NCBI GenBank assembly: GCA_965214095.1 | Contig: OZ243938.1 | Span: 2,112,001 to 2,176,000, forward strand | Direction: 5' to 3' | Source: Candidatus Poribacteria bacterium | Lineage (GTDB): Bacteria; Poribacteria; WGA-4E; WGA-3G | DNA: 64,000 bases | Shown here: positions 1 through 64,000 of the stretch, piece by piece | How positions within the stretch are numbered: position 1 is the stretch's first letter | How the letters are laid out: each line of letters begins with the position of its first letter | Program-made: the position numbers and the translations under genes | Notes under the pieces: generated by a model | Told to the model about the DNA's origin: nothing | Seen by the model: only the letters and a program-made list of their open reading frames with translations | The model's database searches: none

Positions 1-828
1 TGCGCTATCCGCAGTCGCATTGACCGTAAACTCCGGATCAGCATCTGGTAGAACAATCAATGGGTTCTTTGCCCCACCTTGACACTGAACGCGTTTTCCG
101 TGTGCAGCTGCTTTCGCATAGATCGCTTTTGCTGTAGTTGTGGAACCGACAAAACTAATTGCACGAATTTCCGGATGCTCCAAGATTGCATTCACTGTCT
201 CCTGCCCACCATTGACAAGATTAACAACCCCTTCTGGTAACCCAGTCTGTTCAAGGAGTTGAAAAATCTTCTGCATGGTAAGCGGCACTTTTTCAGATGG
301 TTTTACAATGTAGGTATTACCACAAGCGATTGCGTACGGAAGAAACCAGAAGGCAATCATACCGGGAAAATTGAAAGGAGCGATGACAGCACTGACCCCG
401 ACAGGTTGGCGGATCATGAATTCGTCAATTCCTGTAGCGATGTCCTCCAAATTCGTGCCTTGCATCATTGTGGGAATTCCACATGCGACTTCAACGTTTT
501 CAATTGCCCGTCTCATCTCCCCTTTTGCTTCTGCAAGTGTTTTTCCAGATTCCAGTGTGATCGTTTTTGCAATGTCGTCTATATTCTCCTCAAGCAGATT
601 TTTCAGTTTGAAAAGATATTGAATACGTTGTACTGGAGGTGTACGTCTCCATTCGTCAAAGGCATTAGCTGCCGCAGTTGCAGCTTGATTAACCTCGTCT
701 GTGGGAGACATAGGCACTTGTGTCAGGACTTCACCCGTTGCGGGATTTGTTACATCAAGTAATTCAGAAGATTCTGACTGATGCCATGTATTGCTAATAT
801 AATTCAGAACTGGAGTCTGTAGGTTCAT
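1..828 (-). CDS. mmsA: CoA-acylating methylmalonate-semialdehyde dehydrogenase (3' end runs off window)
   Basis: Not in the ORF track; manual minus-strand translation from ATG at 828 ([15 protein letters not shown]) gives ALDH motifs [19 protein letters not shown] and QGGAKNP typical of MMSDH. Confidence 0.85.
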
Positions 829-894
829 TGAATGATAACCTTTATAAGATTTTGTAATCTGTTCGTCTTGAACTGTTGCACTGTAAACCTTATA

Positions 895-2325
895 TCAGTC
901 TTGTTTTGCAAAGAGTTCAAGGACTTTCAGTTGTTCCATAGCAGCCACCACCTGTGGGTCATGCACTATTTCATCTTTGGTATTCTGTGTTTCCAATGCG
1001 ATGGCGTATTTTATCCCAATGTCACTAAGGATAATTTGTTCTTCAGTGAGTGCATCAGTCAACCGGTTATATGCGCGTAATAATTTCCCTGCCTGACGGT
1101 CATCCCTTGGTGCGTGCTCAGCTGCATATAATTTTTCAAGGACATCATCACCGTTTTCTTCAACAAATGTTTTTACTTCTTGGTGATTTCGCAATTTTAT
1201 CTGCATTTGCACTTCTGATCGACTAAAGTACGCTGATTCAACATCAGGTAAGATGCCTATTTTGTCAATGTCAACACCATTTGGTGTGAAATACTTTGCT
1301 ACGGTTAATTTCACGGCTGCTTTTGAGTTGCTAAGTGAGAACACCTTCTGAACTGATGCCTTCCCAAAGGTTTGACTACCCATCACAAGCCCTCTACTAT
1401 GGTCTTTTATTGCCCCAGCGACAATTTCAGATGCACTTGCACTACCGTTATTGACGAGAACAATTAATGGAAATTTGTCTCTCGGAGGACCTTTAGCGGT
1501 AAAGTCTTTCCGTTCCTCTTTTCCTTGACTGTAAACAACGAGTTGTCCTGGTTCAAGAAAATCGCTGGAGATTTCAACTGCGGAACCGAGAAGTCCGCCA
1601 GGGTTAAACCGTAGATCAAGTATGACACCTCGGATATTGTCTTGATTGAATTCTTCAAGTGCCATATCAACATCGTTTGCAGTTGTCTGTAGGAAATTAT
1701 TGATTTTGATATATCCAATGTTATCACCGATATTTTCTTTCTCAACGCTTGGAATACGAATGACATCTCGTGTGATAGTAATTTCTAAAGGTTGACTCAC
1801 CTTTGGACGATGGATGGTTACGGATACAGATGTACCGGGTTCACCCCGTAACAGATCAACAGCATCATCTAATGACATGACTGCAGTTGATTCTCCATCA
1901 ATTTGACTGATAATATCGCCGTTTTGCACACCTGCTATTGCAGCAGGATTCCCTTTGAAAGGTGTGATGACGGTAATCGCATCTTCTCGCATTCCAACTG
2001 TCATACCGACGCCACCATAATTTCCTTGGTTTTGAGTTCGAAAGGCGATATAATCCGGTATAAATTGGCTGTATGGGTCTAAGGTGCGAAGCATTCCTTT
2101 GATTGCCCCTTCTAAAAGTTCTTTTTTCTTTGGTTCTTCAAGATAATGTTGCTCAACGCTCGCGAGGATTTCAGAAAAAAGTGCAATATTTTCTAAGAGT
2201 ACATTCTCTGAATTATCTAGTACATTCTCTGAATTATCTGTGTCTTCAGCCAGAATCATACCAGAAGATAAGAATAAAGCGATGAGAAATGTTAATACTG
2301 TGATGTATGTATATTTACTTTTCAT
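895..2325 (-). CDS. ctpA: S41 family carboxy-terminal processing protease (PDZ + peptidase)
   Basis: LDPYS, YGGVG, DLRFNPGGLL, SASASEI and TFGKASVQ motifs. Signal peptide after the likely start MKSKY (2325). Confidence 0.92.
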   Translation of the reverse strand: MKSKYTYITVLTFLIALFLSSGMILAEDTDNSENVLDNSENVLLENIALFSEILASVEQHYLEEPKKKELLEGAIKGMLRTLDPYSQFIPDYIAFRTQNQGNYGGVGMTVGMREDAITVITPFKGNPAAIAGVQNGDIISQIDGESTAVMSLDDAVDLLRGEPGTSVSVTIHRPKVSQPLEITITRDVIRIPSVEKENIGDNIGYIKINNFLQTTANDVDMALEEFNQDNIRGVILDLRFNPGGLLGSAVEISSDFLEPGQLVVYSQGKEERKDFTAKGPPRDKFPLIVLVNNGSASASEIVAGAIKDHSRGLVMGSQTFGKASVQKVFSLSNSKAAVKLTVAKYFTPNGVDIDKIGILPDVESAYFSRSEVQMQIKLRNHQEVKTFVEENGDDVLEKLYAAEHAPRDDRQAGKLLRAYNRLTDALTEEQIILSDIGIKYAIALETQNTKDEIVHDPQVVAAMEQLKVLELFAKQD

Positions 2326-2361
2326 GTCTGACTCCGTTTCTATGATAAGCAATTATTAATG

Positions 2362-2859
2362 TTAGTTATCCTTTAGTTTGTATAAAATTCTTCGTATACG
2401 TTGGTTTGATGTGATGTAAAATGCGACAAATACCGCGATAGCACTAAAGATTAGGTCAAACCAATCCATCCTGCTTTTCATGAGTTCCAATTTTGAAGTT
2501 CCTGAATATTGGGTTTGTGCAATTGCAGTGGCTGCCTCTTCTGATAGTAATGGCTCACTGGCAATTATTTGCTCCGCTATTTGTGCAATAGCGTTCCATC
2601 GGACATCAAGATATTTGCCAATAACAATTCCTACTAAAGCGAAAAATACGGCACCAACAGAGAGAATCAACCAATGTTTCTGTTCATTTGGATCAATAAC
2701 TTGTGAAGCTGCTAACACCATTCCAATCCCTGTAAACACACCAATACCGACAGCGGTGAATCCAGCAATGCTTCCAGTCCACTGAATAGATTTTGCCCAG
2801 AGAACACCACCCAACATTGCTCCGAACAATCCTCCTGTAGGAATAAGTAGTACCTTCAT
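2362..2859 (-). CDS. hypothetical membrane protein (~4 TM)
   Basis: 165 aa hydrophobic ORF; start overlaps the gatA stop. Confidence 0.75.
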
Positions 2860-4337
2860 ATTTTTCCTTTTAAACTATTGATTTCAGGTTTTCTTAAATG
2901 ATGTTCAGTATTTTGCTCATAGGTATAAGCAACACGAAAAAGCACATCTTCAGCAAAAGGTGGTGCAAGTAGTTGCAACCCAACTGGTAATCCATTATCC
3001 ACGAACCCACAAGGAATAGAGATGCCCGGCAATCCTGCTTGACTCGCGGGTGTTGTCATAACATCACAAAGATACATTTGCAATGGATCATCAGTGCGTT
3101 CACCGATTTTGAAAGCAGGTGTTGGCGAGGTCGGTGTCGCTATGACATCCACCTTTTGAAATGCAGCGTCAAAATCGGACTTAATCAGTGTTCGGACTTT
3201 CTGTGCCTTACGATAATATGCATCTTGATAACCCGCACTAAGGGCAAAAGTACCCAGCATAATGCGGCGTTTTACCTCTTGCCCAAAACCCTCACTCCGT
3301 GTCTTTTTATACATACTAATCAAGTCTGTATGTTCCTCAGTGCGAAAACCGTAGCGAACTCCATCGTATCGTGCAAGGTTTGCACTTGCTTCTGCAGGTG
3401 CGATAATATAATATGTCGCAATTGCATAGTCTGTATGCGGAAGCGATATCTCTTCAACAGAAGCACCAAGTTTTTCCAAATCAGCGATTGCATTTTGTAC
3501 ATGCACCGCGACCTGATTATCTAAGCCTTCGGCAAAATATTCTTTCGGAACACCTATCTTTAATCCTTGAATATCGTTCACAAGACTCTGCGTAAAATCT
3601 GGAACCGGGACATCAACAGAGGTAGAATCCATTTCATCCTTGCCACAGATTGCATTGAGAACCAAAGCACAATCGGTAACATCTTTGGTAAACGGACCAA
3701 TTTGATCAAGCGAGGATGCAAATGCGATAAGTCCGTAGCGTGAGATACGTCCATAAGTCGGTTTCATCCCAACTACACCGCAAAGTGCTGCGGGTTGACG
3801 AATTGAGCCACCAGTATCTGAACCTAACGAACAGATTGCGGTATCTGCGGAAACAACCGCTGCGGAACCACCGCTTGACCCGCCTGGTATCGTATCCAAA
3901 TCCCACGGGTTGTGTGTAATCTGATACGCAGAATTTTCTGTGGATGATCCCATTGCAAATTCATCCATATTTGTTTTCCCAATCATGACCACACCTTGCT
4001 TATGTAATTGTTCCATGACAGTTGCATCGTAAGGTGGGACGAAGTTGCTAAGGATTTTTGAAGCACAGGTTGTCCGTACACCTTTGGTGCATATCACATC
4101 CTTAATTGCGATCGGGATACCGGCGAGAGGTGGCATATCGTCCCCATTTTGAAATCCTGTATCCGCAGCACTCGCTTGTTCCAATGCAATCTCTTTGGTT
4201 AATGTCAGATATCCTTTTACCTTGGACTCCACCTCCTCTATTCTTTGGTAAACAGACTTGGTCAATTCTACAGCAGTAATTTCACGGTTCTTTAGTTTGT
4301 CATGAAGTTCATGTGCAGTCAATTGATTTAGCGACAT
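2856..4337 (-). CDS. gatA: Asp/Glu-tRNA amidotransferase subunit A
   Basis: Amidase signature [30 protein letters not shown] and EVKRRIMLG. Likely start MSLNQL behind an AAGGAG RBS. Confidence 0.97.
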
Positions 4338-4350
4338 TTCGTTCTGCTCC

Positions 4351-4647
4351 TTACTCTGTGTCAATTACTCTGGGTACACCGAAATATCCTTCTTCAGGCT
4401 CCGGTGCGTTTGCGAGAACTTCGTCGCGTGGTAATGAAGTTTTGACGACATCCGGTTTAGTGATATTATGTAACGGATGTATATGTGATGTTGGTTGCAC
4501 GTCATCCGTATCCAATTCGTTCAACTTGCCGATATAGTCTAAGATTCGTGCAAGTTGTTCTGTGAAATCTTGTGTTTCCTCTTCGTTGAACTCAAGCCGT
4601 GCCAAGTTTGCGACATGCGAAACACCTTCTGTGGTTATGGTTGCCAT
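4351..4647 (-). CDS. gatC: Asp/Glu-tRNA amidotransferase subunit C
   Basis: [29 protein letters not shown]; directly upstream of gatA. Confidence 0.95.
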
Positions 4648-4676
4648 GTGATTTTGATTTCCTACCTATCTGTTTA

Positions 4677-4780
4677 TATAGTAGATTTTGAAATTACTTG
4701 AACACTCTGCATCGGCGAGGTTAGGAAACCTCGCCTACCGTGGAAAGAAAGTGTCAACTTTATATTTATAATTCACTATA
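4677..4780. mobile_element. TATAGT...ACTATA-bounded MITE carrying a REP-like hairpin
   Basis: Inverted terminal hexamers; internal GGCGAGGTTAGGAAACCTCGCCTACC palindrome. Confidence 0.55.
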
Positions 4781-4824
4781 TATTCTGTGATTTTATCAAA
4801 GCACCTATAAGAAAAGCCTGATGT

Positions 4825-5250
4825 TTAGATATATTCAATTTCCAAAATTGCCATACTCCATATCTTCCAGTCCCCGTTTTCCTCACGAAATACATGAACG
4901 GTGTCAATGTTGTTATCATTAAATTCCGCTCCAGCCAACTTCTGTGCAGAGTATTTTAATCTGACGATTGCGTATTCACCATCCTGTTCAATGTATCGAA
5001 ATAAGAGTACTTCATAACTTAAATCATAATTTTCAAACAACATAGTAGCTAATTTTTCTGTCTGTGCATAGTTAGGAGATTCGCTATGCACTGTAGCCAA
5101 CATTGCATCCATATCTTCTACTTGAGTTGCTCTTAGATTTTCAAATACTACTTCTTTTATATCTTCTGCTATATCCTCGTCAGAAAAGCCAATAACTAAA
5201 CAGACACTTACCCCAACTATCGCTATAAGGATTGTATAAAACATTTTCAT
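4825..5250 (-). CDS. exported NTF2/SnoaL-like protein
   Basis: N-terminal hydrophobic signal; EDMDAMLATVH and FREENGDWKIW pattern. Confidence 0.7.
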   Translation of the reverse strand: MKMFYTILIAIVGVSVCLVIGFSDEDIAEDIKEVVFENLRATQVEDMDAMLATVHSESPNYAQTEKLATMLFENYDLSYEVLLFRYIEQDGEYAIVRLKYSAQKLAGAEFNDNNIDTVHVFREENGDWKIWSMAILEIEYI

Positions 5251-5361
5251 AGTCTTCTTTTTCTCCTAAATTTGTTATAGAAAGTTTTTGTTTGTTGTAT
5301 ATTTTCATTTTCTTGCAATCGTCGCGAATAGAGACTGGTGTAAATGCCTTCTACAATCCAT

Positions 5362-7548
5362 CTACAAAACGGCTTTCAATGGGGCTAATTCCGCATCAAA
5401 TTGTTTTGAACCAGCGCGGTCAAAGCGAACTGTAACATAAGTAGATTCACCAGTACCTGTGAGTTTCGTCACCTTTCCCCGACCAAAACTCGGATGGAAT
5501 ACAATTTGACCAATCCCATAGGACTCTTCTATTTCTTCTTTTTCATCCTTGATGTAATCAATCTCTTGTTGTGAATATGTTGAGTTTGGCTGTGAAAAAG
5601 TTGAGTTGTATCTGTCAACATGCCTTATTACATCTGGTGAGATTTCTTCAATGAAACGTGATGGAACTCTATATTCATTCCCACTCCAAGTTCTACGCGC
5701 CTGGGCATGCACTAAATAAAGCTGCTCCATCGCACGTGTGATTCCGACATAGCAGACTCTACGTTCCTCCTCTAAGTCTGCTTCTGAATTAACGGAATTT
5801 TTATGTGGTAAATAACCTTCTTCCATACCAACAATAAAAACGAAAGGAAATTCCAATCCTTTTGCACTATGTAAGGTCATCATCGTAACGATATTGGTTT
5901 CATCTGTATCATCAGTTTTCATTGTGTCAATATCTGCAATGAGTGCAACATTTTCTAAATAATCTGCGATGGTGGGTTCTTCGGCAATCATTTCATATTC
6001 ATAAACAGCGTTGCGTAGTTCTTCAATATTTTCAACACGATTTTGCGCTTCTATCGTACGTTGCCCTTTAAAGTTTTCCAAATAATTTGTAGTGTCTAAA
6101 ACATGTTCAAGCACATCCGCGGGTAGGTCGTCTGGTTCGTACCCTTCAAATATTTTAGCAAAGCGGCGTATTTTTGTTTTGATTCCGCTGTTGATCGTAT
6201 CAATTTCGTCAACCCGTTCAATAGCCTCAAAAAGTGTTATATCATTTTGATCAGCAAAATTCATGAGGCGTTCAAGCGATGTTGCGCCAATACCGCGAGA
6301 TGGAACATTTATGATTCGTCTCAGACTAATTGAGTCAAACGGATTACACATCACGCGGAGATATGCGATCAGGTCTTTAATCTCCATTCGGTCATAAAAA
6401 CCGAGTCCACCGACAATCTGATAAGGTATATTAGCAGAACGCAAGGCTTCTTCAAAGATACGCGATTGTGCGTTTGTCCGATAAAAAATAGCGAAGTCTC
6501 TAAAATCAACACCTTCTGCGTTCCAATCTTCTATCTTCGTGCCGACGAAACCTGCTTCGTCCCGTTCATCCATCGCTTCATAGCAGGTAACAAGTTCACC
6601 TTGATCATTTTTTGTCCATAGTTTTTTCTCTTTCCGTTTCTTATTATTCTGAACGACACTCCATGCTGCATCCAAGATATTTTGTGTTGAACGGTAATTC
6701 TGTTCTAAGCGTAAAACACGCGTATTAGGATAGTTCTTTTCAAAATCAAGTATGTTATGTATATCTGCCCCCCGAAATCCGTAGATAGACTGGTCATCAT
6801 CTCCAACGACACAAACATTCTTTTTTTCGCCAGTTAAATAACGCACTAAATCATATTGGCAGCGATTCGTGTCCTGATATTCATCTACAAGCACATGTTC
6901 AAACTTCTTCTGATAATGTTCAAGTACATCAGGATGTTTTCTAAAGAGTTCTACTGTGAAGTTCAACAGGTCATCAAAATCTAAGGCGTTGTTTTTACGA
7001 AGCGAGTCCTGATATAGAGGATATACTTGTGCGACAATCTTTTCATAAAAACCGTCTGCCAGGTTTGCATAAGTATCTGGTTTTATGGAGTCGTTTTTAG
7101 CTTTACTGACCAAATCGTGTATAGTACGTGGACTGTACATCTTGTCATCTAAATTACATTGCCTGAGAATATCTTTGACGACAGTAACCTGTTCACTTTT
7201 ATCGAATATTGTAAAGTTGCGAGTAAAACCGTTTAAATGTTCAATGTCTCGGCGTAGGATTTTAGCACAAGATGCGTGAAAAGTTGATACCCATAGGTTT
7301 TTGCTCATTCCCTCTCCGATGAGTGAATCCAGACGTTCCTTCATCTCGTTAGCTGCTTTGTTGGTGAATGTCACGGCGAGGATACGGAATGGTGAGATAC
7401 GGTAATGTTTGATGAGGTATGCGATGCGATGTGTAATTACACGTGTTTTACCGCTCCCCGCACCCGATAGGATGAGGAGCGGTCCTTCGGTGTGTTGGAC
7501 AGCCTCTTGTTGGATATCGTTCAAGGAACTTAGTAGATTGTCGGACAA
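5362..7548 (-). CDS. pcrA: UvrD/PcrA SF1 DNA helicase
   Basis: SGAGSGKTRV, VTFTNKAA, VDEYQDTN, VGDDDQSIYGFRGA, LEQNYRST, TLHSAKGLEF, EERRVCYVGITRA; TTG start with GGAGG RBS. Confidence 0.96.
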   Translation of the reverse strand: MSDNLLSSLNDIQQEAVQHTEGPLLILSGAGSGKTRVITHRIAYLIKHYRISPFRILAVTFTNKAANEMKERLDSLIGEGMSKNLWVSTFHASCAKILRRDIEHLNGFTRNFTIFDKSEQVTVVKDILRQCNLDDKMYSPRTIHDLVSKAKNDSIKPDTYANLADGFYEKIVAQVYPLYQDSLRKNNALDFDDLLNFTVELFRKHPDVLEHYQKKFEHVLVDEYQDTNRCQYDLVRYLTGEKKNVCVVGDDDQSIYGFRGADIHNILDFEKNYPNTRVLRLEQNYRSTQNILDAAWSVVQNNKKRKEKKLWTKNDQGELVTCYEAMDERDEAGFVGTKIEDWNAEGVDFRDFAIFYRTNAQSRIFEEALRSANIPYQIVGGLGFYDRMEIKDLIAYLRVMCNPFDSISLRRIINVPSRGIGATSLERLMNFADQNDITLFEAIERVDEIDTINSGIKTKIRRFAKIFEGYEPDDLPADVLEHVLDTTNYLENFKGQRTIEAQNRVENIEELRNAVYEYEMIAEEPTIADYLENVALIADIDTMKTDDTDETNIVTMMTLHSAKGLEFPFVFIVGMEEGYLPHKNSVNSEADLEEERRVCYVGITRAMEQLYLVHAQARRTWSGNEYRVPSRFIEEISPDVIRHVDRYNSTFSQPNSTYSQQEIDYIKDEKEEIEESYGIGQIVFHPSFGRGKVTKLTGTGESTYVTVRFDRAGSKQFDAELAPLKAVL

Positions 7549-7823
7549 AAAAGGACACCTCCGTTATTGTGGTAGTAATGTATAAAGTATACGGAATTAA
7601 GATTTTGTTTGCAAGGAAATTGTTGGGAAATATAACTTGACAAATTAAGTCTGTTTTGAGAACATAATTATATCCCTCCTATGTACTGTAGAAAAAGTAA
7701 CCTATTTATGCGATCTCTCAAAACGTAGATTAATCCTCAGTTTTTCATAATAGACCGCTAATCAGGTAAACCGGCAAACAATTCTTGCAGGAATACACTT
7801 ACTATTCCGATATGGAGGACAAG

Positions 7824-8111
7824 ATGATTATTAGAATTCTGAGACTTATGTTTGTTTTCGCCGTTATAGCAACTGAATTAACCACTGCAAATATTGCACA
7901 AGCACAACAAGCGATTACAGACGAACTGATAAGTTTTTGGTCATTTAATCAAAATACAGTTACTGATAATACGGTCAAAGATATTTTTGGCACTAACAAC
8001 GGAACTATGAACGGGAATGTAGAGGTAGTTAACGGTAAGATCGGTGATGCACTCAAGTTTAGTGGGGGACATGTTGATTGTGGTTCAGCTATAGATTTAA
8101 TCGAAAGTTGA
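7824..8111 (+). pseudogene. truncated secreted LamG/ConA-like protein
   Basis: GGAGG RBS, signal peptide, LISFWSF...VKDIFGTNNGT...GKIGDALKF (LamG N-terminus), then a stop 1 nt from the convergent 1154-aa gene. Confidence 0.65.
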
Positions 8112-8112
8112 A

Positions 8113-11100
8113 TTATTGTTTGGGTTCAGGTAATGCATACATTCCTCGACGCACTTTAACAATCTCATTAGTATCCACAAGGCGTCTCATTTCTTGTTTT
8201 ATTGATACAGGATGTCCTTCAACACATTCCACCAATTCCGCTGTGGTTTTGTCACCAGTGGAGAGAGCAGATAGAATTTGTTCTTGAAGTGGTACACGTA
8301 GGGGTATGCCACCTCTGAGTCTTTGCAATACACGGTTTGCTTGGCGCGTGGAGCATCCTAAGATCCGTTCCACCTCTGCTCTGCTGTATTCTGCTGTGAT
8401 ATTCTCACGTTCCTTTTCAAAACGTTGGCGTGTTGCGACTGTTTCAGGGAGTTTGTCTAACCCACCCGCTACTTCAAAATCTTCCCAGTCAAAAAGGATG
8501 GTTTCAGGTCTATCTGTAATGTCCGGCAGTTTAACACTCGTGATTAATACAATCTTCTTGCCAGTTAAGCTGTTTAATCGAGCACGTCCTATAACATTCG
8601 TAAAAAGACTGATGATATGTTGGTTACTTTCATTCTGAACTCGTTCGTCTTTAAATATGCCCGTTTCAGAATCAACTTCATAGGAGATAGGTTTCTCATC
8701 GTTTCCAAACAACATTTGTGATCGTAACCACAAAACCCCTGGTGCCCAATATGGTGTTCCAATTAACCATACGACTTGTGCTTCTGCCAAATCGGTATCA
8801 AATTGATCTATATTTTTAAAATGTGTGATGCAATAAGTGTTTTCATTATTAACAAATTCCAGAATCCATTTTGCAAAGGTATTATAGGTGATTATTACAT
8901 GCTTGATGTTCGGAGTCCTCTCAATTTCTCCGAGAATACCGAGAAGAAAACGCAATGCTGTTTTTGACAACCATGATTTGTTCCAATTATCGTCATAGTC
9001 AACAAGTGAATGTAGTGGATAGTTACCCGTCCGAATCTGAAAAACTTGATTTCCCGTTTGCCATGTAGTAGGTTTAACTTGTAATACTTCGGCTTTCTCC
9101 GTTGGAAATATATTATGATAATGTCGTTGAAACAAACCTGAAGACATTATCAATAGACGTTCAACCTTTGGATGCAATACTGGTGGTATCCAGAACAGTA
9201 GCGTATCATTACTTAATCCTATAGGGGCATCAACATCTCGCTTGTAGTGTTCAAAATACCGTTGTAACTGATGCCAAATCGTCCAGTTTGGATCTTGATA
9301 GACAGTTGGTAATGCCCGAATCTTTTCCAAGGTGCTTATATCGAAGACACCTAACTCAATAGCTTGAGTCATCTGCATTGGTATTTTGACATCTTCGTTG
9401 AGTAGAAAATATCTGAGATGAAAAGAAGGTAATCCTTTTTCCCTGAGTCTATTCGCAGCTTTCTCGTTTAAAGGTATGTAAGCAAACTTTCCGCTCTCAA
9501 ATTGTATCGTGTGCCGTGCTAACTCCTCTCCAGTTTCCTTATCAACGATCCCATGCTCAATGACTTTACCTTGTACATTGACTTGACACATCTGTTCTAC
9601 AAGTTCTTTTTTCTGCTGTTGGAATAGGTTTACGGTTGCTCGGATGCGTTGCACAATACTATATCCATTTACATCTCTGGTTTCCAGAATATTTAGTAAG
9701 GCTCTGGCAAAGTTCCCTAAGACATATCCATGCCATTGTTCGTTCCACTCTTCCAATAATTCTTTTGGTATGATACATTCAATAAACATACTATGCAGCT
9801 CATTCTCATACATAATACAGAGTCTATCTGTGTTATCACTTTTTTCAAGAATGTCATCTAACAATCCTGCGTATATGGGATTGAAAAACAGTTTGGGCGT
9901 GTAGACAATCTGTGCCATCACTTGTTTTAATGTATTGTATTGTGATAGATAACCTCGTTGCTGACACTCCGTGTGTACCGGACACTGTGGACAGATACTG
10001 ACACGAGGATCTCCCCCTTTTATCTGAAGTTCATTGCACCGTTTTGGATCCTCACAGACATTACCTCCTTGAAAAGGGTTTGCCATCCTCATTTCAATGG
10101 GTATATCTTTCACTTGATTCCATTTATAATTCCTCGGTTTCCATAGAGCGACTGCTGGTAAATTATGTTTCTCAAAATGTTGTAATGCTTCCTCTGCTAC
10201 TTCAATGTTCGGAATGTTTAAGCAGATCGTCCCACTATCACGGAGATAAGATTCGATGCCTGAGTTTGTTCCAGCACTCGTGTCAGTGATAAGTCCGGTA
10301 ATTCGTGTAGTTCGGTCAATGATTTTCCTTATAAAATCTATATTCTTTTCGTAGGTCTCGTAAGTGTTTGTTGTGTATGTCTGCTCGCTCAGTATAGGAG
10401 CAGATCGTTTTAGTCCCAACGGACTTAGCTGACCTTCACGGACTGCCCAGACCTTATCTGAAATAGGTAATATGCTTTTAGGTGTTGACGGTTGAATTCC
10501 GGTATCCTTCCAGACATCTGTTATAGGTGTGGGTTCTACGGGTAATTCCGTATCCTCCACAGAGGCGGGTACATCCACCCACTTAAACGGCCATATCCAC
10601 ACGGTGTCGTCGCACTCCCAAAGAGATACGTAGATGTTAGGAGTATTGTTGTTGAACTTTGCCCAATAGTGAAAAGCATCTTCTTTACGTATATATGAAA
10701 ATCCTCGCTTTACAAATGCAGCATTAGCAAGATCAAGATTATGTGAAGCGAGTGTTGGTAATTCTGTAGTTGCAGATGGAATATTAGGTCTTAGTTGATG
10801 TTCACTTGGAGGAATTGGTTTGTGAATCAGAGTGCGGAGTGTATCAACATGAGCAAACAGGACATCTTTTCTAATGATAGGCGGATTTAATAGGTCTCCT
10901 GTCAGGATCTCGTAGCGTGCATCCCAACAACTCAGTCCATTTTCTCCAAAGATTACAAGATAAACTTCTTGATGATTTGGCTCATCTACGGTTGATGCCC
11001 CACCACAAATATACAATCTTGCTTCCTTTGTATTTGGATGTAAGTAATCTGGCACTCTGCAGGAAAAGCGTAACCCACCAGATTCTGTAATAGTCAACAA

Positions 11101-11577
11101 CGGATTAACAACAGCATTGGTCAGTGCTTCTATACAAGCCATAACAGCCTCTGGTTCAGCACATAATGCTTGATATGTAAATTCCAGATCGTGCCATCTT
11201 GCGCCATTGTGTTCAGAGAATATACCTGTATAGATCTGAATTCCCAATGAAGACTTCCAATGTCTTAGCCCGCGGTTCATAAAACTCTCTGGTCTAAGAA
11301 ATCGTTGCTCTTCGGAAAAAGTCCTATGATGTCGGTCATGTTTTGAAGCAAGACCTATAGGTACGAAGCTGATATGAGCTTGTTCTAAATCACTTAGCAT
11401 GACAGGATATTTGTGTGCACAATAGACTGTAAATTGATGCGTGTAGTTCTTGTTGAATAGGCAATGCGTTGCCAATCCTTTCCGCTGGTTAAGCGGTTTA
11501 TTGTGTCGCTGGTGGCAGTATTCTAATATGTCTTTAAAATCCATCATGAGATTACCTACCTTGCGTATCAGAATCAA
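8113..11577 (-). CDS. large hypothetical protein: Prim-Pol-like domain, Cys cluster, degenerate helicase-like region, C-terminal winged HTH
   Basis: GIQIYTG..S..WHDLE..TESGGLR; C-x5-C..CPQCPVHTEC..GYLSQ; WLIGTP; VIGRARL; C-terminal TTAELVE..IKQEMRRLV..IVKVRRGMY. Confidence 0.6.
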   Translation of the reverse strand: MILIRKVGNLMMDFKDILEYCHQRHNKPLNQRKGLATHCLFNKNYTHQFTVYCAHKYPVMLSDLEQAHISFVPIGLASKHDRHHRTFSEEQRFLRPESFMNRGLRHWKSSLGIQIYTGIFSEHNGARWHDLEFTYQALCAEPEAVMACIEALTNAVVNPLLTITESGGLRFSCRVPDYLHPNTKEARLYICGGASTVDEPNHQEVYLVIFGENGLSCWDARYEILTGDLLNPPIIRKDVLFAHVDTLRTLIHKPIPPSEHQLRPNIPSATTELPTLASHNLDLANAAFVKRGFSYIRKEDAFHYWAKFNNNTPNIYVSLWECDDTVWIWPFKWVDVPASVEDTELPVEPTPITDVWKDTGIQPSTPKSILPISDKVWAVREGQLSPLGLKRSAPILSEQTYTTNTYETYEKNIDFIRKIIDRTTRITGLITDTSAGTNSGIESYLRDSGTICLNIPNIEVAEEALQHFEKHNLPAVALWKPRNYKWNQVKDIPIEMRMANPFQGGNVCEDPKRCNELQIKGGDPRVSICPQCPVHTECQQRGYLSQYNTLKQVMAQIVYTPKLFFNPIYAGLLDDILEKSDNTDRLCIMYENELHSMFIECIIPKELLEEWNEQWHGYVLGNFARALLNILETRDVNGYSIVQRIRATVNLFQQQKKELVEQMCQVNVQGKVIEHGIVDKETGEELARHTIQFESGKFAYIPLNEKAANRLREKGLPSFHLRYFLLNEDVKIPMQMTQAIELGVFDISTLEKIRALPTVYQDPNWTIWHQLQRYFEHYKRDVDAPIGLSNDTLLFWIPPVLHPKVERLLIMSSGLFQRHYHNIFPTEKAEVLQVKPTTWQTGNQVFQIRTGNYPLHSLVDYDDNWNKSWLSKTALRFLLGILGEIERTPNIKHVIITYNTFAKWILEFVNNENTYCITHFKNIDQFDTDLAEAQVVWLIGTPYWAPGVLWLRSQMLFGNDEKPISYEVDSETGIFKDERVQNESNQHIISLFTNVIGRARLNSLTGKKIVLITSVKLPDITDRPETILFDWEDFEVAGGLDKLPETVATRQRFEKERENITAEYSRAEVERILGCSTRQANRVLQRLRGGIPLRVPLQEQILSALSTGDKTTAELVECVEGHPVSIKQEMRRLVDTNEIVKVRRGMYALPEPKQ

Positions 11578-12102
11578 TCTGTAATTCTTATTACTAAGAA
11601 ATTTTCAAAATTGTGGAATGTGGTAAAAAAATGTTTAAATAAGGTTATTGACATCAATATAAATGTAACAAATAGTAAATATAAAATATTATCACAATTC
11701 TACTTCTAAGTCAAGTATATCCAAATATTAACATAGCATCCATTCATAAAAAAAGCCACCATAATAATAAATAGTGTAAAGTCAAAATATATTATATGGT
11801 TAATATTATATAACGCCTTTATACTATTTTATGGTTATTTTGTATTTTCTTTCCTATATCTATAATATGATCCCGTAAGTTATAAACGATTATATGGTAG
11901 GAATATAACCCAAAACCATAAATATATCAAAACGCCAGTTGAATGATCTAAAGTCAATCCATTCAATAGGTTTGAAATGAAACCTTAATCAACATATAAA
12001 GTGTTTCATTGAATTATCCGCTCTACAAAACCATAAATACACATAACAAACCCAATCTATCTTACTTTTTCTGGTAAAAAGAGCGAAATTTCTATAATTT
12101 TG

Positions 12103-12131
12103 TTGACATTACACCACTATATCCATATAAT
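12103..12131 (+). promoter_or_regulatory. sigma70-type promoter
   Basis: TTGACA-17nt-TATAAT, perfect consensus. Confidence 0.7.
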
Positions 12132-12230
12132 TAATAGTGTTAAGACTTATATAAATATTGTATAATAATATTTATAGTCTTAATCTTATTATACGCGTTA
12201 TATACCATAATTTGATGTAAAGGGGAGACA

Positions 12231-12582
12231 TTGAAGACTTTAAATTTCTATCCCAAAGCGATTCTATCCATTTTACTTTCTCTGTTAACGATATTTTGTA
12301 TTCAGATATCTGGTTATGCGAACAACAATCCTGTTTTACTGGTGGTGATTCATCAGAACGAGATGTTCGTGAGCATTACGCTGCCGATGAAAACATTGGT
12401 GACCTTGGATCCTACAACCGATGATGCCTAATCAATTGTCTGGGTGGTGGAGATGTGTCTGAGTTTGATATAGAGAGCACTATCGGACAGTTAAAGACGA
12501 AGAGAACACTTGATTATGAAAACAAGTAAACTTATAAGTTGACATTTACTGTCTTAGTCAACAGTGACGGGAGTGATACTAT
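12231..12582 (+). pseudogene. frameshifted signal peptide + cadherin-domain gene remnant
   Basis: Signal peptide, NNNPV, then in other frames TGGDSSERDVRE..ENIGD and LGGGDVSEFDIESTIGQLKTKRTLDYENK*; ends at a MITE. Confidence 0.75.
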
Positions 12583-12717
12583 TATAGCGAAATCATAAAA
12601 TTTGTGCACAATCCCGGTAGATGCGGTTTCCTAACCGCATCTATGTGACTAAACAAACACCGGTTCGGTTCTGAAACCGAACCTACCGTCGTGTGCAAAT
12701 AATTATGGTTTTTACTA
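12583..12717. mobile_element. TA-bounded MITE with two REP-like hairpins
   Basis: Homologous to 24560-24981 and 46818-47088. Imperfect TIRs (tatagcgaaatcataaaatttgtgcaca / gtgtgcaaataattatggtttttacta); internal GTAGATGCGGTTTCCTAACCGCATC and GGTTCGGTTCTGAAACCGAACCTACC. Confidence 0.7.
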
Positions 12718-12734
12718 GAAGAAGGAAGTTTACG

Positions 12735-15700
12735 GTGAAAAGAATATTTGTTTTGGTTTCATTTTTTTTGATTCTTGGTTTACAAATAACAGGTTTTACG
12801 GAAATCACTCCAGTGGTTGATCGCACAACACAGGTACGTGATGCTATAGTGGCTGCTGCGAGTGTTAATTCCGCAAGTGATGTGACTGAGACACAACTTG
12901 TTGCTATCACAAGTCTGAACCTACGTTCAAAAGGTATTACAGCACTAAAATCTGGTGATTTTTCTGGGATGACTGGATTAACAAGTCTGAATTTGTATAA
13001 TAACGAACTCAGCAGTCTACCTGACGGTATCTTTGAAGGACTTACTGCGTTGTCAAGTCTGCGATTAGGTGGCAACACTGTTGATCCGATGCCGATAACC
13101 GTATTACTTGAAGAAGTCGGAGAAGACCAAATCAAAGCAATTGCACCCACAGGTGCTCCTTTTGATATAGTGCTCCCAATTAGTGTTACTAATGGTAGTC
13201 TTTCTGAAGATGTTACTTCGCTTACTATTTCCAAAGGTAGTACGAAAAGTAATTTAGTGCTAGTTTCTCGAACTGCGGGAACGACTGCAGCGGTAACTGC
13301 CAATATCGGAACATTATCCAGTGTACCGAATAATCACTACGGTTATGCACTCTCCAAATCCGATACATTACCGCTTGAAGTTATCGGTGTCATCAGTACG
13401 CCACCAGAAACTCCGATAGAACCAGAAACACCAGTGGAACCAGAAACACCAGTGGAACCAGAAACACCTGATAATACGGCCCCGATGTTCAATGATGACA
13501 CTATTGTCGTCCGTTCGGTATCTGAAAACACAGCACCAGATGTGAATATTGGGAGTGCGGTTTCAGCCACTGATGCTGAAAATAATACATTAATATATAG
13601 TCTCAGTGGAGTGAATGCGGACTCATTTTCAATTGTAAGTACGACAGGACAATTAAAAACGAAATCTTCATTGAACTATGAGACAAAACGGATTTATTCA
13701 GTATCAATTACTGTCTCCGATGGGAACCTTACAGATTCTATAACTGTGATTATCAGCATAATTGATATAGACGAAACACCTTATGTTTCTACAATGCTTT
13801 CTGTTGAGGATCGCACACCAGAAGTGCGTGATGCTATTGTTGCAGCAATACCCAGTGTAAGTGCTGCTGAAGATGTGACTGAAACTCACCTTGCAGCGAT
13901 TACCTCTCTAAACCTTCGGACTGCTGGGATTTCAGAACTCAAAACAGGCGATTTTTCAGGTTTAACAGGTCTTACAAATCTAAGTCTCTACGACAATATG
14001 TTGGAGAGACTACCCGTAGGCATATTTGAAGGACTCACATCGCTAACTACCCTTCGTTTAGGTAGTAACCTTGCAGACCCAATACCGCTCATTGTATCAC
14101 TTCAACAAGTTGCTGCTGATCAGTTCCAGGCTATTGTTCATACAGGGGCACCATTTAATGTTGTCCTACCGATAGAAGTGACCAATGGCATAACGAGTAA
14201 TGGAGAAACGACAATCACAATACCACAAGGGAGTCTGAAGAGTGATGCATTCACTGTCGTATCAACGAGCACATTAGAGGCTATTGGCGTATCTATTGGA
14301 ACATTACCTTCCTTACCCGCGAACCATTATGGTTATATTTTGGCAAGATCAGCAGTGTGTAGCCGCACTCCGCAAGTCGCAGATGCAATTGCCGCTGCTG
14401 TGTCCGGTGCAAGTGACTGCAATAATGTGACAGATGTTGATTTAGCGACCATCACATCGCTTGATCTAAGCGATGTGGATATTACATCACTGAGAACAGA
14501 TGATTTCTCAGGATTACTGTCACTATCAGCACTCAACCTTTCAAATAACCTATTAGATAGTCTACCTGACGGTATTTTTGACAGTTTGACATCATTAACA
14601 TCCCTTAACTTGAGTGGTAATACTGTTGACCCATTTCCCTTTGGGATTGCATTGGAGAAGGTTGGAGAAGACCAATTCACAGCCGGAATATTAACAGGTG
14701 CTCCTTTTGATATTGTTTTGCCGATCACTGTAGCGAATGGTAGTCTCAGTGGTAATGTGACGACTCTTACGATTCTTCAAGGGAACAGAGACAGCATGGC
14801 TGTGAGTGTTGTCCGAACTCCTAAAACTTTTGGGGCTGTCACAGTTAATTTGGGTGCCTTACCGAGTCTACCTACAATACAAACAGGTTATGCACTTGTC
14901 AAGTCCAATCAAGTGCCGTTGGAGATTCTTCCAGCACTAAATGTTGCGCCTGAGTTCATTGATGGTGAGAGCACAACGCGTTCTATTGCAGAACGGACAG
15001 TAGCCGATGTAAATATCGGTAGTCCTGTTTCCGCTACGGATGGTGATGGTGATACTCTAACCTATAATCTTAGTGGTACCGATGTTGAATCTTTTAATTT
15101 TGATAGTACGACAGGGCAACTAAAAACAAAATCTGAACTGGATTATGAAGAAAGAATATCTTATACGGTCACAATTACTGTTTCCGATGGCGTTCTCACA
15201 GATACTATCACAGTTACCATCAATATTACTGACATAAATGATAACCGTAGACCTGAGTTTACAGAAGGTGATAGTGCTACAAGGATCATAGCGGAAAGTA
15301 CGAATGCTGGTGTAGACATTGGGAGTGCTGTTTCCGCAACCGATCCTGATGAGGACACCCTGACCTATAGTCTTTCAGGCACAGATGCTTCTGCATTTGA
15401 TATTGACAGTTCAACAGGTCAATTACAAACGAAAGCATCCTTAGATTATGAAACGAAATCATCATATTCGGTAACAGTAGATGTATCTGACGATGAGTTT
15501 TCGGACAGTATTACTGTCACAATCAACATCGCAGATATAGATGAAACCACTGCCGATGTAAATGATGACACACCGAATAACGCGCCTGTTTTTACCGACG
15601 GTGAGTCTACTACGCGATCCGTTGCAGAAAATACGGGTTCCGGTGTTGACATTGGTAATCCTATTTCTGCAACAGATGAAGACAAAGACACTTTAAGCTA

Positions 15701-18700
15701 CAGTCTTGGCGGTACAGATGCATTATCGTTCAGTGTCGGTAGCACGAATGGTCAATTGCGAACAAGCGCAGCTCTCAACTATGAAACGAAATCTTCCTAT
15801 TCAGTGATAATAACGGTTTCTGATGGCAATGAAGGCAGTGCTACCATCAGCGTAACCATCAATATTACAGATGTGTTAGAGAAAACCAATACAGCTCCTC
15901 AGTTCACGGATGGCAGTACCACGTCGCGTTCGGTTGCTGAGAATATAGGATCGGGTGTAGATATTGGCAGTGCTGTCTCTGCGACAGATGCTGACGATGA
16001 TACTTTAACTTATAGTCTCGGTGGCACAGATGCAGCATCTTTTACCGTTGGAAGTGCGAATGGTCAACTGCGAACGAGCGCATCACTTGATTATGAAACG
16101 AAGTCCTCCTATTCAGTGATGATCACGGTCACCGATGGAAGAGGTGGAAGTGATTCTATTGTTATCACAATCAATGTTACGGATATTGTTGAGGCAACAA
16201 ATACAGCACCCACATTCACAGATGGCAGCAGCACATCTCGTTCCATAGCAGAGAACACAGGTTCGGGTGTAGACATTGGCAGTGCTGTTTCTGCGACAGA
16301 TGCTGACGATGACACGTTGTCTTACAGTTTAGGTGGAACGGATGGGTCCTCATTTAGTATTGATAGTAGTTCAGGACAACTCCGCACCAGTGCATCGCTG
16401 GATTATGAAACAAAGTCATCATATATCGTAACGATGACCGTATCTGATGGAAAAGGTGGTAGTGACAGCATCACAATCACTATCAATATCACTGATGTAG
16501 ATGAAGCGACGAATACTGCACCAATCTTCACAGAGGGTAGCAGTACATCGCGCACCATAGATGAGAATACGGGTTCGGGTGTAGACATTGGCAGTGCTGT
16601 TTCTGCGACAGATGCTGACAATGATACTTTAACTTATAGTCTCAGTGGCACAGATGGATCTTCGTTTAGTATTGATAGTAGTTCAGGACAACTCCGCACC
16701 AGTGCATCACTGGATTATGAAACCAAGTCATCCTATACCGTAACGATTTCTGTCTCCGATGGGAATGGTGGTAGTGCAAGTATCACGGTCACCATTGATG
16801 TCAACGATATCGACGAAAGTCCTGCCAACAACGTTCCTGTCTTCACAGATGGCAGCAGCACGACCCGCACTATTGCTGAAAATACAGCAACGAATGTGAA
16901 CATTGGTAGTCCTGTGTCTGCAACTGATGCTGACGATGATACATTATCCTATGGTTTGATTGGCATAGATGCCAGTTCTTTTAGCATTGATAGCACGACA
17001 GGACAGTTGAAAACAAAAGCAGCTCTTAACTTTGAAACGAAAGCTTCGTATAAAGTCACGGTGTCCGCATCTGATGGTCAAGGTGGCAGTACCAGGATCA
17101 ACGTAACGATAAACGTCACGAATGTCAACGAAGCACCGGTGTTTACTGCGGGAACAAGCACAATCCGCTCAATCGCAGAAAACGCTGGTTCTGGCATAAA
17201 TATAGGGAGTGTTGTGTCTGCAACGGATGTTGACAGCCCGACATTAACCTATACCCTCGGTGGTACGGACGCAGCATCATTTGACATTGAATCTACAACA
17301 GGACAATTGAAAACGAAGGTAGCTTTGGATTATGAAACAAAAGCATCCTATTCCATAACCATTACGGTATCAGATGGCAGCCTTACGGATTCCATCACAG
17401 TGACAATCAACGTCCGAGACTTAGACGAAACACCTTCAAACATTGCGCCTGTTTTCACTGATGGTGACGATACAACACGTTCAATTGCAGAGAATACTGC
17501 ATCTGAGACCAACATTGGAGATGCAATTGCTGCTACAGACGAGGATAGTGCTGTCCTCGCATATCTACTTAGTGGAACAGATGCTTCTTCATTTACCATT
17601 GATGGGACTACAGGACAGTTGAAAACAAGTGCTGTCTTGAACTTTGAAACGAAAGCGAAATATACAGTGACTGTGACCGTCTCCGATGGTAGTCTTACCG
17701 ACAAAATTACTGTCACGATTAACGTCACAAATGTCAACGAAGCCCCTGTGTTCACGGCAGGTGCGACAGCAACACGTAGTGTTGCAGAAAATACGGCAGC
17801 AGAGACGAACATTGGTGCTGTTCTTGCGGCAACCGATCCCGATGCTAACGACACCATAACTTACAGCCTCGGTGGCACGGATGCGGCATCGTTCAATATT
17901 GTCAGCACATCCGGTCAACTTAAAACGAAAGCAGCACTTGATTATGAAACCAAAACTTCCTACGAGGTCACGGTGACTGCGACTGATTCTGGGAATGCTA
18001 CTGACACAATCTCTGTCACGATCAATGTCTCGGATGTCAATGAGAACCGTGCCCCAGCATTTGCGAGTGAAAGCACCACTCGTTCCATCGCAGAAAACAC
18101 AGGTTCTGGTATCAACATTGGAGATGCTGTCTCCGCTACAGACCCCGACACCGACGACACACTTGTATATTCACTGGGAGGCACAGATGCTGCGTCCTTT
18201 GATATTGGCAGCACAAATGGACAACTCAGAACAAAAGCTGCTCTGGACTATGAAACAAAATCCTCATATTCCGTGACAGTATCGGTCTCTGATGGAAACG
18301 GAGGAACGGATTCAATATCTGTCACCATCAATATTACAGATGTCAATGAGAACCGTGCCCCAGCATTTGCGAGTGAAAGCACCACACGTTCCATCGCAGA
18401 AAACACAGGTTCTGGTGTCAACATCGGAGATGCTGTCTCCGCGACAGATCCCGACACCGATGACACGTTGGAATATTCACTCGGTGGCACAGATGCCGCT
18501 TCATTTGACATCGGCAGCACAAACGGACAACTCAGAACAAAAGCTGCTCTTGATTATGAAACCAAAGCCTCGTATTCCGTTACAGTATCTGTTTCTGACG
18601 GAAATGGTGGTACAGATTCAATATCTGTCACCATCAATATTACAGATGTCAATGAAAACCGTGCCCCCGTATTTGCGAGTGAAAGCACCACACGTTCCAT

Positions 18701-21700
18701 CGCAGAAAACACAGGTTCTGGTGTCAACATCGGAGATGCTGTCTCCGCGACAGATCCCGACACCGATGACACGTTGGAATATTCACTCGGTGGCACAGAT
18801 GCCGCTTCATTTGAAATCGGCAGCACAAACGGACAACTCAGAACAAAAGCTGCGCTTGACTATGAAACCAAAGCCTCGTATTCCGTTACAGTATCTGTTT
18901 CTGACGGTAATGGTGGCACAGATTCGATCTCCGTCACCATCAATGTTACGGATGTGCCCGAGAACCGTGCCCCGGCATTTAGCACGGACAGTGCTACGCG
19001 ATCCGTCGCTGAAAATACAGGTTCCGGTGTCAACATCGGCATAGCAATTACCGCAACCGATCCTGATAGTAGTGACACGTTGGAATACTCACTGGGTGGC
19101 ACAGATGCGAGTTCTTTTAGTATTGACAGCACATCAGGACAACTCAGAACAAATGCTGCGCTAAACTATGAAACCAAAAGCTCGTACTCCGTGACGGTTT
19201 CTGTTTCGGATGGAAATGGTGGAACGGATTCTATCGCTGTCACCATCAACGTTACAGATGTCAACGAAGCACCCACATTTACGGAGAATTCACCAACCAC
19301 GCGGTCAATTTCAGAAAATACAGCTTCGGACACGAATATCGGGAGTGCTGTGTCTGCGACTGATCCGGATTCGGGTGACTCTTTGACTTATGGTCTTGGT
19401 GGGACAGATGCGGCTTCGTTTAGCATTGATAGTAGTTCAGGACAATTGAAAACAAAAGCCGCACTTGACTATGAAGATGATGATGGTTATGAAGTGACCG
19501 TTATTGTCTCTGATGATAACTCATCAACTTCAATCACTGTCAACATTTCTATCTCGGATGTCAACGAAGCACCTACATTCACAGAAAGTTCACCAGCGAC
19601 TCGGTCTATAGATGAACATACTGTTTCTGGACAGAATATCGGAAGTGCTGTATCCGCTACAGATCCTGAGGGTGATACGTTGACATATACACTTGAAGGC
19701 ACAGATGCCTCATCCTTCAGTATTGTCAGCACGAGTGGGCAGCTACAGACAAAGGTTGCATTGGATTATGAAACTACGACTTCATACTCTGTATCAGTTA
19801 AGGTCTCTGACAGTTCTCTTACAAGCACAATCTCTGTCACCATCAATGTTACCGATGTCACTGAGAACCGTGCACCCTCATTTTCAGACAGTAGTTTCTC
19901 TTACAGAATATCAGACATTGAAAACGCATCTGTGGGGGATAGCATTGGTGATCCTGTCACTGCGTCCGATGCCGATGACGACACATTGAGTTATAGTGTT
20001 GGTGGGGATGATGCCGCTCTGTTTGATATTGATAGCAGTTCTGGACAACTGAAAGTCACACAATCTCTTATTGATCATAGCAGTTCTGCTTATTCAATAA
20101 AGGTGATTGCTACGGATCCTGATGATGCCACAGCTGAAATATCAGGAACGATATTTGTTACCCGTGTCACAAGACAATTAGCAAACAACCCACCTATATT
20201 TGATGATGGTGAAAGCATAACCCTTTCAGTCGCAGAAAATACTGCATCCGGAGTAAATATCGGTACTCCTATCACTGCCACAGACGATGATGCAGACGAT
20301 ACATTGACCTATAGTTTGGAAGGCACAGATGCGGCTTCGTTTTCTATTGTCAGCACGAGTGGACAGTTGCAAACCAGTACCGCGTTAGACTATGAAACAA
20401 AGAACTCATATTCGGTAACTGTCAAGGTCACTGATGATAGTGGGGCAAGTAACAATAGTGACACGATTGCTGTTGCCATCAATGTGACTGACGTGGATGA
20501 AGGTATTACTCCTGAAATAAACAATGCCCCAGTATTTGCTGATGAGAGCACAACCCTTTCAGTCGTAGAAAATACTGCATCCGGAGTAAATATCGGTAGT
20601 CCTATCACTGCCACAGATGATGATGCAAGCGATACATTGACCTACAGTCTTGAAGGCACAGATGCAGCATCGTTTTCTATTGTTAGCACGAGTGGACAGT
20701 TGCAAACCAGTGCTGCGTTGGACTATGCAACGAAGAACTCATATTCTATAACTGTGAAAGTCACTGACGATAGTGGTGCAAGTAATAATAGTGATACCAT
20801 CACTGTTACGATCAATGTCACAATCGAAACACTTCTCAGTAACCGTACAGCTGGGGTTAGGAATGCGATTTTAAATGCTATTGAAGGTGTAGATGATGCA
20901 GCTGATGTTACTGAAACGCATCTTGCAGCGATCACAGGAACATTAGACCTAGCTGGGGATAAAAGTATCAGGGCAAATGGTCTCAAATCTGGCGATTTTG
21001 AAGGTCTTACCAGTTTGACAGGACTCAGCTTGGGACAAAACGAGTTAACAATACTTCCAGATGGCATTTTTGAGGATCTTACCAGTTTAACAACACTCGA
21101 CTTGACTGGAAACGAGTTAACATCACTTCCAGATGACATTTTTGAGGATCTTACCAGTTTGACAACACTCAAGTTGATCAGTAACGATATAACAACACTT
21201 CCAGATGGCATTTTTGACAATCTTACCAGTTTGACACTCCTTGACTTCTTTCTAAACGAGTTAACATCACTTCCAGATGGCATTTTTGATAACCTCACCA
21301 GTTTGACACACCTTAACTTGGATTTTACCGAGATCGCATCGATATCTGCTACAATCTTTGATAATCTGACTTCGCTTACGATACTTGAGTTTGAAGCCGG
21401 TAACTTAACAAGTCTTCCAGCGGGTGTTTTTGACAACCTTACAGCACTGACAAGACTTGATCTGGATGGTCATGAAATCAGCATATTACCTGATGGGATC
21501 TTTAAGAATCTTACTAATCTGGAGATCCTTGAATTGGATAGTAATGAATTGTCTACTATACCAGCAGGAACGTTTGCCGGTTTAACCAATATAAAAGAAC
21601 TCTATTTATATGGTAACGCAGTTGAACCGCTGCCTATCAATATAGATTTTGTGGCAGTTCCAGGAGGTAAAATTAAAGCGGTTGCTCCGATAGGCGCACC

Positions 21701-24467
21701 CTTTGAATTGGAACTTCCTATAAATGTTACGAATGGCATTATCAGTGGGGGTGCAACGGGTGTAACAATAGCAGTAGGTGCGACAGAAAGTGAGACTATA
21801 ACGGTAACTCGTGCTGGGAGTGCTGTGAACGATGTCGTTGTGGCTTTTGGAAATATGCCCTCGCTACCTTCAGGTCACATGGGTTATAGTCTTATAAAAG
21901 GAGATTCACTCACGATATCCACAGGAGTAAACACAAATATAACCCCTGTCAGTGACCGAACAGCAGCGGTTCGTGATGCTATTGTCGCAAAGGTATCTGG
22001 CGTTACCGATGCAGCTGATGTTACAGTAACGCATCTTGCAGCGATTACTGGAACATTAGATCTAAGTTCTAATACTAATTTACAGTCAACTGGGATCAAA
22101 TCTGGCGATTTTCACGGTCTCACGAGTTTGACAGGTCTTAACTTGTCTGGCAACAATTTAAATACACCTCCAACTGGTATTTTTTCGGATCTTACCAGTT
22201 TGACGCATCTCAACTTAAGTTCAAACAACATTCAAACGTTAGGGAATAATTTCATTGACAATTTAACATCTCTTAAGATTCTTGAGCTTGAGAGTGCGTC
22301 GTTAACAAGCCTGCCAACAGGTATTTTTGACAACCTGACAGCTCTGACAAAACTTGACTTGGATAGCAATAATATCAGTTCATTACCTGATGGGATCTTT
22401 AAAAATCTTACTAATCTGGAAATCCTTGAATTGGATGGTAATGATTTGTCTGCTGTTCCTACAGGTACATTTGTAGGTTTAACCAATATCACGGAACTTA
22501 AATTAGGGGGTAATACGGTGGATCCGTTATCCATCAATTTAACATTAGAATTTGTTTCTATCGGTAAGATTAAGGTAGTTGCTCCGATAGGCTTACCATT
22601 TGAATTCGACTTTCCTATCACTGTTACGAATGGAAGTATAAGCGGTGGTGGGACTGGTGTTACAATAGCCGCCGGTGCAACAAATAGCGAGACGATCACT
22701 ATTATTCGTACTCCGGGAACGACCACCACTGTCACTGCAGATTTCGGGGATCTGCCCGACTTACCTTCAGACCACGAGGGCTATAGTTTTACAAAAGAGA
22801 ATTTGCTTACCGTATTCAGGGAATATAACGATGGTATAACCCCTGTCAGTGAACGAACAGCATCGGTACGAGACGCAATTGTCGCAAAGGTATCCGGTGT
22901 TGACGACGCTGCTGCTGTTACGAGTGACCATCTTTTAGCGATTACAGGAGCAATAGAAATAATTGGCCGTGATGATATACGGACAAACGGTCTAAAATCT
23001 GGTGATTTTGACGGTCTCACAAGTTTGACAGGACTCAGCTTGATTGGAAACAAATTAACAACACTTCCAGATGGCATTTTTGACAATCTTACCAGTTTGA
23101 CAACACTCAACTTGGCTCATAACGGTTTAACAACACTTCCAGATGGCATTTTTGACAATCTCACAAATTTAACATACCTGGGCTTGATTTGGCACGAGCT
23201 CGGAACGATATCTGGTGCTGTCTTTGACAATCTGACTTCACTTAAGACACTTGAATTCAGGAATGGTCCGTTAACAAGCCTTCCAGATGGTGTTTTTGAC
23301 AACCTCACAGCACTGACAACACTTGATCTTCAATCGAATAAAATCAGCACACTACCAGATGAAATCTTTAAGAATCTTACAAATCTGGAACAACTTGAAT
23401 TGGATAATAATGAATTGTCTGCTATTCCTGCAGGTACGTTTGTAGGTTTAACCAGTCTCACAAAACTTTATTTGGATAGGAATAAAGTTATTCCACTGCC
23501 TCTTAATATATCATTGGTGAAAGTTAGTAGTGGTGAGGTTAAGGCAGTTGCTCCAACCGGTGCTCCTTTTAGTATTGACTTACCGGTATATGTACAGGAC
23601 GGAAGTATCAGTGGAGATGTAACAAGTATTACTATTCCAAAGGGATCAACAGACAGTTCAACATTCACCGTAACCCGTAACGAGGGTAGTACTGGTTCTG
23701 TTGTAGTGGTAAATAGTGGACTACCTAGTCTGCCTTCCGTTCATGATGGATATTCTCTTATAAGACCATCACCAATTATTGTAATTGATGGTAATAATGC
23801 TGCTCCATATTTTCCTGATGGATTATCAACCACTCGATTTGTTAATGAGAATGCTGATTATGATGGTGAAGACTTTGACGATCCGGTAACAGCTATTGAC
23901 ATTGATGGAGATTCTTTGACCTATAGTCTCGGTGGCACAGATGCTTCAAAGTTTAGCATTGATAGTACCAGTGGACAATTACAAACGAACGAAGTACACT
24001 TAGACTACGAAACGGTAGGCTGGTCAAGATATACTGTAACCGTCATTGCGACTGATGATAGTGGCGAAGATAATGATAGCACATCTATCACAGTTACAAT
24101 AGAAGTTACCGATGTGGAAGGCAGTGCACCCCTCAGTAGTCTTACTCCACTGAACAATTCATTACAAATACCTGATGTAACGGCATTTCTACCGAATTAT
24201 CCCAATCCATTCAATCCAGAAACGTGGATTCCTTATCAGCTATCCAAAACAGCCGATGTTTCCTTGACGATTTACGATATGCGTGGGGTTGTCATTCGGA
24301 AGTTGGATTTGGGACATAAACCTGCAGGATACTATACTGACCGGACACGCGCAGCATATTGGGATGGCAGAAATGTACTCGGTGAGAAAGTCGCGGGGGG
24401 TGTATATTTCTCGACATTCAAAGCAGGTGATTTCACTGCAACGCGCAAGATGTTGATACTGAAATAG
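12735..24467 (+). CDS. giant secreted LRR/Ig-like/cadherin-repeat protein with C-terminal FlgD-Ig/T9SS-CTD-like domain (~3910 aa)
   Basis: GTG start after AGGAAG and a signal peptide. About 20 cadherin repeats (ATDxDxD, LDYE, DVNExPxF), six LRR blocks, C-terminal PNYPNPFNPETWIPY..TRKMLILK. Confidence 0.9.
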   Translation: MKRIFVLVSFFLILGLQITGFTEITPVVDRTTQVRDAIVAAASVNSASDVTETQLVAITSLNLRSKGITALKSGDFSGMTGLTSLNLYNNELSSLPDGIFEGLTALSSLRLGGNTVDPMPITVLLEEVGEDQIKAIAPTGAPFDIVLPISVTNGSLSEDVTSLTISKGSTKSNLVLVSRTAGTTAAVTANIGTLSSVPNNHYGYALSKSDTLPLEVIGVISTPPETPIEPETPVEPETPVEPETPDNTAPMFNDDTIVVRSVSENTAPDVNIGSAVSATDAENNTLIYSLSGVNADSFSIVSTTGQLKTKSSLNYETKRIYSVSITVSDGNLTDSITVIISIIDIDETPYVSTMLSVEDRTPEVRDAIVAAIPSVSAAEDVTETHLAAITSLNLRTAGISELKTGDFSGLTGLTNLSLYDNMLERLPVGIFEGLTSLTTLRLGSNLADPIPLIVSLQQVAADQFQAIVHTGAPFNVVLPIEVTNGITSNGETTITIPQGSLKSDAFTVVSTSTLEAIGVSIGTLPSLPANHYGYILARSAVCSRTPQVADAIAAAVSGASDCNNVTDVDLATITSLDLSDVDITSLRTDDFSGLLSLSALNLSNNLLDSLPDGIFDSLTSLTSLNLSGNTVDPFPFGIALEKVGEDQFTAGILTGAPFDIVLPITVANGSLSGNVTTLTILQGNRDSMAVSVVRTPKTFGAVTVNLGALPSLPTIQTGYALVKSNQVPLEILPALNVAPEFIDGESTTRSIAERTVADVNIGSPVSATDGDGDTLTYNLSGTDVESFNFDSTTGQLKTKSELDYEERISYTVTITVSDGVLTDTITVTINITDINDNRRPEFTEGDSATRIIAESTNAGVDIGSAVSATDPDEDTLTYSLSGTDASAFDIDSSTGQLQTKASLDYETKSSYSVTVDVSDDEFSDSITVTINIADIDETTADVNDDTPNNAPVFTDGESTTRSVAENTGSGVDIGNPISATDEDKDTLSYSLGGTDALSFSVGSTNGQLRTSAALNYETKSSYSVIITVSDGNEGSATISVTINITDVLEKTNTAPQFTDGSTTSRSVAENIGSGVDIGSAVSATDADDDTLTYSLGGTDAASFTVGSANGQLRTSASLDYETKSSYSVMITVTDGRGGSDSIVITINVTDIVEATNTAPTFTDGSSTSRSIAENTGSGVDIGSAVSATDADDDTLSYSLGGTDGSSFSIDSSSGQLRTSASLDYETKSSYIVTMTVSDGKGGSDSITITINITDVDEATNTAPIFTEGSSTSRTIDENTGSGVDIGSAVSATDADNDTLTYSLSGTDGSSFSIDSSSGQLRTSASLDYETKSSYTVTISVSDGNGGSASITVTIDVNDIDESPANNVPVFTDGSSTTRTIAENTATNVNIGSPVSATDADDDTLSYGLIGIDASSFSIDSTTGQLKTKAALNFETKASYKVTVSASDGQGGSTRINVTINVTNVNEAPVFTAGTSTIRSIAENAGSGINIGSVVSATDVDSPTLTYTLGGTDAASFDIESTTGQLKTKVALDYETKASYSITITVSDGSLTDSITVTINVRDLDETPSNIAPVFTDGDDTTRSIAENTASETNIGDAIAATDEDSAVLAYLLSGTDASSFTIDGTTGQLKTSAVLNFETKAKYTVTVTVSDGSLTDKITVTINVTNVNEAPVFTAGATATRSVAENTAAETNIGAVLAATDPDANDTITYSLGGTDAASFNIVSTSGQLKTKAALDYETKTSYEVTVTATDSGNATDTISVTINVSDVNENRAPAFASESTTRSIAENTGSGINIGDAVSATDPDTDDTLVYSLGGTDAASFDIGSTNGQLRTKAALDYETKSSYSVTVSVSDGNGGTDSISVTINITDVNENRAPAFASESTTRSIAENTGSGVNIGDAVSATDPDTDDTLEYSLGGTDAASFDIGSTNGQLRTKAALDYETKASYSVTVSVSDGNGGTDSISVTINITDVNENRAPVFASESTTRSIAENTGSGVNIGDAVSATDPDTDDTLEYSLGGTDAASFEIGSTNGQLRTKAALDYETKASYSVTVSVSDGNGGTDSISVTINVTDVPENRAPAFSTDSATRSVAENTGSGVNIGIAITATDPDSSDTLEYSLGGTDASSFSIDSTSGQLRTNAALNYETKSSYSVTVSVSDGNGGTDSIAVTINVTDVNEAPTFTENSPTTRSISENTASDTNIGSAVSATDPDSGDSLTYGLGGTDAASFSIDSSSGQLKTKAALDYEDDDGYEVTVIVSDDNSSTSITVNISISDVNEAPTFTESSPATRSIDEHTVSGQNIGSAVSATDPEGDTLTYTLEGTDASSFSIVSTSGQLQTKVALDYETTTSYSVSVKVSDSSLTSTISVTINVTDVTENRAPSFSDSSFSYRISDIENASVGDSIGDPVTASDADDDTLSYSVGGDDAALFDIDSSSGQLKVTQSLIDHSSSAYSIKVIATDPDDATAEISGTIFVTRVTRQLANNPPIFDDGESITLSVAENTASGVNIGTPITATDDDADDTLTYSLEGTDAASFSIVSTSGQLQTSTALDYETKNSYSVTVKVTDDSGASNNSDTIAVAINVTDVDEGITPEINNAPVFADESTTLSVVENTASGVNIGSPITATDDDASDTLTYSLEGTDAASFSIVSTSGQLQTSAALDYATKNSYSITVKVTDDSGASNNSDTITVTINVTIETLLSNRTAGVRNAILNAIEGVDDAADVTETHLAAITGTLDLAGDKSIRANGLKSGDFEGLTSLTGLSLGQNELTILPDGIFEDLTSLTTLDLTGNELTSLPDDIFEDLTSLTTLKLISNDITTLPDGIFDNLTSLTLLDFFLNELTSLPDGIFDNLTSLTHLNLDFTEIASISATIFDNLTSLTILEFEAGNLTSLPAGVFDNLTALTRLDLDGHEISILPDGIFKNLTNLEILELDSNELSTIPAGTFAGLTNIKELYLYGNAVEPLPINIDFVAVPGGKIKAVAPIGAPFELELPINVTNGIISGGATGVTIAVGATESETITVTRAGSAVNDVVVAFGNMPSLPSGHMGYSLIKGDSLTISTGVNTNITPVSDRTAAVRDAIVAKVSGVTDAADVTVTHLAAITGTLDLSSNTNLQSTGIKSGDFHGLTSLTGLNLSGNNLNTPPTGIFSDLTSLTHLNLSSNNIQTLGNNFIDNLTSLKILELESASLTSLPTGIFDNLTALTKLDLDSNNISSLPDGIFKNLTNLEILELDGNDLSAVPTGTFVGLTNITELKLGGNTVDPLSINLTLEFVSIGKIKVVAPIGLPFEFDFPITVTNGSISGGGTGVTIAAGATNSETITIIRTPGTTTTVTADFGDLPDLPSDHEGYSFTKENLLTVFREYNDGITPVSERTASVRDAIVAKVSGVDDAAAVTSDHLLAITGAIEIIGRDDIRTNGLKSGDFDGLTSLTGLSLIGNKLTTLPDGIFDNLTSLTTLNLAHNGLTTLPDGIFDNLTNLTYLGLIWHELGTISGAVFDNLTSLKTLEFRNGPLTSLPDGVFDNLTALTTLDLQSNKISTLPDEIFKNLTNLEQLELDNNELSAIPAGTFVGLTSLTKLYLDRNKVIPLPLNISLVKVSSGEVKAVAPTGAPFSIDLPVYVQDGSISGDVTSITIPKGSTDSSTFTVTRNEGSTGSVVVVNSGLPSLPSVHDGYSLIRPSPIIVIDGNNAAPYFPDGLSTTRFVNENADYDGEDFDDPVTAIDIDGDSLTYSLGGTDASKFSIDSTSGQLQTNEVHLDYETVGWSRYTVTVIATDDSGEDNDSTSITVTIEVTDVEGSAPLSSLTPLNNSLQIPDVTAFLPNYPNPFNPETWIPYQLSKTADVSLTIYDMRGVVIRKLDLGHKPAGYYTDRTRAAYWDGRNVLGEKVAGGVYFSTFKAGDFTATRKMLILK
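13402..13470 (+). repeat. 18-bp tandem repeat encoding a PETPVE linker
   Basis: ccagaaacaccagtggaa x~4. Confidence 0.85.
18042..19265 (+). repeat. near-identical 306-bp cadherin-domain tandem repeats
   Basis: Units begin at 18042, 18348, 18654 and 18960 (GAGAACCGTGCCCC...). Confidence 0.9.
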
Positions 24468-24508
24468 ACTTAATATCAGTATTAAAAGACTCATCAGAGA
24501 TATTCTAA

Positions 24509-24563
24509 ACTAACCAACAAATCAGGCATCGGATACTCCCCGTTGTCTGTTTTGTTGGTTAGT
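24509..24563 (+). terminator. long hairpin downstream of giant gene 1
   Basis: ACTAACCAACAAA...TTTGTTGGTTAGT inverted repeat; no clean U-tract. Confidence 0.45.
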
Positions 24564-24981
24564 GAAATGTAAAAATACGTGCACACTCCCCGGTAGATGC
24601 GGTTTCCTAACCGCATCCATGAGACTGAACAAACACCGGTTCGGTTAGGAAATCGAACCATAGGCGTCAATTTAAGGATATATTTACCTATGAAGGATTT
24701 TGGAAGTCTCTTTTTATCCTATACACCTTTCGCACCGCTGGTGCTGAGTTTCTTGTGATGGATATTTTCTATACACCTTTCGCACCGCTGGTGCTGATAT
24801 GTGATTTACACAAGCCTCGGAGAGGCGATAGATGTATAGCACGTAATATCAACACAGACATAAGCCCAGCGGGGCGACAGGTGTATCATAAACACAAACT
24901 TTACTCACTAAATTGACGCCTATGGTGCGGTTAGGAAACCGAACCTACCGTAGTGTGTAAATAATTATGATTTTTACTATA
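24560..24981. mobile_element. nested MITE: outer TA-bounded REP-carrying unit and inner element 24658-24925
   Basis: Inner TIRs CCATAGGCGTCAATTTA / TAAATTGACGCCTATGG; duplicated TATACACCTTTCGCACCGCTGGTGCTGA at ~24720 and ~24770. Confidence 0.7.
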
Positions 24982-25584
24982 AAGTGACGCGTTGTGCTAA
25001 TTAACATTTGGTATGTTTATATCTCACATATCCGTGCAAGATGAAAATGTCCAAACAATAGTAGTATTAAGTCATATAATAAATTATCGTCTATATTATT
25101 TATATGGTATGTTACTATATTGTAATATTGAATGCAAATAATATTGGCGTTTTGGTAGGATCGATTTCACAAGTGCTTATGATTTCGGTGGAACTGATGA
25201 ACACTCTAAACGAGATTATGTTGGGTAGGGAGTGTGTAAAGTTCTTGGCAAAATGGACACAGATATCCTGTAGGAGCGATCTCCGAATCGCGACTGAACT
25301 CAGTGATAATCTGGAATCGAAGTTCCTTCCTACATCTCAAAATGTCCCATTAATTCAAAAGTTTACTATACTTGCTGTTTCTAAGTCCACATTCAAAAGA
25401 TAATTGTCATATTTTAGATAGGAACTACGGCGTGACAAACTCAAATCCTATCTATCTACTATCCTGAAAATCCTGGTTCAGACAAATAGGAATACAACCC
25501 ACAATAAATGTAACGTTTGTGAAATATAATGAACAAAAATCAATAATTCTTAAAACGAAATACTCTAAATTATAATTATTTTGT

Positions 25585-25613
25585 TTGACAATTGCGTGAC
25601 TTTATATTACAAT
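25585..25613 (+). promoter_or_regulatory. sigma70-type promoter for giant gene 2
   Basis: TTGACA-17nt-TACAAT followed by TAGTAGTATTAAGTC. Confidence 0.6.
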
Positions 25614-26084
25614 TAGTAGTATTAAGTCATAAATATATAACTTTATATATAAAAAGTATAGAAAAACACTATTTATATTGTTAGTATTTGGTCCGTATTT
25701 ACCATAGTTATGGTAAACAGAACTGCCTTTGTTAGAATTGAAATATAAGAATTATGGTTGGATAGGGGAGTTAATAGGGGCAACCTAATTATTTTTTCAA
25801 ATGGACCGGACCAATACATGATTCTTTCCCATAAGAACTTAAGAATAAATCCCTCCTTGTAAAAGTTCTCCTCAATAGATACATAAAGCATCAACTGATG
25901 TGACTTTTAATGACATTATACCGTTTCTAATAAAGAATATCTCATTATGAGAGTATAAATTCTAACTTAGATAGAGAATGTCCGAGGCGCAATGAATTGC
26001 GCTACTACGAACGCCTGTTTTGATAATGACGGGTTATTATTTAGAAATGGTATTACTTTTATTTTATATATAAGGAATCATCCT

Positions 26085-29000
26085 ATGAAAACACGACTCA
26101 AGAATCTGAATTCCGTAATATCTATTTTACTTTGTTCATTAGTTTTCTTTGGTTTACCAGTTACAAGTTCGGCGGAGATTACACCAGTCAGTGAGCGTAC
26201 AACAGAGGTGCAGACTGCTATTGTCGCGGCGGCAGCAGTCGATTCTGCCGCAGATGTAACGGAGACTCACCTTGCAGCGGTTACGACACTCGATCTGCGA
26301 GCTAAAGGTATTACAGCACTGAAATCGGGTGATTTCTCTGGGATGTCCGGACTGACTAATATTAACTTGTATGATAATCAACTTAGCAGCCTTCCAGATG
26401 GTATTTTTGATGGTCTCACCGCGTTGACAACATTGAGGTTAGGTCGTAATACTGTTGATCCGTTTCCTATTACGGTTACACTGGAAAAGGTTGGAGAAAA
26501 CGAATTTAAAGCAGTGGTCCCGACAGGAGCACCGTTTGAGATAGTCGTTCCTATCAGTGTCAGCAACGGTAGTATTAACACTGATGCTAACACCTTAACC
26601 ATAGCAAAAGGTAATAGAGATAGCGGAACTCTCACAGTATCTCAAACAATAGAGAGAATGTCTGTCACCGTAGATATTAGTTCCTTACCCAACCTACTCC
26701 AGAACCATTACGGTTATGTGTTATCCAAATCTGAAACATTGCCTACTGAAGTAATCATAGGTAACACTGCTCCGATGTTTGTTGAAGGTTCCAGTGCCAC
26801 GCGCGCGATCGCTGAGAATGCTGAAACAGATGTCAACATTGGAACACCTATTGCAGCAACAGATTCTGACGACGACCTGCTTACGTATACACTTGGTGGT
26901 ATTGACGCACCGGTATTTTCTATTGATTCTGAGAGTGGACAACTTAAAACCAATACATCTCTGGATTACGAAACACAGCCTTTTTATTCTATCACCATCA
27001 CCACCTCAGATGGTCTGCTCACAGACACCATAACTGTCACAGTTAACGTCATTGACGTGATTGACAACCTTGCACCTCAGTTCACAGAGGGTGCTATCAC
27101 AGTCCGTCAAATTGCAGAGAACAGTGGGGCAGAAGTCAACATCGGGACACCTGTGGTCGCAATAGATATAACTGAAAATACGGATAACGATGATGCAGCA
27201 GATACCCTTGCATATACACTTGGCGGGATTGATGCTGTAACGTTTAGCATTGATAGTGACACAGGTCAACTCAAGACAAAAGAGTCGTTAGATTTCGAAA
27301 CGAAATCCTTATATAAGGTAACTGTCACGGTTTCAGATGGTGACCTCACCGACATAATCACTGTGGTCATCCAGGTTATAGATTTGGCAGAAACTGCCTT
27401 TGTATCTGAATTCCTACCACTTAATGAACGAACACAACAAGTGCAAGATAAAATCGTTGATATCGTCAGTGAAGATGAGATAAGCGAGGCACACATAGCG
27501 GCGATTACTTCACTCAATCTACGGGATACAGGCATAACAGAACTGCAATCGGGTGATTTCTCAGGAATGTCAGGTCTTACAGATATCAATCTGCACAATA
27601 ATATGCTGACGACACTACCGATTGGCATTTTTCAGGGACTTACATTGCTGACGACACTTCGATTAGGAAACAATCTACTGGACCCACTCTCGATTTTTGT
27701 CTCTTTGCAACAGGTTGATAAAAACGTGTTTCAGGTATATGTCCCGAGTGGTGCGCCGTTTGATATTGTCGTTCCAATTCAGGTTGCTAACGGACATATT
27801 AGTAGTGGTGAGTCAACAGCAAAGGTGCTGACAGGAACTCTAACAAGTCAACCGTTTACAATCGTTCCCACTACTGACACGTTGACACCTGCGTCAGTAA
27901 GTATTGGTCCATTGCCGGAATTACCACTGAATCATTACGGTTATATTCTTGCGAGATCTACTGCTTGCAATCGTACCCCAGAGGTGGTTTCAGCGATAGA
28001 GACAATGTATCCGTTTCTCATGCATTGTCAAAACGTATCAAATGTTGATATCGCTACCGTTACATTCCTTAATTTAGACGAAACGGGAATCCTATCACTT
28101 AGAACAGATGATTTCTCTGGATTTCTGTCACTCACAACACTGTATCTAAATAATAATGAGTTGACAGAGCTACCTGCTGGAATATTTGATGGTTTAGATG
28201 CATTAGACACTATTCGTTTGCGCGGAAATCGGTTGGAGTTACTGCCAGATGGTATTTTTAAGGGTATGACAAACTTAGAAGCCTTAGACCTAAGTGGTAA
28301 CGCAATTGATCCGTTACCCATAACTGTATTATTAGAAAAGGTTGATGAAAGTGCGTTCAGAGCGATTGTCCCGACCGGTGCACCATTTGATATAGTGCTC
28401 AAAGTGGAGGTAAACAACGGAAATAACGCGAATGGTATTGACAGCATTACCATTCCAAAAGGGAGTGTTGAAAGTGATGTTTATACCCTCACACGTATAC
28501 CGAATACATTCAATGCTGTTTCAGTAGATATTAGTCCTCTACCAAGTTTACCATCACTGCATACGGGTTATGAATTGGTCAAGCCAGACACGTTGCCACT
28601 TGAAATTCTCTCACGTATTGAAGTTGCACCTGTGATTACCGAAGGAGACACCACGACACGTTCTGTTGCAGAGAATACGGTTGCGGGGACAAACATCGGG
28701 GATCCAATCACAGCAACAGATGAGAATAACGATATGCTTACGTATAACCTTAGCGGTGCCAATGTTGCAGTGTTTGATATTGATTCTACAACGGGACAGT
28801 TGAAAACGAAAGGAGCTCTTGATTATGAAACAAAAACATCGTATTCAGTATCAGTATCCGTTTCTGATGGGAGTTTGACAGCAAGTATTGATGTGGTCAT
28901 CAGTATCACGAATGTCGCAGAAAAACCGGTGTTTCTTGAGGGTGTGAGTACCACGCGCGCTGTAGCAGAAAACTCAGTGGTCGGAACAATAACCGGTGAA

Positions 29001-32000
29001 GTCATTGCTGCAACGGATCCTGATGGTGATACGCTCACCTATAGCCTCAGCGGTGAGGATGCTGCGTTTTTCGATATTGCACCAAGAACAGGACAGTTAG
29101 AAACGAATACTTCTCTTGATTATGAAACAAAGTCATCGTATTCAGTAACAGTATCTGTTTCTGATGGGAGTTTCAGCACAAGTATTGATGTGGTCATCAA
29201 TATCACGAATGTCGCAGAAAAACCGGTATTCATTGAGGGTGTCAGTGCCACCCGCTCTGTAGCAGAAAACTCGGAGGCCGGAACACTAATCAGTGAAGTC
29301 ATTGCTGCAACAGATCCTGATGGGAATACGCTCATCTATAGTCTTAGCGGTGAGGATGCTGCGTTTTTCGATATTGAATCCAGAACAGGACAGTTAGAAA
29401 CGAATACTTCTCTTGATTATGAAACAAAGTCATCGTATTCAGTAACAGTGTCTGTTTCTGATGGGAGTTTCACCGCAAGCATTGATGTGGTCATTAACAT
29501 CATTGATCAACCTGAAACACCTACGGATACGACAGACACGGTGGAATCATTGAATATGCCACCAGAGTTTACAGAAGGAACAAGTATTACACGATCCATT
29601 GCTGAAAACACCGATCCCAACACGCCTATTGGACTACCTCTCTCTGCGAATGATCCTGATGATGACACATTGAGTTACAGTCTTGGGGGGACAGATGCGA
29701 CTTCTTTTAGCATTGATTCTACAACAGGACAATTGAAAACGAAGGGTTCTCTTGATTATGAAACAAAGACATCGTATTCAGTAACAGTATCCGTTTCTGA
29801 TGGGAGTTTGACTGCAAGTATTGATGTCGTCATCAGTATCACAGACGTTTCAGAAAAACCGGTGTTTCTTGAGGGTGTCAGTACCACGCGCGCTGTAGCA
29901 GAAAACTCAGTGGTCGGAACAATAACCGGTGAAGTCATTGCTGCAACGGATCCTGATGGTGATACGCTTACCTATAGCCTCAGCGGTGAGGATGCTGCAG
30001 TCTTTGATATTGAAACTACAACAGGTCAATTGAAAACCAATGCCTCTCTTGATTATGAAACAAAGTCATCGTATTCAGTATCAGTATCCGTTTCAGATGG
30101 GAGTTTCGCCGCAAGTATTGATGTAGTCATTAACATCATTGATCAACAAGAAACGGAGACAGAGATAGAAACGGAAACGGAGATAGAAACGGAAACGGAG
30201 ATAGAAACAGAAACGGAGACAGAAACAGAAACGGAAACGGAAACGGAGATAGAAACAGAAACGGACACGGATACAGAGACAGAAACGGAGACAGAAACAG
30301 AAACGGAGATGGACACGGACAGTGCCCTCATGTTTACAGAAGGAACAACTGCGACTCGTACCGTTCCAATAAATACTGATATTGGTAGGAATATCGGTCT
30401 ACCTATTGCTGCAACGGGTGCTGATCAAGATAACTTCACATATACACTGGGTGGTACCGATGGACTATCCTTTGACATTGTTAGTACAACTGGACAGCTG
30501 CTTACTAAAGGCACAACGTATTGTGATAAAACGTCCTATTCTGTGATTATCACAGTCTCAGATGGAAACCTATCAGATAGCATTGATGTCACCATCAACG
30601 TTGAAAAAGTGAATAAACGGGAAAACAACCGAGATCCTATGTTTACAGTTCCAGGTCCCTATACCATTAGTGTTCCTGAAAATACACCTGTCGGTGTAAA
30701 TATCGGAAGTCCAATACCGATTTCTGATCCTGATAATGATTGTTTAGAATACGAAATACAGGGGATTGGTAAAGAGTTGTTTGACATTGATCCCAGAAGT
30801 GGGCAATTTAGAACCAAGAGTCCATTGGATTACGAAATCAAAAACTCTTACTCACTAACCTTGTGGATTTCTGATTTCGCCTTAATTGTTCCTACTGGAG
30901 TGACGATTGAAATTACAGATGTCAACGACCCTCCTGTCTTTGCTGTTGATCATTTAACGTATACAATACCTGAAAATACGCCGATAGGACATATTTTTGG
31001 TTCAGAGGTGACTCTAACGGACCAGGATGACACAAGAGAGTCGTTAGCAATAACACTAACTGGGTCAGATTCTTCGGGGTTCAGCATCGCTGACGGAATT
31101 GTTGGAAAGTTTGAGGTCCAACAATCATTTGATTATGAAACCCAATCAGTTTTCAACGTAACGATAAGGGTAGAAGATAATAGCGGTGCTACAGATACAC
31201 TTCCGGTAGTAATCAGAATCATAGATATTGACGAGGGTGTTAACAATGCTCCAGTGTTTACAGGTGGCGCAAGTGCTACACGATCCATAGCTGAAAACAC
31301 CGACACTAACACTGATATTGGAGAAGTTTTCTCTGCTATTGATCCTGATGGTGACACATTGAGTTACAGTCTTGGCGGTACAGATGCGGCTTCTTTTAGC
31401 ATTGTTACGACAACAGAACAAACAGGACAGTTGAAAACGAATAGTGCATTGGATCATGAAACCAAAGGGACTTATTCCGTTGAAGTCATAGCCTCAGATG
31501 GTGAACTCAGTTCAAGTATTCAAGTAAGTATTACGATTACTGATGTCAACGATCCTCCTGTCTTTCCTGTTGAAAGTGTTACTTATTCAATTCCTGAGAA
31601 TACGACTGCGGGGCAAACTGTTGGGACACCGGTACTCGCAACTGACCAAGATGGTGACACTGTGCTGTATCGCGAATCGGGACCAGATGGGGATTGGGAA
31701 GGGTTTACACTTAATATACATACTGGAGGGTTACTGACGCGTATTTCTTCTTATGATTTTGAAACAAAGCCTACGTACACCCTCACCATAACTGCAAGGG
31801 ATAGGCATTCGGCAACAGATACTCTTGCTGTCACGATCAATATCACAGAATCTGTAAATGGTGCGAACCGTGCGCCGACTGCTGTTGGTTCTATTCCAGC
31901 ACAGACGATGCAATCGGATGACTCTGCCCTACTCTTGACTGTTTCAAGTTATTTCACCGATCCAGACAACGATAATCTCACATATACAGCAAGCTCAAGT

Positions 32001-34139
32001 AATAGCGGTGTGGCAACAGCAAGTGCTTCCGGTGCTCAAGTGTCGATTAGCGCAGTAGCAGTTGGAACTACTACTATCACGGTTACCGCAAGCGATGGAA
32101 GTTTGTCTGTAACACAGACTATTTCTGTGACTGTCATAGTCGAACTGGCATACCCAGTAAGTGATCGCACTCAACAAGTTCAGGACGCTATTGTGGCAGC
32201 TATTGATGGTATAGATTCTGCGTCCGATGTAACAGCAACACACCTTGCGGCAATCACGGAACTTAATTTAGACGATGAATCAATTTCCTCCTTGAAAACT
32301 GGTGATTTTGAGGGTCTCACCGCTCTGACAAGGCTCTTTCTGGGTGAAAATTCCATCAGCGATATATCATCGGTTTCTGGGTTGACTAAGTTGACACACT
32401 TCAGTGTTGAAGATAATTCGCTCAGCGATATATCAGTAATTTCTGGGTTGACTTCGCTGACATGGCTCAGTCTGAGTGGCAATTCCATCAGCGATATATC
32501 GGCGGTTTCTGGGTTGACTAAGTTGACATCGCTCTTTCTGAGTGGCAATTCCATTAGCGATTTATCATCGGTTTCTGGGTTGACTAAGTTGACAGAGCTC
32601 TGGCTGGGTGGCAATTCTATCAGCGATATATCAGTAATTTCTGGGTTGACTTCGCTGACATGGCTCAGTCTGAGCGGCAATCCGATTTTACATTACGCCC
32701 CACTCCGCACACTCGTCGCTGCAATTGAAACTGCTGGCGGAACTTTAGAGCTTGACATTACAATTCCCCTGTTTGTCCCAGTAAGTGAACGCACTCAACA
32801 AGTGCGGGACGCTATTGTGGCAGCTGTTAATGGCATAGATTCTGCAGCCGATATAACAGAAATACACCTTACGGAAATCACGGAACTTGATCTAAACGAG
32901 AAATCAATATCCTCCTTGAAATCTGGTGATTTTGAGGGTCTCACTGCTCTGACAGGGCTCGATCTGCGTGGCAATTCCATCAGCGATATTTCATCGATTT
33001 CTGGGTTGACTTCGTTGACACAGCTCTATCTGGATGGCAATTCTATCAGCGATGTCTCCCCTCTTGAAGGTTTGACATCATTAACGACCTTACGTCTGAG
33101 TGGCAATTCGATTTCAGATTACGCCCCACTCCGCACACTTGTCGCTGCAATTGAAGCTGATGGCGGAACTTTAAATCTTGACATTACAATTCCGGCTGCT
33201 CCCCCACTAAGTGGACGCACTCAACAAGTGCAAGCCGCTATTGTGGCAGCTGTTGATGGGATAGATTCTGCAGCCGATGTAACAGCAACACACCTTGCGG
33301 CAATCACGGAACTTGATCTAAACTATAAATCAATATCCTCCTTGAAATCTGGTGATTTTGAGGGTCTCACCGCTCTGACAAGTCTTGATCTGGGTGAAAA
33401 TTCCATCAGCGATATATCACCACTTTCTGGATTGACTACGTTGACACAGCTCTTTCTGGGTAACAATTCCATCAGCGATATATCATCGGTTTCTGGGTTG
33501 ACTAAGTTGACACAGCTCGATCTTTATGACAATTCCATCATCAATATTTCATCGGTTTCTGGGTTGACTAAGTTGACACAGCTCTATCTGGATGGCAATT
33601 CTATCAGCGATATATCATCGGTTTCTGGGTTGACTGTGTTGAAAGAACTCTATCTGGATGACAATTCCATCAGCGATGTCTCTCCTCTTGAAGGTTTGAC
33701 ATCTTTAACGACCTTACGTCTGAGTGGTAATTCGATTTCAGATTACGCCCCACTCGGCAGACTCGTCGCTGCAATTAAAGCTGCTGGCGGAAGTTTAGAT
33801 CTTGACATTATAATTCCCGGATCTGCCCCCGCGAGTTCGCTTCCTATACAAACATCCCTACTTCCAAACTACCCCAACCCCTTCAATCCAGAAACGTGGA
33901 TACCGTATCAGTTATCCAAAGCAGCCGATGTCATGTTGACGATCTACAATGTGCGTGGTGTCGTCGTTAGGGAGTTGGAGTTGGGACATCGGGCTGCTGG
34001 GGTGTATTATAGCCGACCTCGTGCTGCGCATTGGGATGGTAGGAACTCTTTTGGTGAGAAGGTGGCGGGAGGTGTCTATTTCGTCAAATTCAAGGCAGGG
34101 AATTATACGAAAATAAAGAAAATGTTGATTAGAAAATAA
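26085..34139 (+). CDS. giant secreted LRR/cadherin protein with internalin-like LRRs and CTD (~2680 aa)
   Basis: Likely start MKTRLK after AAGGA, then a signal peptide. Cadherin repeats, 22-aa ISDISxxSGLTxLTxL LRRs and the conserved CTD. Confidence 0.9.
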   Translation: MKTRLKNLNSVISILLCSLVFFGLPVTSSAEITPVSERTTEVQTAIVAAAAVDSAADVTETHLAAVTTLDLRAKGITALKSGDFSGMSGLTNINLYDNQLSSLPDGIFDGLTALTTLRLGRNTVDPFPITVTLEKVGENEFKAVVPTGAPFEIVVPISVSNGSINTDANTLTIAKGNRDSGTLTVSQTIERMSVTVDISSLPNLLQNHYGYVLSKSETLPTEVIIGNTAPMFVEGSSATRAIAENAETDVNIGTPIAATDSDDDLLTYTLGGIDAPVFSIDSESGQLKTNTSLDYETQPFYSITITTSDGLLTDTITVTVNVIDVIDNLAPQFTEGAITVRQIAENSGAEVNIGTPVVAIDITENTDNDDAADTLAYTLGGIDAVTFSIDSDTGQLKTKESLDFETKSLYKVTVTVSDGDLTDIITVVIQVIDLAETAFVSEFLPLNERTQQVQDKIVDIVSEDEISEAHIAAITSLNLRDTGITELQSGDFSGMSGLTDINLHNNMLTTLPIGIFQGLTLLTTLRLGNNLLDPLSIFVSLQQVDKNVFQVYVPSGAPFDIVVPIQVANGHISSGESTAKVLTGTLTSQPFTIVPTTDTLTPASVSIGPLPELPLNHYGYILARSTACNRTPEVVSAIETMYPFLMHCQNVSNVDIATVTFLNLDETGILSLRTDDFSGFLSLTTLYLNNNELTELPAGIFDGLDALDTIRLRGNRLELLPDGIFKGMTNLEALDLSGNAIDPLPITVLLEKVDESAFRAIVPTGAPFDIVLKVEVNNGNNANGIDSITIPKGSVESDVYTLTRIPNTFNAVSVDISPLPSLPSLHTGYELVKPDTLPLEILSRIEVAPVITEGDTTTRSVAENTVAGTNIGDPITATDENNDMLTYNLSGANVAVFDIDSTTGQLKTKGALDYETKTSYSVSVSVSDGSLTASIDVVISITNVAEKPVFLEGVSTTRAVAENSVVGTITGEVIAATDPDGDTLTYSLSGEDAAFFDIAPRTGQLETNTSLDYETKSSYSVTVSVSDGSFSTSIDVVINITNVAEKPVFIEGVSATRSVAENSEAGTLISEVIAATDPDGNTLIYSLSGEDAAFFDIESRTGQLETNTSLDYETKSSYSVTVSVSDGSFTASIDVVINIIDQPETPTDTTDTVESLNMPPEFTEGTSITRSIAENTDPNTPIGLPLSANDPDDDTLSYSLGGTDATSFSIDSTTGQLKTKGSLDYETKTSYSVTVSVSDGSLTASIDVVISITDVSEKPVFLEGVSTTRAVAENSVVGTITGEVIAATDPDGDTLTYSLSGEDAAVFDIETTTGQLKTNASLDYETKSSYSVSVSVSDGSFAASIDVVINIIDQQETETEIETETEIETETEIETETETETETETETEIETETDTDTETETETETETEMDTDSALMFTEGTTATRTVPINTDIGRNIGLPIAATGADQDNFTYTLGGTDGLSFDIVSTTGQLLTKGTTYCDKTSYSVIITVSDGNLSDSIDVTINVEKVNKRENNRDPMFTVPGPYTISVPENTPVGVNIGSPIPISDPDNDCLEYEIQGIGKELFDIDPRSGQFRTKSPLDYEIKNSYSLTLWISDFALIVPTGVTIEITDVNDPPVFAVDHLTYTIPENTPIGHIFGSEVTLTDQDDTRESLAITLTGSDSSGFSIADGIVGKFEVQQSFDYETQSVFNVTIRVEDNSGATDTLPVVIRIIDIDEGVNNAPVFTGGASATRSIAENTDTNTDIGEVFSAIDPDGDTLSYSLGGTDAASFSIVTTTEQTGQLKTNSALDHETKGTYSVEVIASDGELSSSIQVSITITDVNDPPVFPVESVTYSIPENTTAGQTVGTPVLATDQDGDTVLYRESGPDGDWEGFTLNIHTGGLLTRISSYDFETKPTYTLTITARDRHSATDTLAVTINITESVNGANRAPTAVGSIPAQTMQSDDSALLLTVSSYFTDPDNDNLTYTASSSNSGVATASASGAQVSISAVAVGTTTITVTASDGSLSVTQTISVTVIVELAYPVSDRTQQVQDAIVAAIDGIDSASDVTATHLAAITELNLDDESISSLKTGDFEGLTALTRLFLGENSISDISSVSGLTKLTHFSVEDNSLSDISVISGLTSLTWLSLSGNSISDISAVSGLTKLTSLFLSGNSISDLSSVSGLTKLTELWLGGNSISDISVISGLTSLTWLSLSGNPILHYAPLRTLVAAIETAGGTLELDITIPLFVPVSERTQQVRDAIVAAVNGIDSAADITEIHLTEITELDLNEKSISSLKSGDFEGLTALTGLDLRGNSISDISSISGLTSLTQLYLDGNSISDVSPLEGLTSLTTLRLSGNSISDYAPLRTLVAAIEADGGTLNLDITIPAAPPLSGRTQQVQAAIVAAVDGIDSAADVTATHLAAITELDLNYKSISSLKSGDFEGLTALTSLDLGENSISDISPLSGLTTLTQLFLGNNSISDISSVSGLTKLTQLDLYDNSIINISSVSGLTKLTQLYLDGNSISDISSVSGLTVLKELYLDDNSISDVSPLEGLTSLTTLRLSGNSISDYAPLGRLVAAIKAAGGSLDLDIIIPGSAPASSLPIQTSLLPNYPNPFNPETWIPYQLSKAADVMLTIYNVRGVVVRELELGHRAAGVYYSRPRAAHWDGRNSFGEKVAGGVYFVKFKAGNYTKIKKMLIRK
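30148..30320 (+). repeat. 6-bp (Glu-Thr) microsatellite in coding sequence
   Basis: gaaacg/gagaca/gagata runs encoding ETETEIETET... Confidence 0.9.
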
Positions 34140-34251
34140 TTTTAATTTACTTTTTTCGCTTGGAACGTATGTAGGTAACCCGTTGCCTACTAATACAGAA
34201 TATACCAGCTGCAGAAGAGCAGTTGATAACTTTATCTAAAGGAAGGTTAAT

Positions 34252-37200
34252 ATGAAAACACTAACTCTAAATAATAACCATGTTCTCTACGTATTGATTT
34301 CCATTTTTTTATTCGCATTAAATGTAACGAGTTATGCAGACATTACACCAGTAAGTGACCGAACAACAGAAGTGCAAGATGCTATACTTTTTGCAGTAGG
34401 TGTGAATTCTGCCGCAGATGTCACCGAAACCGACCTTGCAGCTATTACAGAACTAAACCTACGGTCAAAAGGTATTACAGAACTAAAATCGGGTGATTTT
34501 TCTGGAATGTCCGGACTCACTAATCTGAACCTATATGGTAACGAACTTAGCAGTTTGCCGAATAACATCTTTGATGGACTCTCTGCCCTCACAACCCTGC
34601 GATTGGGTGGAAACACCGTTGATCCAATGCCAATTATCATATCATTGGAAAAAGTTGGCGAAAATCAATTCAAAGCAGTCGCACCCACTGGTGCGCCTTT
34701 TAATATAAGTGTTCCCATAAGTACTGCCAATGGTAGCATTAGTGGGAATACGACATCTCTGACCATTTCCACAGGAACAGTAGCAAGTAGTACAGTCACA
34801 GTGACTCGGACAGAGGGAACAACTGCTGCAGTAACAGCTGATATCGGCACGTTACCCAGTATACCAAGTCTCAACCATTACGGTTATGAATTATCAAAAT
34901 CTGACTCGTTACCTATTCAACTTTTCAGTATATCAGACACAGAAGAAGAAACAGACATGGGTGAACTGGATGATAATGCTGCGCCTGTGTTTAATGAAGG
35001 TACGAGCACGACACGGACGGTTGCAGAGAATACTAAATCCGGTCAAAACATTGGGAGTGCTGTTACTGCGACAGATGACGATGGTGATACGTTGATCTAT
35101 ACTCTCGGTGGCACTGATGCAGCGTCCTTTGATATTGTCAGTACATCTGGGCAGCTACAGACAAAAGCAGCGTTGGATTATGAAACGAAGTCGTCCTATT
35201 CTGTCACTGTTACTGTTCAGGATCCGGACGATAGCTCAGTTCATATTAACGTCACAATCAACGTGACCGATGTCAATGATGCGCCGGTTTTTTCATCGGA
35301 TAGCATTACGCTTACCGTAGCAGAAAATACAGCAGCTGGCACTAATATCGGGAGTGCTGTTTCTGCGACAGATCCAGATGGCGATACGTTGACATATACT
35401 CTTGGCGGTACGGATGCAGCGTCCTATGATATTGTGAGCACATCTGGGCAGCTACAAACAAAAGCAGCATTGGACTATGAAACGAAGAAAACTTACGCGG
35501 TGTCAATCACCGCTAAAGATGATGAAGATGCTTCTAAGACGATCAATGTTATGATCAATGTGACAAATGTGTCGGAACCCGGCGACAATGATGCACCTGT
35601 ATTTGCTGACGGCACAAGCACAACACGAAGTGTCGCAGAAAATACAGTCGCAAGTGTTAATATCGGGAGTGCTGTTTCCGCTACAGATGACGATAGTGAT
35701 ACGTTGACATATAGCCTTGGTGGAACCGATGCAGCGTCCTTTGATATAGTGACCACTTCCGGACAGTTGCAGACAAAAACAACGTTGGATTATGAAACGA
35801 AGTCGTCCTATTCTGTCACTATTACAGCACAGGATCCGGGGGATCTTTCAGCTACTATTAGTGTTACAATCAATGTGACCGATGTGAATGAAGCACCGGT
35901 TTTTTCATCGGATAGCATTACGTTAACCGTAGCAGAAAATACAGGCGCAAGTGTCAATATCGGGAGTGCTGTTTCTGCGACAGATCCAGATGGGGATACG
36001 TTATCCTACAGTCTCAGTGGAACAGATGCAACATCCTTTGATATTGTCAACACATCGGGGCAATTACAGACAAAAACAGCGTTAGACTATGAAACGAAGA
36101 CGTCCTATTCTGTCACTATTACAGCAAAGGATCCGGATGATCTCTCAGATACCATTAGTGTTACAATCAATGTGACCGATGTGAATGAAGCACCGGTTTT
36201 TTCATCGGATAGCATTACGTTAACCGTAGCAGAAAATACAGCAGCTGGTACTAATATCGGGAGTGCTGTTTCTGCGACAGATCCAGATGGGGATACGTTG
36301 ACATATACTCTTGGCGGTACGGATGCAGCGTCCTTTGATATTGTGAGTTCATCTGGGCAGCTACAGACAAAAACCAGTTTGGATTATCAAACGAAGACAA
36401 CTTACTCGGTTACGGTAACTGCCGAAGATGGTGACGATGCTTCAGATACCATCAATGTTACTATCAATGTAACAAATGTGTTGGAGACTGTTGAGAATAT
36501 AGCACCCATATTCACTGAAGGCACAGACACAACACGGAGTATTGCAGAGAATACGACATCAGGACAAAACATTGGAAGTACTGTTTCTGCGACAGATGAG
36601 AATGGTGATACGTTGACCTATTCTCTGGGTGGCACTGATGCAGCGTCGTTCGATATTGTGAGCACAACTGGACAGCTACAGACAAAAACCAGTTTGGATT
36701 ATGAAAGTAAGAACATCTATTCTATAACGATTACTGCATCAGATGGAACACTTACAGATACCATCAATGTAACAGTCGGTATCACAAACGTACACGAGGC
36801 AGGTATCAACAATTATCCTGAGTTCAACGATGGTATTATTACCACAAGATCTGTTAGAGAGAACACCGATGCTGAGAATTCTATTGGTACACCGCTTACT
36901 GCCACGGACAGTGATGGTGATACCTTGGAATATTCCATGACTGGAACAGAATCCTCTTCATTTAGTATTGACAGCACAACAGGACAGCTCAGCACTAATA
37001 GTGCGTTAGATTTTGAAATGCAGCATACTTATTCTTTTACTGTCACCGTAACAGATTCGCAGGGTGGCAGTGTAAGCATTGCTGTTATGATCAACATCAT
37101 TGATGTATTGGAGTCAACGCCTCTCAGTGAACGCACAGGAGTCGTAAGAAGTGCCATCATTGATGCTATTGATGGGGTATCAACTGCATCCGAAGTTAAT

Positions 37201-40200
37201 GATGGACACCTTGCTGCAATTACAACACTCAGAATTGCTGCAACATCTATAACCACATTAAAAAACGGTGATTTCGATGGGCTCTCTTCATTGACATACC
37301 TTGGATTACAGTTCAACAGATCATTCAAAAGCATACCTGAGGATATTTTTGAAGGATTGACACTCCTAAAGACTTTAAAACTCTCGACCAACAACACGTT
37401 GGAAAGTGTACCAACTGATCTCTTTGATGGATTGTCCTCACTTGAGGAGCTTGATCTGCTTGCGAATAAACTTACGGTGTTACCCGTTGAATTATTTGAA
37501 GGTTTGTCATCGTTGAAACGGCTTGATTTGTCACGAAACGAAATAAGCAGTCTACCTGAAGGCATTTTTGATGGGTTGACAAAGCTCGTCTACCTCTCAT
37601 TGCATAAGAATAGACTGACAAGTCTACCAGCAGATATTTTTGACGGCTTATCAATGCTTCATTCGCTCATAATGGATGGTAATCGGTTGACGAGTTTACC
37701 TGTTGGTGTGTTTGAGGGGTTGACATCACTGGTTGTTCTTGAGGCACATCAAGGCACCTCACTTCCTATCACGGTATCGTTAGAGAAGGTTCAAGATGGA
37801 GAGTTCAAAGCCAATGTTGATACTGGGGCACCGTTTGATCTTGTATTGCCTCTCAGTGTGACCAATGGTAGTATTGACGGAGACACTACTACGATTACGA
37901 TCAAGACAGGTAAAATTGAAAGCGACACTACGCTCACTGTAACCCGAGAGACAGGAACGACTGGATCGGTCAATGTGGATATCGGTACATTACCTACACC
38001 TCCAGAAGATGAACATGATGGTTACATTTTAGGCACATCTAACCTACTACCTTTGAGTGTTATCCCAGCAACTGGTGAAGCGAGTAACACTGCCCCCACT
38101 TTTACAGATGGTGCAAGTACCACCCGTTCAGTAGCAGAGAATACTGCATCTGGTCAAAATATAGGGAGTGTTGTTGCGGCAACAGATGATGAAGGTGACA
38201 CATTAACTTACACACTCAGCGGGACAGATGCATCCTCCTTTACACTTGATAGTTCATCAGGACAGATTAAGACAAGTGGTACGTTGGATTATGAAACCAA
38301 GACGTCTTATTCTGTGATTGTTACAGCCACGGATCCGGATGGTCTCTCAGATACAATCAATGTCACTATTAACATCACAGATGTGAATGAGGTCGTCAAT
38401 AATGCACCTGTGATCACAGAAGGCACAAGTGGGACACGCACCGTTGCCGAAAACACTGCAGCAGGGCAAAATATCGGGGATCCTGTCTCAGCAACCGATG
38501 AAGATGGGGATACATTGACTTATAGTTTGAGTGGTACTGATGCAGCGTCATTTGACATTGACACAACAAATGGGCAGCTGAAAACGAAAGCCGCTTTGGA
38601 CTATGAAACGAAGGCTTCATATTCTGTGACGGTGACAGTTAAGGATGATGACAACGCCTCCGATTCTATCAGTGTGACGATCAACATCACTGATGTGGAA
38701 GAGACTACACCCAATAATGCACCTGTATTCAGTGATGGCGCAAGCACTACAAGAAGTATCGCAGAAAATACGGCAGCCAATATGAATATAGGTAGTGCCG
38801 TCTCCGCAACGGATGACGATGGTGATACGTTGACTTATAGTTTGAGTGGTACTGATTCAGCATCATTTGACATTGACACAACAAATGGGCAGCTGAAAAC
38901 GAAAGCCGCTTTGGACTATGAAACGAAGGCTTCATACGCTGTGACGATAACTGTGAAAGATGGTGACGAGGCATCAGATACAATCAATGTCACTATCAAC
39001 ATCACAGACGTGGAAGAAGTTGCACCCGCGAATGCACCCGTATTCACTGAAGGCGAAAGCGCGACACGTACCGTAGCTGAAAATACGGCTGCAGCACAGA
39101 ACATCGGAGATGCTGTCTCCGCTACTGATGCAGATGCGGATACATTGACTTATGCTCTCAGTGGAACAGATGCCGCATCGTTTGACATTGACACAACAAA
39201 TGGACAGATTAAGACAAAAGCAGCTCTAAACTATGAAACAAAGAGCAGCTATTCTGTGGTCGTAACTGCATCGGATGAAACGCTATCAGATACCATTAAC
39301 ATTACCATAAATGTGACTGATGTCAACGATGCACCCGTCTTTGCAGATGATTCTAAAACCCTGACTATAGCCGAGAATACTGATGCTGATACAGACATCG
39401 GAGATCCTGTTTCAGCAACAGATGAAGATGAAGATACCTTGACCTATACGCTCGGTGGAACAGATGCAGCATCTTTTGATATTGACAGCACTGATGGACA
39501 GCTAAAGACAAAAGCAAGTTTGGACTATGAAACGAAGGCTTCATACGCTGTGACGATAACTGTGAAAGATGGTGACGAGGCATCAGATACAATCAATGTC
39601 ACTATCAACATCACAGATGTGGATGAGGTGGTTCCCGGAAATGCACCAGTATTCTCTGAAGGCGCAAGCGCAACACGAACCATTGCAGAAAATACTGCTG
39701 CAGCGCAGAACATCGGAAATGCTGTTTCCGCTACTGATGCAGATGAGGATACATTGACTTATGCTCTCAGTGGAACAGATGCAGCATCATTTGACATTGA
39801 CACAACAAATGGACAGATTAAGACAAAAGCAGCTCTAAACTATGAAACAAAGAGCAGCTATGCTGTAGTTGTCACTGCATCCGATGAAACGCTATCAGAT
39901 ACCATTAACATTACCATAAATGTGAGTGATGTGAATGATGCACCAGTCTTTGCAAATGATTCCACAACTCGGTCTATAGACGAGAATACTGCTGCAGATA
40001 CAAACATTGGAGATCCTGTTTCAGCCACAGATGAAGATGGTGATACGTTGACCTATAGTCTTAGTGGAACGGATGCGGCTGATTTCAATCTTGATGATAG
40101 TTCAGGACAGCTAAGTACTAAGAAGGTTCTGGATTATGAGACAAAAACATCATACTCCGTGACAATTACTGCTACTGATGCAGACAACGCGACTGACAGT

Positions 40201-41748
40201 ATTGATGTAACCATCAATGTGAATGATGTGACCGATGTTAATCCACCCATATTTTTAAATATAGATACAGAGAATCTTACCTTTTCAGTAGATGAAAACA
40301 CCGCTGCAAATACAAGTATAGGCGACCCATTTGAAATGAGGGGGATAAGACCGATTAGTTTCTCACTTAGGGGTTCTGATGCAAGTAAATTTAGAATTGG
40401 TCGCACATCTGGTCAGTTAATGACCAGAGCTGCATTGGACTATGAAACCAAGAAATCATACTCCATAAAGGTTGTCGCTACAAATAGTGACGGTAATAAA
40501 TCAATTGACGTTACCATTCAAGTCACTGATGTATTTGAATCCGTCCCATTAAGCCAACGTCCAGCTAAAGTGCGTAATGCAATTGTTGCGGCAATAGATG
40601 GTGTGTCTAAGGCAAGCGATGTAACAGACGCACATATGTTGAGTATAAAAACGCTTGATTTATCAGATAAATCACTCTCCGAAATCACCGCTAATCATCT
40701 GGATGGCTTAACTTCATTGGAAGTATTAAATTTAAGTGATAATAATATCACAAGTCTGCCTGAAAACCTATTTGATAATTTGAGCTCTTTGACAGAAATA
40801 CACTTGGACAACAATAGACTTCATACTTTACCATCGGATCTATTTGATGGTTTAAGTCTCTTGAAAGAACTTCACTTGAATCACAATTTGATTACCAGTT
40901 TGCCATCGGGTATATTTGATGATCTATCCAGTCTGAAAAAGTTATATCTCAATTTTAACACTATTTCCAGTCTCAGTTCATCAGTCTTTCAGGAATTGTC
41001 ATCACTAACTGATCTGAATTTTGAGTATAATGTTTTAACAAGACTGCCAAATAACATTTTTAAAGGGTTGACCTCTATTAATACTATTAAGGCAGCTAAT
41101 AATCGCACTGATCCACTTAATATGACGGTATCTCTCAATAAACTAAGTAATACTAAGTTCACTGCAGAAGTTAATACTGGTATTCCTTATCAATTGAGTG
41201 TACCAGTTACCGCTACTATTGGAGGTGTTGACAATTCATACACTTTAGGTATTAAAAAGGGAGCTACTGAGAGTGAGCAAGAGATAGAAATTCCTTTAGC
41301 TCCGGGCACGGTTTCTGTAAATATTGACGATTTAGCCGCAGTACCTTCAAGGTTTAGTGGATTATCGTTAGTAAAATCGAGTAATTTACCAATCACCCTT
41401 AATCCACCTAATCAAATTATTTTCGGCGCTCCGACGAATTCACAATCAATACCTATTGTCACATCATTTAACCAAAATTATCCGAATCCCTTTAATCCAG
41501 AAACGTGGATACCCTATCAGTTATCTGAAGCATCTGATGTTGCGATGACGATCTACAATATGCGTGGCGTTGTTGTGCGTGAGTTGGCATTAGGACATCA
41601 ACCTGCTGGATATTATCACAGTCGTGCGCGCGCTGCATATTGGGATGGTAGGAACTCTTTTGGTGAGAAGGTTGCAACAGGTCTATATTTCTGCATTTTC
41701 AAGGCAGGTGATTTCACTGCTACCCGCAAGATGATGATTCGAAAATAG
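34252..41748 (+). CDS. giant secreted LRR/cadherin protein with CTD (2498 aa)
   Basis: AAGGAAGG RBS and signal peptide; the same module set as its neighbours, ending TRKMMIRK. Confidence 0.9.
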   Translation: MKTLTLNNNHVLYVLISIFLFALNVTSYADITPVSDRTTEVQDAILFAVGVNSAADVTETDLAAITELNLRSKGITELKSGDFSGMSGLTNLNLYGNELSSLPNNIFDGLSALTTLRLGGNTVDPMPIIISLEKVGENQFKAVAPTGAPFNISVPISTANGSISGNTTSLTISTGTVASSTVTVTRTEGTTAAVTADIGTLPSIPSLNHYGYELSKSDSLPIQLFSISDTEEETDMGELDDNAAPVFNEGTSTTRTVAENTKSGQNIGSAVTATDDDGDTLIYTLGGTDAASFDIVSTSGQLQTKAALDYETKSSYSVTVTVQDPDDSSVHINVTINVTDVNDAPVFSSDSITLTVAENTAAGTNIGSAVSATDPDGDTLTYTLGGTDAASYDIVSTSGQLQTKAALDYETKKTYAVSITAKDDEDASKTINVMINVTNVSEPGDNDAPVFADGTSTTRSVAENTVASVNIGSAVSATDDDSDTLTYSLGGTDAASFDIVTTSGQLQTKTTLDYETKSSYSVTITAQDPGDLSATISVTINVTDVNEAPVFSSDSITLTVAENTGASVNIGSAVSATDPDGDTLSYSLSGTDATSFDIVNTSGQLQTKTALDYETKTSYSVTITAKDPDDLSDTISVTINVTDVNEAPVFSSDSITLTVAENTAAGTNIGSAVSATDPDGDTLTYTLGGTDAASFDIVSSSGQLQTKTSLDYQTKTTYSVTVTAEDGDDASDTINVTINVTNVLETVENIAPIFTEGTDTTRSIAENTTSGQNIGSTVSATDENGDTLTYSLGGTDAASFDIVSTTGQLQTKTSLDYESKNIYSITITASDGTLTDTINVTVGITNVHEAGINNYPEFNDGIITTRSVRENTDAENSIGTPLTATDSDGDTLEYSMTGTESSSFSIDSTTGQLSTNSALDFEMQHTYSFTVTVTDSQGGSVSIAVMINIIDVLESTPLSERTGVVRSAIIDAIDGVSTASEVNDGHLAAITTLRIAATSITTLKNGDFDGLSSLTYLGLQFNRSFKSIPEDIFEGLTLLKTLKLSTNNTLESVPTDLFDGLSSLEELDLLANKLTVLPVELFEGLSSLKRLDLSRNEISSLPEGIFDGLTKLVYLSLHKNRLTSLPADIFDGLSMLHSLIMDGNRLTSLPVGVFEGLTSLVVLEAHQGTSLPITVSLEKVQDGEFKANVDTGAPFDLVLPLSVTNGSIDGDTTTITIKTGKIESDTTLTVTRETGTTGSVNVDIGTLPTPPEDEHDGYILGTSNLLPLSVIPATGEASNTAPTFTDGASTTRSVAENTASGQNIGSVVAATDDEGDTLTYTLSGTDASSFTLDSSSGQIKTSGTLDYETKTSYSVIVTATDPDGLSDTINVTINITDVNEVVNNAPVITEGTSGTRTVAENTAAGQNIGDPVSATDEDGDTLTYSLSGTDAASFDIDTTNGQLKTKAALDYETKASYSVTVTVKDDDNASDSISVTINITDVEETTPNNAPVFSDGASTTRSIAENTAANMNIGSAVSATDDDGDTLTYSLSGTDSASFDIDTTNGQLKTKAALDYETKASYAVTITVKDGDEASDTINVTINITDVEEVAPANAPVFTEGESATRTVAENTAAAQNIGDAVSATDADADTLTYALSGTDAASFDIDTTNGQIKTKAALNYETKSSYSVVVTASDETLSDTINITINVTDVNDAPVFADDSKTLTIAENTDADTDIGDPVSATDEDEDTLTYTLGGTDAASFDIDSTDGQLKTKASLDYETKASYAVTITVKDGDEASDTINVTINITDVDEVVPGNAPVFSEGASATRTIAENTAAAQNIGNAVSATDADEDTLTYALSGTDAASFDIDTTNGQIKTKAALNYETKSSYAVVVTASDETLSDTINITINVSDVNDAPVFANDSTTRSIDENTAADTNIGDPVSATDEDGDTLTYSLSGTDAADFNLDDSSGQLSTKKVLDYETKTSYSVTITATDADNATDSIDVTINVNDVTDVNPPIFLNIDTENLTFSVDENTAANTSIGDPFEMRGIRPISFSLRGSDASKFRIGRTSGQLMTRAALDYETKKSYSIKVVATNSDGNKSIDVTIQVTDVFESVPLSQRPAKVRNAIVAAIDGVSKASDVTDAHMLSIKTLDLSDKSLSEITANHLDGLTSLEVLNLSDNNITSLPENLFDNLSSLTEIHLDNNRLHTLPSDLFDGLSLLKELHLNHNLITSLPSGIFDDLSSLKKLYLNFNTISSLSSSVFQELSSLTDLNFEYNVLTRLPNNIFKGLTSINTIKAANNRTDPLNMTVSLNKLSNTKFTAEVNTGIPYQLSVPVTATIGGVDNSYTLGIKKGATESEQEIEIPLAPGTVSVNIDDLAAVPSRFSGLSLVKSSNLPITLNPPNQIIFGAPTNSQSIPIVTSFNQNYPNPFNPETWIPYQLSEASDVAMTIYNMRGVVVRELALGHQPAGYYHSRARAAYWDGRNSFGEKVATGLYFCIFKAGDFTATRKMMIRK

Positions 41749-41751
41749 ACT

Positions 41752-41854
41752 TATGGTGAAGCATAGAATTAATTCTACACTTTCTATCAACGGTAGGCGA
41801 GGTTTCCTAACCTCGCCTCAGCAATGTGTAGAATTAATTCAATAATTTACCATA
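41752..41854. mobile_element. TATGGT...ACCATA-bounded MITE with REP hairpin
   Basis: Inverted GAATTAATTCTACAC / GTGTAGAATTAATTC around GGTAGGCGAGGTTTCCTAACCTCGCC. Confidence 0.6.
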
Positions 41855-41868
41855 AATAGGAGATAATT

Positions 41869-41973
41869 ATGAAAAATCAAGGCAGATTACACACAATTCT
41901 ATCTGTCAGTGTTTTCATGATTTTCTTAATATGCTGGAGTTGTGAAACAGAAGATAAAGTCGTCGTCAAGTAA
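41869..41973 (+). CDS. 34-aa lipoprotein-signal-like ORF (small lipoprotein or remnant)
   Basis: AGGAG RBS; MKNQGRLHTILSVSVFMIFLICWSCETEDKVVVK*; below the ORF-track cutoff. Confidence 0.45.
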   Translation: MKNQGRLHTILSVSVFMIFLICWSCETEDKVVVK

Positions 41974-42070
41974 TTTCAAAATCTACTATAACAATACTAA
42001 TCACCGCTATATTCATATCATACATTGAGGTAAACACTTGAGTATTACACACATAACTAAGAGGTCACAC

Positions 42071-42565
42071 ATGAAATTAACACGCTCTCTACTCCTTATA
42101 GCAAGCGGTTTCTTGCTTTGTATCACACCCACAGCAACTCTCGCACAACAACAACACAATGCCGATACCCTCACAGCACAAGCGGATGCCAAACGCAACG
42201 CAAAAGATGATATTATTAAAATATCATGGTTAGCCGTTGGCGCATGCGCACCTATCGCCAGTGTGACTGCCGGTTGCATCATCGGGTACGCAGTTGCAGA
42301 CCAAAGTCGTAGCAGTATGGATTACTATTCCTTCGGGAATATCAACTACACAGGATTCTTCGCAGGGGCAGGAGCTACACTCGGCTTGACATACTTATTT
42401 GTCTACACCTATAAAAGCACCCCACCCGCAGAAAGACTGCTCGGCAAATCACCCGAATATATTGAAATCTATACCACCACTTACAAAAAAACAATGCGAT
42501 CCCAACGCCTTATACACACACTCGCAGGCACAGGCGGACTCGCACTCTTGTTGACTCTGCCATGA
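42071..42565 (+). CDS. hypothetical exported membrane protein
   Basis: GAGG RBS, signal peptide MKLTRSLLL.., hydrophobic segments, PPAERLLGKSPEY motif. Confidence 0.7.
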   Translation: MKLTRSLLLIASGFLLCITPTATLAQQQHNADTLTAQADAKRNAKDDIIKISWLAVGACAPIASVTAGCIIGYAVADQSRSSMDYYSFGNINYTGFFAGAGATLGLTYLFVYTYKSTPPAERLLGKSPEYIEIYTTTYKKTMRSQRLIHTLAGTGGLALLLTLP

Positions 42566-42697
42566 ACTTTATATGCCCAACATAATAAAGTGTCAACAAC
42601 AAAATCAGGTTACACGCATTCAACTCTGTGTTAGTCAACATCCAATTTAAAATTATAACTTTCAAGTTTGACTTCATAATGGTCAACTTCTAATTAC

Positions 42698-43027
42698 TAT
42701 AGTGTGGACAGTTTATTTAAGGACTTGGACAGTGCTCTGGACAAGGAGCATCACAGTCATCGGACCTATTTCTTCAATGATACACCTGTCGCCCCGCTGG
42801 GGCTTGTGTGATGGGTAGTATCGCCTCCTATACACCTTTCGTCCCGCTGGGACTGAGGACACGCATGAAATGAGTTGATCCTCTAAAATGACGGTTTTGG
42901 TGTGGTTAGGCAACCGGACCTAAGGAAATCGGGATTACCCAATTAATAAATTAATCTTCATAATTGCGCGGCTACAAACGCGTTTTTCTAAATGGAAAGT
43001 GTATTGTTAATTTCACATTTTACTATA
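42698..43027. mobile_element. TATAGT...ACTATA-bounded composite repeat
   Basis: Contains the ACACCTGTCGCCCCGCTGGGGCTTGT / TATACACCTTTCG.. family also present at 24720-24890. Confidence 0.55.
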
Positions 43028-43080
43028 AATACCCTGTGAGTTATGCACCGAAATAGTATATTCTAGTCGTGAGTATCACG

Positions 43081-44076
43081 TTAGTATGAATTCCACAAAT
43101 AGTTGAGATAGAATCCGACATCACCTTCACGATCGGTTATTCCAACCATTTGAACCCTTAAGTCTAAAAGTTCTGCGGATTCTGTTGGGTAGAAGAACTG
43201 GATACCTTTTTCGCCATCGGTTCCGATGAATTGTGCAAAACCTGTTATGTCTCCGTCCGTTAATTGTTTACCATTTATTGTAACTGTTACATTACTTTCA
43301 CTAAGCGTTGGAGGATTTGTCAGTGCTTTTCCCTCTGGGTAGTATATCCAGATAAGCCATCCATGTCCATCACTGGTGTTATCAGTAGGATCGGTATTAT
43401 CAGGATTATCGGCATCTGCAGGTGTATCATTGTTATTACTGTTATTATCATCACCGTTGTTGCCGTTGTTATTACCACCGTTGTTGCCGTTGTTATCATC
43501 ACCGTTGTTGCCGTTGTTATCATCACCGTTGTTGCCGTTGTTATTACCACCGTTATTGCCGTTGTTATTACCACCGTTATTGCCGTTGTTATTACCACCG
43601 TTATTGCCGTTGTTATTACCACCGTTATTGCCGTTGTTATCACTTCCGGGAGTATTCGTTCCCCTTTGAGTCTCGGCTTGATCTGCCTCTGCCAATGTCT
43701 CAACAAAGTCAGTGGTATCCCCTACCCTTTCGGCTCGCACAATTGGTTTGCCTTCATGATGGAACAGATAAACTGTTTTTTCTGGATAAATGTGGATGAT
43801 AGGTCCATTGGTATCTACCGCGCCATTTACAAGTGGGACAAGATCAATACAGGCGGAATCCGTGTCATTATGAATGCAATATCTCCCACCACGAATGGAG
43901 GTGAGATAATCGTCCACATCCGCATGTGTTAGCATTGAACCTGTAGATGAAATAATCGATCCCGTATGGGAAGGATCGGAACACCCTACAATACTGAAAA
44001 GAACAATTAGTATGCTACTGATGAATCCGAACAATAATAGTTGAATTCTTGACATGACACTCTGTAAGTTTTTCAC
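43081..44076 (-). CDS. lipoprotein with Asn/Gly low-complexity linker
   Basis: Lipobox IVGC; (GGNNNGNN)n; N-terminal domain paralogous to 44101-44784. Confidence 0.75.
   Translation of the reverse strand: MKNLQSVMSRIQLLLFGFISSILIVLFSIVGCSDPSHTGSIISSTGSMLTHADVDDYLTSIRGGRYCIHNDTDSACIDLVPLVNGAVDTNGPIIHIYPEKTVYLFHHEGKPIVRAERVGDTTDFVETLAEADQAETQRGTNTPGSDNNGNNGGNNNGNNGGNNNGNNGGNNNGNNGGNNNGNNGDDNNGNNGDDNNGNNGGNNNGNNGDDNNSNNNDTPADADNPDNTDPTDNTSDGHGWLIWIYYPEGKALTNPPTLSESNVTVTINGKQLTDGDITGFAQFIGTDGEKGIQFFYPTESAELLDLRVQMVGITDREGDVGFYLNYLWNSY
43440..43642 (-). repeat. 24-bp tandem repeat (GGNNNGNN / GDDNNGNN)
   Basis: ccgttgttattaccaccgttattg-type units x~8. Confidence 0.9.
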
Positions 44077-44100
44077 GTAATACTCCTTTCCTAATGGTAA

Positions 44101-44784
44101 TTATAGCGGTTCTAACTTCAGAATATTCGTGTTATCATCAGAGTTGACGTTATCTGCACTGATATGGAAGGTTGCTGTGTTGCTGGGGATCAACCCATTG
44201 ACTTGAATCGTTATCTCTGCGACCGTCGTTTCAACGACAAATTGAACTCCACCCTCAATTTGTGTCGTTTGAGTAATATCAAGGTCTTTTTGATTGTTTG
44301 CGTCTATGGTTAATCCTTCTACAACTCTGACATTCATTCGATCAGTGGAATATATCTGGATAGTCCATCCTTCAGGAATGGGGGCAACGTTCAGATTATG
44401 TCCGGTTGAGGGTAAATTAACTTTACCTTCATTTTCTAATTGCTGCACGAGTTCTGTAGTATCCATTGTTCTTTTGGCTCGCAAAATAGGACTTCCTTGA
44501 TACTCAAATACATAAGCAACGTTTTCTGGATGCACATGGACAGTAGGTGTGTAACCTATATCTGCCCCATCAATCTCTATTTTATCCAGATCAAGTTTGA
44601 CACAAACGGAATCAAATCCGTCTTGCAGGCAAACGGTATCTTCACCTGTTGCATTAAGGTATGTATCTATGTGGTCAATAGAGAGGACCGGACCTGTATA
44701 AGGCGTCTCGGAACATCCTGTTATGCTAAAAATTATAATCAGAATACTACCGATTAAGGCTAATGATAAATGTTTTGTTTTCAT
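44101..44784 (-). CDS. hypothetical lipoprotein
   Basis: Lipobox ITGC; shares C-x5-DSxC, HxxPE and GxPIxRAxR..DTT with its downstream neighbour. Confidence 0.75.
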   Translation of the reverse strand: MKTKHLSLALIGSILIIIFSITGCSETPYTGPVLSIDHIDTYLNATGEDTVCLQDGFDSVCVKLDLDKIEIDGADIGYTPTVHVHPENVAYVFEYQGSPILRAKRTMDTTELVQQLENEGKVNLPSTGHNLNVAPIPEGWTIQIYSTDRMNVRVVEGLTIDANNQKDLDITQTTQIEGGVQFVVETTVAEITIQVNGLIPSNTATFHISADNVNSDDNTNILKLEPL

Positions 44785-45049
44785 GGCTTCAAAATTTCCT
44801 TTGATTTCCTATAAATCTATATGATGCTGTTACTCACCATCGTGTACGAAGTTTGTATTATAACTAAACGAATCATGATTAATATTTGGTACATAATACG
44901 GTATTATAGACGTTGAAATTAGAAATAATGAATCTTTATTTGAAAACGTTCTTTCGTTTCCTGAAACATGAAATACTTGACGCTGCAATTGTGAACGGAC
45001 AAAACCGAACGCTTTTTATAGAAGATAATCTTGATATTATTCTACAAGC

Positions 45050-45079
45050 AGAGGGAACAACCGATCGGTTGTTCCCTCT
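45050..45079. terminator. perfect 30-bp palindrome downstream of the B12 operon
   Basis: AGAGGGAACAACCGA|TCGGTTGTTCCCTCT, ~50 nt past the 45128 stop. Confidence 0.55.
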
Positions 45080-45127
45080 AAGTTTTGTAGTTAGCGCGTG
45101 TTGCACATCAATATGAATTTGTTAAAA

Positions 45128-46780
45128 TCAATACAACACATGCACCCGATTCTTACCACGCAATGTCTCATCAGGCATCACAATCGGTATCTCAACAATT
45201 GCAATAAGCATTCCATCAGCACTGATAGCAAGCGTATCATAAGGAAGCTGTCCTTCCGTGCGATAGGTATATTGGTATTTCGCCAACCCACTATCCTCAG
45301 CAGTTAAGTCAAACACCGAAACCCCATGCAGACTTTCATTCGGATTTTGACTCCGTTTAGATACAGCCAACGCAGCGTAACGTCCCTTTGCATCAACACG
45401 TAAACCTTGTGGCATATTCTCAAGTTTCCACTGCCAAGCCTTCTCACCATTCCACGAATAAGCAAACAACGTCATCCCGTTAGGATGTAACGTAGAGGGA
45501 CGTTGTGCCCCTTTCTGGAGGTGATACGGAATATATGTGTCACCAGTAACAAAGAGTGCAGCAGCATCCGTTGCTCCAATAGTGCCAGTCGTAGCAATAA
45601 TTGGAACATCACTGACCTCCATAGGTGTTGCCAAATTCTGCGTCCATATCGGTTCAGGACGATTCACATCAAATATGTAGGCACGTCCATCATCTGTTGT
45701 GACGTTAACATACTTGCCATTAGGAGACATACTTACACCACGCCAAAAGGTAACCCCTTCAAAATAGGGAGTAAGCGGTTCTATCTCTGCGTGCCACTTT
45801 TCTTCTCCCGTTTCTACATCAAGCACAGACAACGTTCCATTACCCTTACCACTCTCATCTGAAACAAGCGCGAGCATCTTCCCATCAGCACCCACATCAA
45901 ACCAACGAAATATCTTCTGCGTAGTTTCTTCACGAGGAAATTGCCATATAACATCCCCAGATTTTGCATCAAATCGATAGAACAGAGAACGTTTTTGTGG
46001 CGTATCGTTCTGTGTCCACGCATGTACACCGGCAACCAACAGATCACCGTTAGGCAGTGTCCGCATGCACGACTGACCGGGGTAACTCACCCACGCATAG
46101 ACGCTATCAGGATTGGTTGGTGTAGAAGTTTCAATATCATCTGCTGTTCGGTGTTTCCAACGAAACTTCGGTTTAGCACCAGTCAAGTCGTAGCAATAGA
46201 TAAATCCATCCGCCGCTTGTTCACCAACATAGAGCAGTGAACTGTCGGGACTAAATGCAACATGTCGCACATAACCTTCAGAGATACGCGTTTTCCAAAT
46301 CGTCTTACCAGTTATCGGTTGGACAATCGCAAGGTGTCCTTTATCTGTGGCAATAGCAAGTTTCGGTGTATCCGTTCCGTTATCAAGAGCAATGGAAGTC
46401 GGTTTTGCAGGTTGACGCAGATTCTCCATCAACGACAATAATCCATCTAATTCAATGGTTCTGATGAGATAAGAAACAGGTTTCTGTGGTGAAGTTGCTC
46501 CTGTGATACCCGTTCCTGAACGAAACCGATAACTTGTGTTAGGTTGCCATGAAAAGTTCAACAAAATGCGTTTATCATCAATTTTTCGTGATGAAACTGC
46601 TTGAAATGATGTCGTGTTCGGAGTGGATGCAACTTCAATTTTCGTGTCAAGTGCGTCTTTAGTTTCTGATTCAAGCACTACCCCTGTGCGAACCCAGACG
46701 ACGTTCAGTTCAGCCACCACTACACTGGCAGACAAACTAAATAACAATAATAAAAAAGAAAAAATGCGATTCGGTTTCAT
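45128..46780 (-). CDS. secreted PQQ/WD40-like beta-propeller protein
   Basis: Signal peptide; repeats such as TGKTIWK, FDAKSGDVIW, DVETGEEKW and VAFSPDS. Confidence 0.75.
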   Translation of the reverse strand: MKPNRIFSFLLLLFSLSASVVVAELNVVWVRTGVVLESETKDALDTKIEVASTPNTTSFQAVSSRKIDDKRILLNFSWQPNTSYRFRSGTGITGATSPQKPVSYLIRTIELDGLLSLMENLRQPAKPTSIALDNGTDTPKLAIATDKGHLAIVQPITGKTIWKTRISEGYVRHVAFSPDSSLLYVGEQAADGFIYCYDLTGAKPKFRWKHRTADDIETSTPTNPDSVYAWVSYPGQSCMRTLPNGDLLVAGVHAWTQNDTPQKRSLFYRFDAKSGDVIWQFPREETTQKIFRWFDVGADGKMLALVSDESGKGNGTLSVLDVETGEEKWHAEIEPLTPYFEGVTFWRGVSMSPNGKYVNVTTDDGRAYIFDVNRPEPIWTQNLATPMEVSDVPIIATTGTIGATDAAALFVTGDTYIPYHLQKGAQRPSTLHPNGMTLFAYSWNGEKAWQWKLENMPQGLRVDAKGRYAALAVSKRSQNPNESLHGVSVFDLTAEDSGLAKYQYTYRTEGQLPYDTLAISADGMLIAIVEIPIVMPDETLRGKNRVHVLY

Positions 46781-46817
46781 TGATAAATTTCCTCATAATA
46801 TAGACATAAAAAAGATA

Positions 46818-47088
46818 TATAGTGATATGTAAGAATACGTGCACACTCCTCGGTAGATGTGGTTTCCTAACCGCATCTATGAGACTGAACAAACACCGGT
46901 TCGGTTAGGAAACCGAACCATAGGCGTCAATTTAAGAGAATTACGCTATAATTCTAGGCTGGTAGGTTCGGTTTCCTAACCGAACCGGATCTTACGCGAG
47001 AACCTCTATGAAGGTATTTGGCACAAAGCCGGTTCGGTTAGGAAACCGAACCTACCGTCGTGTGTAAATAATTGTGGTTTTAACTATA
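46818..47088. mobile_element. TA-bounded REP-carrying MITE inside the B12 operon
   Basis: TATAGTGATATGTAAGAATACGTGCACAC...GTGTGTAAATAATTGTGGTTTTAACTATA with four palindromes; homologous to the 24560 unit. Confidence 0.7.
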
Positions 47089-47095
47089 AATATAT

Positions 47096-49018
47096 TCAAT
47101 CCGCCACGCGCCACAATCCACGTCCTAATCTTGCCCCTAAAAGCACACCCAAAAATGTATACGCAAAACCCTCAACAAAAATACGGAGCCATATATACCA
47201 GTCCGCGTAAAACAGACGGTAAAAGAGAATAGAGAGTTGAAAATCAACATACACGGTGACAGCATCGCAAATACCAAGCACAAGTGCCCATGCCAGTAGG
47301 CTTCGCCTTCGCACAAATAGAAATCCTGTTTCCAACAGCAAAATGCTTGTCCCTGTATAGATAATCGTCATCGGAGTGAAAAGTCCAAACGTCACAGCAC
47401 CCAGAAGTAGACGCACAGCAGAAACAAGCAGGATCACACCACCTTTATTGACCGTGTTTAGCCCACTATTGTCCTGCTTAGCTTTAACGCCAGGAGCACC
47501 GTAAATATAGATTAACAATGCCGTGAGCAAAGCATAATATAACGTCTCATTGACCAATCCTGTTAACAGAACTGAGACTGGACCAAGAATTACGCGGATA
47601 AAGTTCAGAAAAAGGGTTGACGGCACTACGACTGCCACGAATATCGTTGTGCCGAACAGCGCAATTACAATCAGTTGCTTCGTTGAAAAACGCGCAAAGA
47701 ATTCCCGATGATACCGGAGTAGAACGATAAATCCAGTACAACTCGCTAAAATAGCCAATCCACTCACAAATAGGGCATGTCGGTTTGGCACAACGATATG
47801 CAGCAGTCTTTTGGTCCTGAGGACAGTGGTATCACTCCCCCAAATTTTTACCGAGATTTCGCGCTCATATTCACCTGCGACAGCAAGTTGTGGATGAAAA
47901 TAGATAGGTAAAGGAATAGAAGTGATTTCTCTCGGTGCTAAACTTGCAAAACTAATACTCTGATCTGTTCCTGCATTGACCGCATCAGGAGGTGCAAGAA
48001 ACGGTACTGCTTTTCCAGTGTTCAGATCACGGTTGATTGATGAAACTACGACATGGATTGTCTCTTCACCTTGATTGTTAAGATGGACTGTCTGATAAGT
48101 AGTAGGGGTATATTCGTCTGTTTGCTGTGCACCAAGCCAACTAAACAACGGACGTGGATGGTAAATCGTGTCTTTTCGTTGCCTCAGATCTACTGTTCCT
48201 GCTTCATCTGTTGGCATATCTATTGATGCAATAGAAATATGTTTCTCAATCTCAGGAATAGATGCGACCCGCAATTGAACTGTCGCTTGCTGCTTCCATG
48301 TTTCCCTATCACCAGTTGTCCATCGGACATTACCTGATATGCTCTGTATATTAGGGGGATTCGTTGGACTTATAGGAGAATGAGGCACATCTATTTCCAG
48401 TTCACGATGCCACACTTCTGAAGCAACTTTAAACTCTCCCGTTGTTGAAAGACAGGTTTGTTCATCTGTTGTTTCATCAACCTCCCATTCCGTAGGAATA
48501 CGCTTTATACCCAACGATGAAGGTATACACAACTCTAAATCAAAAGTAGTCGGCACATTACCGTTTGTTACAATAACGGTCGCTGTCATCACGCTTCCCC
48601 GCAGAAGCAGTGCTTTCTGAGTGCTAACTTTAGAACTCTGTGTGTCCAAATTCCTTGCAACACCGTAAGGTATAGCAATCTCAAAGTTGCCACGTGCATA
48701 TTCAAGCGGTGCAGACACTGTTTGAACGACAACATCTCCCGAGGATAGAGTTGCTTCAAACTTATAGGTTTCTCCAGCATCCCATTCAAAATAAACCGAT
48801 TCTATCTGACGTGGCTGCACAGGAAAATCAAGTTGAGCAACCTTGTTTCCATCAGAATTGTAGGCAGAAATCTGTTTTATCGGTACTTGGTTGGCAATCT
48901 GTACTTTGGCACCAAGCGGGAAGAAGGTAATCTGCCATGAGAGTGGTTCATCTGGCTTTTCCTGCCTACAACCAATGAAAAATATTGAAAGAAGCAGCAG
49001 AAATCCCCATTTACCCAT
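47096..49018 (-). CDS. lipoprotein-signal protein with large extracytoplasmic region and C-terminal multi-TM (ECF S-component-like) domain
   Basis: Lipobox FIGC; ~410 aa soluble region; then ~6-7 TM segments including FSTKQLIVIALF. Confidence 0.65.
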   Translation of the reverse strand: MGKWGFLLLLSIFFIGCRQEKPDEPLSWQITFFPLGAKVQIANQVPIKQISAYNSDGNKVAQLDFPVQPRQIESVYFEWDAGETYKFEATLSSGDVVVQTVSAPLEYARGNFEIAIPYGVARNLDTQSSKVSTQKALLLRGSVMTATVIVTNGNVPTTFDLELCIPSSLGIKRIPTEWEVDETTDEQTCLSTTGEFKVASEVWHRELEIDVPHSPISPTNPPNIQSISGNVRWTTGDRETWKQQATVQLRVASIPEIEKHISIASIDMPTDEAGTVDLRQRKDTIYHPRPLFSWLGAQQTDEYTPTTYQTVHLNNQGEETIHVVVSSINRDLNTGKAVPFLAPPDAVNAGTDQSISFASLAPREITSIPLPIYFHPQLAVAGEYEREISVKIWGSDTTVLRTKRLLHIVVPNRHALFVSGLAILASCTGFIVLLRYHREFFARFSTKQLIVIALFGTTIFVAVVVPSTLFLNFIRVILGPVSVLLTGLVNETLYYALLTALLIYIYGAPGVKAKQDNSGLNTVNKGGVILLVSAVRLLLGAVTFGLFTPMTIIYTGTSILLLETGFLFVRRRSLLAWALVLGICDAVTVYVDFQLSILFYRLFYADWYIWLRIFVEGFAYTFLGVLLGARLGRGLWRVAD

Positions 49019-49055
49019 AACAGAATACCTTCTATACCATTACACATAAACTACA

Positions 49056-50354
49056 CTAAAAATGCTGAGCAACGAGGACCAGGTCTAAAATATTAACCTC
49101 ACCATCCCCATTGACATCCCCAACGAGACCTTCACCACTCTCACCGAAATCCTGAGCGACAAGTACGAGATCCTTTATGTCAACAAAACCATCATCGTTC
49201 ACATCTTCATCCCGAGGAACAACTTGAGCAAGTGCCACTTTATCTGTTCCGTGTCCAAGTTGATAGGTTTTGAGAAGTGTCTCATCCATCCCCATGACAA
49301 GGAGTGTAGACAGACCACCACCTGTCCAGTCAGGTTTAGCGATGTAGAGATTACCATCATCCCCAAAAGTCATTCCCGAACCACCAGCAAACTCTTCTAA
49401 TGTGTTATCTTTATCACGAATCCACTCTTGCGATGGCACATCATAAATTAGCAGACCAGGACTCATCCAACCGCCTTGAATAAACAACTGTTTCTCTGAG
49501 TTGATGACAAATGAACCCGGAGTCATTTTCAAATCAACCGTATTAGTAATTTCATCAGTTGTTGCATCAATAAAGACAAGGTTTCCAGTAATATCACTGT
49601 AATTACCTGTCGTCTTTACAATCACTGTGGAATCCCCATCGTTGAGAATACCACCTGCATTGATAGGCACCGAGATCGTCTTTATCACAGAGTCTGTCTG
49701 CGTATCTATGACAGAGACAGTACTCTGATGATAAACGCTTTTGTTTGCTACCGCATCCCACTCCCAAGCAGGATTGGTGACATACGCTTTGCCGTTCAGA
49801 ATCGTGATGCCTGTCGTTTTATTGAAAGACGCATCACTTATGATTTTCGTTACGCTTCGACTACCAATATTAACGACATGCACCTGATGCGTGTTATCAC
49901 AGGTTACATAAATCTTATTCGAGTTCACAAGTGCAAGCTGCTGTGGGTATGATCCTGTTTGAATCGATATGACACCGATAATCTCCCGCCGTTCAAGGTT
50001 GACCATTACTATGCTGTCATGTGTGATATCAGATAGCCAATCGAAATTGGGTATAAAAGCCAGATGTCCATGAATCAGAATGTCACTCGGAACACCGCCA
50101 ATACTAATGACTTCACTATCAACAGCACGATTGAGATTCGGTTCATCAAGATCAACAATGGAAAGGGAAGAAGTGATATTCCAGTCGTCCTTATCCAATG
50201 CATTTATAACTACTGCAAGATTTTCAACTTCTGATTGAGAAAAACCAGAACTGACAAGGAGGGTGAAAAACATCGTCCCAATAAGTAGTAACGATGTCAG
50301 TTTATGGTTGAAACGGCATGAAAGATGTCGCCTAAAGAAAAAATGTCTGTTCAT
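49056..50354 (-). CDS. secreted YncE/YVTN beta-propeller with C-terminal dockerin-like domain (BtuG-like candidate)
   Basis: GGAGG RBS before the ATG at 50354; KIYVT, GKAYVTN, STVSVIDTQTDSVIKTI; EDVNDDGFVDIKDLVLVA..GDVNGDGEVNILDLVLVA. Confidence 0.8.
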   Translation of the reverse strand: MNRHFFFRRHLSCRFNHKLTSLLLIGTMFFTLLVSSGFSQSEVENLAVVINALDKDDWNITSSLSIVDLDEPNLNRAVDSEVISIGGVPSDILIHGHLAFIPNFDWLSDITHDSIVMVNLERREIIGVISIQTGSYPQQLALVNSNKIYVTCDNTHQVHVVNIGSRSVTKIISDASFNKTTGITILNGKAYVTNPAWEWDAVANKSVYHQSTVSVIDTQTDSVIKTISVPINAGGILNDGDSTVIVKTTGNYSDITGNLVFIDATTDEITNTVDLKMTPGSFVINSEKQLFIQGGWMSPGLLIYDVPSQEWIRDKDNTLEEFAGGSGMTFGDDGNLYIAKPDWTGGGLSTLLVMGMDETLLKTYQLGHGTDKVALAQVVPRDEDVNDDGFVDIKDLVLVAQDFGESGEGLVGDVNGDGEVNILDLVLVAQHF

Positions 50355-50549
50355 TAATACCTCCGTAATGAAACAAGAAACCCCTGCTCTCTCTGAGAAG
50401 ACAGGGGACAAGGCGACACTTTTATGTGAAATTAATCCTATTTTCAAGGATAGATAAAATACCTTATATCAGTATTTTTATTTCATTTCGTCAGGATAAT
50501 GTCGTGCTTTGTTCCACCGCTTTCCCGCGAAAGCAGACGCGTGAAACAC

Positions 50550-50780
50550 AATCCAGGCAGGTCTCCTGACTTCCGATTCTTTTGCTATAGATGACAAGTT
50601 CAACTTGTGTTACAAAAGTCCGCTGTACCTTCCCATCAACCGTTGACAGTGGTCTTTTCCAGCGGAAATTCCCATTGAGGAATAAATCGTTTACAGTGGC
50701 GGGGCCGTGGCGGAATCTCACCGCGCTTCCCTATTCTCCGGGGTTTGTCGCAACTCTTGCGAACCGGCACCTGAACCGTT
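50550..50780 (-). ncRNA. cobalamin (AdoCbl) riboswitch
   Basis: Minus strand: AGGTGCC..AATAGGGAAGCGCGGTGAGATTCCGCCACGGCCCCGCCACTGTAA..CCACTG..GGGAAGG..AAGTCAGGAGACCTGCC (B12 box). Confidence 0.95.
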
Positions 50781-50803
50781 CAAATATTCAAATGTATTTG
50801 AAA

Positions 50804-50832
50804 ATTATATCATACTGCACAACTTATTGCAA
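50804..50832 (-). promoter_or_regulatory. promoter upstream of the riboswitch
   Basis: TTGCAA-17nt-TATAAT with extended -10 TGn. Confidence 0.7.
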
Positions 50833-50837
50833 ATTTA

Positions 50838-50969
50838 TTAAACTGGTACAGGCGTGTAAAGTTTTTGGTTCTGGACGAATTTTGTTACGTCGTTGATAGG
50901 TGTTTGGCTATCTGTTTGTCGTGTGATGGCGAACCATGAGTGGTCGCCGAGTCGTAGTGCGAATGTCAT
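50838..50969 (-). CDS. 43-aa small ORF or gene remnant
   Basis: AAGGAG RBS; MTFALRLGDHSWFAITRQTDSQTPINDVTKFVQNQKLYTPVPV*; no recognisable family. Confidence 0.3.
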   Translation of the reverse strand: MTFALRLGDHSWFAITRQTDSQTPINDVTKFVQNQKLYTPVPV

Positions 50970-51140
50970 TGTTTGTCTCCTTGTATGTGGCTATTGGCAT
51001 TTTATTGTCGGTTATTCGTCGGCTGTATGCTGATGGCTGATTGTTAATATTATATCTGATGGGGATGCGGTATGGAGAAGGTGTTGGGATGTTAGAACAA
51101 TGGATTTCTAATGGGATTTCATGTGAGTTGTGCTTTTATT

Positions 51141-51214
51141 TTATCTGAACCAGGATTTTCAGGATTAGTAGATTTACAGGATTATGAGTTTGGCTCTGTC
51201 AAGTTGCTATTCAC
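51141..51214 (+). repeat. dispersed repeat family 'TCTGAACCAGGATTTTCAGGATT'
   Basis: Copies at ~25460(-), 51144, 55474, 55879, 58645, 61595 and 61721(-). Confidence 0.8.
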
Positions 51215-51549
51215 CAACGTTTCAGGCAGGAAGCCCACTTCTTTAGGTGTGGGAGGAATGCCCGTTCCTATATTTTGCTTGACAGAAAACGTCAAGTCTG
51301 TTATTATATGCCCAAGCAAGTCGGAAGTGTCTTGCATATCGGGGCACGTTGATTATATCCGTGTCCAAGTAACTCGAAGACGATAGTTCGCTCGAACAAC
51401 TTCCGAAGTCGGAAGTGTCTGAGGTTCTGTATCGTGGGTCGCTGGGACCCCTCGGTGGCATACAGGTAAAGTTACGAGCCAAGACCGAAGAACATCAAGC
51501 CTGGCAGAAGATTAACACAATCCCATGCCTTTAGGCTTGGGTACCTGAA
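51215..51549 (+). mobile_element. 335-bp non-autonomous IS200/IS605 element with internal promoter and structured RNA
   Basis: Preceded by TTCAC. LE GAAG-CCCACTTCTTTAGGTGTGGG; RE CAAT-CCCATGCCTTTAGGCTTGGG-TACC-TGAA. Removal restores TTCAC|AGTTT, matching the uninterrupted repeat copy near 55520. Confidence 0.85.
51279..51307 (+). promoter_or_regulatory. sigma70 promoter inside the mini-IS
   Basis: TTGACA-17nt-TATTAT. Confidence 0.7.
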
Positions 51550-51564
51550 AGTTTATTCTATCCA

Positions 51565-52072
51565 TGGTAGGCGAGGTTTCCTAACCTCGCAATTACCCAC
51601 CACCATCACACCGTAGCCGCGCAACGCATTACGCCTCTTACATTCTCCCCGACATCCGAGACATCCGTGAAAATCCGCGATTCAGACCCACGGTAGGCGA
51701 GGTTTCCTAACCTCGCTCTTCATAGCCTCAGTTTCCAACCACGACAATCCCGTAGGAACGAAATGTATATCAAAATACTACAATGAAATTCAAAATAATA
51801 TTGACCATATACTACAACTAGTAGTATTATATAAACATAATAAGACAATAAATAATAACAAATATTAATTAACAATAATGAAGTCATATTATACCATTCT
51901 AACAGATCATCTAACATTAAGAACAAACGCCTTCGTAGTCGCGCAATTCATTGTGTCTCACATTGTTGGAGTGGTTTCTAACCCCGAGGCAAAGTAGTAG
52001 GCACGCTCCGCGTGCCGTCCTCTTGTTGGAGCAGTTTCCAACCGTGACAGCCCCAGCGGGACGAAAGGTTTA
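51565..52072. repeat. cluster of GTAG/GTTG-initiated REP-like palindromes
   Basis: GGTAGGCGAGGTTTCCTAACCTCGC x2, GTAGTAGGCACGCTCCGCGTGCC and GTTGGAG..GTTTC.AACC; more copies at 53265-53435, 56025-56090, 59135-59200 and 61570-61815. Confidence 0.75.
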
Positions 52073-52102
52073 TCAAATGCAAACACAAACTGGAGATATA
52101 TT

Positions 52103-53233
52103 TTGAAAACACACAATTGGATTGTTAGTATCATTGTTGTAATCGTATTAAGTCTATTTGGAATAAGTTGTGGAACTGATAGTGACGATCAAAAAGTGGA
52201 TTTACAAGAAAATGAGTTAGACACGCTCTATAAGGAACTCACTGGAACTTACGTTTTGAACAAGATAGAACTGCTCTTACCTGAAAACCCTGAATATGAA
52301 CCTGATTCTGAAAATCCCTTTATTTCCACGGACATTGAGGGTACTATGGTAATCACAGCAGACCAGGTAATGAAACAGAGGACAAAAGTAGCTGATTCAG
52401 ACATTTTTGACTTATTGAACTTAGAGCTCTCTTTTGACATATTGATAGACGAGCAAGTATTCGTGCTCACAGAAGTTAGCGAAGAATTTCAGTCTGCTGC
52501 TATTAGAATGAAATATACATGGGATGGAGAAGTCCTAAAACTAACCTTTGTTCTTCAAGAATATACTTACTTTGAGCCTACATATTTTCATTTTAATCAA
52601 TATTGGCAAAAGAAATCAAACAATATAGAAGATCTCCCACCTATCACAGAGGATGAACCGTCAGAACCGATAAAAGTAGGTTTCGATGCTGCATTTGTAA
52701 GTGCTACACCCGCATCTGGTGCCGAGTTAGCTGCAAATGACATCATCACCATAACATTTGACAATAATCCCGGAGACGTAACAGCCAGTATAGGGGAAGT
52801 CAGTGGGTCAGGTAAATCAAGAAATATTGAAGGAGACTTCCCTCTCGGTGACATTACCATCACAATTGAGTGGACAGGCGGTGACGGCAGCATAACACTT
52901 TCCTATACAGTCATTCCAATCGATAACACCCCTCCCAGTGTAATATTCAGTCGTCCCCAAGATGGTAGTGAAGGCATTGATCCAGGTGCATTATTTGATG
53001 AAGAAATCACTGTTGTCTTTGATGAACATATCACTGGAGACCTCACGCTTCTGGAGAACGGAGATGATCTCCATTGGATTTCCATCACTGACGAGGACAC
53101 AATCATACTAAGTCCAATTGCTGGTGCAGAACTCGCCAATGAAACTGAATATCTTATTACTGGAATAGTAGCTGATCGTGCTGGCAATGAAACCGAGGTT
53201 AGCATTACTTTTGTTACCGCTGCCTTGGAGTGA
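52103..53233 (+). CDS. lipoprotein with C-terminal Ig-like (Big_5-type) domains
   Basis: GGAG RBS, lipobox GISC; DNTPPSVIFSRPQDG..ITVVFDE..VADRAGN. Confidence 0.75.
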   Translation: MKTHNWIVSIIVVIVLSLFGISCGTDSDDQKVDLQENELDTLYKELTGTYVLNKIELLLPENPEYEPDSENPFISTDIEGTMVITADQVMKQRTKVADSDIFDLLNLELSFDILIDEQVFVLTEVSEEFQSAAIRMKYTWDGEVLKLTFVLQEYTYFEPTYFHFNQYWQKKSNNIEDLPPITEDEPSEPIKVGFDAAFVSATPASGAELAANDIITITFDNNPGDVTASIGEVSGSGKSRNIEGDFPLGDITITIEWTGGDGSITLSYTVIPIDNTPPSVIFSRPQDGSEGIDPGALFDEEITVVFDEHITGDLTLLENGDDLHWISITDEDTIILSPIAGAELANETEYLITGIVADRAGNETEVSITFVTAALE

Positions 53234-53574
53234 TCAAATATATATCTTTTCCACCACCATCACACCGTAGGCGAGGTCTCCTAACCTCGCAATTGATGGA
53301 TCGGTTTCCCACCGCAATGCAAAGTAGTAGGCACACTCCGTGTGCCGTATCACATCAGTGTTTTTTCAAAGTAGTATGCACACGCCGTGTGCCGTTTACA
53401 AAAGGCTTACGGCACGCGGAGCGTGCCTACTACCATGAATGTAAGAGTGCCGTTTAGAACCCGCTCCAACAAAAGTAATAATTCACGCTAATATTGACTA
53501 TATTAGTCAGAAATGATACAATCACAAAATAACTTAGAAAATTCTCATCAAACAACACACATAGGAGAAAAACC

Positions 53575-55455
53575 TTGAAAAACCTATATACACAAAAAAA
53601 CATCATAACATCCACCTTACTACTCCTCATCCTCACAATCACACCGCACGGACAAGCAGCGGACAAAAGCGTCCAACTTCCAGACGGAGCAACCGCGCGC
53701 CTCGGTAAAGGACGCATCTACACCATGCAATACACCGAAGATGGTACACGTCTTGCACTCGCAACATCAATGGGAATATGGCTCTATGACACCATCAATT
53801 TTACAGAAATATACCTACTCAAGAAACATAGAGATAATGTCATGAATATGGCTTTTAGTCCAGATGGCAAAATCCTCGCAACTGCTGACCGAAGGGGCAC
53901 AATCCACTTATGGAATACAGACACAGGAGAACACGAACTTGAACTATCAGATGACGAAGGTGTTGTCAAGATCATTTTCAGCAATGATGGTGCGATATTT
54001 GGCATGATAACTGTAAGAGGATCCGTGAAGTTATGGGACACGCTCACTTGGGAAGAGAAAGAGAAGTATAGTAATATCCTCAACTTTCGCGCACAAGGCA
54101 TTTTCAGTACGGCACTCAGTCCAAATAGTTTTGACATCGCAGCCGGGGATCAAAACGGACTTGTCACAATCTACGACCCTTTCTCAAACACCAAAAAGCA
54201 TGAATTGGAAGGACTTCACCACATAGTAAATCCAGTCGTATTCAGTTCCGATGATAGTCTCATTGTAGCAAGCAATTTCAACAGTATCTGCTGGTGGGAC
54301 ATAGAGAAAGAAGAAATGATGCATCTGATTGGCGATGACTTGTATGTGAGGGCACTGACCTTTAGTCCGGATGATAGTCTAATAGCAAGTGGAAGCGTTC
54401 GCGGAGATATACGTTTGTGGGATGTTAATACAGGTGAACAGCGACAAGAGATGAAAGGGCACACAGCCGAAGTCATTGATATCGCCTTCAGTTCCGATTT
54501 ACGCACAGTTGCCAGCGCGAGTGTGGATGGGAGTGTGCGTATCTGGGATGTCTTTTCCGGCAAAGAACTCCATGTATTTGATGGACATTTCGGCAATTTC
54601 ACCTGTTTAGATGTGAGTCCTGATGGGAAAACAGTGGTTGCCCCAACGCACGACCTCACCGTCTGTTTGTGGAATCTGGACTCTGCCAAACTGGACACAA
54701 CGTTTGACAAAGAAGGGTTCTATGGTGTCGCTGAAGTTGTCTTCAATCCCAATGGCAAAACAATCGCCACAGCCAGTTATGGAAAGTTTATCAGCATGTG
54801 GGATCGTGAAACAGGTAAACAAATCAGCAGGTTAGGTGGACACAAAGGGCATGTATTTTCCGCTGCCTTCAGTCCAGATGGCAAGAAGCTTGTTACTGGC
54901 AGCGATGATACGACCGTTCGACTGTGGGATACGGAGACATATCAAGTGAAGCATATCCTGAAAGGGCATGAACTTGGGGTCACAAGTGTCGCTTTCAGTC
55001 CAGACGGCACAACAATCGCCAGTGGCGGCAAAGATGCAACCGTCAGAATCTGGGATGCAAACACCGGTGCGGAAAAGTATGTGCTGACAGGACATGAGTC
55101 GGGTGTGTTAGGAGTCGCCTATCGTCCGGACGGCACGACCCTTGCTACCGTTGCAGAAACGGAAATCATCATGATGTGGGACATAACCACAGGTAAAGAC
55201 AGTAACACTATAATGAGCGAAGGGTCTGATTTCTCAAGTATCGTCTTCCATCCGGATGGCGATGTGGTAGCGACTGGAAGTCGTTCAGGTGTTGTCCAAC
55301 TTTTCAACATCAACTCAGGATTATCGTTGCGCAAGTTTTCAGGACATCTGAAGCAAGTAACGGATCTTGCCTTTGCTGCAAATGGCGATAAACTTATCAC
55401 CCGTTCAGACGATGGCGTTCTGTATGTATGGGATGTTGCGAATGTAGATCATTAG
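53575..55455 (+). CDS. secreted WD40-repeat protein
   Basis: AGGAG RBS, signal peptide, LPDGATARLGKG, many GH..V..VAFSPDG..ASG..D.TVRLWD repeats. Confidence 0.9.
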   Translation: MKNLYTQKNIITSTLLLLILTITPHGQAADKSVQLPDGATARLGKGRIYTMQYTEDGTRLALATSMGIWLYDTINFTEIYLLKKHRDNVMNMAFSPDGKILATADRRGTIHLWNTDTGEHELELSDDEGVVKIIFSNDGAIFGMITVRGSVKLWDTLTWEEKEKYSNILNFRAQGIFSTALSPNSFDIAAGDQNGLVTIYDPFSNTKKHELEGLHHIVNPVVFSSDDSLIVASNFNSICWWDIEKEEMMHLIGDDLYVRALTFSPDDSLIASGSVRGDIRLWDVNTGEQRQEMKGHTAEVIDIAFSSDLRTVASASVDGSVRIWDVFSGKELHVFDGHFGNFTCLDVSPDGKTVVAPTHDLTVCLWNLDSAKLDTTFDKEGFYGVAEVVFNPNGKTIATASYGKFISMWDRETGKQISRLGGHKGHVFSAAFSPDGKKLVTGSDDTTVRLWDTETYQVKHILKGHELGVTSVAFSPDGTTIASGGKDATVRIWDANTGAEKYVLTGHESGVLGVAYRPDGTTLATVAETEIIMMWDITTGKDSNTIMSEGSDFSSIVFHPDGDVVATGSRSGVVQLFNINSGLSLRKFSGHLKQVTDLAFAANGDKLITRSDDGVLYVWDVANVDH

Positions 55456-55599
55456 GTTTCCAACAGCGAATTGTCTGAACCAGGATTTTTAGATTTCCAA
55501 GATTACGAGTTTGGCTCTCCCAAGTTCCTATTCCCAGTTTGACGTTGCAATGGAAAGGGAACGGCTATAGTGTTGAGATTGAAGTAGGTGAGATATAAA

Positions 55600-55790
55600 A
55601 TTTCTCAGAGATGCTACCCTCGTTTGGTTTCGGGGAGTTACCCGAGTGTTGGACACTCAGGTCGACCATGAGAGGAACAGCATCCCTGAAAAATCGCCAT
55701 TCAGCGATACGGTTGATATGTTTATCAGTCCTGGTAAATATGTAGTGGACATCAAGACTCTGACCACTACGTCACGATGTTTAGTAAAGT
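55600..55790 (-). ncRNA. candidate orphan structured RNA
   Basis: Promoter TTGAAT-17-TATAAT with TGn (55797-55825, minus). Stems TCAGAGATGCT/AGCATCCCTGA, GAGTGT/ACACTC and GTAGTGG/CCACTAC; no downstream gene. Confidence 0.45.
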
Positions 55791-56107
55791 AATGTAATTA
55801 TATCATGATAATAGTATAAATTCAAATTTATTTTGACACCTTATATTACGATTTCGTGTTTTGAATTTTGAGATTGTGTCTGAACCAGGATTTTCAGGAT
55901 TTGTAGATTTGCAGGATTAGAGGTTGGTTTGTTTAGGTTCTATTCTTATGATATAGTTTATCTTCTGATTGGCACTTTGATATTTCATTCTCTTTTCCTG
56001 AAAATGCTGGTTTAGAGAATAAATAAATCGTGGTTTTAAACCACTGCAACAAGCGTATGTAAGAACGGCACGCGGAGCGTGCCTACTACTATCAATCGGT
56101 TCACAAA

Positions 56108-56756
56108 TTATTTTCTAATCAACATCTTACGCGTTGCAGCATAGTGAGCAGTAGTGAGGGTGTAAAAATACACACCGCTGGCAACCTTTTCACCGAATTC
56201 GTTTTTACCATCCCAATATGCGGCGCGGGATCGGTGTTGATAGATACCCGCAGGTTGATGTCCAAGCGTCAACGTCCGCACCAGTGTGCCGTTGAGTGTA
56301 TGGATGGATAACGTAACTTCAGCATCTTTTGCTAAGTGATACGGTATCCACGTCTCTGGGTTGAACGGGTTGGGGTAGTTAAACAGGAGTACGGTTTCCT
56401 TCGGTGTCAAAGTCTGTAATAGATTTTCCAGAAAGCGTAGACCTTGCTGAAAGTTGGGGTCTGGTAAGTTGAGTTGACGTGCTTCTTTTAACCATGCTGT
56501 CACCGTTGCACGTGGAGGCAGATCATCAGGATGGAGACTTGATATGGCAGGTGCAGCAGTGTCCGCGCTCCCAATTGCCATTGCGACGAGTGTCAAATCC
56601 ACGATATTGACGACACCGTCTGCGTTAACATCGGCTGCATGTTTGCCTATTTTGCCGAAATTCACTGCAATAAAGGAGAGATCTAAGATGTTGACGACAC
56701 CATCCTGATTCACATCTTCGTGCATGAACATTGGGACGATTATGTCTGTGGATGCA
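56108..56756 (-). pseudogene. C-terminal remnant (dockerin + FlgD/T9SS-like CTD) next to the IS right end
   Basis: EDVNQDGVVNILDL, ADVNADGVVNIVDL, NYPNPFNPETWIPY..TRKMLIRK. The ORF-track TTG start lies inside the IS end, and there is no signal peptide. Confidence 0.75.
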
Positions 56757-56761
56757 TTCAA

Positions 56762-58024
56762 CTACCCAAGCCTAAAGGCCTTTGGATTGTTAAGAGGTTC
56801 AAACAGCGATAACTGAATGATTTTCTTCTCCATAGCCTTTGTTACTTCGTTCTTGTTTCTCGTTTCATAGAGGGTGGCACCCCACCGCTCTCCACGACGG
56901 GCAGTAGCTGCCCGAAAAAGTCCGTTTATTGCAGCGTTGTGGTCTCGGTCAAGCGAGTGTCCACAATATCCGCAGTTGAATGTCCGCACCGATAGCGATA
57001 ACTTTTTCGGTGCTTTCTGTCCGCAGCAAGAGCAAGTTTGCGAGGTGTTCTTCGGATCAACTTGGTGGAAATGGAAACCGTCTCTTTCGGCTATGTTCCC
57101 ACACCACTCAAAGAAGTGTGCCCAAGACGCATCGCTGATACTCTTGCTGAGGTGTTTGTTCTGAACCATATTGGCAGTATTTAGATTTTCGGTTACCAAG
57201 ACATTATTTTTCTTATGATGGTAGAGTTTGTAAACGAGTTTACCAATAAAGTCTCTGCGTCTGTTTACAGTGCGCTCCTGATGTAAAGCGAGTTTGTGGT
57301 GTTGTTTCTTTCTACGGTGAGAACCTAACTTTTTACGAGAAAGGTCTTTAGCGTGCTTGCGGAGTAATCCCTCCGCTTTGCGATACCAACGCGGGTTGTC
57401 AACTTTTTCACCCTCAGATGTCGTCAAATAGTGGTTCGTGCCGACATCAACGGCAACAGCACGGGTCGGTTCCACTTTCGGCGTATCACCGATGTCGCAG
57501 GAGATATGTGCATACCACCCGGTTGCTTTTTTCACGATAGTAACCTCTTTCGGGTCACCTTGAATGGGACGGGACATCCGCATTTTGATTTCACCGAGTT
57601 TGGGCACAATCAGTCTATCTAAACGGTGCTTCGTTGGACGAATAGGATTTTGACGAATGCCTGCTTTGTTCTTACGTAGACTCCAGGTGAGAGAACGGAT
57701 ACGTTTGCGATAGCGTGGGAATCCCGGTTTTTCACCACCTTGTTTGACACGACGGAAAAAGTTCGCAAAAGCTTTGTTCACACGTTGAAGTGCGTGTTTC
57801 TGAAACTCTTGCGGCACAATGTCGAAGTCTTCATACTTTGCACGTGCTTGTGTCAGAAGTCGACACTGTTCAGCATAACTTACAGAACGTTTCTCTTCTT
57901 CATACGCACGCATACGATTCAGTCGCGCTGAGTTGTGTAACTCACACAAATGCGAAAGATATTGATATAACTCGGTTTCTTGCGTAGGTGTCGGATACAA
58001 GCGGTATTTGAACGTTAAAACCAT
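56762..58024 (-). CDS. tnpB: RNA-guided endonuclease TnpB
   Basis: FKYRLYPT, GFPRY, RuvC AVDVG / VTENL / DRDHNAA, Zn finger TSQTCSCCG..FNCGYCG. Confidence 0.95.
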   Translation of the reverse strand: MVLTFKYRLYPTPTQETELYQYLSHLCELHNSARLNRMRAYEEEKRSVSYAEQCRLLTQARAKYEDFDIVPQEFQKHALQRVNKAFANFFRRVKQGGEKPGFPRYRKRIRSLTWSLRKNKAGIRQNPIRPTKHRLDRLIVPKLGEIKMRMSRPIQGDPKEVTIVKKATGWYAHISCDIGDTPKVEPTRAVAVDVGTNHYLTTSEGEKVDNPRWYRKAEGLLRKHAKDLSRKKLGSHRRKKQHHKLALHQERTVNRRRDFIGKLVYKLYHHKKNNVLVTENLNTANMVQNKHLSKSISDASWAHFFEWCGNIAERDGFHFHQVDPKNTSQTCSCCGQKAPKKLSLSVRTFNCGYCGHSLDRDHNAAINGLFRAATARRGERWGATLYETRNKNEVTKAMEKKIIQLSLFEPLNNPKAFRLG

Positions 58025-58440
58025 TATTTACCTCGCTGGTTCTCTACATACTTGCGAAGCACTTCTAAAGTGATACCCCCTATGGAGGCGATAAATTTAG
58101 AACGCGTCCAAAGCGAGGGAATACGAGATTTCAGAGAGGGATACTCATCACGCAACACACGAGAAGTCCAACCTTTGATCCTGCCAACGACAGATGCAGG
58201 AGCGAGTTGGGGACTGCTACTCATCAGAATATGAACATAGTCATCCATCACTTCACAGGCGTGCACTTCATACCCATAAACCTCTTGTTGTTCATAGATC
58301 AGTGTTTTGAGCCGTTCAGCAATAGGAGAGACAAGCACAGGACGACGATATTTTGTGCACCAAATCACATGGTAATCACAACTATAGACTAAAGAATGAG
58401 TTGATTTGTAGGTAGAGGGTTTTTCTTTAATTTCTAACAT
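58024..58440 (-). CDS. tnpA: Y1 transposase TnpA (HUH motif altered to YVH)
   Basis: YHVIWCTKYRR, DDYVHIL, IKGWTS, LWTRS, KYVENQ. Confidence 0.92.
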   Translation of the reverse strand: MLEIKEKPSTYKSTHSLVYSCDYHVIWCTKYRRPVLVSPIAERLKTLIYEQQEVYGYEVHACEVMDDYVHILMSSSPQLAPASVVGRIKGWTSRVLRDEYPSLKSRIPSLWTRSKFIASIGGITLEVLRKYVENQRGK

Positions 58441-58473
58441 GTTATCTATTTATTTATTAGATATATGTTATAT

Positions 58474-58502
58474 ATAATAATATATATTTAGTTAATAGTC
58501 AA
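58474..58502 (-). promoter_or_regulatory. tnpA-tnpB promoter
   Basis: TTGACT-17nt-TATTAT just inside the LE. Confidence 0.65.
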
Positions 58503-58682
58503 ATATATTTGGGCTAAAGCAAAGAAAAGTCCTCATATCCCAAGTCTAAAGACTTGGGCTTCACGGACTATGAGAGGTGAAAGGGTTTGGGAATTGAAGA
58601 CAACTGAATCATAAGTGATTTTGGGTGGGAATTATGTGAATTTGTCTGAACCAAGATTTTCAGGATTGGTAGATTTTCAGGA

Positions 58683-59099
58683 TTGGTGTTTTGGGCTTTA
58701 AAGTTTCTTTCAGAGTATCAGCGTATTCTTTTGAATGTCAGTGACATCATCGTAGAAAATCTACCACCCAAAGCTGCAGCAGCCCTAAAAGAGTATGATG
58801 AGATACAGTTAGCATCTGATGCTTTAACTACCGAGTTAACATCCCTTTTGAAAGCAAGACCTATAGACATAAATGCTATAAATCCATTAACTGAAAAATT
58901 GAATAAGCTAAATCAGCAGCATTTTGACACCCTTGAAATACTTGCCTTATACTCTGACAAAGCATCCAAGCAACTCAAAGGATTAATAGAAACGAAAAAA
59001 GTAACTGATAGAATGATGGCTGAAACTAAAATGGATATCAAAGAATTTAGAAAAACGATGGAAGATGCAGAACGGATATTGGAGGAATTAACTAAGTAA
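58683..59099 (+). pseudogene. 3' fragment of an alpha-helical protein gene
   Basis: Protein-like amphipathic sequence, but the start lies in a dispersed repeat with no RBS. Confidence 0.45.
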
Positions 59100-59227
59100 G
59101 GAATGCGAACATGAAAGCAGTGCTTACATGCAAACATTGTTGGAGTGGTTTCCAACCACGATTGATGGAGAAAGATGGTAGCGCGAGGTCTCAGTGCCTC
59201 GCCATATCTAGTATCGTCTAACAACGG

Positions 59228-59398
59228 ATGGCGGGTGATGATCCGTCTCTGATGGACTATTACATTACGGGGAGTGGTCAGGAATACCAAGTGGTATTTC
59301 TGCCGGCGCGTGGCACCCACGGGACGATATTGGTGGATATTGATGCGAGATCTGATGTCGGATATGGTGTTCTCCGTGTCGCTGAGAGATGTATCTAA
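59228..59398 (+). pseudogene. Ig-like domain gene fragment
   Basis: MAGDDPSLMDYYITGSGQEYQVVFLPARGTHGTILVDIDA..*; beta-strand pattern of surface Ig domains. Confidence 0.35.
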
Positions 59399-59556
59399 TA
59401 CATATATCTCTCGCATCTGTTAATATCTAGACGACTAGAAGATGAGAGGAAACATTTGCTGAACAACTTGACGATATTCAGTGGGACTAAGTCAATCCGC
59501 GTCCTGCCACGATTGTTGGAGCGGTTAGAAACTACTCCAACAATATAAGAAAGAGA

Positions 59557-61491
59557 TTATAGAGTTGAATCAAGGTCCCACAAATATATGATACCAACTC
59601 TTGGCTTGTTGCTATTCGAATGGAGGTTCAGACTGATAAGTTTTTTCCCATCTGAAGTAAATGCCACCTTCTTAACCCCTTTCCGATTCCCCTTGATCGT
59701 CTGTATAGGTTTCATTGTGTCGGCATGATAGATAGTAATCTCTCCAACTGTATCACCAAACGCAAGCGATTTTCCATCGGGACTGAAAGCAACGCTGGAT
59801 ATCGGTGTTTTGTGCTTTACCAATACACTCTTTCGCTCACCAGTGTCAACATCCCACAGATAGATATCTTCGGTATGTCCCGCAGTGGCAATGACTCTTC
59901 CATCGGGACTGAAGGCAAGTTCGGCAACACTTTTTCCATGTTCCGGGATGACTCTCTTTAACTCAGCAGTGTTCGCATCCCATAGATGAACGGTCCTATC
60001 TAGGCCACCACTTGCGAGCGTTTGTCCATCCGGACTGTACGCAATACACATCACAGAATCCGTATGTCCATTGAACGTTTGATGCGTTACACTTACCTCA
60101 GCTGAATTGAGATCCCACAAACGGACAGTCTGATCTTTACTACCACTTGCGATCGTTTTTCCGTCTGGACTGAAGGCGAGACATGAGACATGCGAAGTAT
60201 GTCCTCTTAAGGCATTTATACGCTGAGCTGGGTTCACACCTTTTAGCCGGATGATATATGGGAATTCCCCAATAGCCGTAGTTTCACCATCCGGACTGAT
60301 CGCAATAGCTGAAGCAGTATAGCCGTGTCTCACGAGTTTGTCCTCTAATGCACCTGATGTTGCATCCCAAGTATAGACGGATCTGAGTGATGACAGACTT
60401 GTAATCGTTTTTCCATCGGCACTTAAGGCAAAGGATTCGAATTCATCGTGATCTTCTGCTACTGTCTGTATCAGTGCACCGGAGATGATGTTCCAAATAC
60501 GGAGACTTCCATCATCGCTACAACTTGCCAGCGACCGCTGATCGGGACTGAATGCGATATCAAGCACATTTTCACGATGTCCTTGAAGCGTTCTTTTATG
60601 CTCACCAGTGCTTGTATCCCACAAAAAGATAGTGCCATTGCTGTACCCAGCGGCTATTAGACTGCCATCTGCACTGAACCTGATTTTATGCACACCCAGT
60701 CTCCGAGTAAGATTGTGTAGCTGCTGACCTGTTTCCGTATCCCACAGATAAACATTGTGGTTCCCATCACTTGTTACCAACTTGGTTCCATCCGGACTGA
60801 ACACAATGTTCCTAGCTCCAAATTTGTGTCCAGCGAGTTTATGTTTGTGCTCTCCTGTTTCCGTATCCCATAAAGAGATCGTCTCCCGTGTATTTCCGAC
60901 AGCGAGTAGAGAGCCATTAGGGTTCAACGCAATGATGCGATGATAAACAGTAATTGTCTTGTCATCATTTTTCTTATCATCTTTGAAGAGTGTTTTCTTT
61001 ATATCACCCGTTTCAATATCGTACAAGTTGATACCACTGTCTAACACATCACTTTTAGCATAAGTTTTCCCATCCGCACTGAAAGCGAAACTATAAGCAA
61101 CACCCTTCCAAGGCAATTCAATCTTTGTTGTGCCTGTATCCGTATCCCACAGCACTACATCAGCTTTAGAGTGTCCGTATCTTGCGAGTAAGTTGCCATC
61201 TGGTCTAAACGCTATGTGTTTTGAATACATAGCCTGTTTTTTCAGCACTTTTATGGGTTGGAATGTGGTTGTATCGTATATCCATATCCCTGTAGGACTT
61301 GAAGATGCAAGCAACTTGCCATCTGGCGAATAGGAGATATCATCAATTTGTCCTTTACCGATCCGTGCGATCGCGCCTTCGGGTCGTGCCAATGATGTGT
61401 TGAAAATCTCTTGTGCAATGCTTGCGGGTGTGTGGTATATCAACAGGTATAGTAGCGTTATTATTGTGAGTAGATGTGATTTTCTTAACAT
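59557..61491 (-). CDS. secreted WD40-repeat protein
   Basis: GGAGG RBS, signal peptide, PEGAIARIGKG, many WD40 repeats; paralog of 53575-55455. Confidence 0.9.
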   Translation of the reverse strand: MLRKSHLLTIITLLYLLIYHTPASIAQEIFNTSLARPEGAIARIGKGQIDDISYSPDGKLLASSSPTGIWIYDTTTFQPIKVLKKQAMYSKHIAFRPDGNLLARYGHSKADVVLWDTDTGTTKIELPWKGVAYSFAFSADGKTYAKSDVLDSGINLYDIETGDIKKTLFKDDKKNDDKTITVYHRIIALNPNGSLLAVGNTRETISLWDTETGEHKHKLAGHKFGARNIVFSPDGTKLVTSDGNHNVYLWDTETGQQLHNLTRRLGVHKIRFSADGSLIAAGYSNGTIFLWDTSTGEHKRTLQGHRENVLDIAFSPDQRSLASCSDDGSLRIWNIISGALIQTVAEDHDEFESFALSADGKTITSLSSLRSVYTWDATSGALEDKLVRHGYTASAIAISPDGETTAIGEFPYIIRLKGVNPAQRINALRGHTSHVSCLAFSPDGKTIASGSKDQTVRLWDLNSAEVSVTHQTFNGHTDSVMCIAYSPDGQTLASGGLDRTVHLWDANTAELKRVIPEHGKSVAELAFSPDGRVIATAGHTEDIYLWDVDTGERKSVLVKHKTPISSVAFSPDGKSLAFGDTVGEITIYHADTMKPIQTIKGNRKGVKKVAFTSDGKKLISLNLHSNSNKPRVGIIYLWDLDSTL

Positions 61492-61833
61492 TTCGTTGCC
61501 CTCCTTCCATGTGTTTGGTTAGATAGGATTATACCTGATGGTGCGTGTGTATGTCAATATGGTTTCTTTGTTGGAGCGGTTTCTAACCCGGATTGTCAGG
61601 ACCAAGATTTTCAGGATTTTTAGATTTTCAGATTTTCAGGATTATAGCGTGAAATATCAAAGTTCCATTCAAAAAATAAAGGTCAAATTGTAGATATGGA
61701 ACTGGAGTCCCAATCTTATAATCCTGTGAATCCTGGTTCAGACAATAAGGAGATGTGTCACGGAGACCCGCGCTACAATGGATAGCGGCAATCGTGGTTT
61801 TAAACCGCTCCTACAATGGAAGAGAAACCGCAC

Positions 61834-64000
61834 CTACTTCACAATCAACATCTTACGCGTCGCAGAGAAATCGCCAGCGACGAATTTAATGAAATAGATG
61901 CCAGCAGAAACCTTCTCACCGACACCGTTTCTACCATCCCAATACGCCGCGCGACCCCGACTCTTGTAATAACCAACAGGCAATTGTCCAAGAGCAAGCT
62001 CACGCACAACGTCACCTTTCATATTGTAGATGATGAAAGAAACATCAGCAGATTGTGCCAACTGAAACGGAATCCACGTCTCTGGATTAAACGGATTCGG
62101 ATAATTGACCAATACCTGCGTTTCCAAGGGCTTATCCGATATACTCACGGCCGCAATCATGGGGACAGGTACATTCTCAGGTAGCACTTCAATAGGTTCA
62201 CGACTAACGAGATGACCATATCCGGTATGTCCTGGATGATAAACAATAACCTGTTCAATAAATGCGCTAACTGCATTTACATCTTCTGCACTACCCCTCT
62301 CTACAGACAATGTCTCGCTTTCAGTGCCACCGACAGGAATAGTTAGTGTATAGTCTCTAGTGCCTGTTACACCGTCTTGGACTGTTGCCCCGCCTGTGAC
62401 TACTACAAGTATGTTCATTGTGTAAGGTGCACCCGGTTTTAAAACCGCTTTAAACTTACCGTCTGACACTTTTTCAAGGACAGGATTAAGTCTTAAGAAT
62501 GTATCAGGATCACCATTGGATAAATGAAGATACTTCAATGCGGTAAGACCTACGAATAAACCATCTGGAATTGCGGTTAACTGGTTGCTACTCAGGTCAA
62601 GAGTTTCCAGTGATGTGAGTACATTAAATTCGGTACCAGACAAAGAAGTCAATGGATTATCCGACAATACAACTGAAGTCAACTGCGTTAGACTATCAAA
62701 AAAGCCAGAAGGAATTGAGGTTAACCCAATATCAGACAGGATAATTTCGGTGAGCGAGGTTAAATCATCAAACATACCCACTGTGAGCGTTAATGGGTTA
62801 CTTGACAGGTTGATTGATGTCAAAGACGTGATAGCAGACGCAGCATCAGGTATTCCAGACAAACCGTTATCAGCAAGGATTAGGGATGTCAGTGACGAGA
62901 GATCATCAAACAAATCTGATGGCAACGAACTGAAATCAAGTGAACTCATATCAAGCGTTGTCAACGCTGTCAAGTTCTCAAATATATCTGATGCCAGCGA
63001 TGTTATAGGGTTATCTGATATATTTAGATATGTCAACGCTGTGAGTGCATCAAATATATCTGAATGCAATGATGTCAATTCATTTTCGCTCAAATCAAGC
63101 GAGGTTAATATTGTCAACGAATTAAAAATATCCGAGGGTAATGACTCCAGTTCGTTTTCACTCAGATCAAGCTTTTCCAGCACTATCATACTATCAAAAA
63201 CACTTGAGTTTAATGACTGAAGATCGTTGCCATGCAAATCAAGACAGGTCAGTGAACCCAATATATTGAATACCGTTGCCGGCAACGTTCTCAACTTGTT
63301 ATTTGAGAGGTTCAGATTAGTAAGTCTTGGTAGACTGTTAAAGATAGCAACCGGCAATGACTCTATCTGATTCCCATCCCAAATGTTTTCCGCTGACAAA
63401 TCAAGGGTTGTGAGAGATGACAAATCAGCAAAAATACCAGCTGGAAGAGATGTCAACAGATTGTCCTGTAGGTATAACGTTTCCAAAGCAGTTAAACCAT
63501 TAAAATCAATCATTTTCAGATTCGTAATCTCTTTTGATTGCACATCAAGTGTGGTGATACTTTCAAGGTGCGTGGCAGTTATTTGATCCGCTCTGGTTAC
63601 ATTCGGGTCTCCAATCGCAGCAATAATAGCATCAATCACCGCTTGTGTTCGGTCGCCAATTTCGACCGTCTCTGGTTCTACATCAGTGACATTGATTGTC
63701 ACTGGGATGCTTACACTTGGATTCGTGTTGTCAGTCACCGATACAGTTACCGAATAACTTGATTTTACTTCAAAGTTGAGGCTATCCTTTGTCTTTAGCT
63801 GCCCGGTTGAGTCGTCAATATCAAAGGAGTTCATATCAGTGCCACTGAGCGTATACGTCAAGTTATTGTTTTCAGGATCAGTCGCAGAGACAGGAGAACC
63901 GATGTTGATATCTGAGGCACTATTTTCCGCAATACTTCGCGTCGCTGTATTGCCAAGCTCATCAAAGACAGGGGGTTCATTGACATCAGTCACGGTTATC
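61834..64000 (-). CDS. cadherin/LRR protein with CTD (5' end beyond window)
   Basis: Cadherin repeat, DRTQAVIDAIIAA cap, ~14 LRRs, NYPNPFNPETWIPF..TRKMLIVK. Confidence 0.88.
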   Translation of the reverse strand, partial: ITVTDVNEPPVFDELGNTATRSIAENSASDINIGSPVSATDPENNNLTYTLSGTDMNSFDIDDSTGQLKTKDSLNFEVKSSYSVTVSVTDNTNPSVSIPVTINVTDVEPETVEIGDRTQAVIDAIIAAIGDPNVTRADQITATHLESITTLDVQSKEITNLKMIDFNGLTALETLYLQDNLLTSLPAGIFADLSSLTTLDLSAENIWDGNQIESLPVAIFNSLPRLTNLNLSNNKLRTLPATVFNILGSLTCLDLHGNDLQSLNSSVFDSMIVLEKLDLSENELESLPSDIFNSLTILTSLDLSENELTSLHSDIFDALTALTYLNISDNPITSLASDIFENLTALTTLDMSSLDFSSLPSDLFDDLSSLTSLILADNGLSGIPDAASAITSLTSINLSSNPLTLTVGMFDDLTSLTEIILSDIGLTSIPSGFFDSLTQLTSVVLSDNPLTSLSGTEFNVLTSLETLDLSSNQLTAIPDGLFVGLTALKYLHLSNGDPDTFLRLNPVLEKVSDGKFKAVLKPGAPYTMNILVVVTGGATVQDGVTGTRDYTLTIPVGGTESETLSVERGSAEDVNAVSAFIEQVIVYHPGHTGYGHLVSREPIEVLPENVPVPMIAAVSISDKPLETQVLVNYPNPFNPETWIPFQLAQSADVSFIIYNMKGDVVRELALGQLPVGYYKSRGRAAYWDGRNGVGEKVSAGIYFIKFVAGDFSATRKMLIVK

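Follow-up and report, generated by a model that had tools for sequence, protein, structure and literature searches.

The analysed window is a stretch of 64,000 nucleotides from a Candidatus Poribacteria genome of 5.25 Mb. Three genes (g1, g2 and g3) are located behind a cobalamin riboswitch, and the features of the locus are given below in the order in which the minus strand is read.

50804..50832, minus strand: sigma-70-type promoter-like site (TTGCAA, 17 nt, extended -10 TGnTATAAT)
50539..50789, minus strand: cobalamin riboswitch aptamer (RF00174; Rfam scan), 251 nt, carrying insertions compared with the 189 positions of the model
50370..50407, minus strand: candidate expression platform, consisting of an imperfect, GC-ended hairpin with a U-rich run behind it (sequence reading)
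49056..50354, minus strand: g1, secreted, BtuG-related beta-propeller of the YncE/YVTN type, carrying a type I dockerin at its C-terminus (ORF and profile searches)
47096..49018, minus strand: g2, lipobox-like signal, ectodomain, TM0 and 6-helix domain (ORF, models and fold matches)
46816..47084, no strand assigned: one or more inserted copies of a repeat that is abundant in the genome, in the g2–g3 spacer (blastn and related-strain contigs)
45128..46780, minus strand: g3, secreted beta-propeller of the PQQ/WD40-like kind, with a beta domain at its N-terminus (ORF and profile searches)
45050..45079, no strand assigned: perfect palindrome (13-bp stem, 4-nt loop) located 49 nt beyond the g3 stop codon

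The initial annotation, which was made from the sequence alone, had described a promoter, a clear B12 riboswitch, three co-oriented envelope genes and a terminal palindrome, and all of these were recovered. The aptamer matched RF00174 over model positions 1-189 of 189 with 90.4 bits (gathering score 31.5, E 4.5e-21). No second RF00174 match was found anywhere in the genome; hence, the match is not due to chance. RF00174 was present in 21/21 related genomes (single in 19, double in 2), and a homologous riboswitch was found by nhmmer upstream and on the same strand in 110 of the 117 poribacterial g2 loci (107 distinct). A lack of riboswitch linkage among homologues had been named as a refuting observation; the linkage recurs, both in these loci and in 7 of the 41 scanned loci outside Poribacteria, where it was counted upstream, on the same strand and within 6 kb. 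The promoter-like site is located 15 nt upstream of the aptamer and scored 10/12, with TG before the second hexamer. The region showed no enrichment of such sites (20 against 21.3 expected from shuffles), so the site is read as no more than a well-placed consensus match. The hairpin at 50370..50407 is a candidate terminator-type expression platform by its sequence. It ends 5 nt upstream of GGAGG (50360-50364), with the g1 ATG at 50354, and the minimum-free-energy fold of the leader was unremarkable (z -1.37).

The order g1, g2, g3 was preserved in 108 of the 117 poribacterial loci. The g2–g3 spacer measures 316 nt here, whereas the median among poribacterial relatives is 103 nt. RNA-library contigs from four metatranscriptome runs of one study, derived from a related strain 90-99% alike, covered the leader and g1 and bridged g1–g2 in three runs and g2–g3 in three runs; these contigs may include DNA and do not imply a single transcript. 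Co-transcription of g1, g2 and g3 may thus be considered on the basis of spacing and these contigs. The palindrome occurs once in the genome. Its T-run is located 3' on the plus strand and the tail on the operon strand is only moderately U-rich, so the palindrome is regarded as a possible terminator. As had been noted, no btuBCDF, cbi/cob or ATPase gene was found in the flanking ORFs scanned.

Most of the 316-nt spacer is an inserted repeat, which the initial annotation did not mention. The spacer gave 971 blastn HSPs genome-wide, and related-strain contigs joined 46815 to 47085, omitting 269 nt.

The g1 product comprises 432 aa, counted from the ATG with GGAGG 5 nt upstream, and most of the relatives listed likewise have 432 aa. 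The proposed YncE propeller with dockerin was confirmed: Dockerin_1 was located at residues 383-431 (29 bits, cut-off 22.9), and YncE and DUF5074 were matched weakly. The N-terminus is plain signal-like, and g1 is not a lipoprotein. The comparison with BtuG drawn in the initial annotation was also borne out by profile searches, in which g1 matched the solved structures of B12-binding BtuG1 (8PTD, 8PTF, 8BLW; E 1.7e-16 to 2.4e-16 over about 250 residues) and of BtuG3 and BtuG2 (E 1.5e-9 to 9.1e-9). These PDB codes were confirmed as BtuG entries. The top PDB match was an archaeal S-layer propeller (1l0q, E 8.2e-21), ahead of BtuG. B12 binding by g1 is predicted, and no TonB-dependent receptor gene adjoins g1.

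At its N-terminus, the g2 product (640 aa) carries a hydrophobic segment that ends in GC, and its C-terminal third is likewise hydrophobic, in line with the earlier description of a lipoprotein with a large soluble region and a multi-TM domain. In the models, three Ig-like ectodomains (about 22-411) were followed by a linker helix, TM0 (413-435), and a 6-helix domain (446-639). The pLDDT was 90.1 for g2 and 92.3 for residues 405-640 modelled separately (pTM 0.88). Basic residues occurred on alternate loops, which fits an ectodomain outside, TM0 and an N-in/C-in 6-helix domain. The fold of the membrane domain was searched against 48,161 chains. The best 15 matches were all ECF S-components or close relatives (Z 10.6-7.7), and the first unrelated row had a Z of 6.7; Z values up to 10.6 fall, according to the tool's warning, in a range where helical bundles may match by common arrangement alone. 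RibU (5kbw) was the top match (Z 10.6, rmsd 3.3, 160 aligned), and the other rows were 4huq, 4hzu, 3p5n, NikM (4m5c, Z 9.8), 5edl, CbiM (5x3x, Z 8.7), BioY, FolT (two), ThiT (two), BtuM (8ovv, Z 8.1, rmsd 3.7, 152 aligned) and PanT (two). The best Foldseek match was the S-component 5edl (E 0.031), and Foldseek returned nothing at E <= 0.001. The structural check suggested in the initial annotation thus favoured its proposal, as did each of the other suggested checks that were run: the S-component fold and the likeness to BtuM were found, whereas the cobalamin S-component CbrT reached just Z 5.4 and sequence links to CbrT or BtuM were nil. The best E value of the g2 profile against PDB sequences was 0.44, with no link to any known S-component. 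On these models, the C-terminal domain of g2 is ECF S-component-like. The ectodomains matched generic folds of the Ig-like, pilin-like or cohesin-like kind. The g2 protein matched no Pfam or NCBIfam family, and a family search of 51 relatives gave single sub-threshold matches, each in 1/51. Two overlapping scans confirmed relatives in 342 and 297 species genomes, respectively. Hence, g2 belongs to a family of predicted transporters that lacks annotation, carries an unusual domain facing outwards and is distributed over many bacterial phyla.

The g3 product (550 aa) has an N-terminal signal-like stretch and matched PQQ_2 with 43.4 bits (cut-off 27.6), which agrees with the secreted PQQ-like propeller proposed earlier; its matches were to generic propellers only. 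It was kept as the partner of g2 in 108 of the 117 poribacterial loci and in at least 23 of the 42 other loci, and it abuts or overlaps g2 (spacer of 0 nt or less) in nine loci of other phyla. The complex score for the g2 ectodomain and g3 was 0.87, and the best of three controls gave 0.00. In the benchmark, this mark was reached by 58/80 solved complexes and 2/110 mismatched pairs, counts that hold only roughly here because the g2–g3 alignments were own-made. The runs had at least 54% of contacts in common, with a partner pLDDT of at least 85. The modelled complex supports binding of g3 to the g2 ectodomain.

EcfT or a fused, double-ATPase EcfAA' adjoins g2 relatives in 31 of the 42 non-poribacterial loci. 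ECF transporters are importers, so this linkage indicates uptake. The adjoining T gene matched Pfam CbiQ. Further neighbours were g3 (23 loci), CobN (11), CbiZ (6) and ChlI/ChlD (5). In the cultured Dethiosulfatarculus sandiegensis, the order was riboswitch, TonB-dependent receptor, CobN, EcfAA', g3, g2 and EcfT, with CbiZ adjoining on the opposite strand.

The search for ECF A/T partners also yielded one orthologue of each in the genome of the window: a single EcfT (133-199 bits to g2-linked EcfTs) and a single EcfAA' (501 aa, 331-478 bits; runner-up ABC protein 107-132). Both genes are located about 820-830 kb from the operon, and the EcfAA' gene is directly downstream of a B12-binding radical-SAM gene. 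EcfT and EcfAA' genes were found within 6 kb of the operon in 0 of the 117 poribacterial loci; therefore, their pairing with g2 in Poribacteria is one that we infer. No ECF_trnsprt or BioY S-component was found in this genome. Three B12-dependent proteins were present, namely MetH, a B12 radical-SAM enzyme and a corrinoid protein with RACo. CobS, CbiC, CobN and CbiZ, the four markers from which B12 synthesis and salvage were judged, gave no matches in the genome (94.5% complete), and CobS was found in 0/21 related genomes. FecCD gave a single weak match (28 bits), with no recognisable BtuCDF. Given B12-dependent enzymes without recognisable BtuCDF or synthesis markers, some B12 importer must exist. 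The genome also has two short MetE-like genes, so B12 is possibly non-essential.

Taken together, the operon is probably (roughly 0.72 by our estimate) the B12-repressed portion of a system that takes up corrinoids (cobamides) by means of a non-canonical ECF transporter. The core proposal of the initial annotation, namely that a propeller performs the capture and that a fusion of an S-component with a soluble region performs the import, the energising components being encoded elsewhere, is supported by the fold, the ECF T/A context, the BtuG profile and the riboswitch linkage. When cellular cobalamin falls, the riboswitch would permit expression of g1, g2 and g3. Secreted g1 would be tethered via its dockerin to one of the many cohesin-bearing surface proteins of the genome and would capture surrounding cobamides, which would pass the outer membrane by a route encoded outside this locus. 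While attached to the Ig-like ectodomain of g2, the g3 propeller would receive the corrinoid and pass it on to the C-terminal S-component domain, which with the single EcfT and the single EcfAA' would import it at the expense of ATP. We infer the substrate, the order of hand-over, the outer-membrane step and the dockerin partner. The sole B12-sensing switch of this sponge-symbiont genome would thus govern three envelope genes for the likely capture and import of B12-like cofactors, and the ECF variant with a g2-type fusion is most likely undescribed.

Other readings were weighed against corrinoid uptake. It is unlikely that the three genes are not one unit, with g3 transcribed separately or uncoupled by the repeat and the riboswitch acting on g1 and g2 only. 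The long spacer does contain hairpin-forming repeat copies, one of which is terminator-like (46920..46897), but the conserved gene order with its short median spacer, the related strain without the 269-nt insert, the RNA-library contigs bridging g2 and g3, the abutting or overlapping pairs of other phyla and the modelled g2–g3 complex all argue for a unit. Quite unlikely is a role of g2 and g3 with another tetrapyrrole (such as haem or a corrinoid lacking its metal) or with an unrelated solute, or a B12-regulated envelope role other than import (sensing, export or surface remodelling). The ligand specificity of cobalamin riboswitches, of which this genome has a sole copy, speaks against it, as do the ECF linkage and the operon being the only B12-regulated locus of a genome with B12-dependent enzymes and neither recognisable BtuCDF nor synthesis markers. 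In its favour, no g2 or g3 family member is characterised, the ectodomain and g3 matches are generic, CobN-like chelatases are also found in haem-uptake loci, and no riboswitch was found in the fetched 6-kb flanks of 32 of the 41 scanned non-poribacterial loci.

A metal-ion importer (for cobalt or a different ion) in the manner of CbiMNQO or NikMNQO is very unlikely. Cobalamin riboswitches also govern cobalt transporters, since cobalt feeds B12 synthesis, and the NikM and CbiM fold matches, the CbiQ match of the T gene and the CobN (11/42) and ChlI/ChlD (5/42) genes at relatives' loci are consistent with such an importer. However, B12-controlled cobalt uptake would be pointless here because CobS, CbiC, CobN and CbiZ were not found, nor was CobS in the 21 related genomes. 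CbiM and NikM bind metal through their free N-terminus, whereas about 440 residues precede the g2 S-domain, so there is no free N-terminus there. The corrinoid-salvage enzyme CbiZ in 6/42 loci, the TonB-dependent receptor first in the D. sandiegensis operon and the likeness of g1 to B12-binding BtuG also argue against metal import, and a 390-residue ectodomain with a propeller partner seems excessive for an ion.

The corrinoid uptake system proposed here was compared with the closest known systems. BtuG1, BtuG2 and BtuG3 are described as lipoprotein propellers that bind B12 at the surface of Bacteroides thetaiotaomicron (PMC6143338, PMC10404256, bioRxiv 10.1101/2024.02.16.580637), and one of these sources states that BlastP detected no BtuG homologues outside Bacteroidetes (PMC6143338). 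The g1 protein shares with BtuG a YncE-type propeller, with homology seen by profile, and the location of its gene in a cobalamin-riboswitch operon; BtuG is lipid-anchored and caps the BtuB receptor encoded by a neighbouring gene, whereas g1 has a signal-like N-terminus, a type I dockerin and no receptor gene nearby. BtuM is described as a solitary S-component-like B12 transporter, a predicted membrane transporter (Nat Commun 2018, PMC6072759; PDB 8OVV). It shares the S-component fold, binds cobalamin and matches the g2 membrane domain, but it has no ectodomain. BtuM reportedly functions without an ECF module, whereas genes of the g2 family are associated with those for EcfT and EcfAA'. With BtuB-BtuF-BtuCD, the canonical B12 route of Gram-negative bacteria, the proposed system would share its overall logic, in which a riboswitch controls a route made up of passage across the outer membrane, a receiver in the periplasm and ATP-driven transport through the inner membrane, and a TonB-dependent receptor is first in the D. 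sandiegensis operon. The proposed inner-membrane machine is of the ECF type rather than a type II ABC importer, and the receiver would be a propeller with a transporter-fused ectodomain rather than free BtuF; FecCD had one weak match here. The metal transporters CbiMNQO and NikMNQO carry accessory NikK or NikL components and are likewise ECF systems with extra, partly periplasmic components, with CbiM/NikM fold matches of Z 8.7-9.8; unlike them, the g2 S-domain has no free N-terminus and the host has no B12 synthesis markers. ECF-CbrT of Lactobacillus delbrueckii is described as an ECF importer of cobalamin and cobinamide, composed of an S-component, EcfT and two ATPase domains (eLife 2018, PMC5997447; PDB 6FNP). 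An S-component-like fold in g2 and EcfT/EcfAA' genes beside its relatives are common to both, whereas sequence similarity between g2 and CbrT was not detectable. Furthermore, CbrT is a bare membrane protein (the matched chain 6fnp_E lists 132 residues), whereas in g2 the membrane domain is preceded by a lipobox-like signal, three Ig-like ectodomains and an additional helix, and g2 has a propeller partner of its own.

The riboswitch-linked operon was composed of the following elements.

Features of the operon (window coordinates)
50832..50804, minus strand, promoter-like site (consensus match only)
50789..50539, minus strand, cobalamin riboswitch RF00174 (90.4 bits, E 4.5e-21)
184-nt leader between the aptamer and g1, minus strand, ending in a GC-ended hairpin at 50407..50370 with a U-rich run after it
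49056-50354, minus strand, g1 ORF (YncE/BtuG-like propeller with dockerin)
47096-49018, minus strand, g2 ORF (Ig-like ectodomains, linker helix TM0 and six-helix domain)
45128-46780, minus strand, g3 ORF (PQQ-like propeller)
45050-45079, 13-bp palindrome, unique in the genome that holds the window

The promoter-like site, the riboswitch, the three co-oriented ORFs and the palindrome had all been described in the initial annotation, and each was borne out at its place. The Rfam scan suggested there was positive, as the covariance-model score of 90.4 bits exceeded the RF00174 gathering score of 31.5 and the match spanned model positions 1-189 of 189. A GGAGG motif was located 5 nt upstream of the g1 ATG at 50354. 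This ribosome-binding site and the hairpin with its U-run at 50370-50407, both read from the sequence, are candidate control elements. The spacing was 37 nt between g1 and g2 and 316 nt between g2 and g3, and 269 nt of the latter (46816-47084) were a repeat insert; the spacer 46781-47095 gave 971 HSPs over the 5.25-Mb genome with blastn. The insert was MITE-like and built with palindromic sub-units.

The expression of the operon was evaluated via metatranscriptome contigs from four runs of one study. The contigs were 90-99% alike to the window and therefore derived from a related strain, from which the 269-nt insert was absent. The leader and g1 were covered in the four runs, the g1-g2 junction was bridged in three runs, and the g2-g3 junction was also bridged in three runs with the repeat skipped; stretches such as 45197-45984 and 47955-48545 were covered by no RNA-library contig. 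Such libraries may hold DNA and a contig is not equal to a transcript, and the contigs lend weak support to expression and to a compact ancestral operon. The repeat insertion could bear on whether g3 stays co-transcribed in the strain of the window. Just past the palindrome, two lipobox-bearing ORFs (g4 and g5) were observed on the minus strand at 44101-44784 and 43081-44076; they had no Pfam match, none of the fetched loci contained a relative, and they were left out of the proposed system.

The B12 economy of the host was explored in its genome, which is 94.5% complete (5.25 Mb in 4 contigs) and in which the riboswitch of the window was the one and only RF00174 match. The element was present in 21 of 21 genomes (this one and 20 drawn relatives), with one copy in 19 and two copies in 2. 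The B12-dependent proteins of the host were MetH, a B12-binding radical-SAM protein and a small corrinoid protein adjoining a RACo activator. CobS, CbiC, CobN and CbiZ had no match, an absence of synthesis and salvage that rests on four markers in a 94.5%-complete genome; CobS was also found in none of the 21 genomes. FecCD (BtuC-type) gave one weak match of 28 bits. Overall, the host looks dependent on imported cobamides, with a single B12-regulated locus. Two short MetE-like genes were also present, and therefore B12 may not be strictly essential to it.

The initial annotation had described g1 as a YncE propeller with a dockerin and pointed to BtuG as a B12-binding propeller, and profile matches agreed with a homology to BtuG1-3. 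A profile of 19 g1 sequences (A4) was compared with the PDB sequences. The best match overall was 1l0q, an archaeal S-layer propeller of the YVTN type (E 8.2e-21, three repeated stretches). The BtuG1 entries 8PTD, 8PTF and 8BLW followed with E values of 1.7e-16 to 2.4e-16 over one stretch of ~250 residues, the BtuG3 entries 8PUJ, 8OKV and 8P97 with 1.5e-9 to 2.1e-9, and the BtuG2 group (8BMX, 8BAI, 8BAZ, 3DSM, 8BN0 and 8BMY) with 7.1e-9 to 9.1e-9. According to the data-availability statement of PMC10404256 and to bioRxiv 10.1101/2024.02.16.580637, most of these codes stand for BtuG1, BtuG3 and BtuG2 structures that contain cobalamin or cobinamide or that form a complex with BtuB; 8BN0 was not found in these texts. 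The protein encoded by g1 is a remote relative of BtuG, as BlastP had found no BtuG homologues outside Bacteroidetes (Wexler et al., PMC6143338). Like BtuG, it was linked to a corrinoid riboswitch, and we infer that it may bind B12. Among the 120 best of 562 matches, all g1 homologues with a source name were from Poribacteria.

The signal-like stretch of g1 was not closed by a cysteine lipobox, so that g1 is not a lipoprotein, and no TonB-dependent receptor was found among the scanned ORFs flanking the operon. A type I dockerin (PF00404) occupied residues 383-431 with 29 bits against a cut-off of 22.9. Moreover, Cohesin (PF00963) had 23 matches in the genome, in large proteins and with 22 over the cut-off. 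Together with the dockerin-bearing proteins observed at several examined loci, these matches indicate that cohesins and dockerins form an extensive surface system in the symbiont. Therefore, the simplest reading is that g1 would be tethered to a surface scaffold.

Other features of the window were also noted. The plus strand at 12693-41748 carried three giant ORFs (3924, 2715 and 2498 aa), which were full of cadherin, LRR, Big_9 and PKD domains with FlgD_ig/Por_Secre_tail-like C-termini and are eukaryote-like surface proteins. Four further domain-bearing ORFs (53575-55455, plus; 59557-61491, 61834-63993 and 56108-56761, minus) encoded two large proteins with WD40 repeats, one with LRR and cadherin domains, and a small one with dockerin and FlgD_ig domains. 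The giant cadherin/LRR, WD40 and dockerin proteins around the operon fit Poribacteria. An IS200/IS605 pair (56762-58440, minus strand) encoded a 138-aa Y1 transposase together with a 420-aa TnpB/Cas12f-like OrfB.

The g2 protein had no family in Pfam or NCBIfam. Its matches formed 446 clusters at 90% identity and 353 representatives at 50% identity, of which 68 had E <= 1e-30 and were mostly 550-700 aa in a like layout. The AlphaFold model built from 51 diverse relatives (pLDDT 90.1, pTM 0.80) predicted three beta-sandwich domains (residues ~22-104, 106-254 and 258-411), and a helix at 413-435 followed by a membrane domain of helices; residues 405-640 modelled alone reached a pLDDT of 92.3. 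The basic residues were clustered on alternate loops, a pattern that fits an ectodomain outside, a linker helix running inward and a six-helix domain with both termini inside, as in canonical S-components (the substrate-capture part of ECF transporters).

A structure comparison of the kind proposed in the initial annotation placed the membrane domain among these proteins. Against 48,161 representative chains, the 15 best matches were all ECF S-components or close relatives (Z 10.6-7.7, 147-180 residues aligned). RibU was the best match (Z 10.6, rmsd 3.3, 160 residues aligned), and the other rows were 4huq, 4hzu, 3p5n, NikM, 5edl, CbiM, BioY, two FolT entries, two ThiT entries, BtuM (Z 8.1) and two PanT entries. 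Below these, the next chain was unrelated (Z 6.7), and CbrT had Z 5.4. Foldseek gave S-component 5edl as the sole notable match of the membrane domain (E 0.031), and only Ig-like multidomain proteins for the whole model. The model thus predicts the small six-helix S-component fold, which by itself is insufficient for an ECF assignment because Z values under about 13 are, by the warning of the tool, common among helical bundles. By sequence, g2 fell outside the described S-component families (Pfam, NCBIfam and PDB profile). Trep_Strep (E 0.0019) and ABC_cobalt (E 0.012) were sub-threshold in one member each among the 51 relatives, and the profile had nothing at E < 0.44 among PDB sequences. A cluster in the protein atlas, 28% of whose members carry PF09819, matched g2 with a score of 0.84; like the two sub-threshold hits, it is a lead only.

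The second ectodomain (residues 106-254, window about 48257-48703) resembled cohesins with Z 9.4-11.3 (2vo8 11.3, 4dh2_C 10.5, 6kgc_A 9.9), about level with pilin domains (Z 11.3-12.0, 3kpt 12.0). A direct tether between the g1 dockerin and this domain is conceivable because g1 bears a dockerin, but it is a lead only, given the tie with pilin domains and the 23 ordinary Cohesin matches in the genome.

The distribution of g2 was examined in two scans with one genome per species. Relatives were confirmed in 342 genomes by one scan and in 297 by the other, in overlapping sets that were left unmerged. The locus search with a single distant relative (P0250) as the query gave no locus, and an alignment (A2) was used instead. 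The 159 fetched loci comprised 117 from Poribacteria (107 distinct) and 42 from other lineages, which by record title are Planctomycetota, Verrucomicrobiota, Lentisphaeria, Hydrogenedentota, Fibrobacter, Myxococcota, Deltaproteobacteria, Nitrospirae/Thermodesulfovibrio, Deferribacteres, Firmicutes, Actinomycetes and some labelled Rickettsiales; the lineages of the confirmed genomes include Desulfobacterota-type and Nitrospirota-type ones.

In Poribacteria, a riboswitch homologue was located upstream on the same strand in 110 of the 117 loci (nhmmer, aptamer of the window as the query), and two of the seven loci without a match were cut by contig ends. The g1 gene was present in 108 of the 117, and g3 likewise in 108. 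Within 6 kb, none of these loci had EcfT, EcfAA', CobN or CbiZ. The 42 other loci, in which no g1 relative was found, were analysed by Pfam scans on nine and local searches over all. The initial annotation had proposed a search for ECF partners, and a T-component (EcfT, Pfam CbiQ) or a fused two-domain ABC ATPase (EcfAA') was indeed found beside the g2 relative in 31. The g3 relative was a neighbour in 23 loci, CobN in 11, CbiZ in 6 and ChlI/ChlD-like chelatase subunits in 5, with one or more of these neighbours in 37; all are lower bounds because the ORF caller drops genes overlapping longer spurious frames. Three of the five loci without any of them were contigs of 2.5-4 kb. The distance from the g3 end to the g2 start was -34 to +104 nt in 14 loci, and the two genes abutted or overlapped in 9. 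An RF00174 match was found in 9 of the 41 loci scanned (all except L094), upstream on the strand of the g2 relative in seven (L087, L088, L097, L109, L131, L147 and L160) and downstream in two (L104 and L124).

The cultured Dethiosulfatarculus sandiegensis had its riboswitch 4.2 kb past the fetched flank. The order was riboswitch, TonB-dependent receptor, CobN, EcfAA', g3, g2 and EcfT, with CbiZ adjoining on the opposite strand. Judged by gene content, this operon is a putative complete route across the envelope, in which the g3/g2/ECF set would stand in place of BtuF-BtuCD. The gene context settles the ECF assignment of the g2 family and points to corrinoids as its substrate. Two side observations were made in these loci. 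The longest ORF over EcfAA' extended into the region of the g2 relative in L087, L089, L095, L109, L146, L147 and L160, and the overlap could reflect a genuine fusion of g2 with the ATPase or arise artificially from long frames that are spurious. In a MAG labelled as Firmicutes, the g3 relative (L121:4014-5831) carried an N-terminal Cu_amine_oxidN1 domain, a different mode of anchoring.

The pairing of g2 and g3 was constant across phyla, and a complex was therefore suspected. The g3 protein matched generic PQQ, WD40 and BamB-type propellers only, and its profile found designer, WD40, PQQ and BamB propellers among PDB sequences, with no lead on function. The complex of g2 residues 22-412 and g3 residues 25-550 was modelled with a score of 0.87, against 0.00 for the best of three controls; in the calibration, 58 of 80 solved complexes had attained this mark, as had 2 of 110 mismatched pairs, and these counts are approximate since custom alignments were used. 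At least 54% of the contacts were common to the runs, and the partner pLDDT was at least 85. The modelling supports the binding of g3 to the g2 ectodomain. The predicted interface involves g2 domains 1 and 2 and the N-terminal domain and late blades of g3; its residues are 35-78, 115-206 and 355-394 in g2 and 81-103 and 387-541 in g3.

A search of the genome of the window for the ECF partners returned one orthologous gene for each. The single EcfT (C1:2981753-2982610) scored 133-199 bits against four g2-linked EcfTs. The single 501-aa double ABC ATPase (C1:2991131-2992636) scored 331-478 bits against four g2-linked EcfAA' proteins, and the next best ABC protein scored 107-132 bits. The two genes were 8.5 kb apart with giant LRR/Big_1/dockerin genes between them, ~820-830 kb from the operon, and the gene immediately upstream of EcfAA' encoded a B12-binding radical-SAM protein with DUF4070. 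The region C1:2981753-2994600 corresponds to loci L002, L164 and L165. ECF_trnsprt and BioY, the two S-component families screened, were not found in this genome, which leaves g2 as the one candidate client of the module within this screen.

The best-supported mechanism is a B12-repressed uptake of corrinoids, in which g1 would act as the capture propeller, g3 and the g2 ectodomain would receive the corrinoid, and the S-domain of g2 would import it with EcfT and EcfAA'. The main rival for the g2 family as a whole is a cobalt importer, with which the adjoining CobN and ChlI/ChlD genes and the resemblance of the fold to CbiM/NikM agree. In the metal S-components CbiM and NikM, the free N-terminus ligates the metal, whereas the S-like domain of g2 begins at about residue 446, after the signal, the ectodomain and TM0, and has no free N-terminus. 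Furthermore, the lack of synthesis markers in the genome of the window, the CbiZ and TonB-dependent receptor genes linked to the family and the BtuG-like nature of g1 all count against cobalt, which fits poorly here. A different substrate or a non-import role for the g2/g3 system keeps some probability beside corrinoid uptake.

Taken together, g2-g3 has a probability of roughly one half of being an undescribed ECF class of many phyla, with a periplasmic corrinoid station and, in Poribacteria, a BtuG-like capture step. On this joint reading, the ~390-residue Ig-like ectodomain fused to the S-component would hold a dedicated propeller and form a corrinoid receiving station, an exception to the rule that ECF systems need no extracytoplasmic receptor proteins. 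The station and the ECF module would replace BtuF-BtuCD behind a BtuB-type receptor, and Poribacteria would have lost the T/A gene linkage and gained a BtuG-like propeller tethered by cohesin and dockerin. The ectodomain fusion and the propeller partner of the S-component would alter the textbook view of ECF transporters, and g1 would be the first such B12-capture propeller outside Bacteroidota. B12 uptake by most bacteria is still unexplained, and a corrinoid importer in the g2 family would fill a gap in genome-based predictions of B12 dependence. Poribacteria would be consumers rather than providers of cobamides; their sole B12 regulon would be an uptake system, a concrete point of entry to vitamin exchange within the sponge holobiont. 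D. sandiegensis, a cultured host of the full operon, opens the way to experiments.

The literature searched (main texts outside subscription journals) contained no S-component that is fused to a 390-residue ectodomain and has a dedicated propeller partner. Likewise, these texts gave no description of the g2 family or the operon; supplementary files may list such genes. PMC8620254 reports ordinary CbiMNQO and BtuBFCD genes. The operon proteins lie outside the CbrT, BtuM and BtuG families by defining features. BtuG is a surface-anchored lipoprotein encoded next to BtuB, whereas g1 ends in a dockerin and has neither feature. The system is predicted to function in the manner of ECF-CbrT, an ECF importer for B12, in combination with a BtuG-like capture step.

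What the first reader, a model, noticed from the sequence alone, without database searches (positions are those of the whole stretch)
51215..51570. Gene-less mini IS200/IS605 element that looks like a self-expressed stand-alone omega/reRNA guide cassette
Seen in sequence: exact boundaries TTCAC|...TGAA|AGTTT, supported by the uninterrupted sister repeat near 55520 (CTATTCCC-AGTTT). It has IS605-type end hairpins and a TTGACA-17-TATTAT promoter pointing at the right end. About 240 nt follow with no credible gene but many stems (TGCCC/GGGCA, GCAAG/CTTGC, GTAACT/AGTTAC, CTGTAT/ATACAG, GGGTC/GACCC). It shares the TTCAC target, TGAA end, GAAG/CAAT guide tetramers and promoter layout with the tnpA-tnpB IS 5 kb away, but its interior is not an obvious copy of that tnpB 3' end. 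Established: TnpB and IscB use end-derived RNAs whose guide is the flanking DNA. Inference: this is a mobile RNA-only element using TnpA and a nuclease in trans, with guide AGTTTATTCTATCCATGGTA. The minus strand also loosely resembles HEARO/IscB-IsrB omegaRNA, so the partner could be IscB-like.
Basis: partly seen in the sequence, partly recalled or inferred. Interest (0 to 1): 0.85.

Follow-up and report, generated by a model that had tools for sequence, protein, structure and literature searches.

The report
Gene-less mini transposon carrying guide-RNA gene
A 335-bp protein-less IS200/IS605 mini transposon, present five times in this sponge-symbiont-type genome, carries its own promoter and a conserved folded RNA that most likely serves as a guide RNA for a TnpB nuclease encoded elsewhere, a kind of element already noted in the literature.

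Summary
Window 51215-51549 is a 335-bp gene-less IS200/IS605 mini element (a PATE). The genome holds 5 copies at 98% identity or more. Each follows T/CTCAC, ends in CTGAA and has different flanks. An uninterrupted paralogous repeat spans the empty site.

The only Y1 TnpA family found in the genome sits in a 1820-bp tnpA-tnpB IS, 5 kb away. That IS has the same TTCAC target and a similar right-end hairpin.

A TTGACA-17-TATTAT promoter (51279-51307) points at the right end. It occupies the same place as the promoter in the left end of full-length relatives.

The interior is a structured RNA, not a decayed gene. A model of its 131-nt core finds it in 46 of 151 Poribacteria genomes, in 3 genera. 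In the 45 matches examined (43 distinct loci, two fetched twice) no nuclease gene lay beside it. 30 of 39 base pairs covary.

Homology to TnpB omega-RNA is indirect. A model built from tnpB 3' ends hits sister minis (E about 1e-8) but not this copy. A model seeded from this subfamily hits tnpB 3' ends weakly (E about 0.008).

The HEARO/IscB idea is not supported. No transcript has been shown.

PATEs that encode omega-RNAs used in trans are already mentioned by Meers et al. 2023, so I rate this a new variant of a known kind.

The parts
51210..51214 (+). TTCAC target / putative TAM, directly 5' of the left end
   Evidence: the five copies follow TTCAC (2) or CTCAC (3). Three of four copies of the tnpA-tnpB IS also follow TTCAC.
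51215..51549 (+). 335-bp gene-less IS200/IS605 mini element (PATE)
   Evidence: Five copies at 98-100% identity with different flanks. The empty site is matched by the sister repeat. No Pfam hit for its ORFs.
51215..51278 (+). Left end, with subterminal hairpin CCCACTTCTTTAGGTGTGGG at 51234-51253
   Evidence: It is 80-89% identical to the left ends of tnpB-only ISs and other minis.
51279..51307 (+). Sigma-70-type promoter TTGACA-17-TATTAT pointing at the right end
   Evidence: 11 of 12 matches. Same position as the promoter in the left end of full-length ISs. 21 of 43 family members have a site with 10 or more of 12 matches upstream of the core, against 3.8% of shuffles.
51314..51549 (+). Predicted RNA scaffold. 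The start is inferred from the -10 box. It includes two 5' hairpins at 51316-51335 and 51341-51366.
   Evidence: Inference. Fold z-score -2.37. No transcript was observed.
51364..51494 (+). Conserved 131-nt RNA core (model R1). It contains hairpin GGGTCGCTGGGACCC (51436-51450), then helix CTCGGTGGC (51451-51459) paired with GCCAAGACCGAAG (51478-51490).
   Evidence: 93.5% of cells are paired, 30 of 39 pairs change on both sides, and 0 of 500 shuffles reach this.
51495..51549 (+). 3' tail and right end: hairpin CCCATGCCTTTAGGCTTGGG (51522-51541) and terminal TACCTGAA
   Evidence: Positions 303-335 are 88-91% identical to the right end of the tnpA-tnpB IS.
51550..51569 (+). Right flank, AGTTTATTCTATCCATGGTA: the putative guide if the RNA reads through
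   Evidence: Inference only, by analogy with TnpB omega-RNAs. The flank differs in every copy.
56757..58576 (-). 1820-bp autonomous IS200/IS605 element: tnpA 58024-58440 and tnpB 56762-58024. Likely source of TnpA, and the candidate source of TnpB, acting in trans.
   Evidence: There are four copies. They carry all four full-length Y1 TnpA matches in the genome (a fifth match is partial).
56838..56916 (-). omega-RNA-type hairpin and helix at the 3' end of the window's tnpB
   Evidence: Model R2: 28.6 bits, E 1.2e-5. Model R3: 11.6 bits, E 1.3, at the same place (L143 1431-1496).

Best explanation
The element is a non-autonomous IS200/IS605 mini transposon (a PATE) whose only cargo is a promoter-driven, TnpB-type guide RNA gene.

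Shown:
- It has inserted 3' of YTCAC at five sites.
- It keeps left- and right-end hairpins like those of the co-resident tnpA-tnpB IS.
- It keeps the left-end promoter.
- It carries a conserved, covarying RNA structure read on the + strand toward the right end.

Inferred:
- The Y1 TnpA of the 1820-bp IS excises and inserts it as single-stranded DNA.
- Transcription from about 51314 runs through the right end into the flank, giving a scaffold of about 235 nt plus a 3' guide of about 16-20 nt that matches the flank.
- A TnpB made elsewhere binds this RNA. The best candidate is the 420-aa TnpB of the TTCAC-targeting IS.
- That TnpB cuts the rejoined empty site (TTCAC + flank) after excision, and recombination with the sister copy restores the element.

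On this reading the mini element parasitises both the transposase and the nuclease.
For: Copies, target and empty site.

TnpA source: the four full-length Y1 matches in the genome lie in the four copies of the TTCAC-targeting IS. A fifth match is partial.

Promoter: for this copy, for conservation, for the matching position in full-length ISs.

RNA: core model R1 matches 6 of 40 genomes of the genus and 46 of 151 genomes of the phylum. On 43 distinct sequences 93.5% of cells are paired, 30 of 39 pairs change on both sides, 0 of 500 shuffles reach this, and slid controls give at most 12 such pairs.

Strand: 120 G-U cells on + against 36 on the other strand.

Link to TnpB omega-RNA:
- Model R2 was built from nine tnpB 3' ends of G076 without the right-end hairpin. 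It hits 18 of 33 mini loci, with E from 1.2e-8 to 0.22. It also hits the window's own tnpB 3' end at E 1.2e-5.
- Model R3 was seeded only from minis of this subfamily's two genera. It hits the same hairpin-plus-helix in 10 of 14 G076 tnpB loci (E 0.008-0.22) and in the four window-type tnpB copies (11.6 bits).

Co-occurrence:
- All 46 R1-positive genomes are among the 121 of 151 that have a TnpB zinc-ribbon match.
- Homologues of the window's TnpB at E 1e-60 or better (49-100% identical) occur in 4 of 6 R1-positive and 3 of 34 R1-negative genomes of the genus. Related genomes are not independent samples.

Literature: the Meers et al. preprint says PATEs 'often encode omega-RNAs' that TnpB must act on in trans (passage seen).
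Against: - R2 gives no hit to this element's + strand at E up to 10. It hits none of the 14 g1/g9 mini loci, nor g6 locus L104.
- R1 does not hit any tnpB 3' end in the window.
- The reciprocal R3 hits are marginal. They are copies of one family, so they are not independent.
- The 5' two-thirds of the core has no counterpart in tnpB that I could find.
- Of 45 core matches examined (43 distinct loci, two fetched twice), one distinct locus (L057/L081) has a tnpB on the same stretch, and it lies 1.6 kb away.
- No full-length transcript was seen.
- G031 holds the RNA but no homologue of the window's TnpB at E 1e-60 or better. It is a 100-contig draft.
- Binding, TAM use and cleavage are untested.
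Confidence: 0.6

Rival explanations
1. The element is a PATE whose RNA cargo does something other than guide a nuclease. For example it could act as an antisense or regulatory RNA on neighbouring genes, or as an RNA that helps the element in another way. It would still be mobilised by TnpA.
For: - The 5' two-thirds of the core has no tnpB counterpart.
- Relatives with an NTCAT target sit between the Shine-Dalgarno and the start codon of an opposite-strand gene in 17 of 21 cases. Their read-through RNA would then be antisense to that gene's 5' leader.
- No nuclease gene lay next to any of the 45 core matches.
Against: - The five copies of the window's own family are not at such sites (0 of 5).
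- The 3' half, the tail and the right end are shared with real tnpB omega-RNA regions.
- The promoter-to-right-end geometry is what a 3'-guide RNA needs.
Confidence: 0.2
2. The element is an inert internal-deletion relic. The left and right ends are kept for TnpA, and the interior is passenger sequence with no function of its own. The five copies would simply reflect recent transposition.
For: - The five copies are nearly identical, so within this genome there has been no time for selection to show.
- No transcript was shown.
Against: - The core is kept across three genera and two families, with compensatory changes in 30 of 39 pairs.
- A strong promoter is kept in 21 of 43 members.
- The interior is not a decayed copy of the neighbouring tnpB end.
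Confidence: 0.1
3. The RNA is an IscB/IsrB-type (HEARO) omega-RNA read on the minus strand with a 5' guide. It would be used by the genome's five IsrB-like proteins.
For: - The genome has five IsrB-like genes.
- Their element left ends are 80-84% like this element's left end.
- In those elements too the guide comes from the right-end flank (Meers preprint passage).
Against: - There is no HEARO match in 51000-51800 at E up to 10. The IsrB locus itself gives 27.6 bits.
- BLAST shares only the left end with the IsrB loci.
- The conserved promoter and the G-U bias favour the + strand.
Confidence: 0.05

Closest known systems
PATE-like minimal IS200/IS605 elements of Geobacillus stearothermophilus that encode omega-RNAs (Meers et al. 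2023 preprint, PMC10055086; passages seen, figures and supplements not seen)
   Same: - No protein-coding gene.
- Left and right ends like those of co-resident IS elements.
- Presumed mobilisation by TnpA in trans.
- An omega-RNA that a TnpB encoded in another element would have to use.
   Different: - Here the RNA has a clear sigma-70 promoter of its own, inherited from the left end.
- It has a 131-nt core of which only the 3' part resembles tnpB-linked omega-RNA.
- The family spans three genera of Poribacteria, with at least 22 matches per genome in two of them.
- I could not see how the Geobacillus PATE RNAs compare in these respects.
TnpB omega-RNA / reRNA of IS200/IS605 elements such as ISDra2 (Karvelis et al. 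2021 and Altae-Tran et al. 2021; recalled, not read here)
   Same: - The RNA is read toward the right end and includes the right-end hairpin.
- The guide is the DNA just beyond the right end.
- The TAM equals the transposon's target motif.
- A hairpin-plus-helix module is shared with the tnpB 3' ends of this phylum.
   Different: - It does not overlap a tnpB reading frame.
- The 5' domain is unrelated to tnpB coding sequence.
- It has its own promoter instead of processing from the tnpB mRNA.
HEARO RNA (Rfam RF02033), the IscB/IsrB omega-RNA, many copies of which lack an adjacent ORF (Weinberg et al.; recalled)
   Same: A multi-copy structured RNA that lies inside IS200/IS605-type ends and sometimes has no nuclease gene.
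   Different: There is no model match. HEARO also has the opposite strand logic: a 5' guide, read inward from the right end.

Membership tests
IS200/IS605 non-autonomous mini element (PATE) | No transposase or other conserved ORF between the ends | tested here: met
   There is no Pfam hit. The only longer frame (minus strand) is broken in the G020 variant.
IS200/IS605 non-autonomous mini element (PATE) | Subterminal hairpins at both ends, no terminal inverted repeats, and insertion 3' of a fixed short motif without target duplication | tested here: met
   The target is YTCAC, the end is CTGAA, and the empty site is matched by a paralogous repeat.
IS200/IS605 non-autonomous mini element (PATE) | Several copies with identical ends in different places | tested here: met
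   five copies at 98-100% identity.
IS200/IS605 non-autonomous mini element (PATE) | A cognate Y1 TnpA elsewhere in the genome, in an element with matching ends | tested here: met
   Actual mobilisation by it cannot be tested here.
TnpB omega-RNA (reRNA) | Transcribed toward, and through, the right end so that the flank forms a 3' guide | tested here: inconclusive
   The promoter direction and the G-U strand bias fit. No transcript was seen.
TnpB omega-RNA (reRNA) | Scaffold homologous to the 3' end / 3' UTR of a tnpB gene | tested here: inconclusive
   R2 hits sister minis but not this element. R3, seeded from this subfamily, hits tnpB ends at E 0.008-0.22. R1 does not hit tnpB ends.
TnpB omega-RNA (reRNA) | Overlaps or directly follows a tnpB ORF in the same element | tested here: not met
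   There is no tnpB in the element. None lay beside any of the 45 core matches examined; the nearest was 1.6 kb away in L057. For that reason I file it as 'works like', a stand-alone form.
TnpB omega-RNA (reRNA) | Binds TnpB and directs TAM-dependent cleavage | not testable with these tools
   Needs RIP-seq and cleavage assays.
HEARO / IscB-IsrB omega-RNA | Match to the Rfam RF02033 covariance model | tested here: not met
   none at E up to 10. Positive control at the genome's IsrB locus: 27.6 bits, E 0.016.
HEARO / IscB-IsrB omega-RNA | 5' guide, read inward from the right end, upstream of iscB/isrB | tested here: not met
   The promoter and the G-U bias favour the other strand. There is no isrB next to it.

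The most novel reading that the evidence does not exclude
These minis are an independent, phylum-wide lineage of self-promoted 'guide-RNA-only' transposons. They have evolved their own 5' scaffold domain and live as hyperparasites of both TnpA and TnpB. Their NTCAT-targeting relatives lodge precisely between the ribosome-binding site and the start codon of genes. Because TnpA excision is scarless, those relatives could act as reversible, RNA-guarded gene switches.
Probability: 0.12. Interest if true: 0.8.

Novelty: new variant of a known kind. Interest (0 to 1): 0.5.

Why it matters
If the RNA is a working guide, this family shows that the guide-RNA half of a TnpB system can break away and spread as a transposon in its own right. 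It would do so with its own promoter and a remodelled scaffold, across a whole bacterial phylum.

That bears on how separate guide loci and nucleases, as in CRISPR, could have arisen.

It also offers natural, compact, promoter-equipped scaffold variants to test with small TnpB editors.

The side observation that related minis sit between ribosome-binding site and start codon could point to a way transposons switch genes off and on without scars.

Tried and rejected
- Rfam on the whole window at gathering thresholds found only a cobalamin riboswitch. Rfam at E up to 10 on 51000-51800 gave four chance-level hits. None was to HEARO, a ribozyme or an intron.
- Direct alignment of the interior to the last 300 nt of the neighbouring IS gave a local score of 25, reached by 28 of 300 shuffles. 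A resemblance I thought I saw by eye was therefore dropped.
- An nhmmer profile of the first alignment against the genome found only the five copies plus right-end-like tails.
- R1 with filters off on the window gave no hit at the tnpB 3' end.
- Expression. 18 runs hold part of the stretch. The 14 RNA-type runs listed hold only 0.07-0.10 of the sampled words. I laid four RNA-library runs, kept as contigs, at 85% likeness. Only 35-66-nt pieces from related organisms fitted: the left end, 51315-51380, 51364-51406, 51457-51498 and flanking repeats. No contig spans the element. This says nothing for or against transcription, and DNA can be present in such libraries.
- Long-range pairing GTAACT/AGTTAC. 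The columns are almost invariant, so it could not be told apart from the local 3-bp hairpin used in R1.
- One search used ten protein queries. One of them, labelled TnpA, was a wrong-frame translation and therefore void. Adjacency of tnpA to the 45 matches was thus not tested, and the TnpB result rests on nine queries.
- In one search, I gave 14 of the 15 fetched G076 tnpB loci. L142 was left out because its frame could not be oriented.
- In one search, only 21 of the 45 matches had both ends recognised by my patterns and distinct flanks. The other 24 were not counted.
- In one search, some upstream windows begin inside the RNA because the core match was 5'-truncated. Those rows score low for that reason.
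- Supplementary files and figures of the Meers et al. papers could not be seen. Extended Data Fig. 2e may show PATE RNAs that bear on novelty.
- I searched the paper library three times. I found no paper on such elements in Poribacteria, and none beyond the Meers et al. passages on omega-RNA-bearing PATEs.

Full report
WHAT IS THERE

The region reads ...GCTATTCAC | CAACGTTTCAGGCAGGAAG-CCCACTTCTTTAGGTGTGGG-... ...CACAAT-CCCATGCCTTTAGGCTTGGG-TACCTGAA | AGTTTATTC.... The element is window 51215-51549, 335 bp.

BLAST against the window's own genome (5.2 Mb, 4 contigs, 41% G+C on the main contig) gives 18 matches. Five cover positions 1-335/336 at 98-100% identity. The rest match only the first 57-90 nt or the last 33 nt.

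The five copies follow TTCAC (2) or CTCAC (3), end in CTGAA, and have unrelated right flanks. Joining the window copy's two flanks gives a sequence that aligns straight across the junction with a paralogous repeat at about 55470-55540.

Record titles of related hits name Candidatus Poribacteria.

NO GENE

Pfam finds nothing for the two ORFs that overlap the element. A minus-strand frame of about 80 codons stays open in the 85-86% identical copies of one relative, but is broken in a more distant variant. Family members also differ by hairpin-sized insertions.

SOURCE OF THE TRANSPOSASE

Five kb away, at window 56757-58576 on the minus strand, lies an 1820-bp IS. It encodes a 138-aa Y1 TnpA and a 420-aa TnpB with OrfB_IS605, TNB and HTH domains.

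- It has four copies. Three are flanked by TTCAC; the fourth has a divergent first 24 nt.
- These four copies hold all four full-length Y1 transposase matches in the genome. A fifth match is partial.
- Its left end has GAAG before a CCCAAGTCTTTAGACTTGGG hairpin, followed by a TTGACT...TATTAT promoter ahead of tnpA.
- Its right end has CAAT before a hairpin and ends TAGTTGAA.

The mini shares all of these features. The role of the GAAG/CAAT tetramers as DNA guides is inferred from what I recall of IS608. It was not tested.

THE PROMOTER

TTGACA-17-TATTAT at 51279-51307 matches the consensus at 11 of 12 positions and has a TG before the -10.

- It sits where the left-end promoter sits in the tnpA-tnpB IS and in tnpB-only ISs of a relative.
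- Among 43 distinct family members, 21 have a site with 10 or more of 12 matches within 130 nt upstream of the RNA core. Only 3.8% of 860 shuffles do.

THE RNA

Related minis from other genomes keep the interior and change it in compensatory ways. A covariance model of the 131-nt core (R1, window 51364-51494) matches:

- 6 of 40 genomes of the genus;
- 46 of 151 genomes sampled from the phylum, in 3 of 22 genera.

On 45 matches (43 distinct), 93.5% of cells form pairs and 30 of 39 pairs show changes on both sides. None of 500 column shuffles reaches this, and sliding the partners by 1-3 columns drops such pairs to 6-12. The alignment was fitted to the model, which favours the structure somewhat.

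Read on the other strand, pairing falls to 88.1%. There are 120 G-U cells on the + strand against 36 on the minus strand. Together with the promoter, this makes the + strand the RNA strand.

IS IT AN OMEGA-RNA?

None of the 45 core matches has a tnpB beside it. The 45 matches are 43 distinct loci, because L050/L080 and L057/L081 are the same places fetched twice. One distinct locus (L057/L081) has a tnpB, and it lies 1.6 kb away (nine valid TnpB queries).

R1 does not hit the window's tnpB 3' end. Direct alignment to that end is at chance level.

However, tnpB genes of a sister genus end in a tail and right end almost identical to those of the minis in the same genome. Just upstream they carry a GGCUGCU-loop hairpin followed by a helix, which looks like the mini's hairpin 51436-51450 plus the following helix. 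Two further models tested this.

- Model R2 was built from nine such tnpB ends with the right-end hairpin cut off.
  - It hits 18 of 33 mini loci, all from that sister genus, with E from 1.2e-8 to 0.22.
  - It hits the window's own tnpB end at 56838-56916, E 1.2e-5.
  - It does not hit the window's mini at E up to 10.
  - It does not hit the 14 loci from the mini's own two genera.
- Model R3 was seeded only from 23 minis of those two genera, including the window copy.
  - It hits the same hairpin-helix site in 10 of 14 tnpB loci of the sister genus (E 0.008-0.22).
  - It hits the four window-type tnpB copies more faintly, at 11.6 bits and E 1.3.

So homology of the 3' part of the core to TnpB omega-RNA is supported by a chain of models (tnpB end to sister minis to this mini) and by a weak reciprocal hit. 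There is no strong direct match. The 5' part (51364 to about 51430, and the two extra hairpins before it) has no counterpart that I found.

CO-OCCURRENCE

All 46 genomes with the RNA are among the 121 of 151 that have a TnpB zinc-ribbon match. Within the genus, homologues of the window's TnpB at E 1e-60 or better (49-100% identical) occur in 4 of 6 genomes with the RNA and in 3 of 34 without. One of those four, G019, holds only two partial pieces of the gene on one contig. Related genomes are not independent, and draft assemblies lose repeats.

THE ISCB/HEARO IDEA

The genome has five IsrB-like genes. Their elements share about 50 nt of left end with the mini. Their upstream RNA gives a weak HEARO match. 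The mini gives none, and its promoter and G-U bias point the other way. This reading is not supported.

EXPRESSION

RNA-library contigs from four studies hold only short pieces of related sequence. This decides nothing.

WHAT IS KNOWN

The Meers et al. 2023 preprint describes minimal, gene-less, PATE-like IS elements in Geobacillus stearothermophilus. [quoted passage not shown] A second paper from the same group shows a PATE with IStron ends (legend seen). The kind is therefore known.

Different here are the clear self-promoter, the remodelled 5' domain, and the breadth and copy number of the family in one phylum.

VERDICT

I rate it a new variant of a known kind, of moderate interest.

Noticed in passing
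G000 C1 about 781035-781440, 5082168-5082572, 959155-959560 (-), 3279115-3279520 (-); loci L103-L123 and others: Related minis with an NTCAT target lie exactly between the Shine-Dalgarno and the start codon of an opposite-strand gene. Of 21 minis with both ends recognised, 17 have the target's CAT/CAC as the ATG/GTG of an ORF of 60 or more codons, 13 have an anti-SD motif at +5..+15 of the right flank, and 12 have both. All four copies of a second, 405-406-bp mini family in this genome do so. Genome-wide, 8.1% of 20274 TTCAT sites have the motif. The window's own family does not show this (0 of 5).
   Followed up: partly
G000 C1 about 781035-781440 (L155) and three more copies: A second gene-less mini family: TTCAT/CTCAT target, its own TTGACA-17-TAAAAT promoter, and an end of ...CTATGAC. 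Its last 100 nt or so match the 3' UTR of tnpB-only ISs. Its 5' part has the same layout as the window element's core.
   Followed up: partly
G000 C1 172950 (+), 1931886 (-), 2600008 (+), 4128720 (-), 4219961 (+): Five IsrB-like genes (RRXRR/PLMP domain; open frames of 354-409 aa, of which the first 70 or so codons read through the upstream RNA; I saw no HNH). A weak HEARO match lies upstream (27.6 bits, E 0.016). The right ends are of the same style as the TnpB elements and the minis.
   Followed up: partly
G000 C1 2451771, 2759589 (-), 3207780, 3362215, 3413998: Five copies (one truncated) of a 528-568-aa TnpB-like ORF with a long N-terminal extension and a weaker zinc-ribbon match (53-56 bits). 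The element end reads ...GGTTAATATCATCGG.
   Followed up: no
window 50539-50789 (-): Cobalamin riboswitch (90.4 bits), upstream of a 463-aa ORF with a dockerin domain.
   Followed up: no
window about 51148, 55474, 55884, 58650 (-): Short repeat GAACCAGGATTTTYAGGATT, with 57 copies on the main contig. The mini has inserted into one member of a longer repeat (about 75 nt) that starts with it. Pieces of this repeat are common in sponge and coral RNA-library contigs.
   Followed up: no
window 51568-51592 and 51692-51716: The hairpin GGTAGGCGAGGTTTCCTAACCTCGC occurs twice, just right of the element.
   Followed up: no
G000 C1 2067968-2068374: One copy of the mini lies about 40 nt beyond the right end of a tnpB-only IS, in the opposite orientation.
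   Followed up: no
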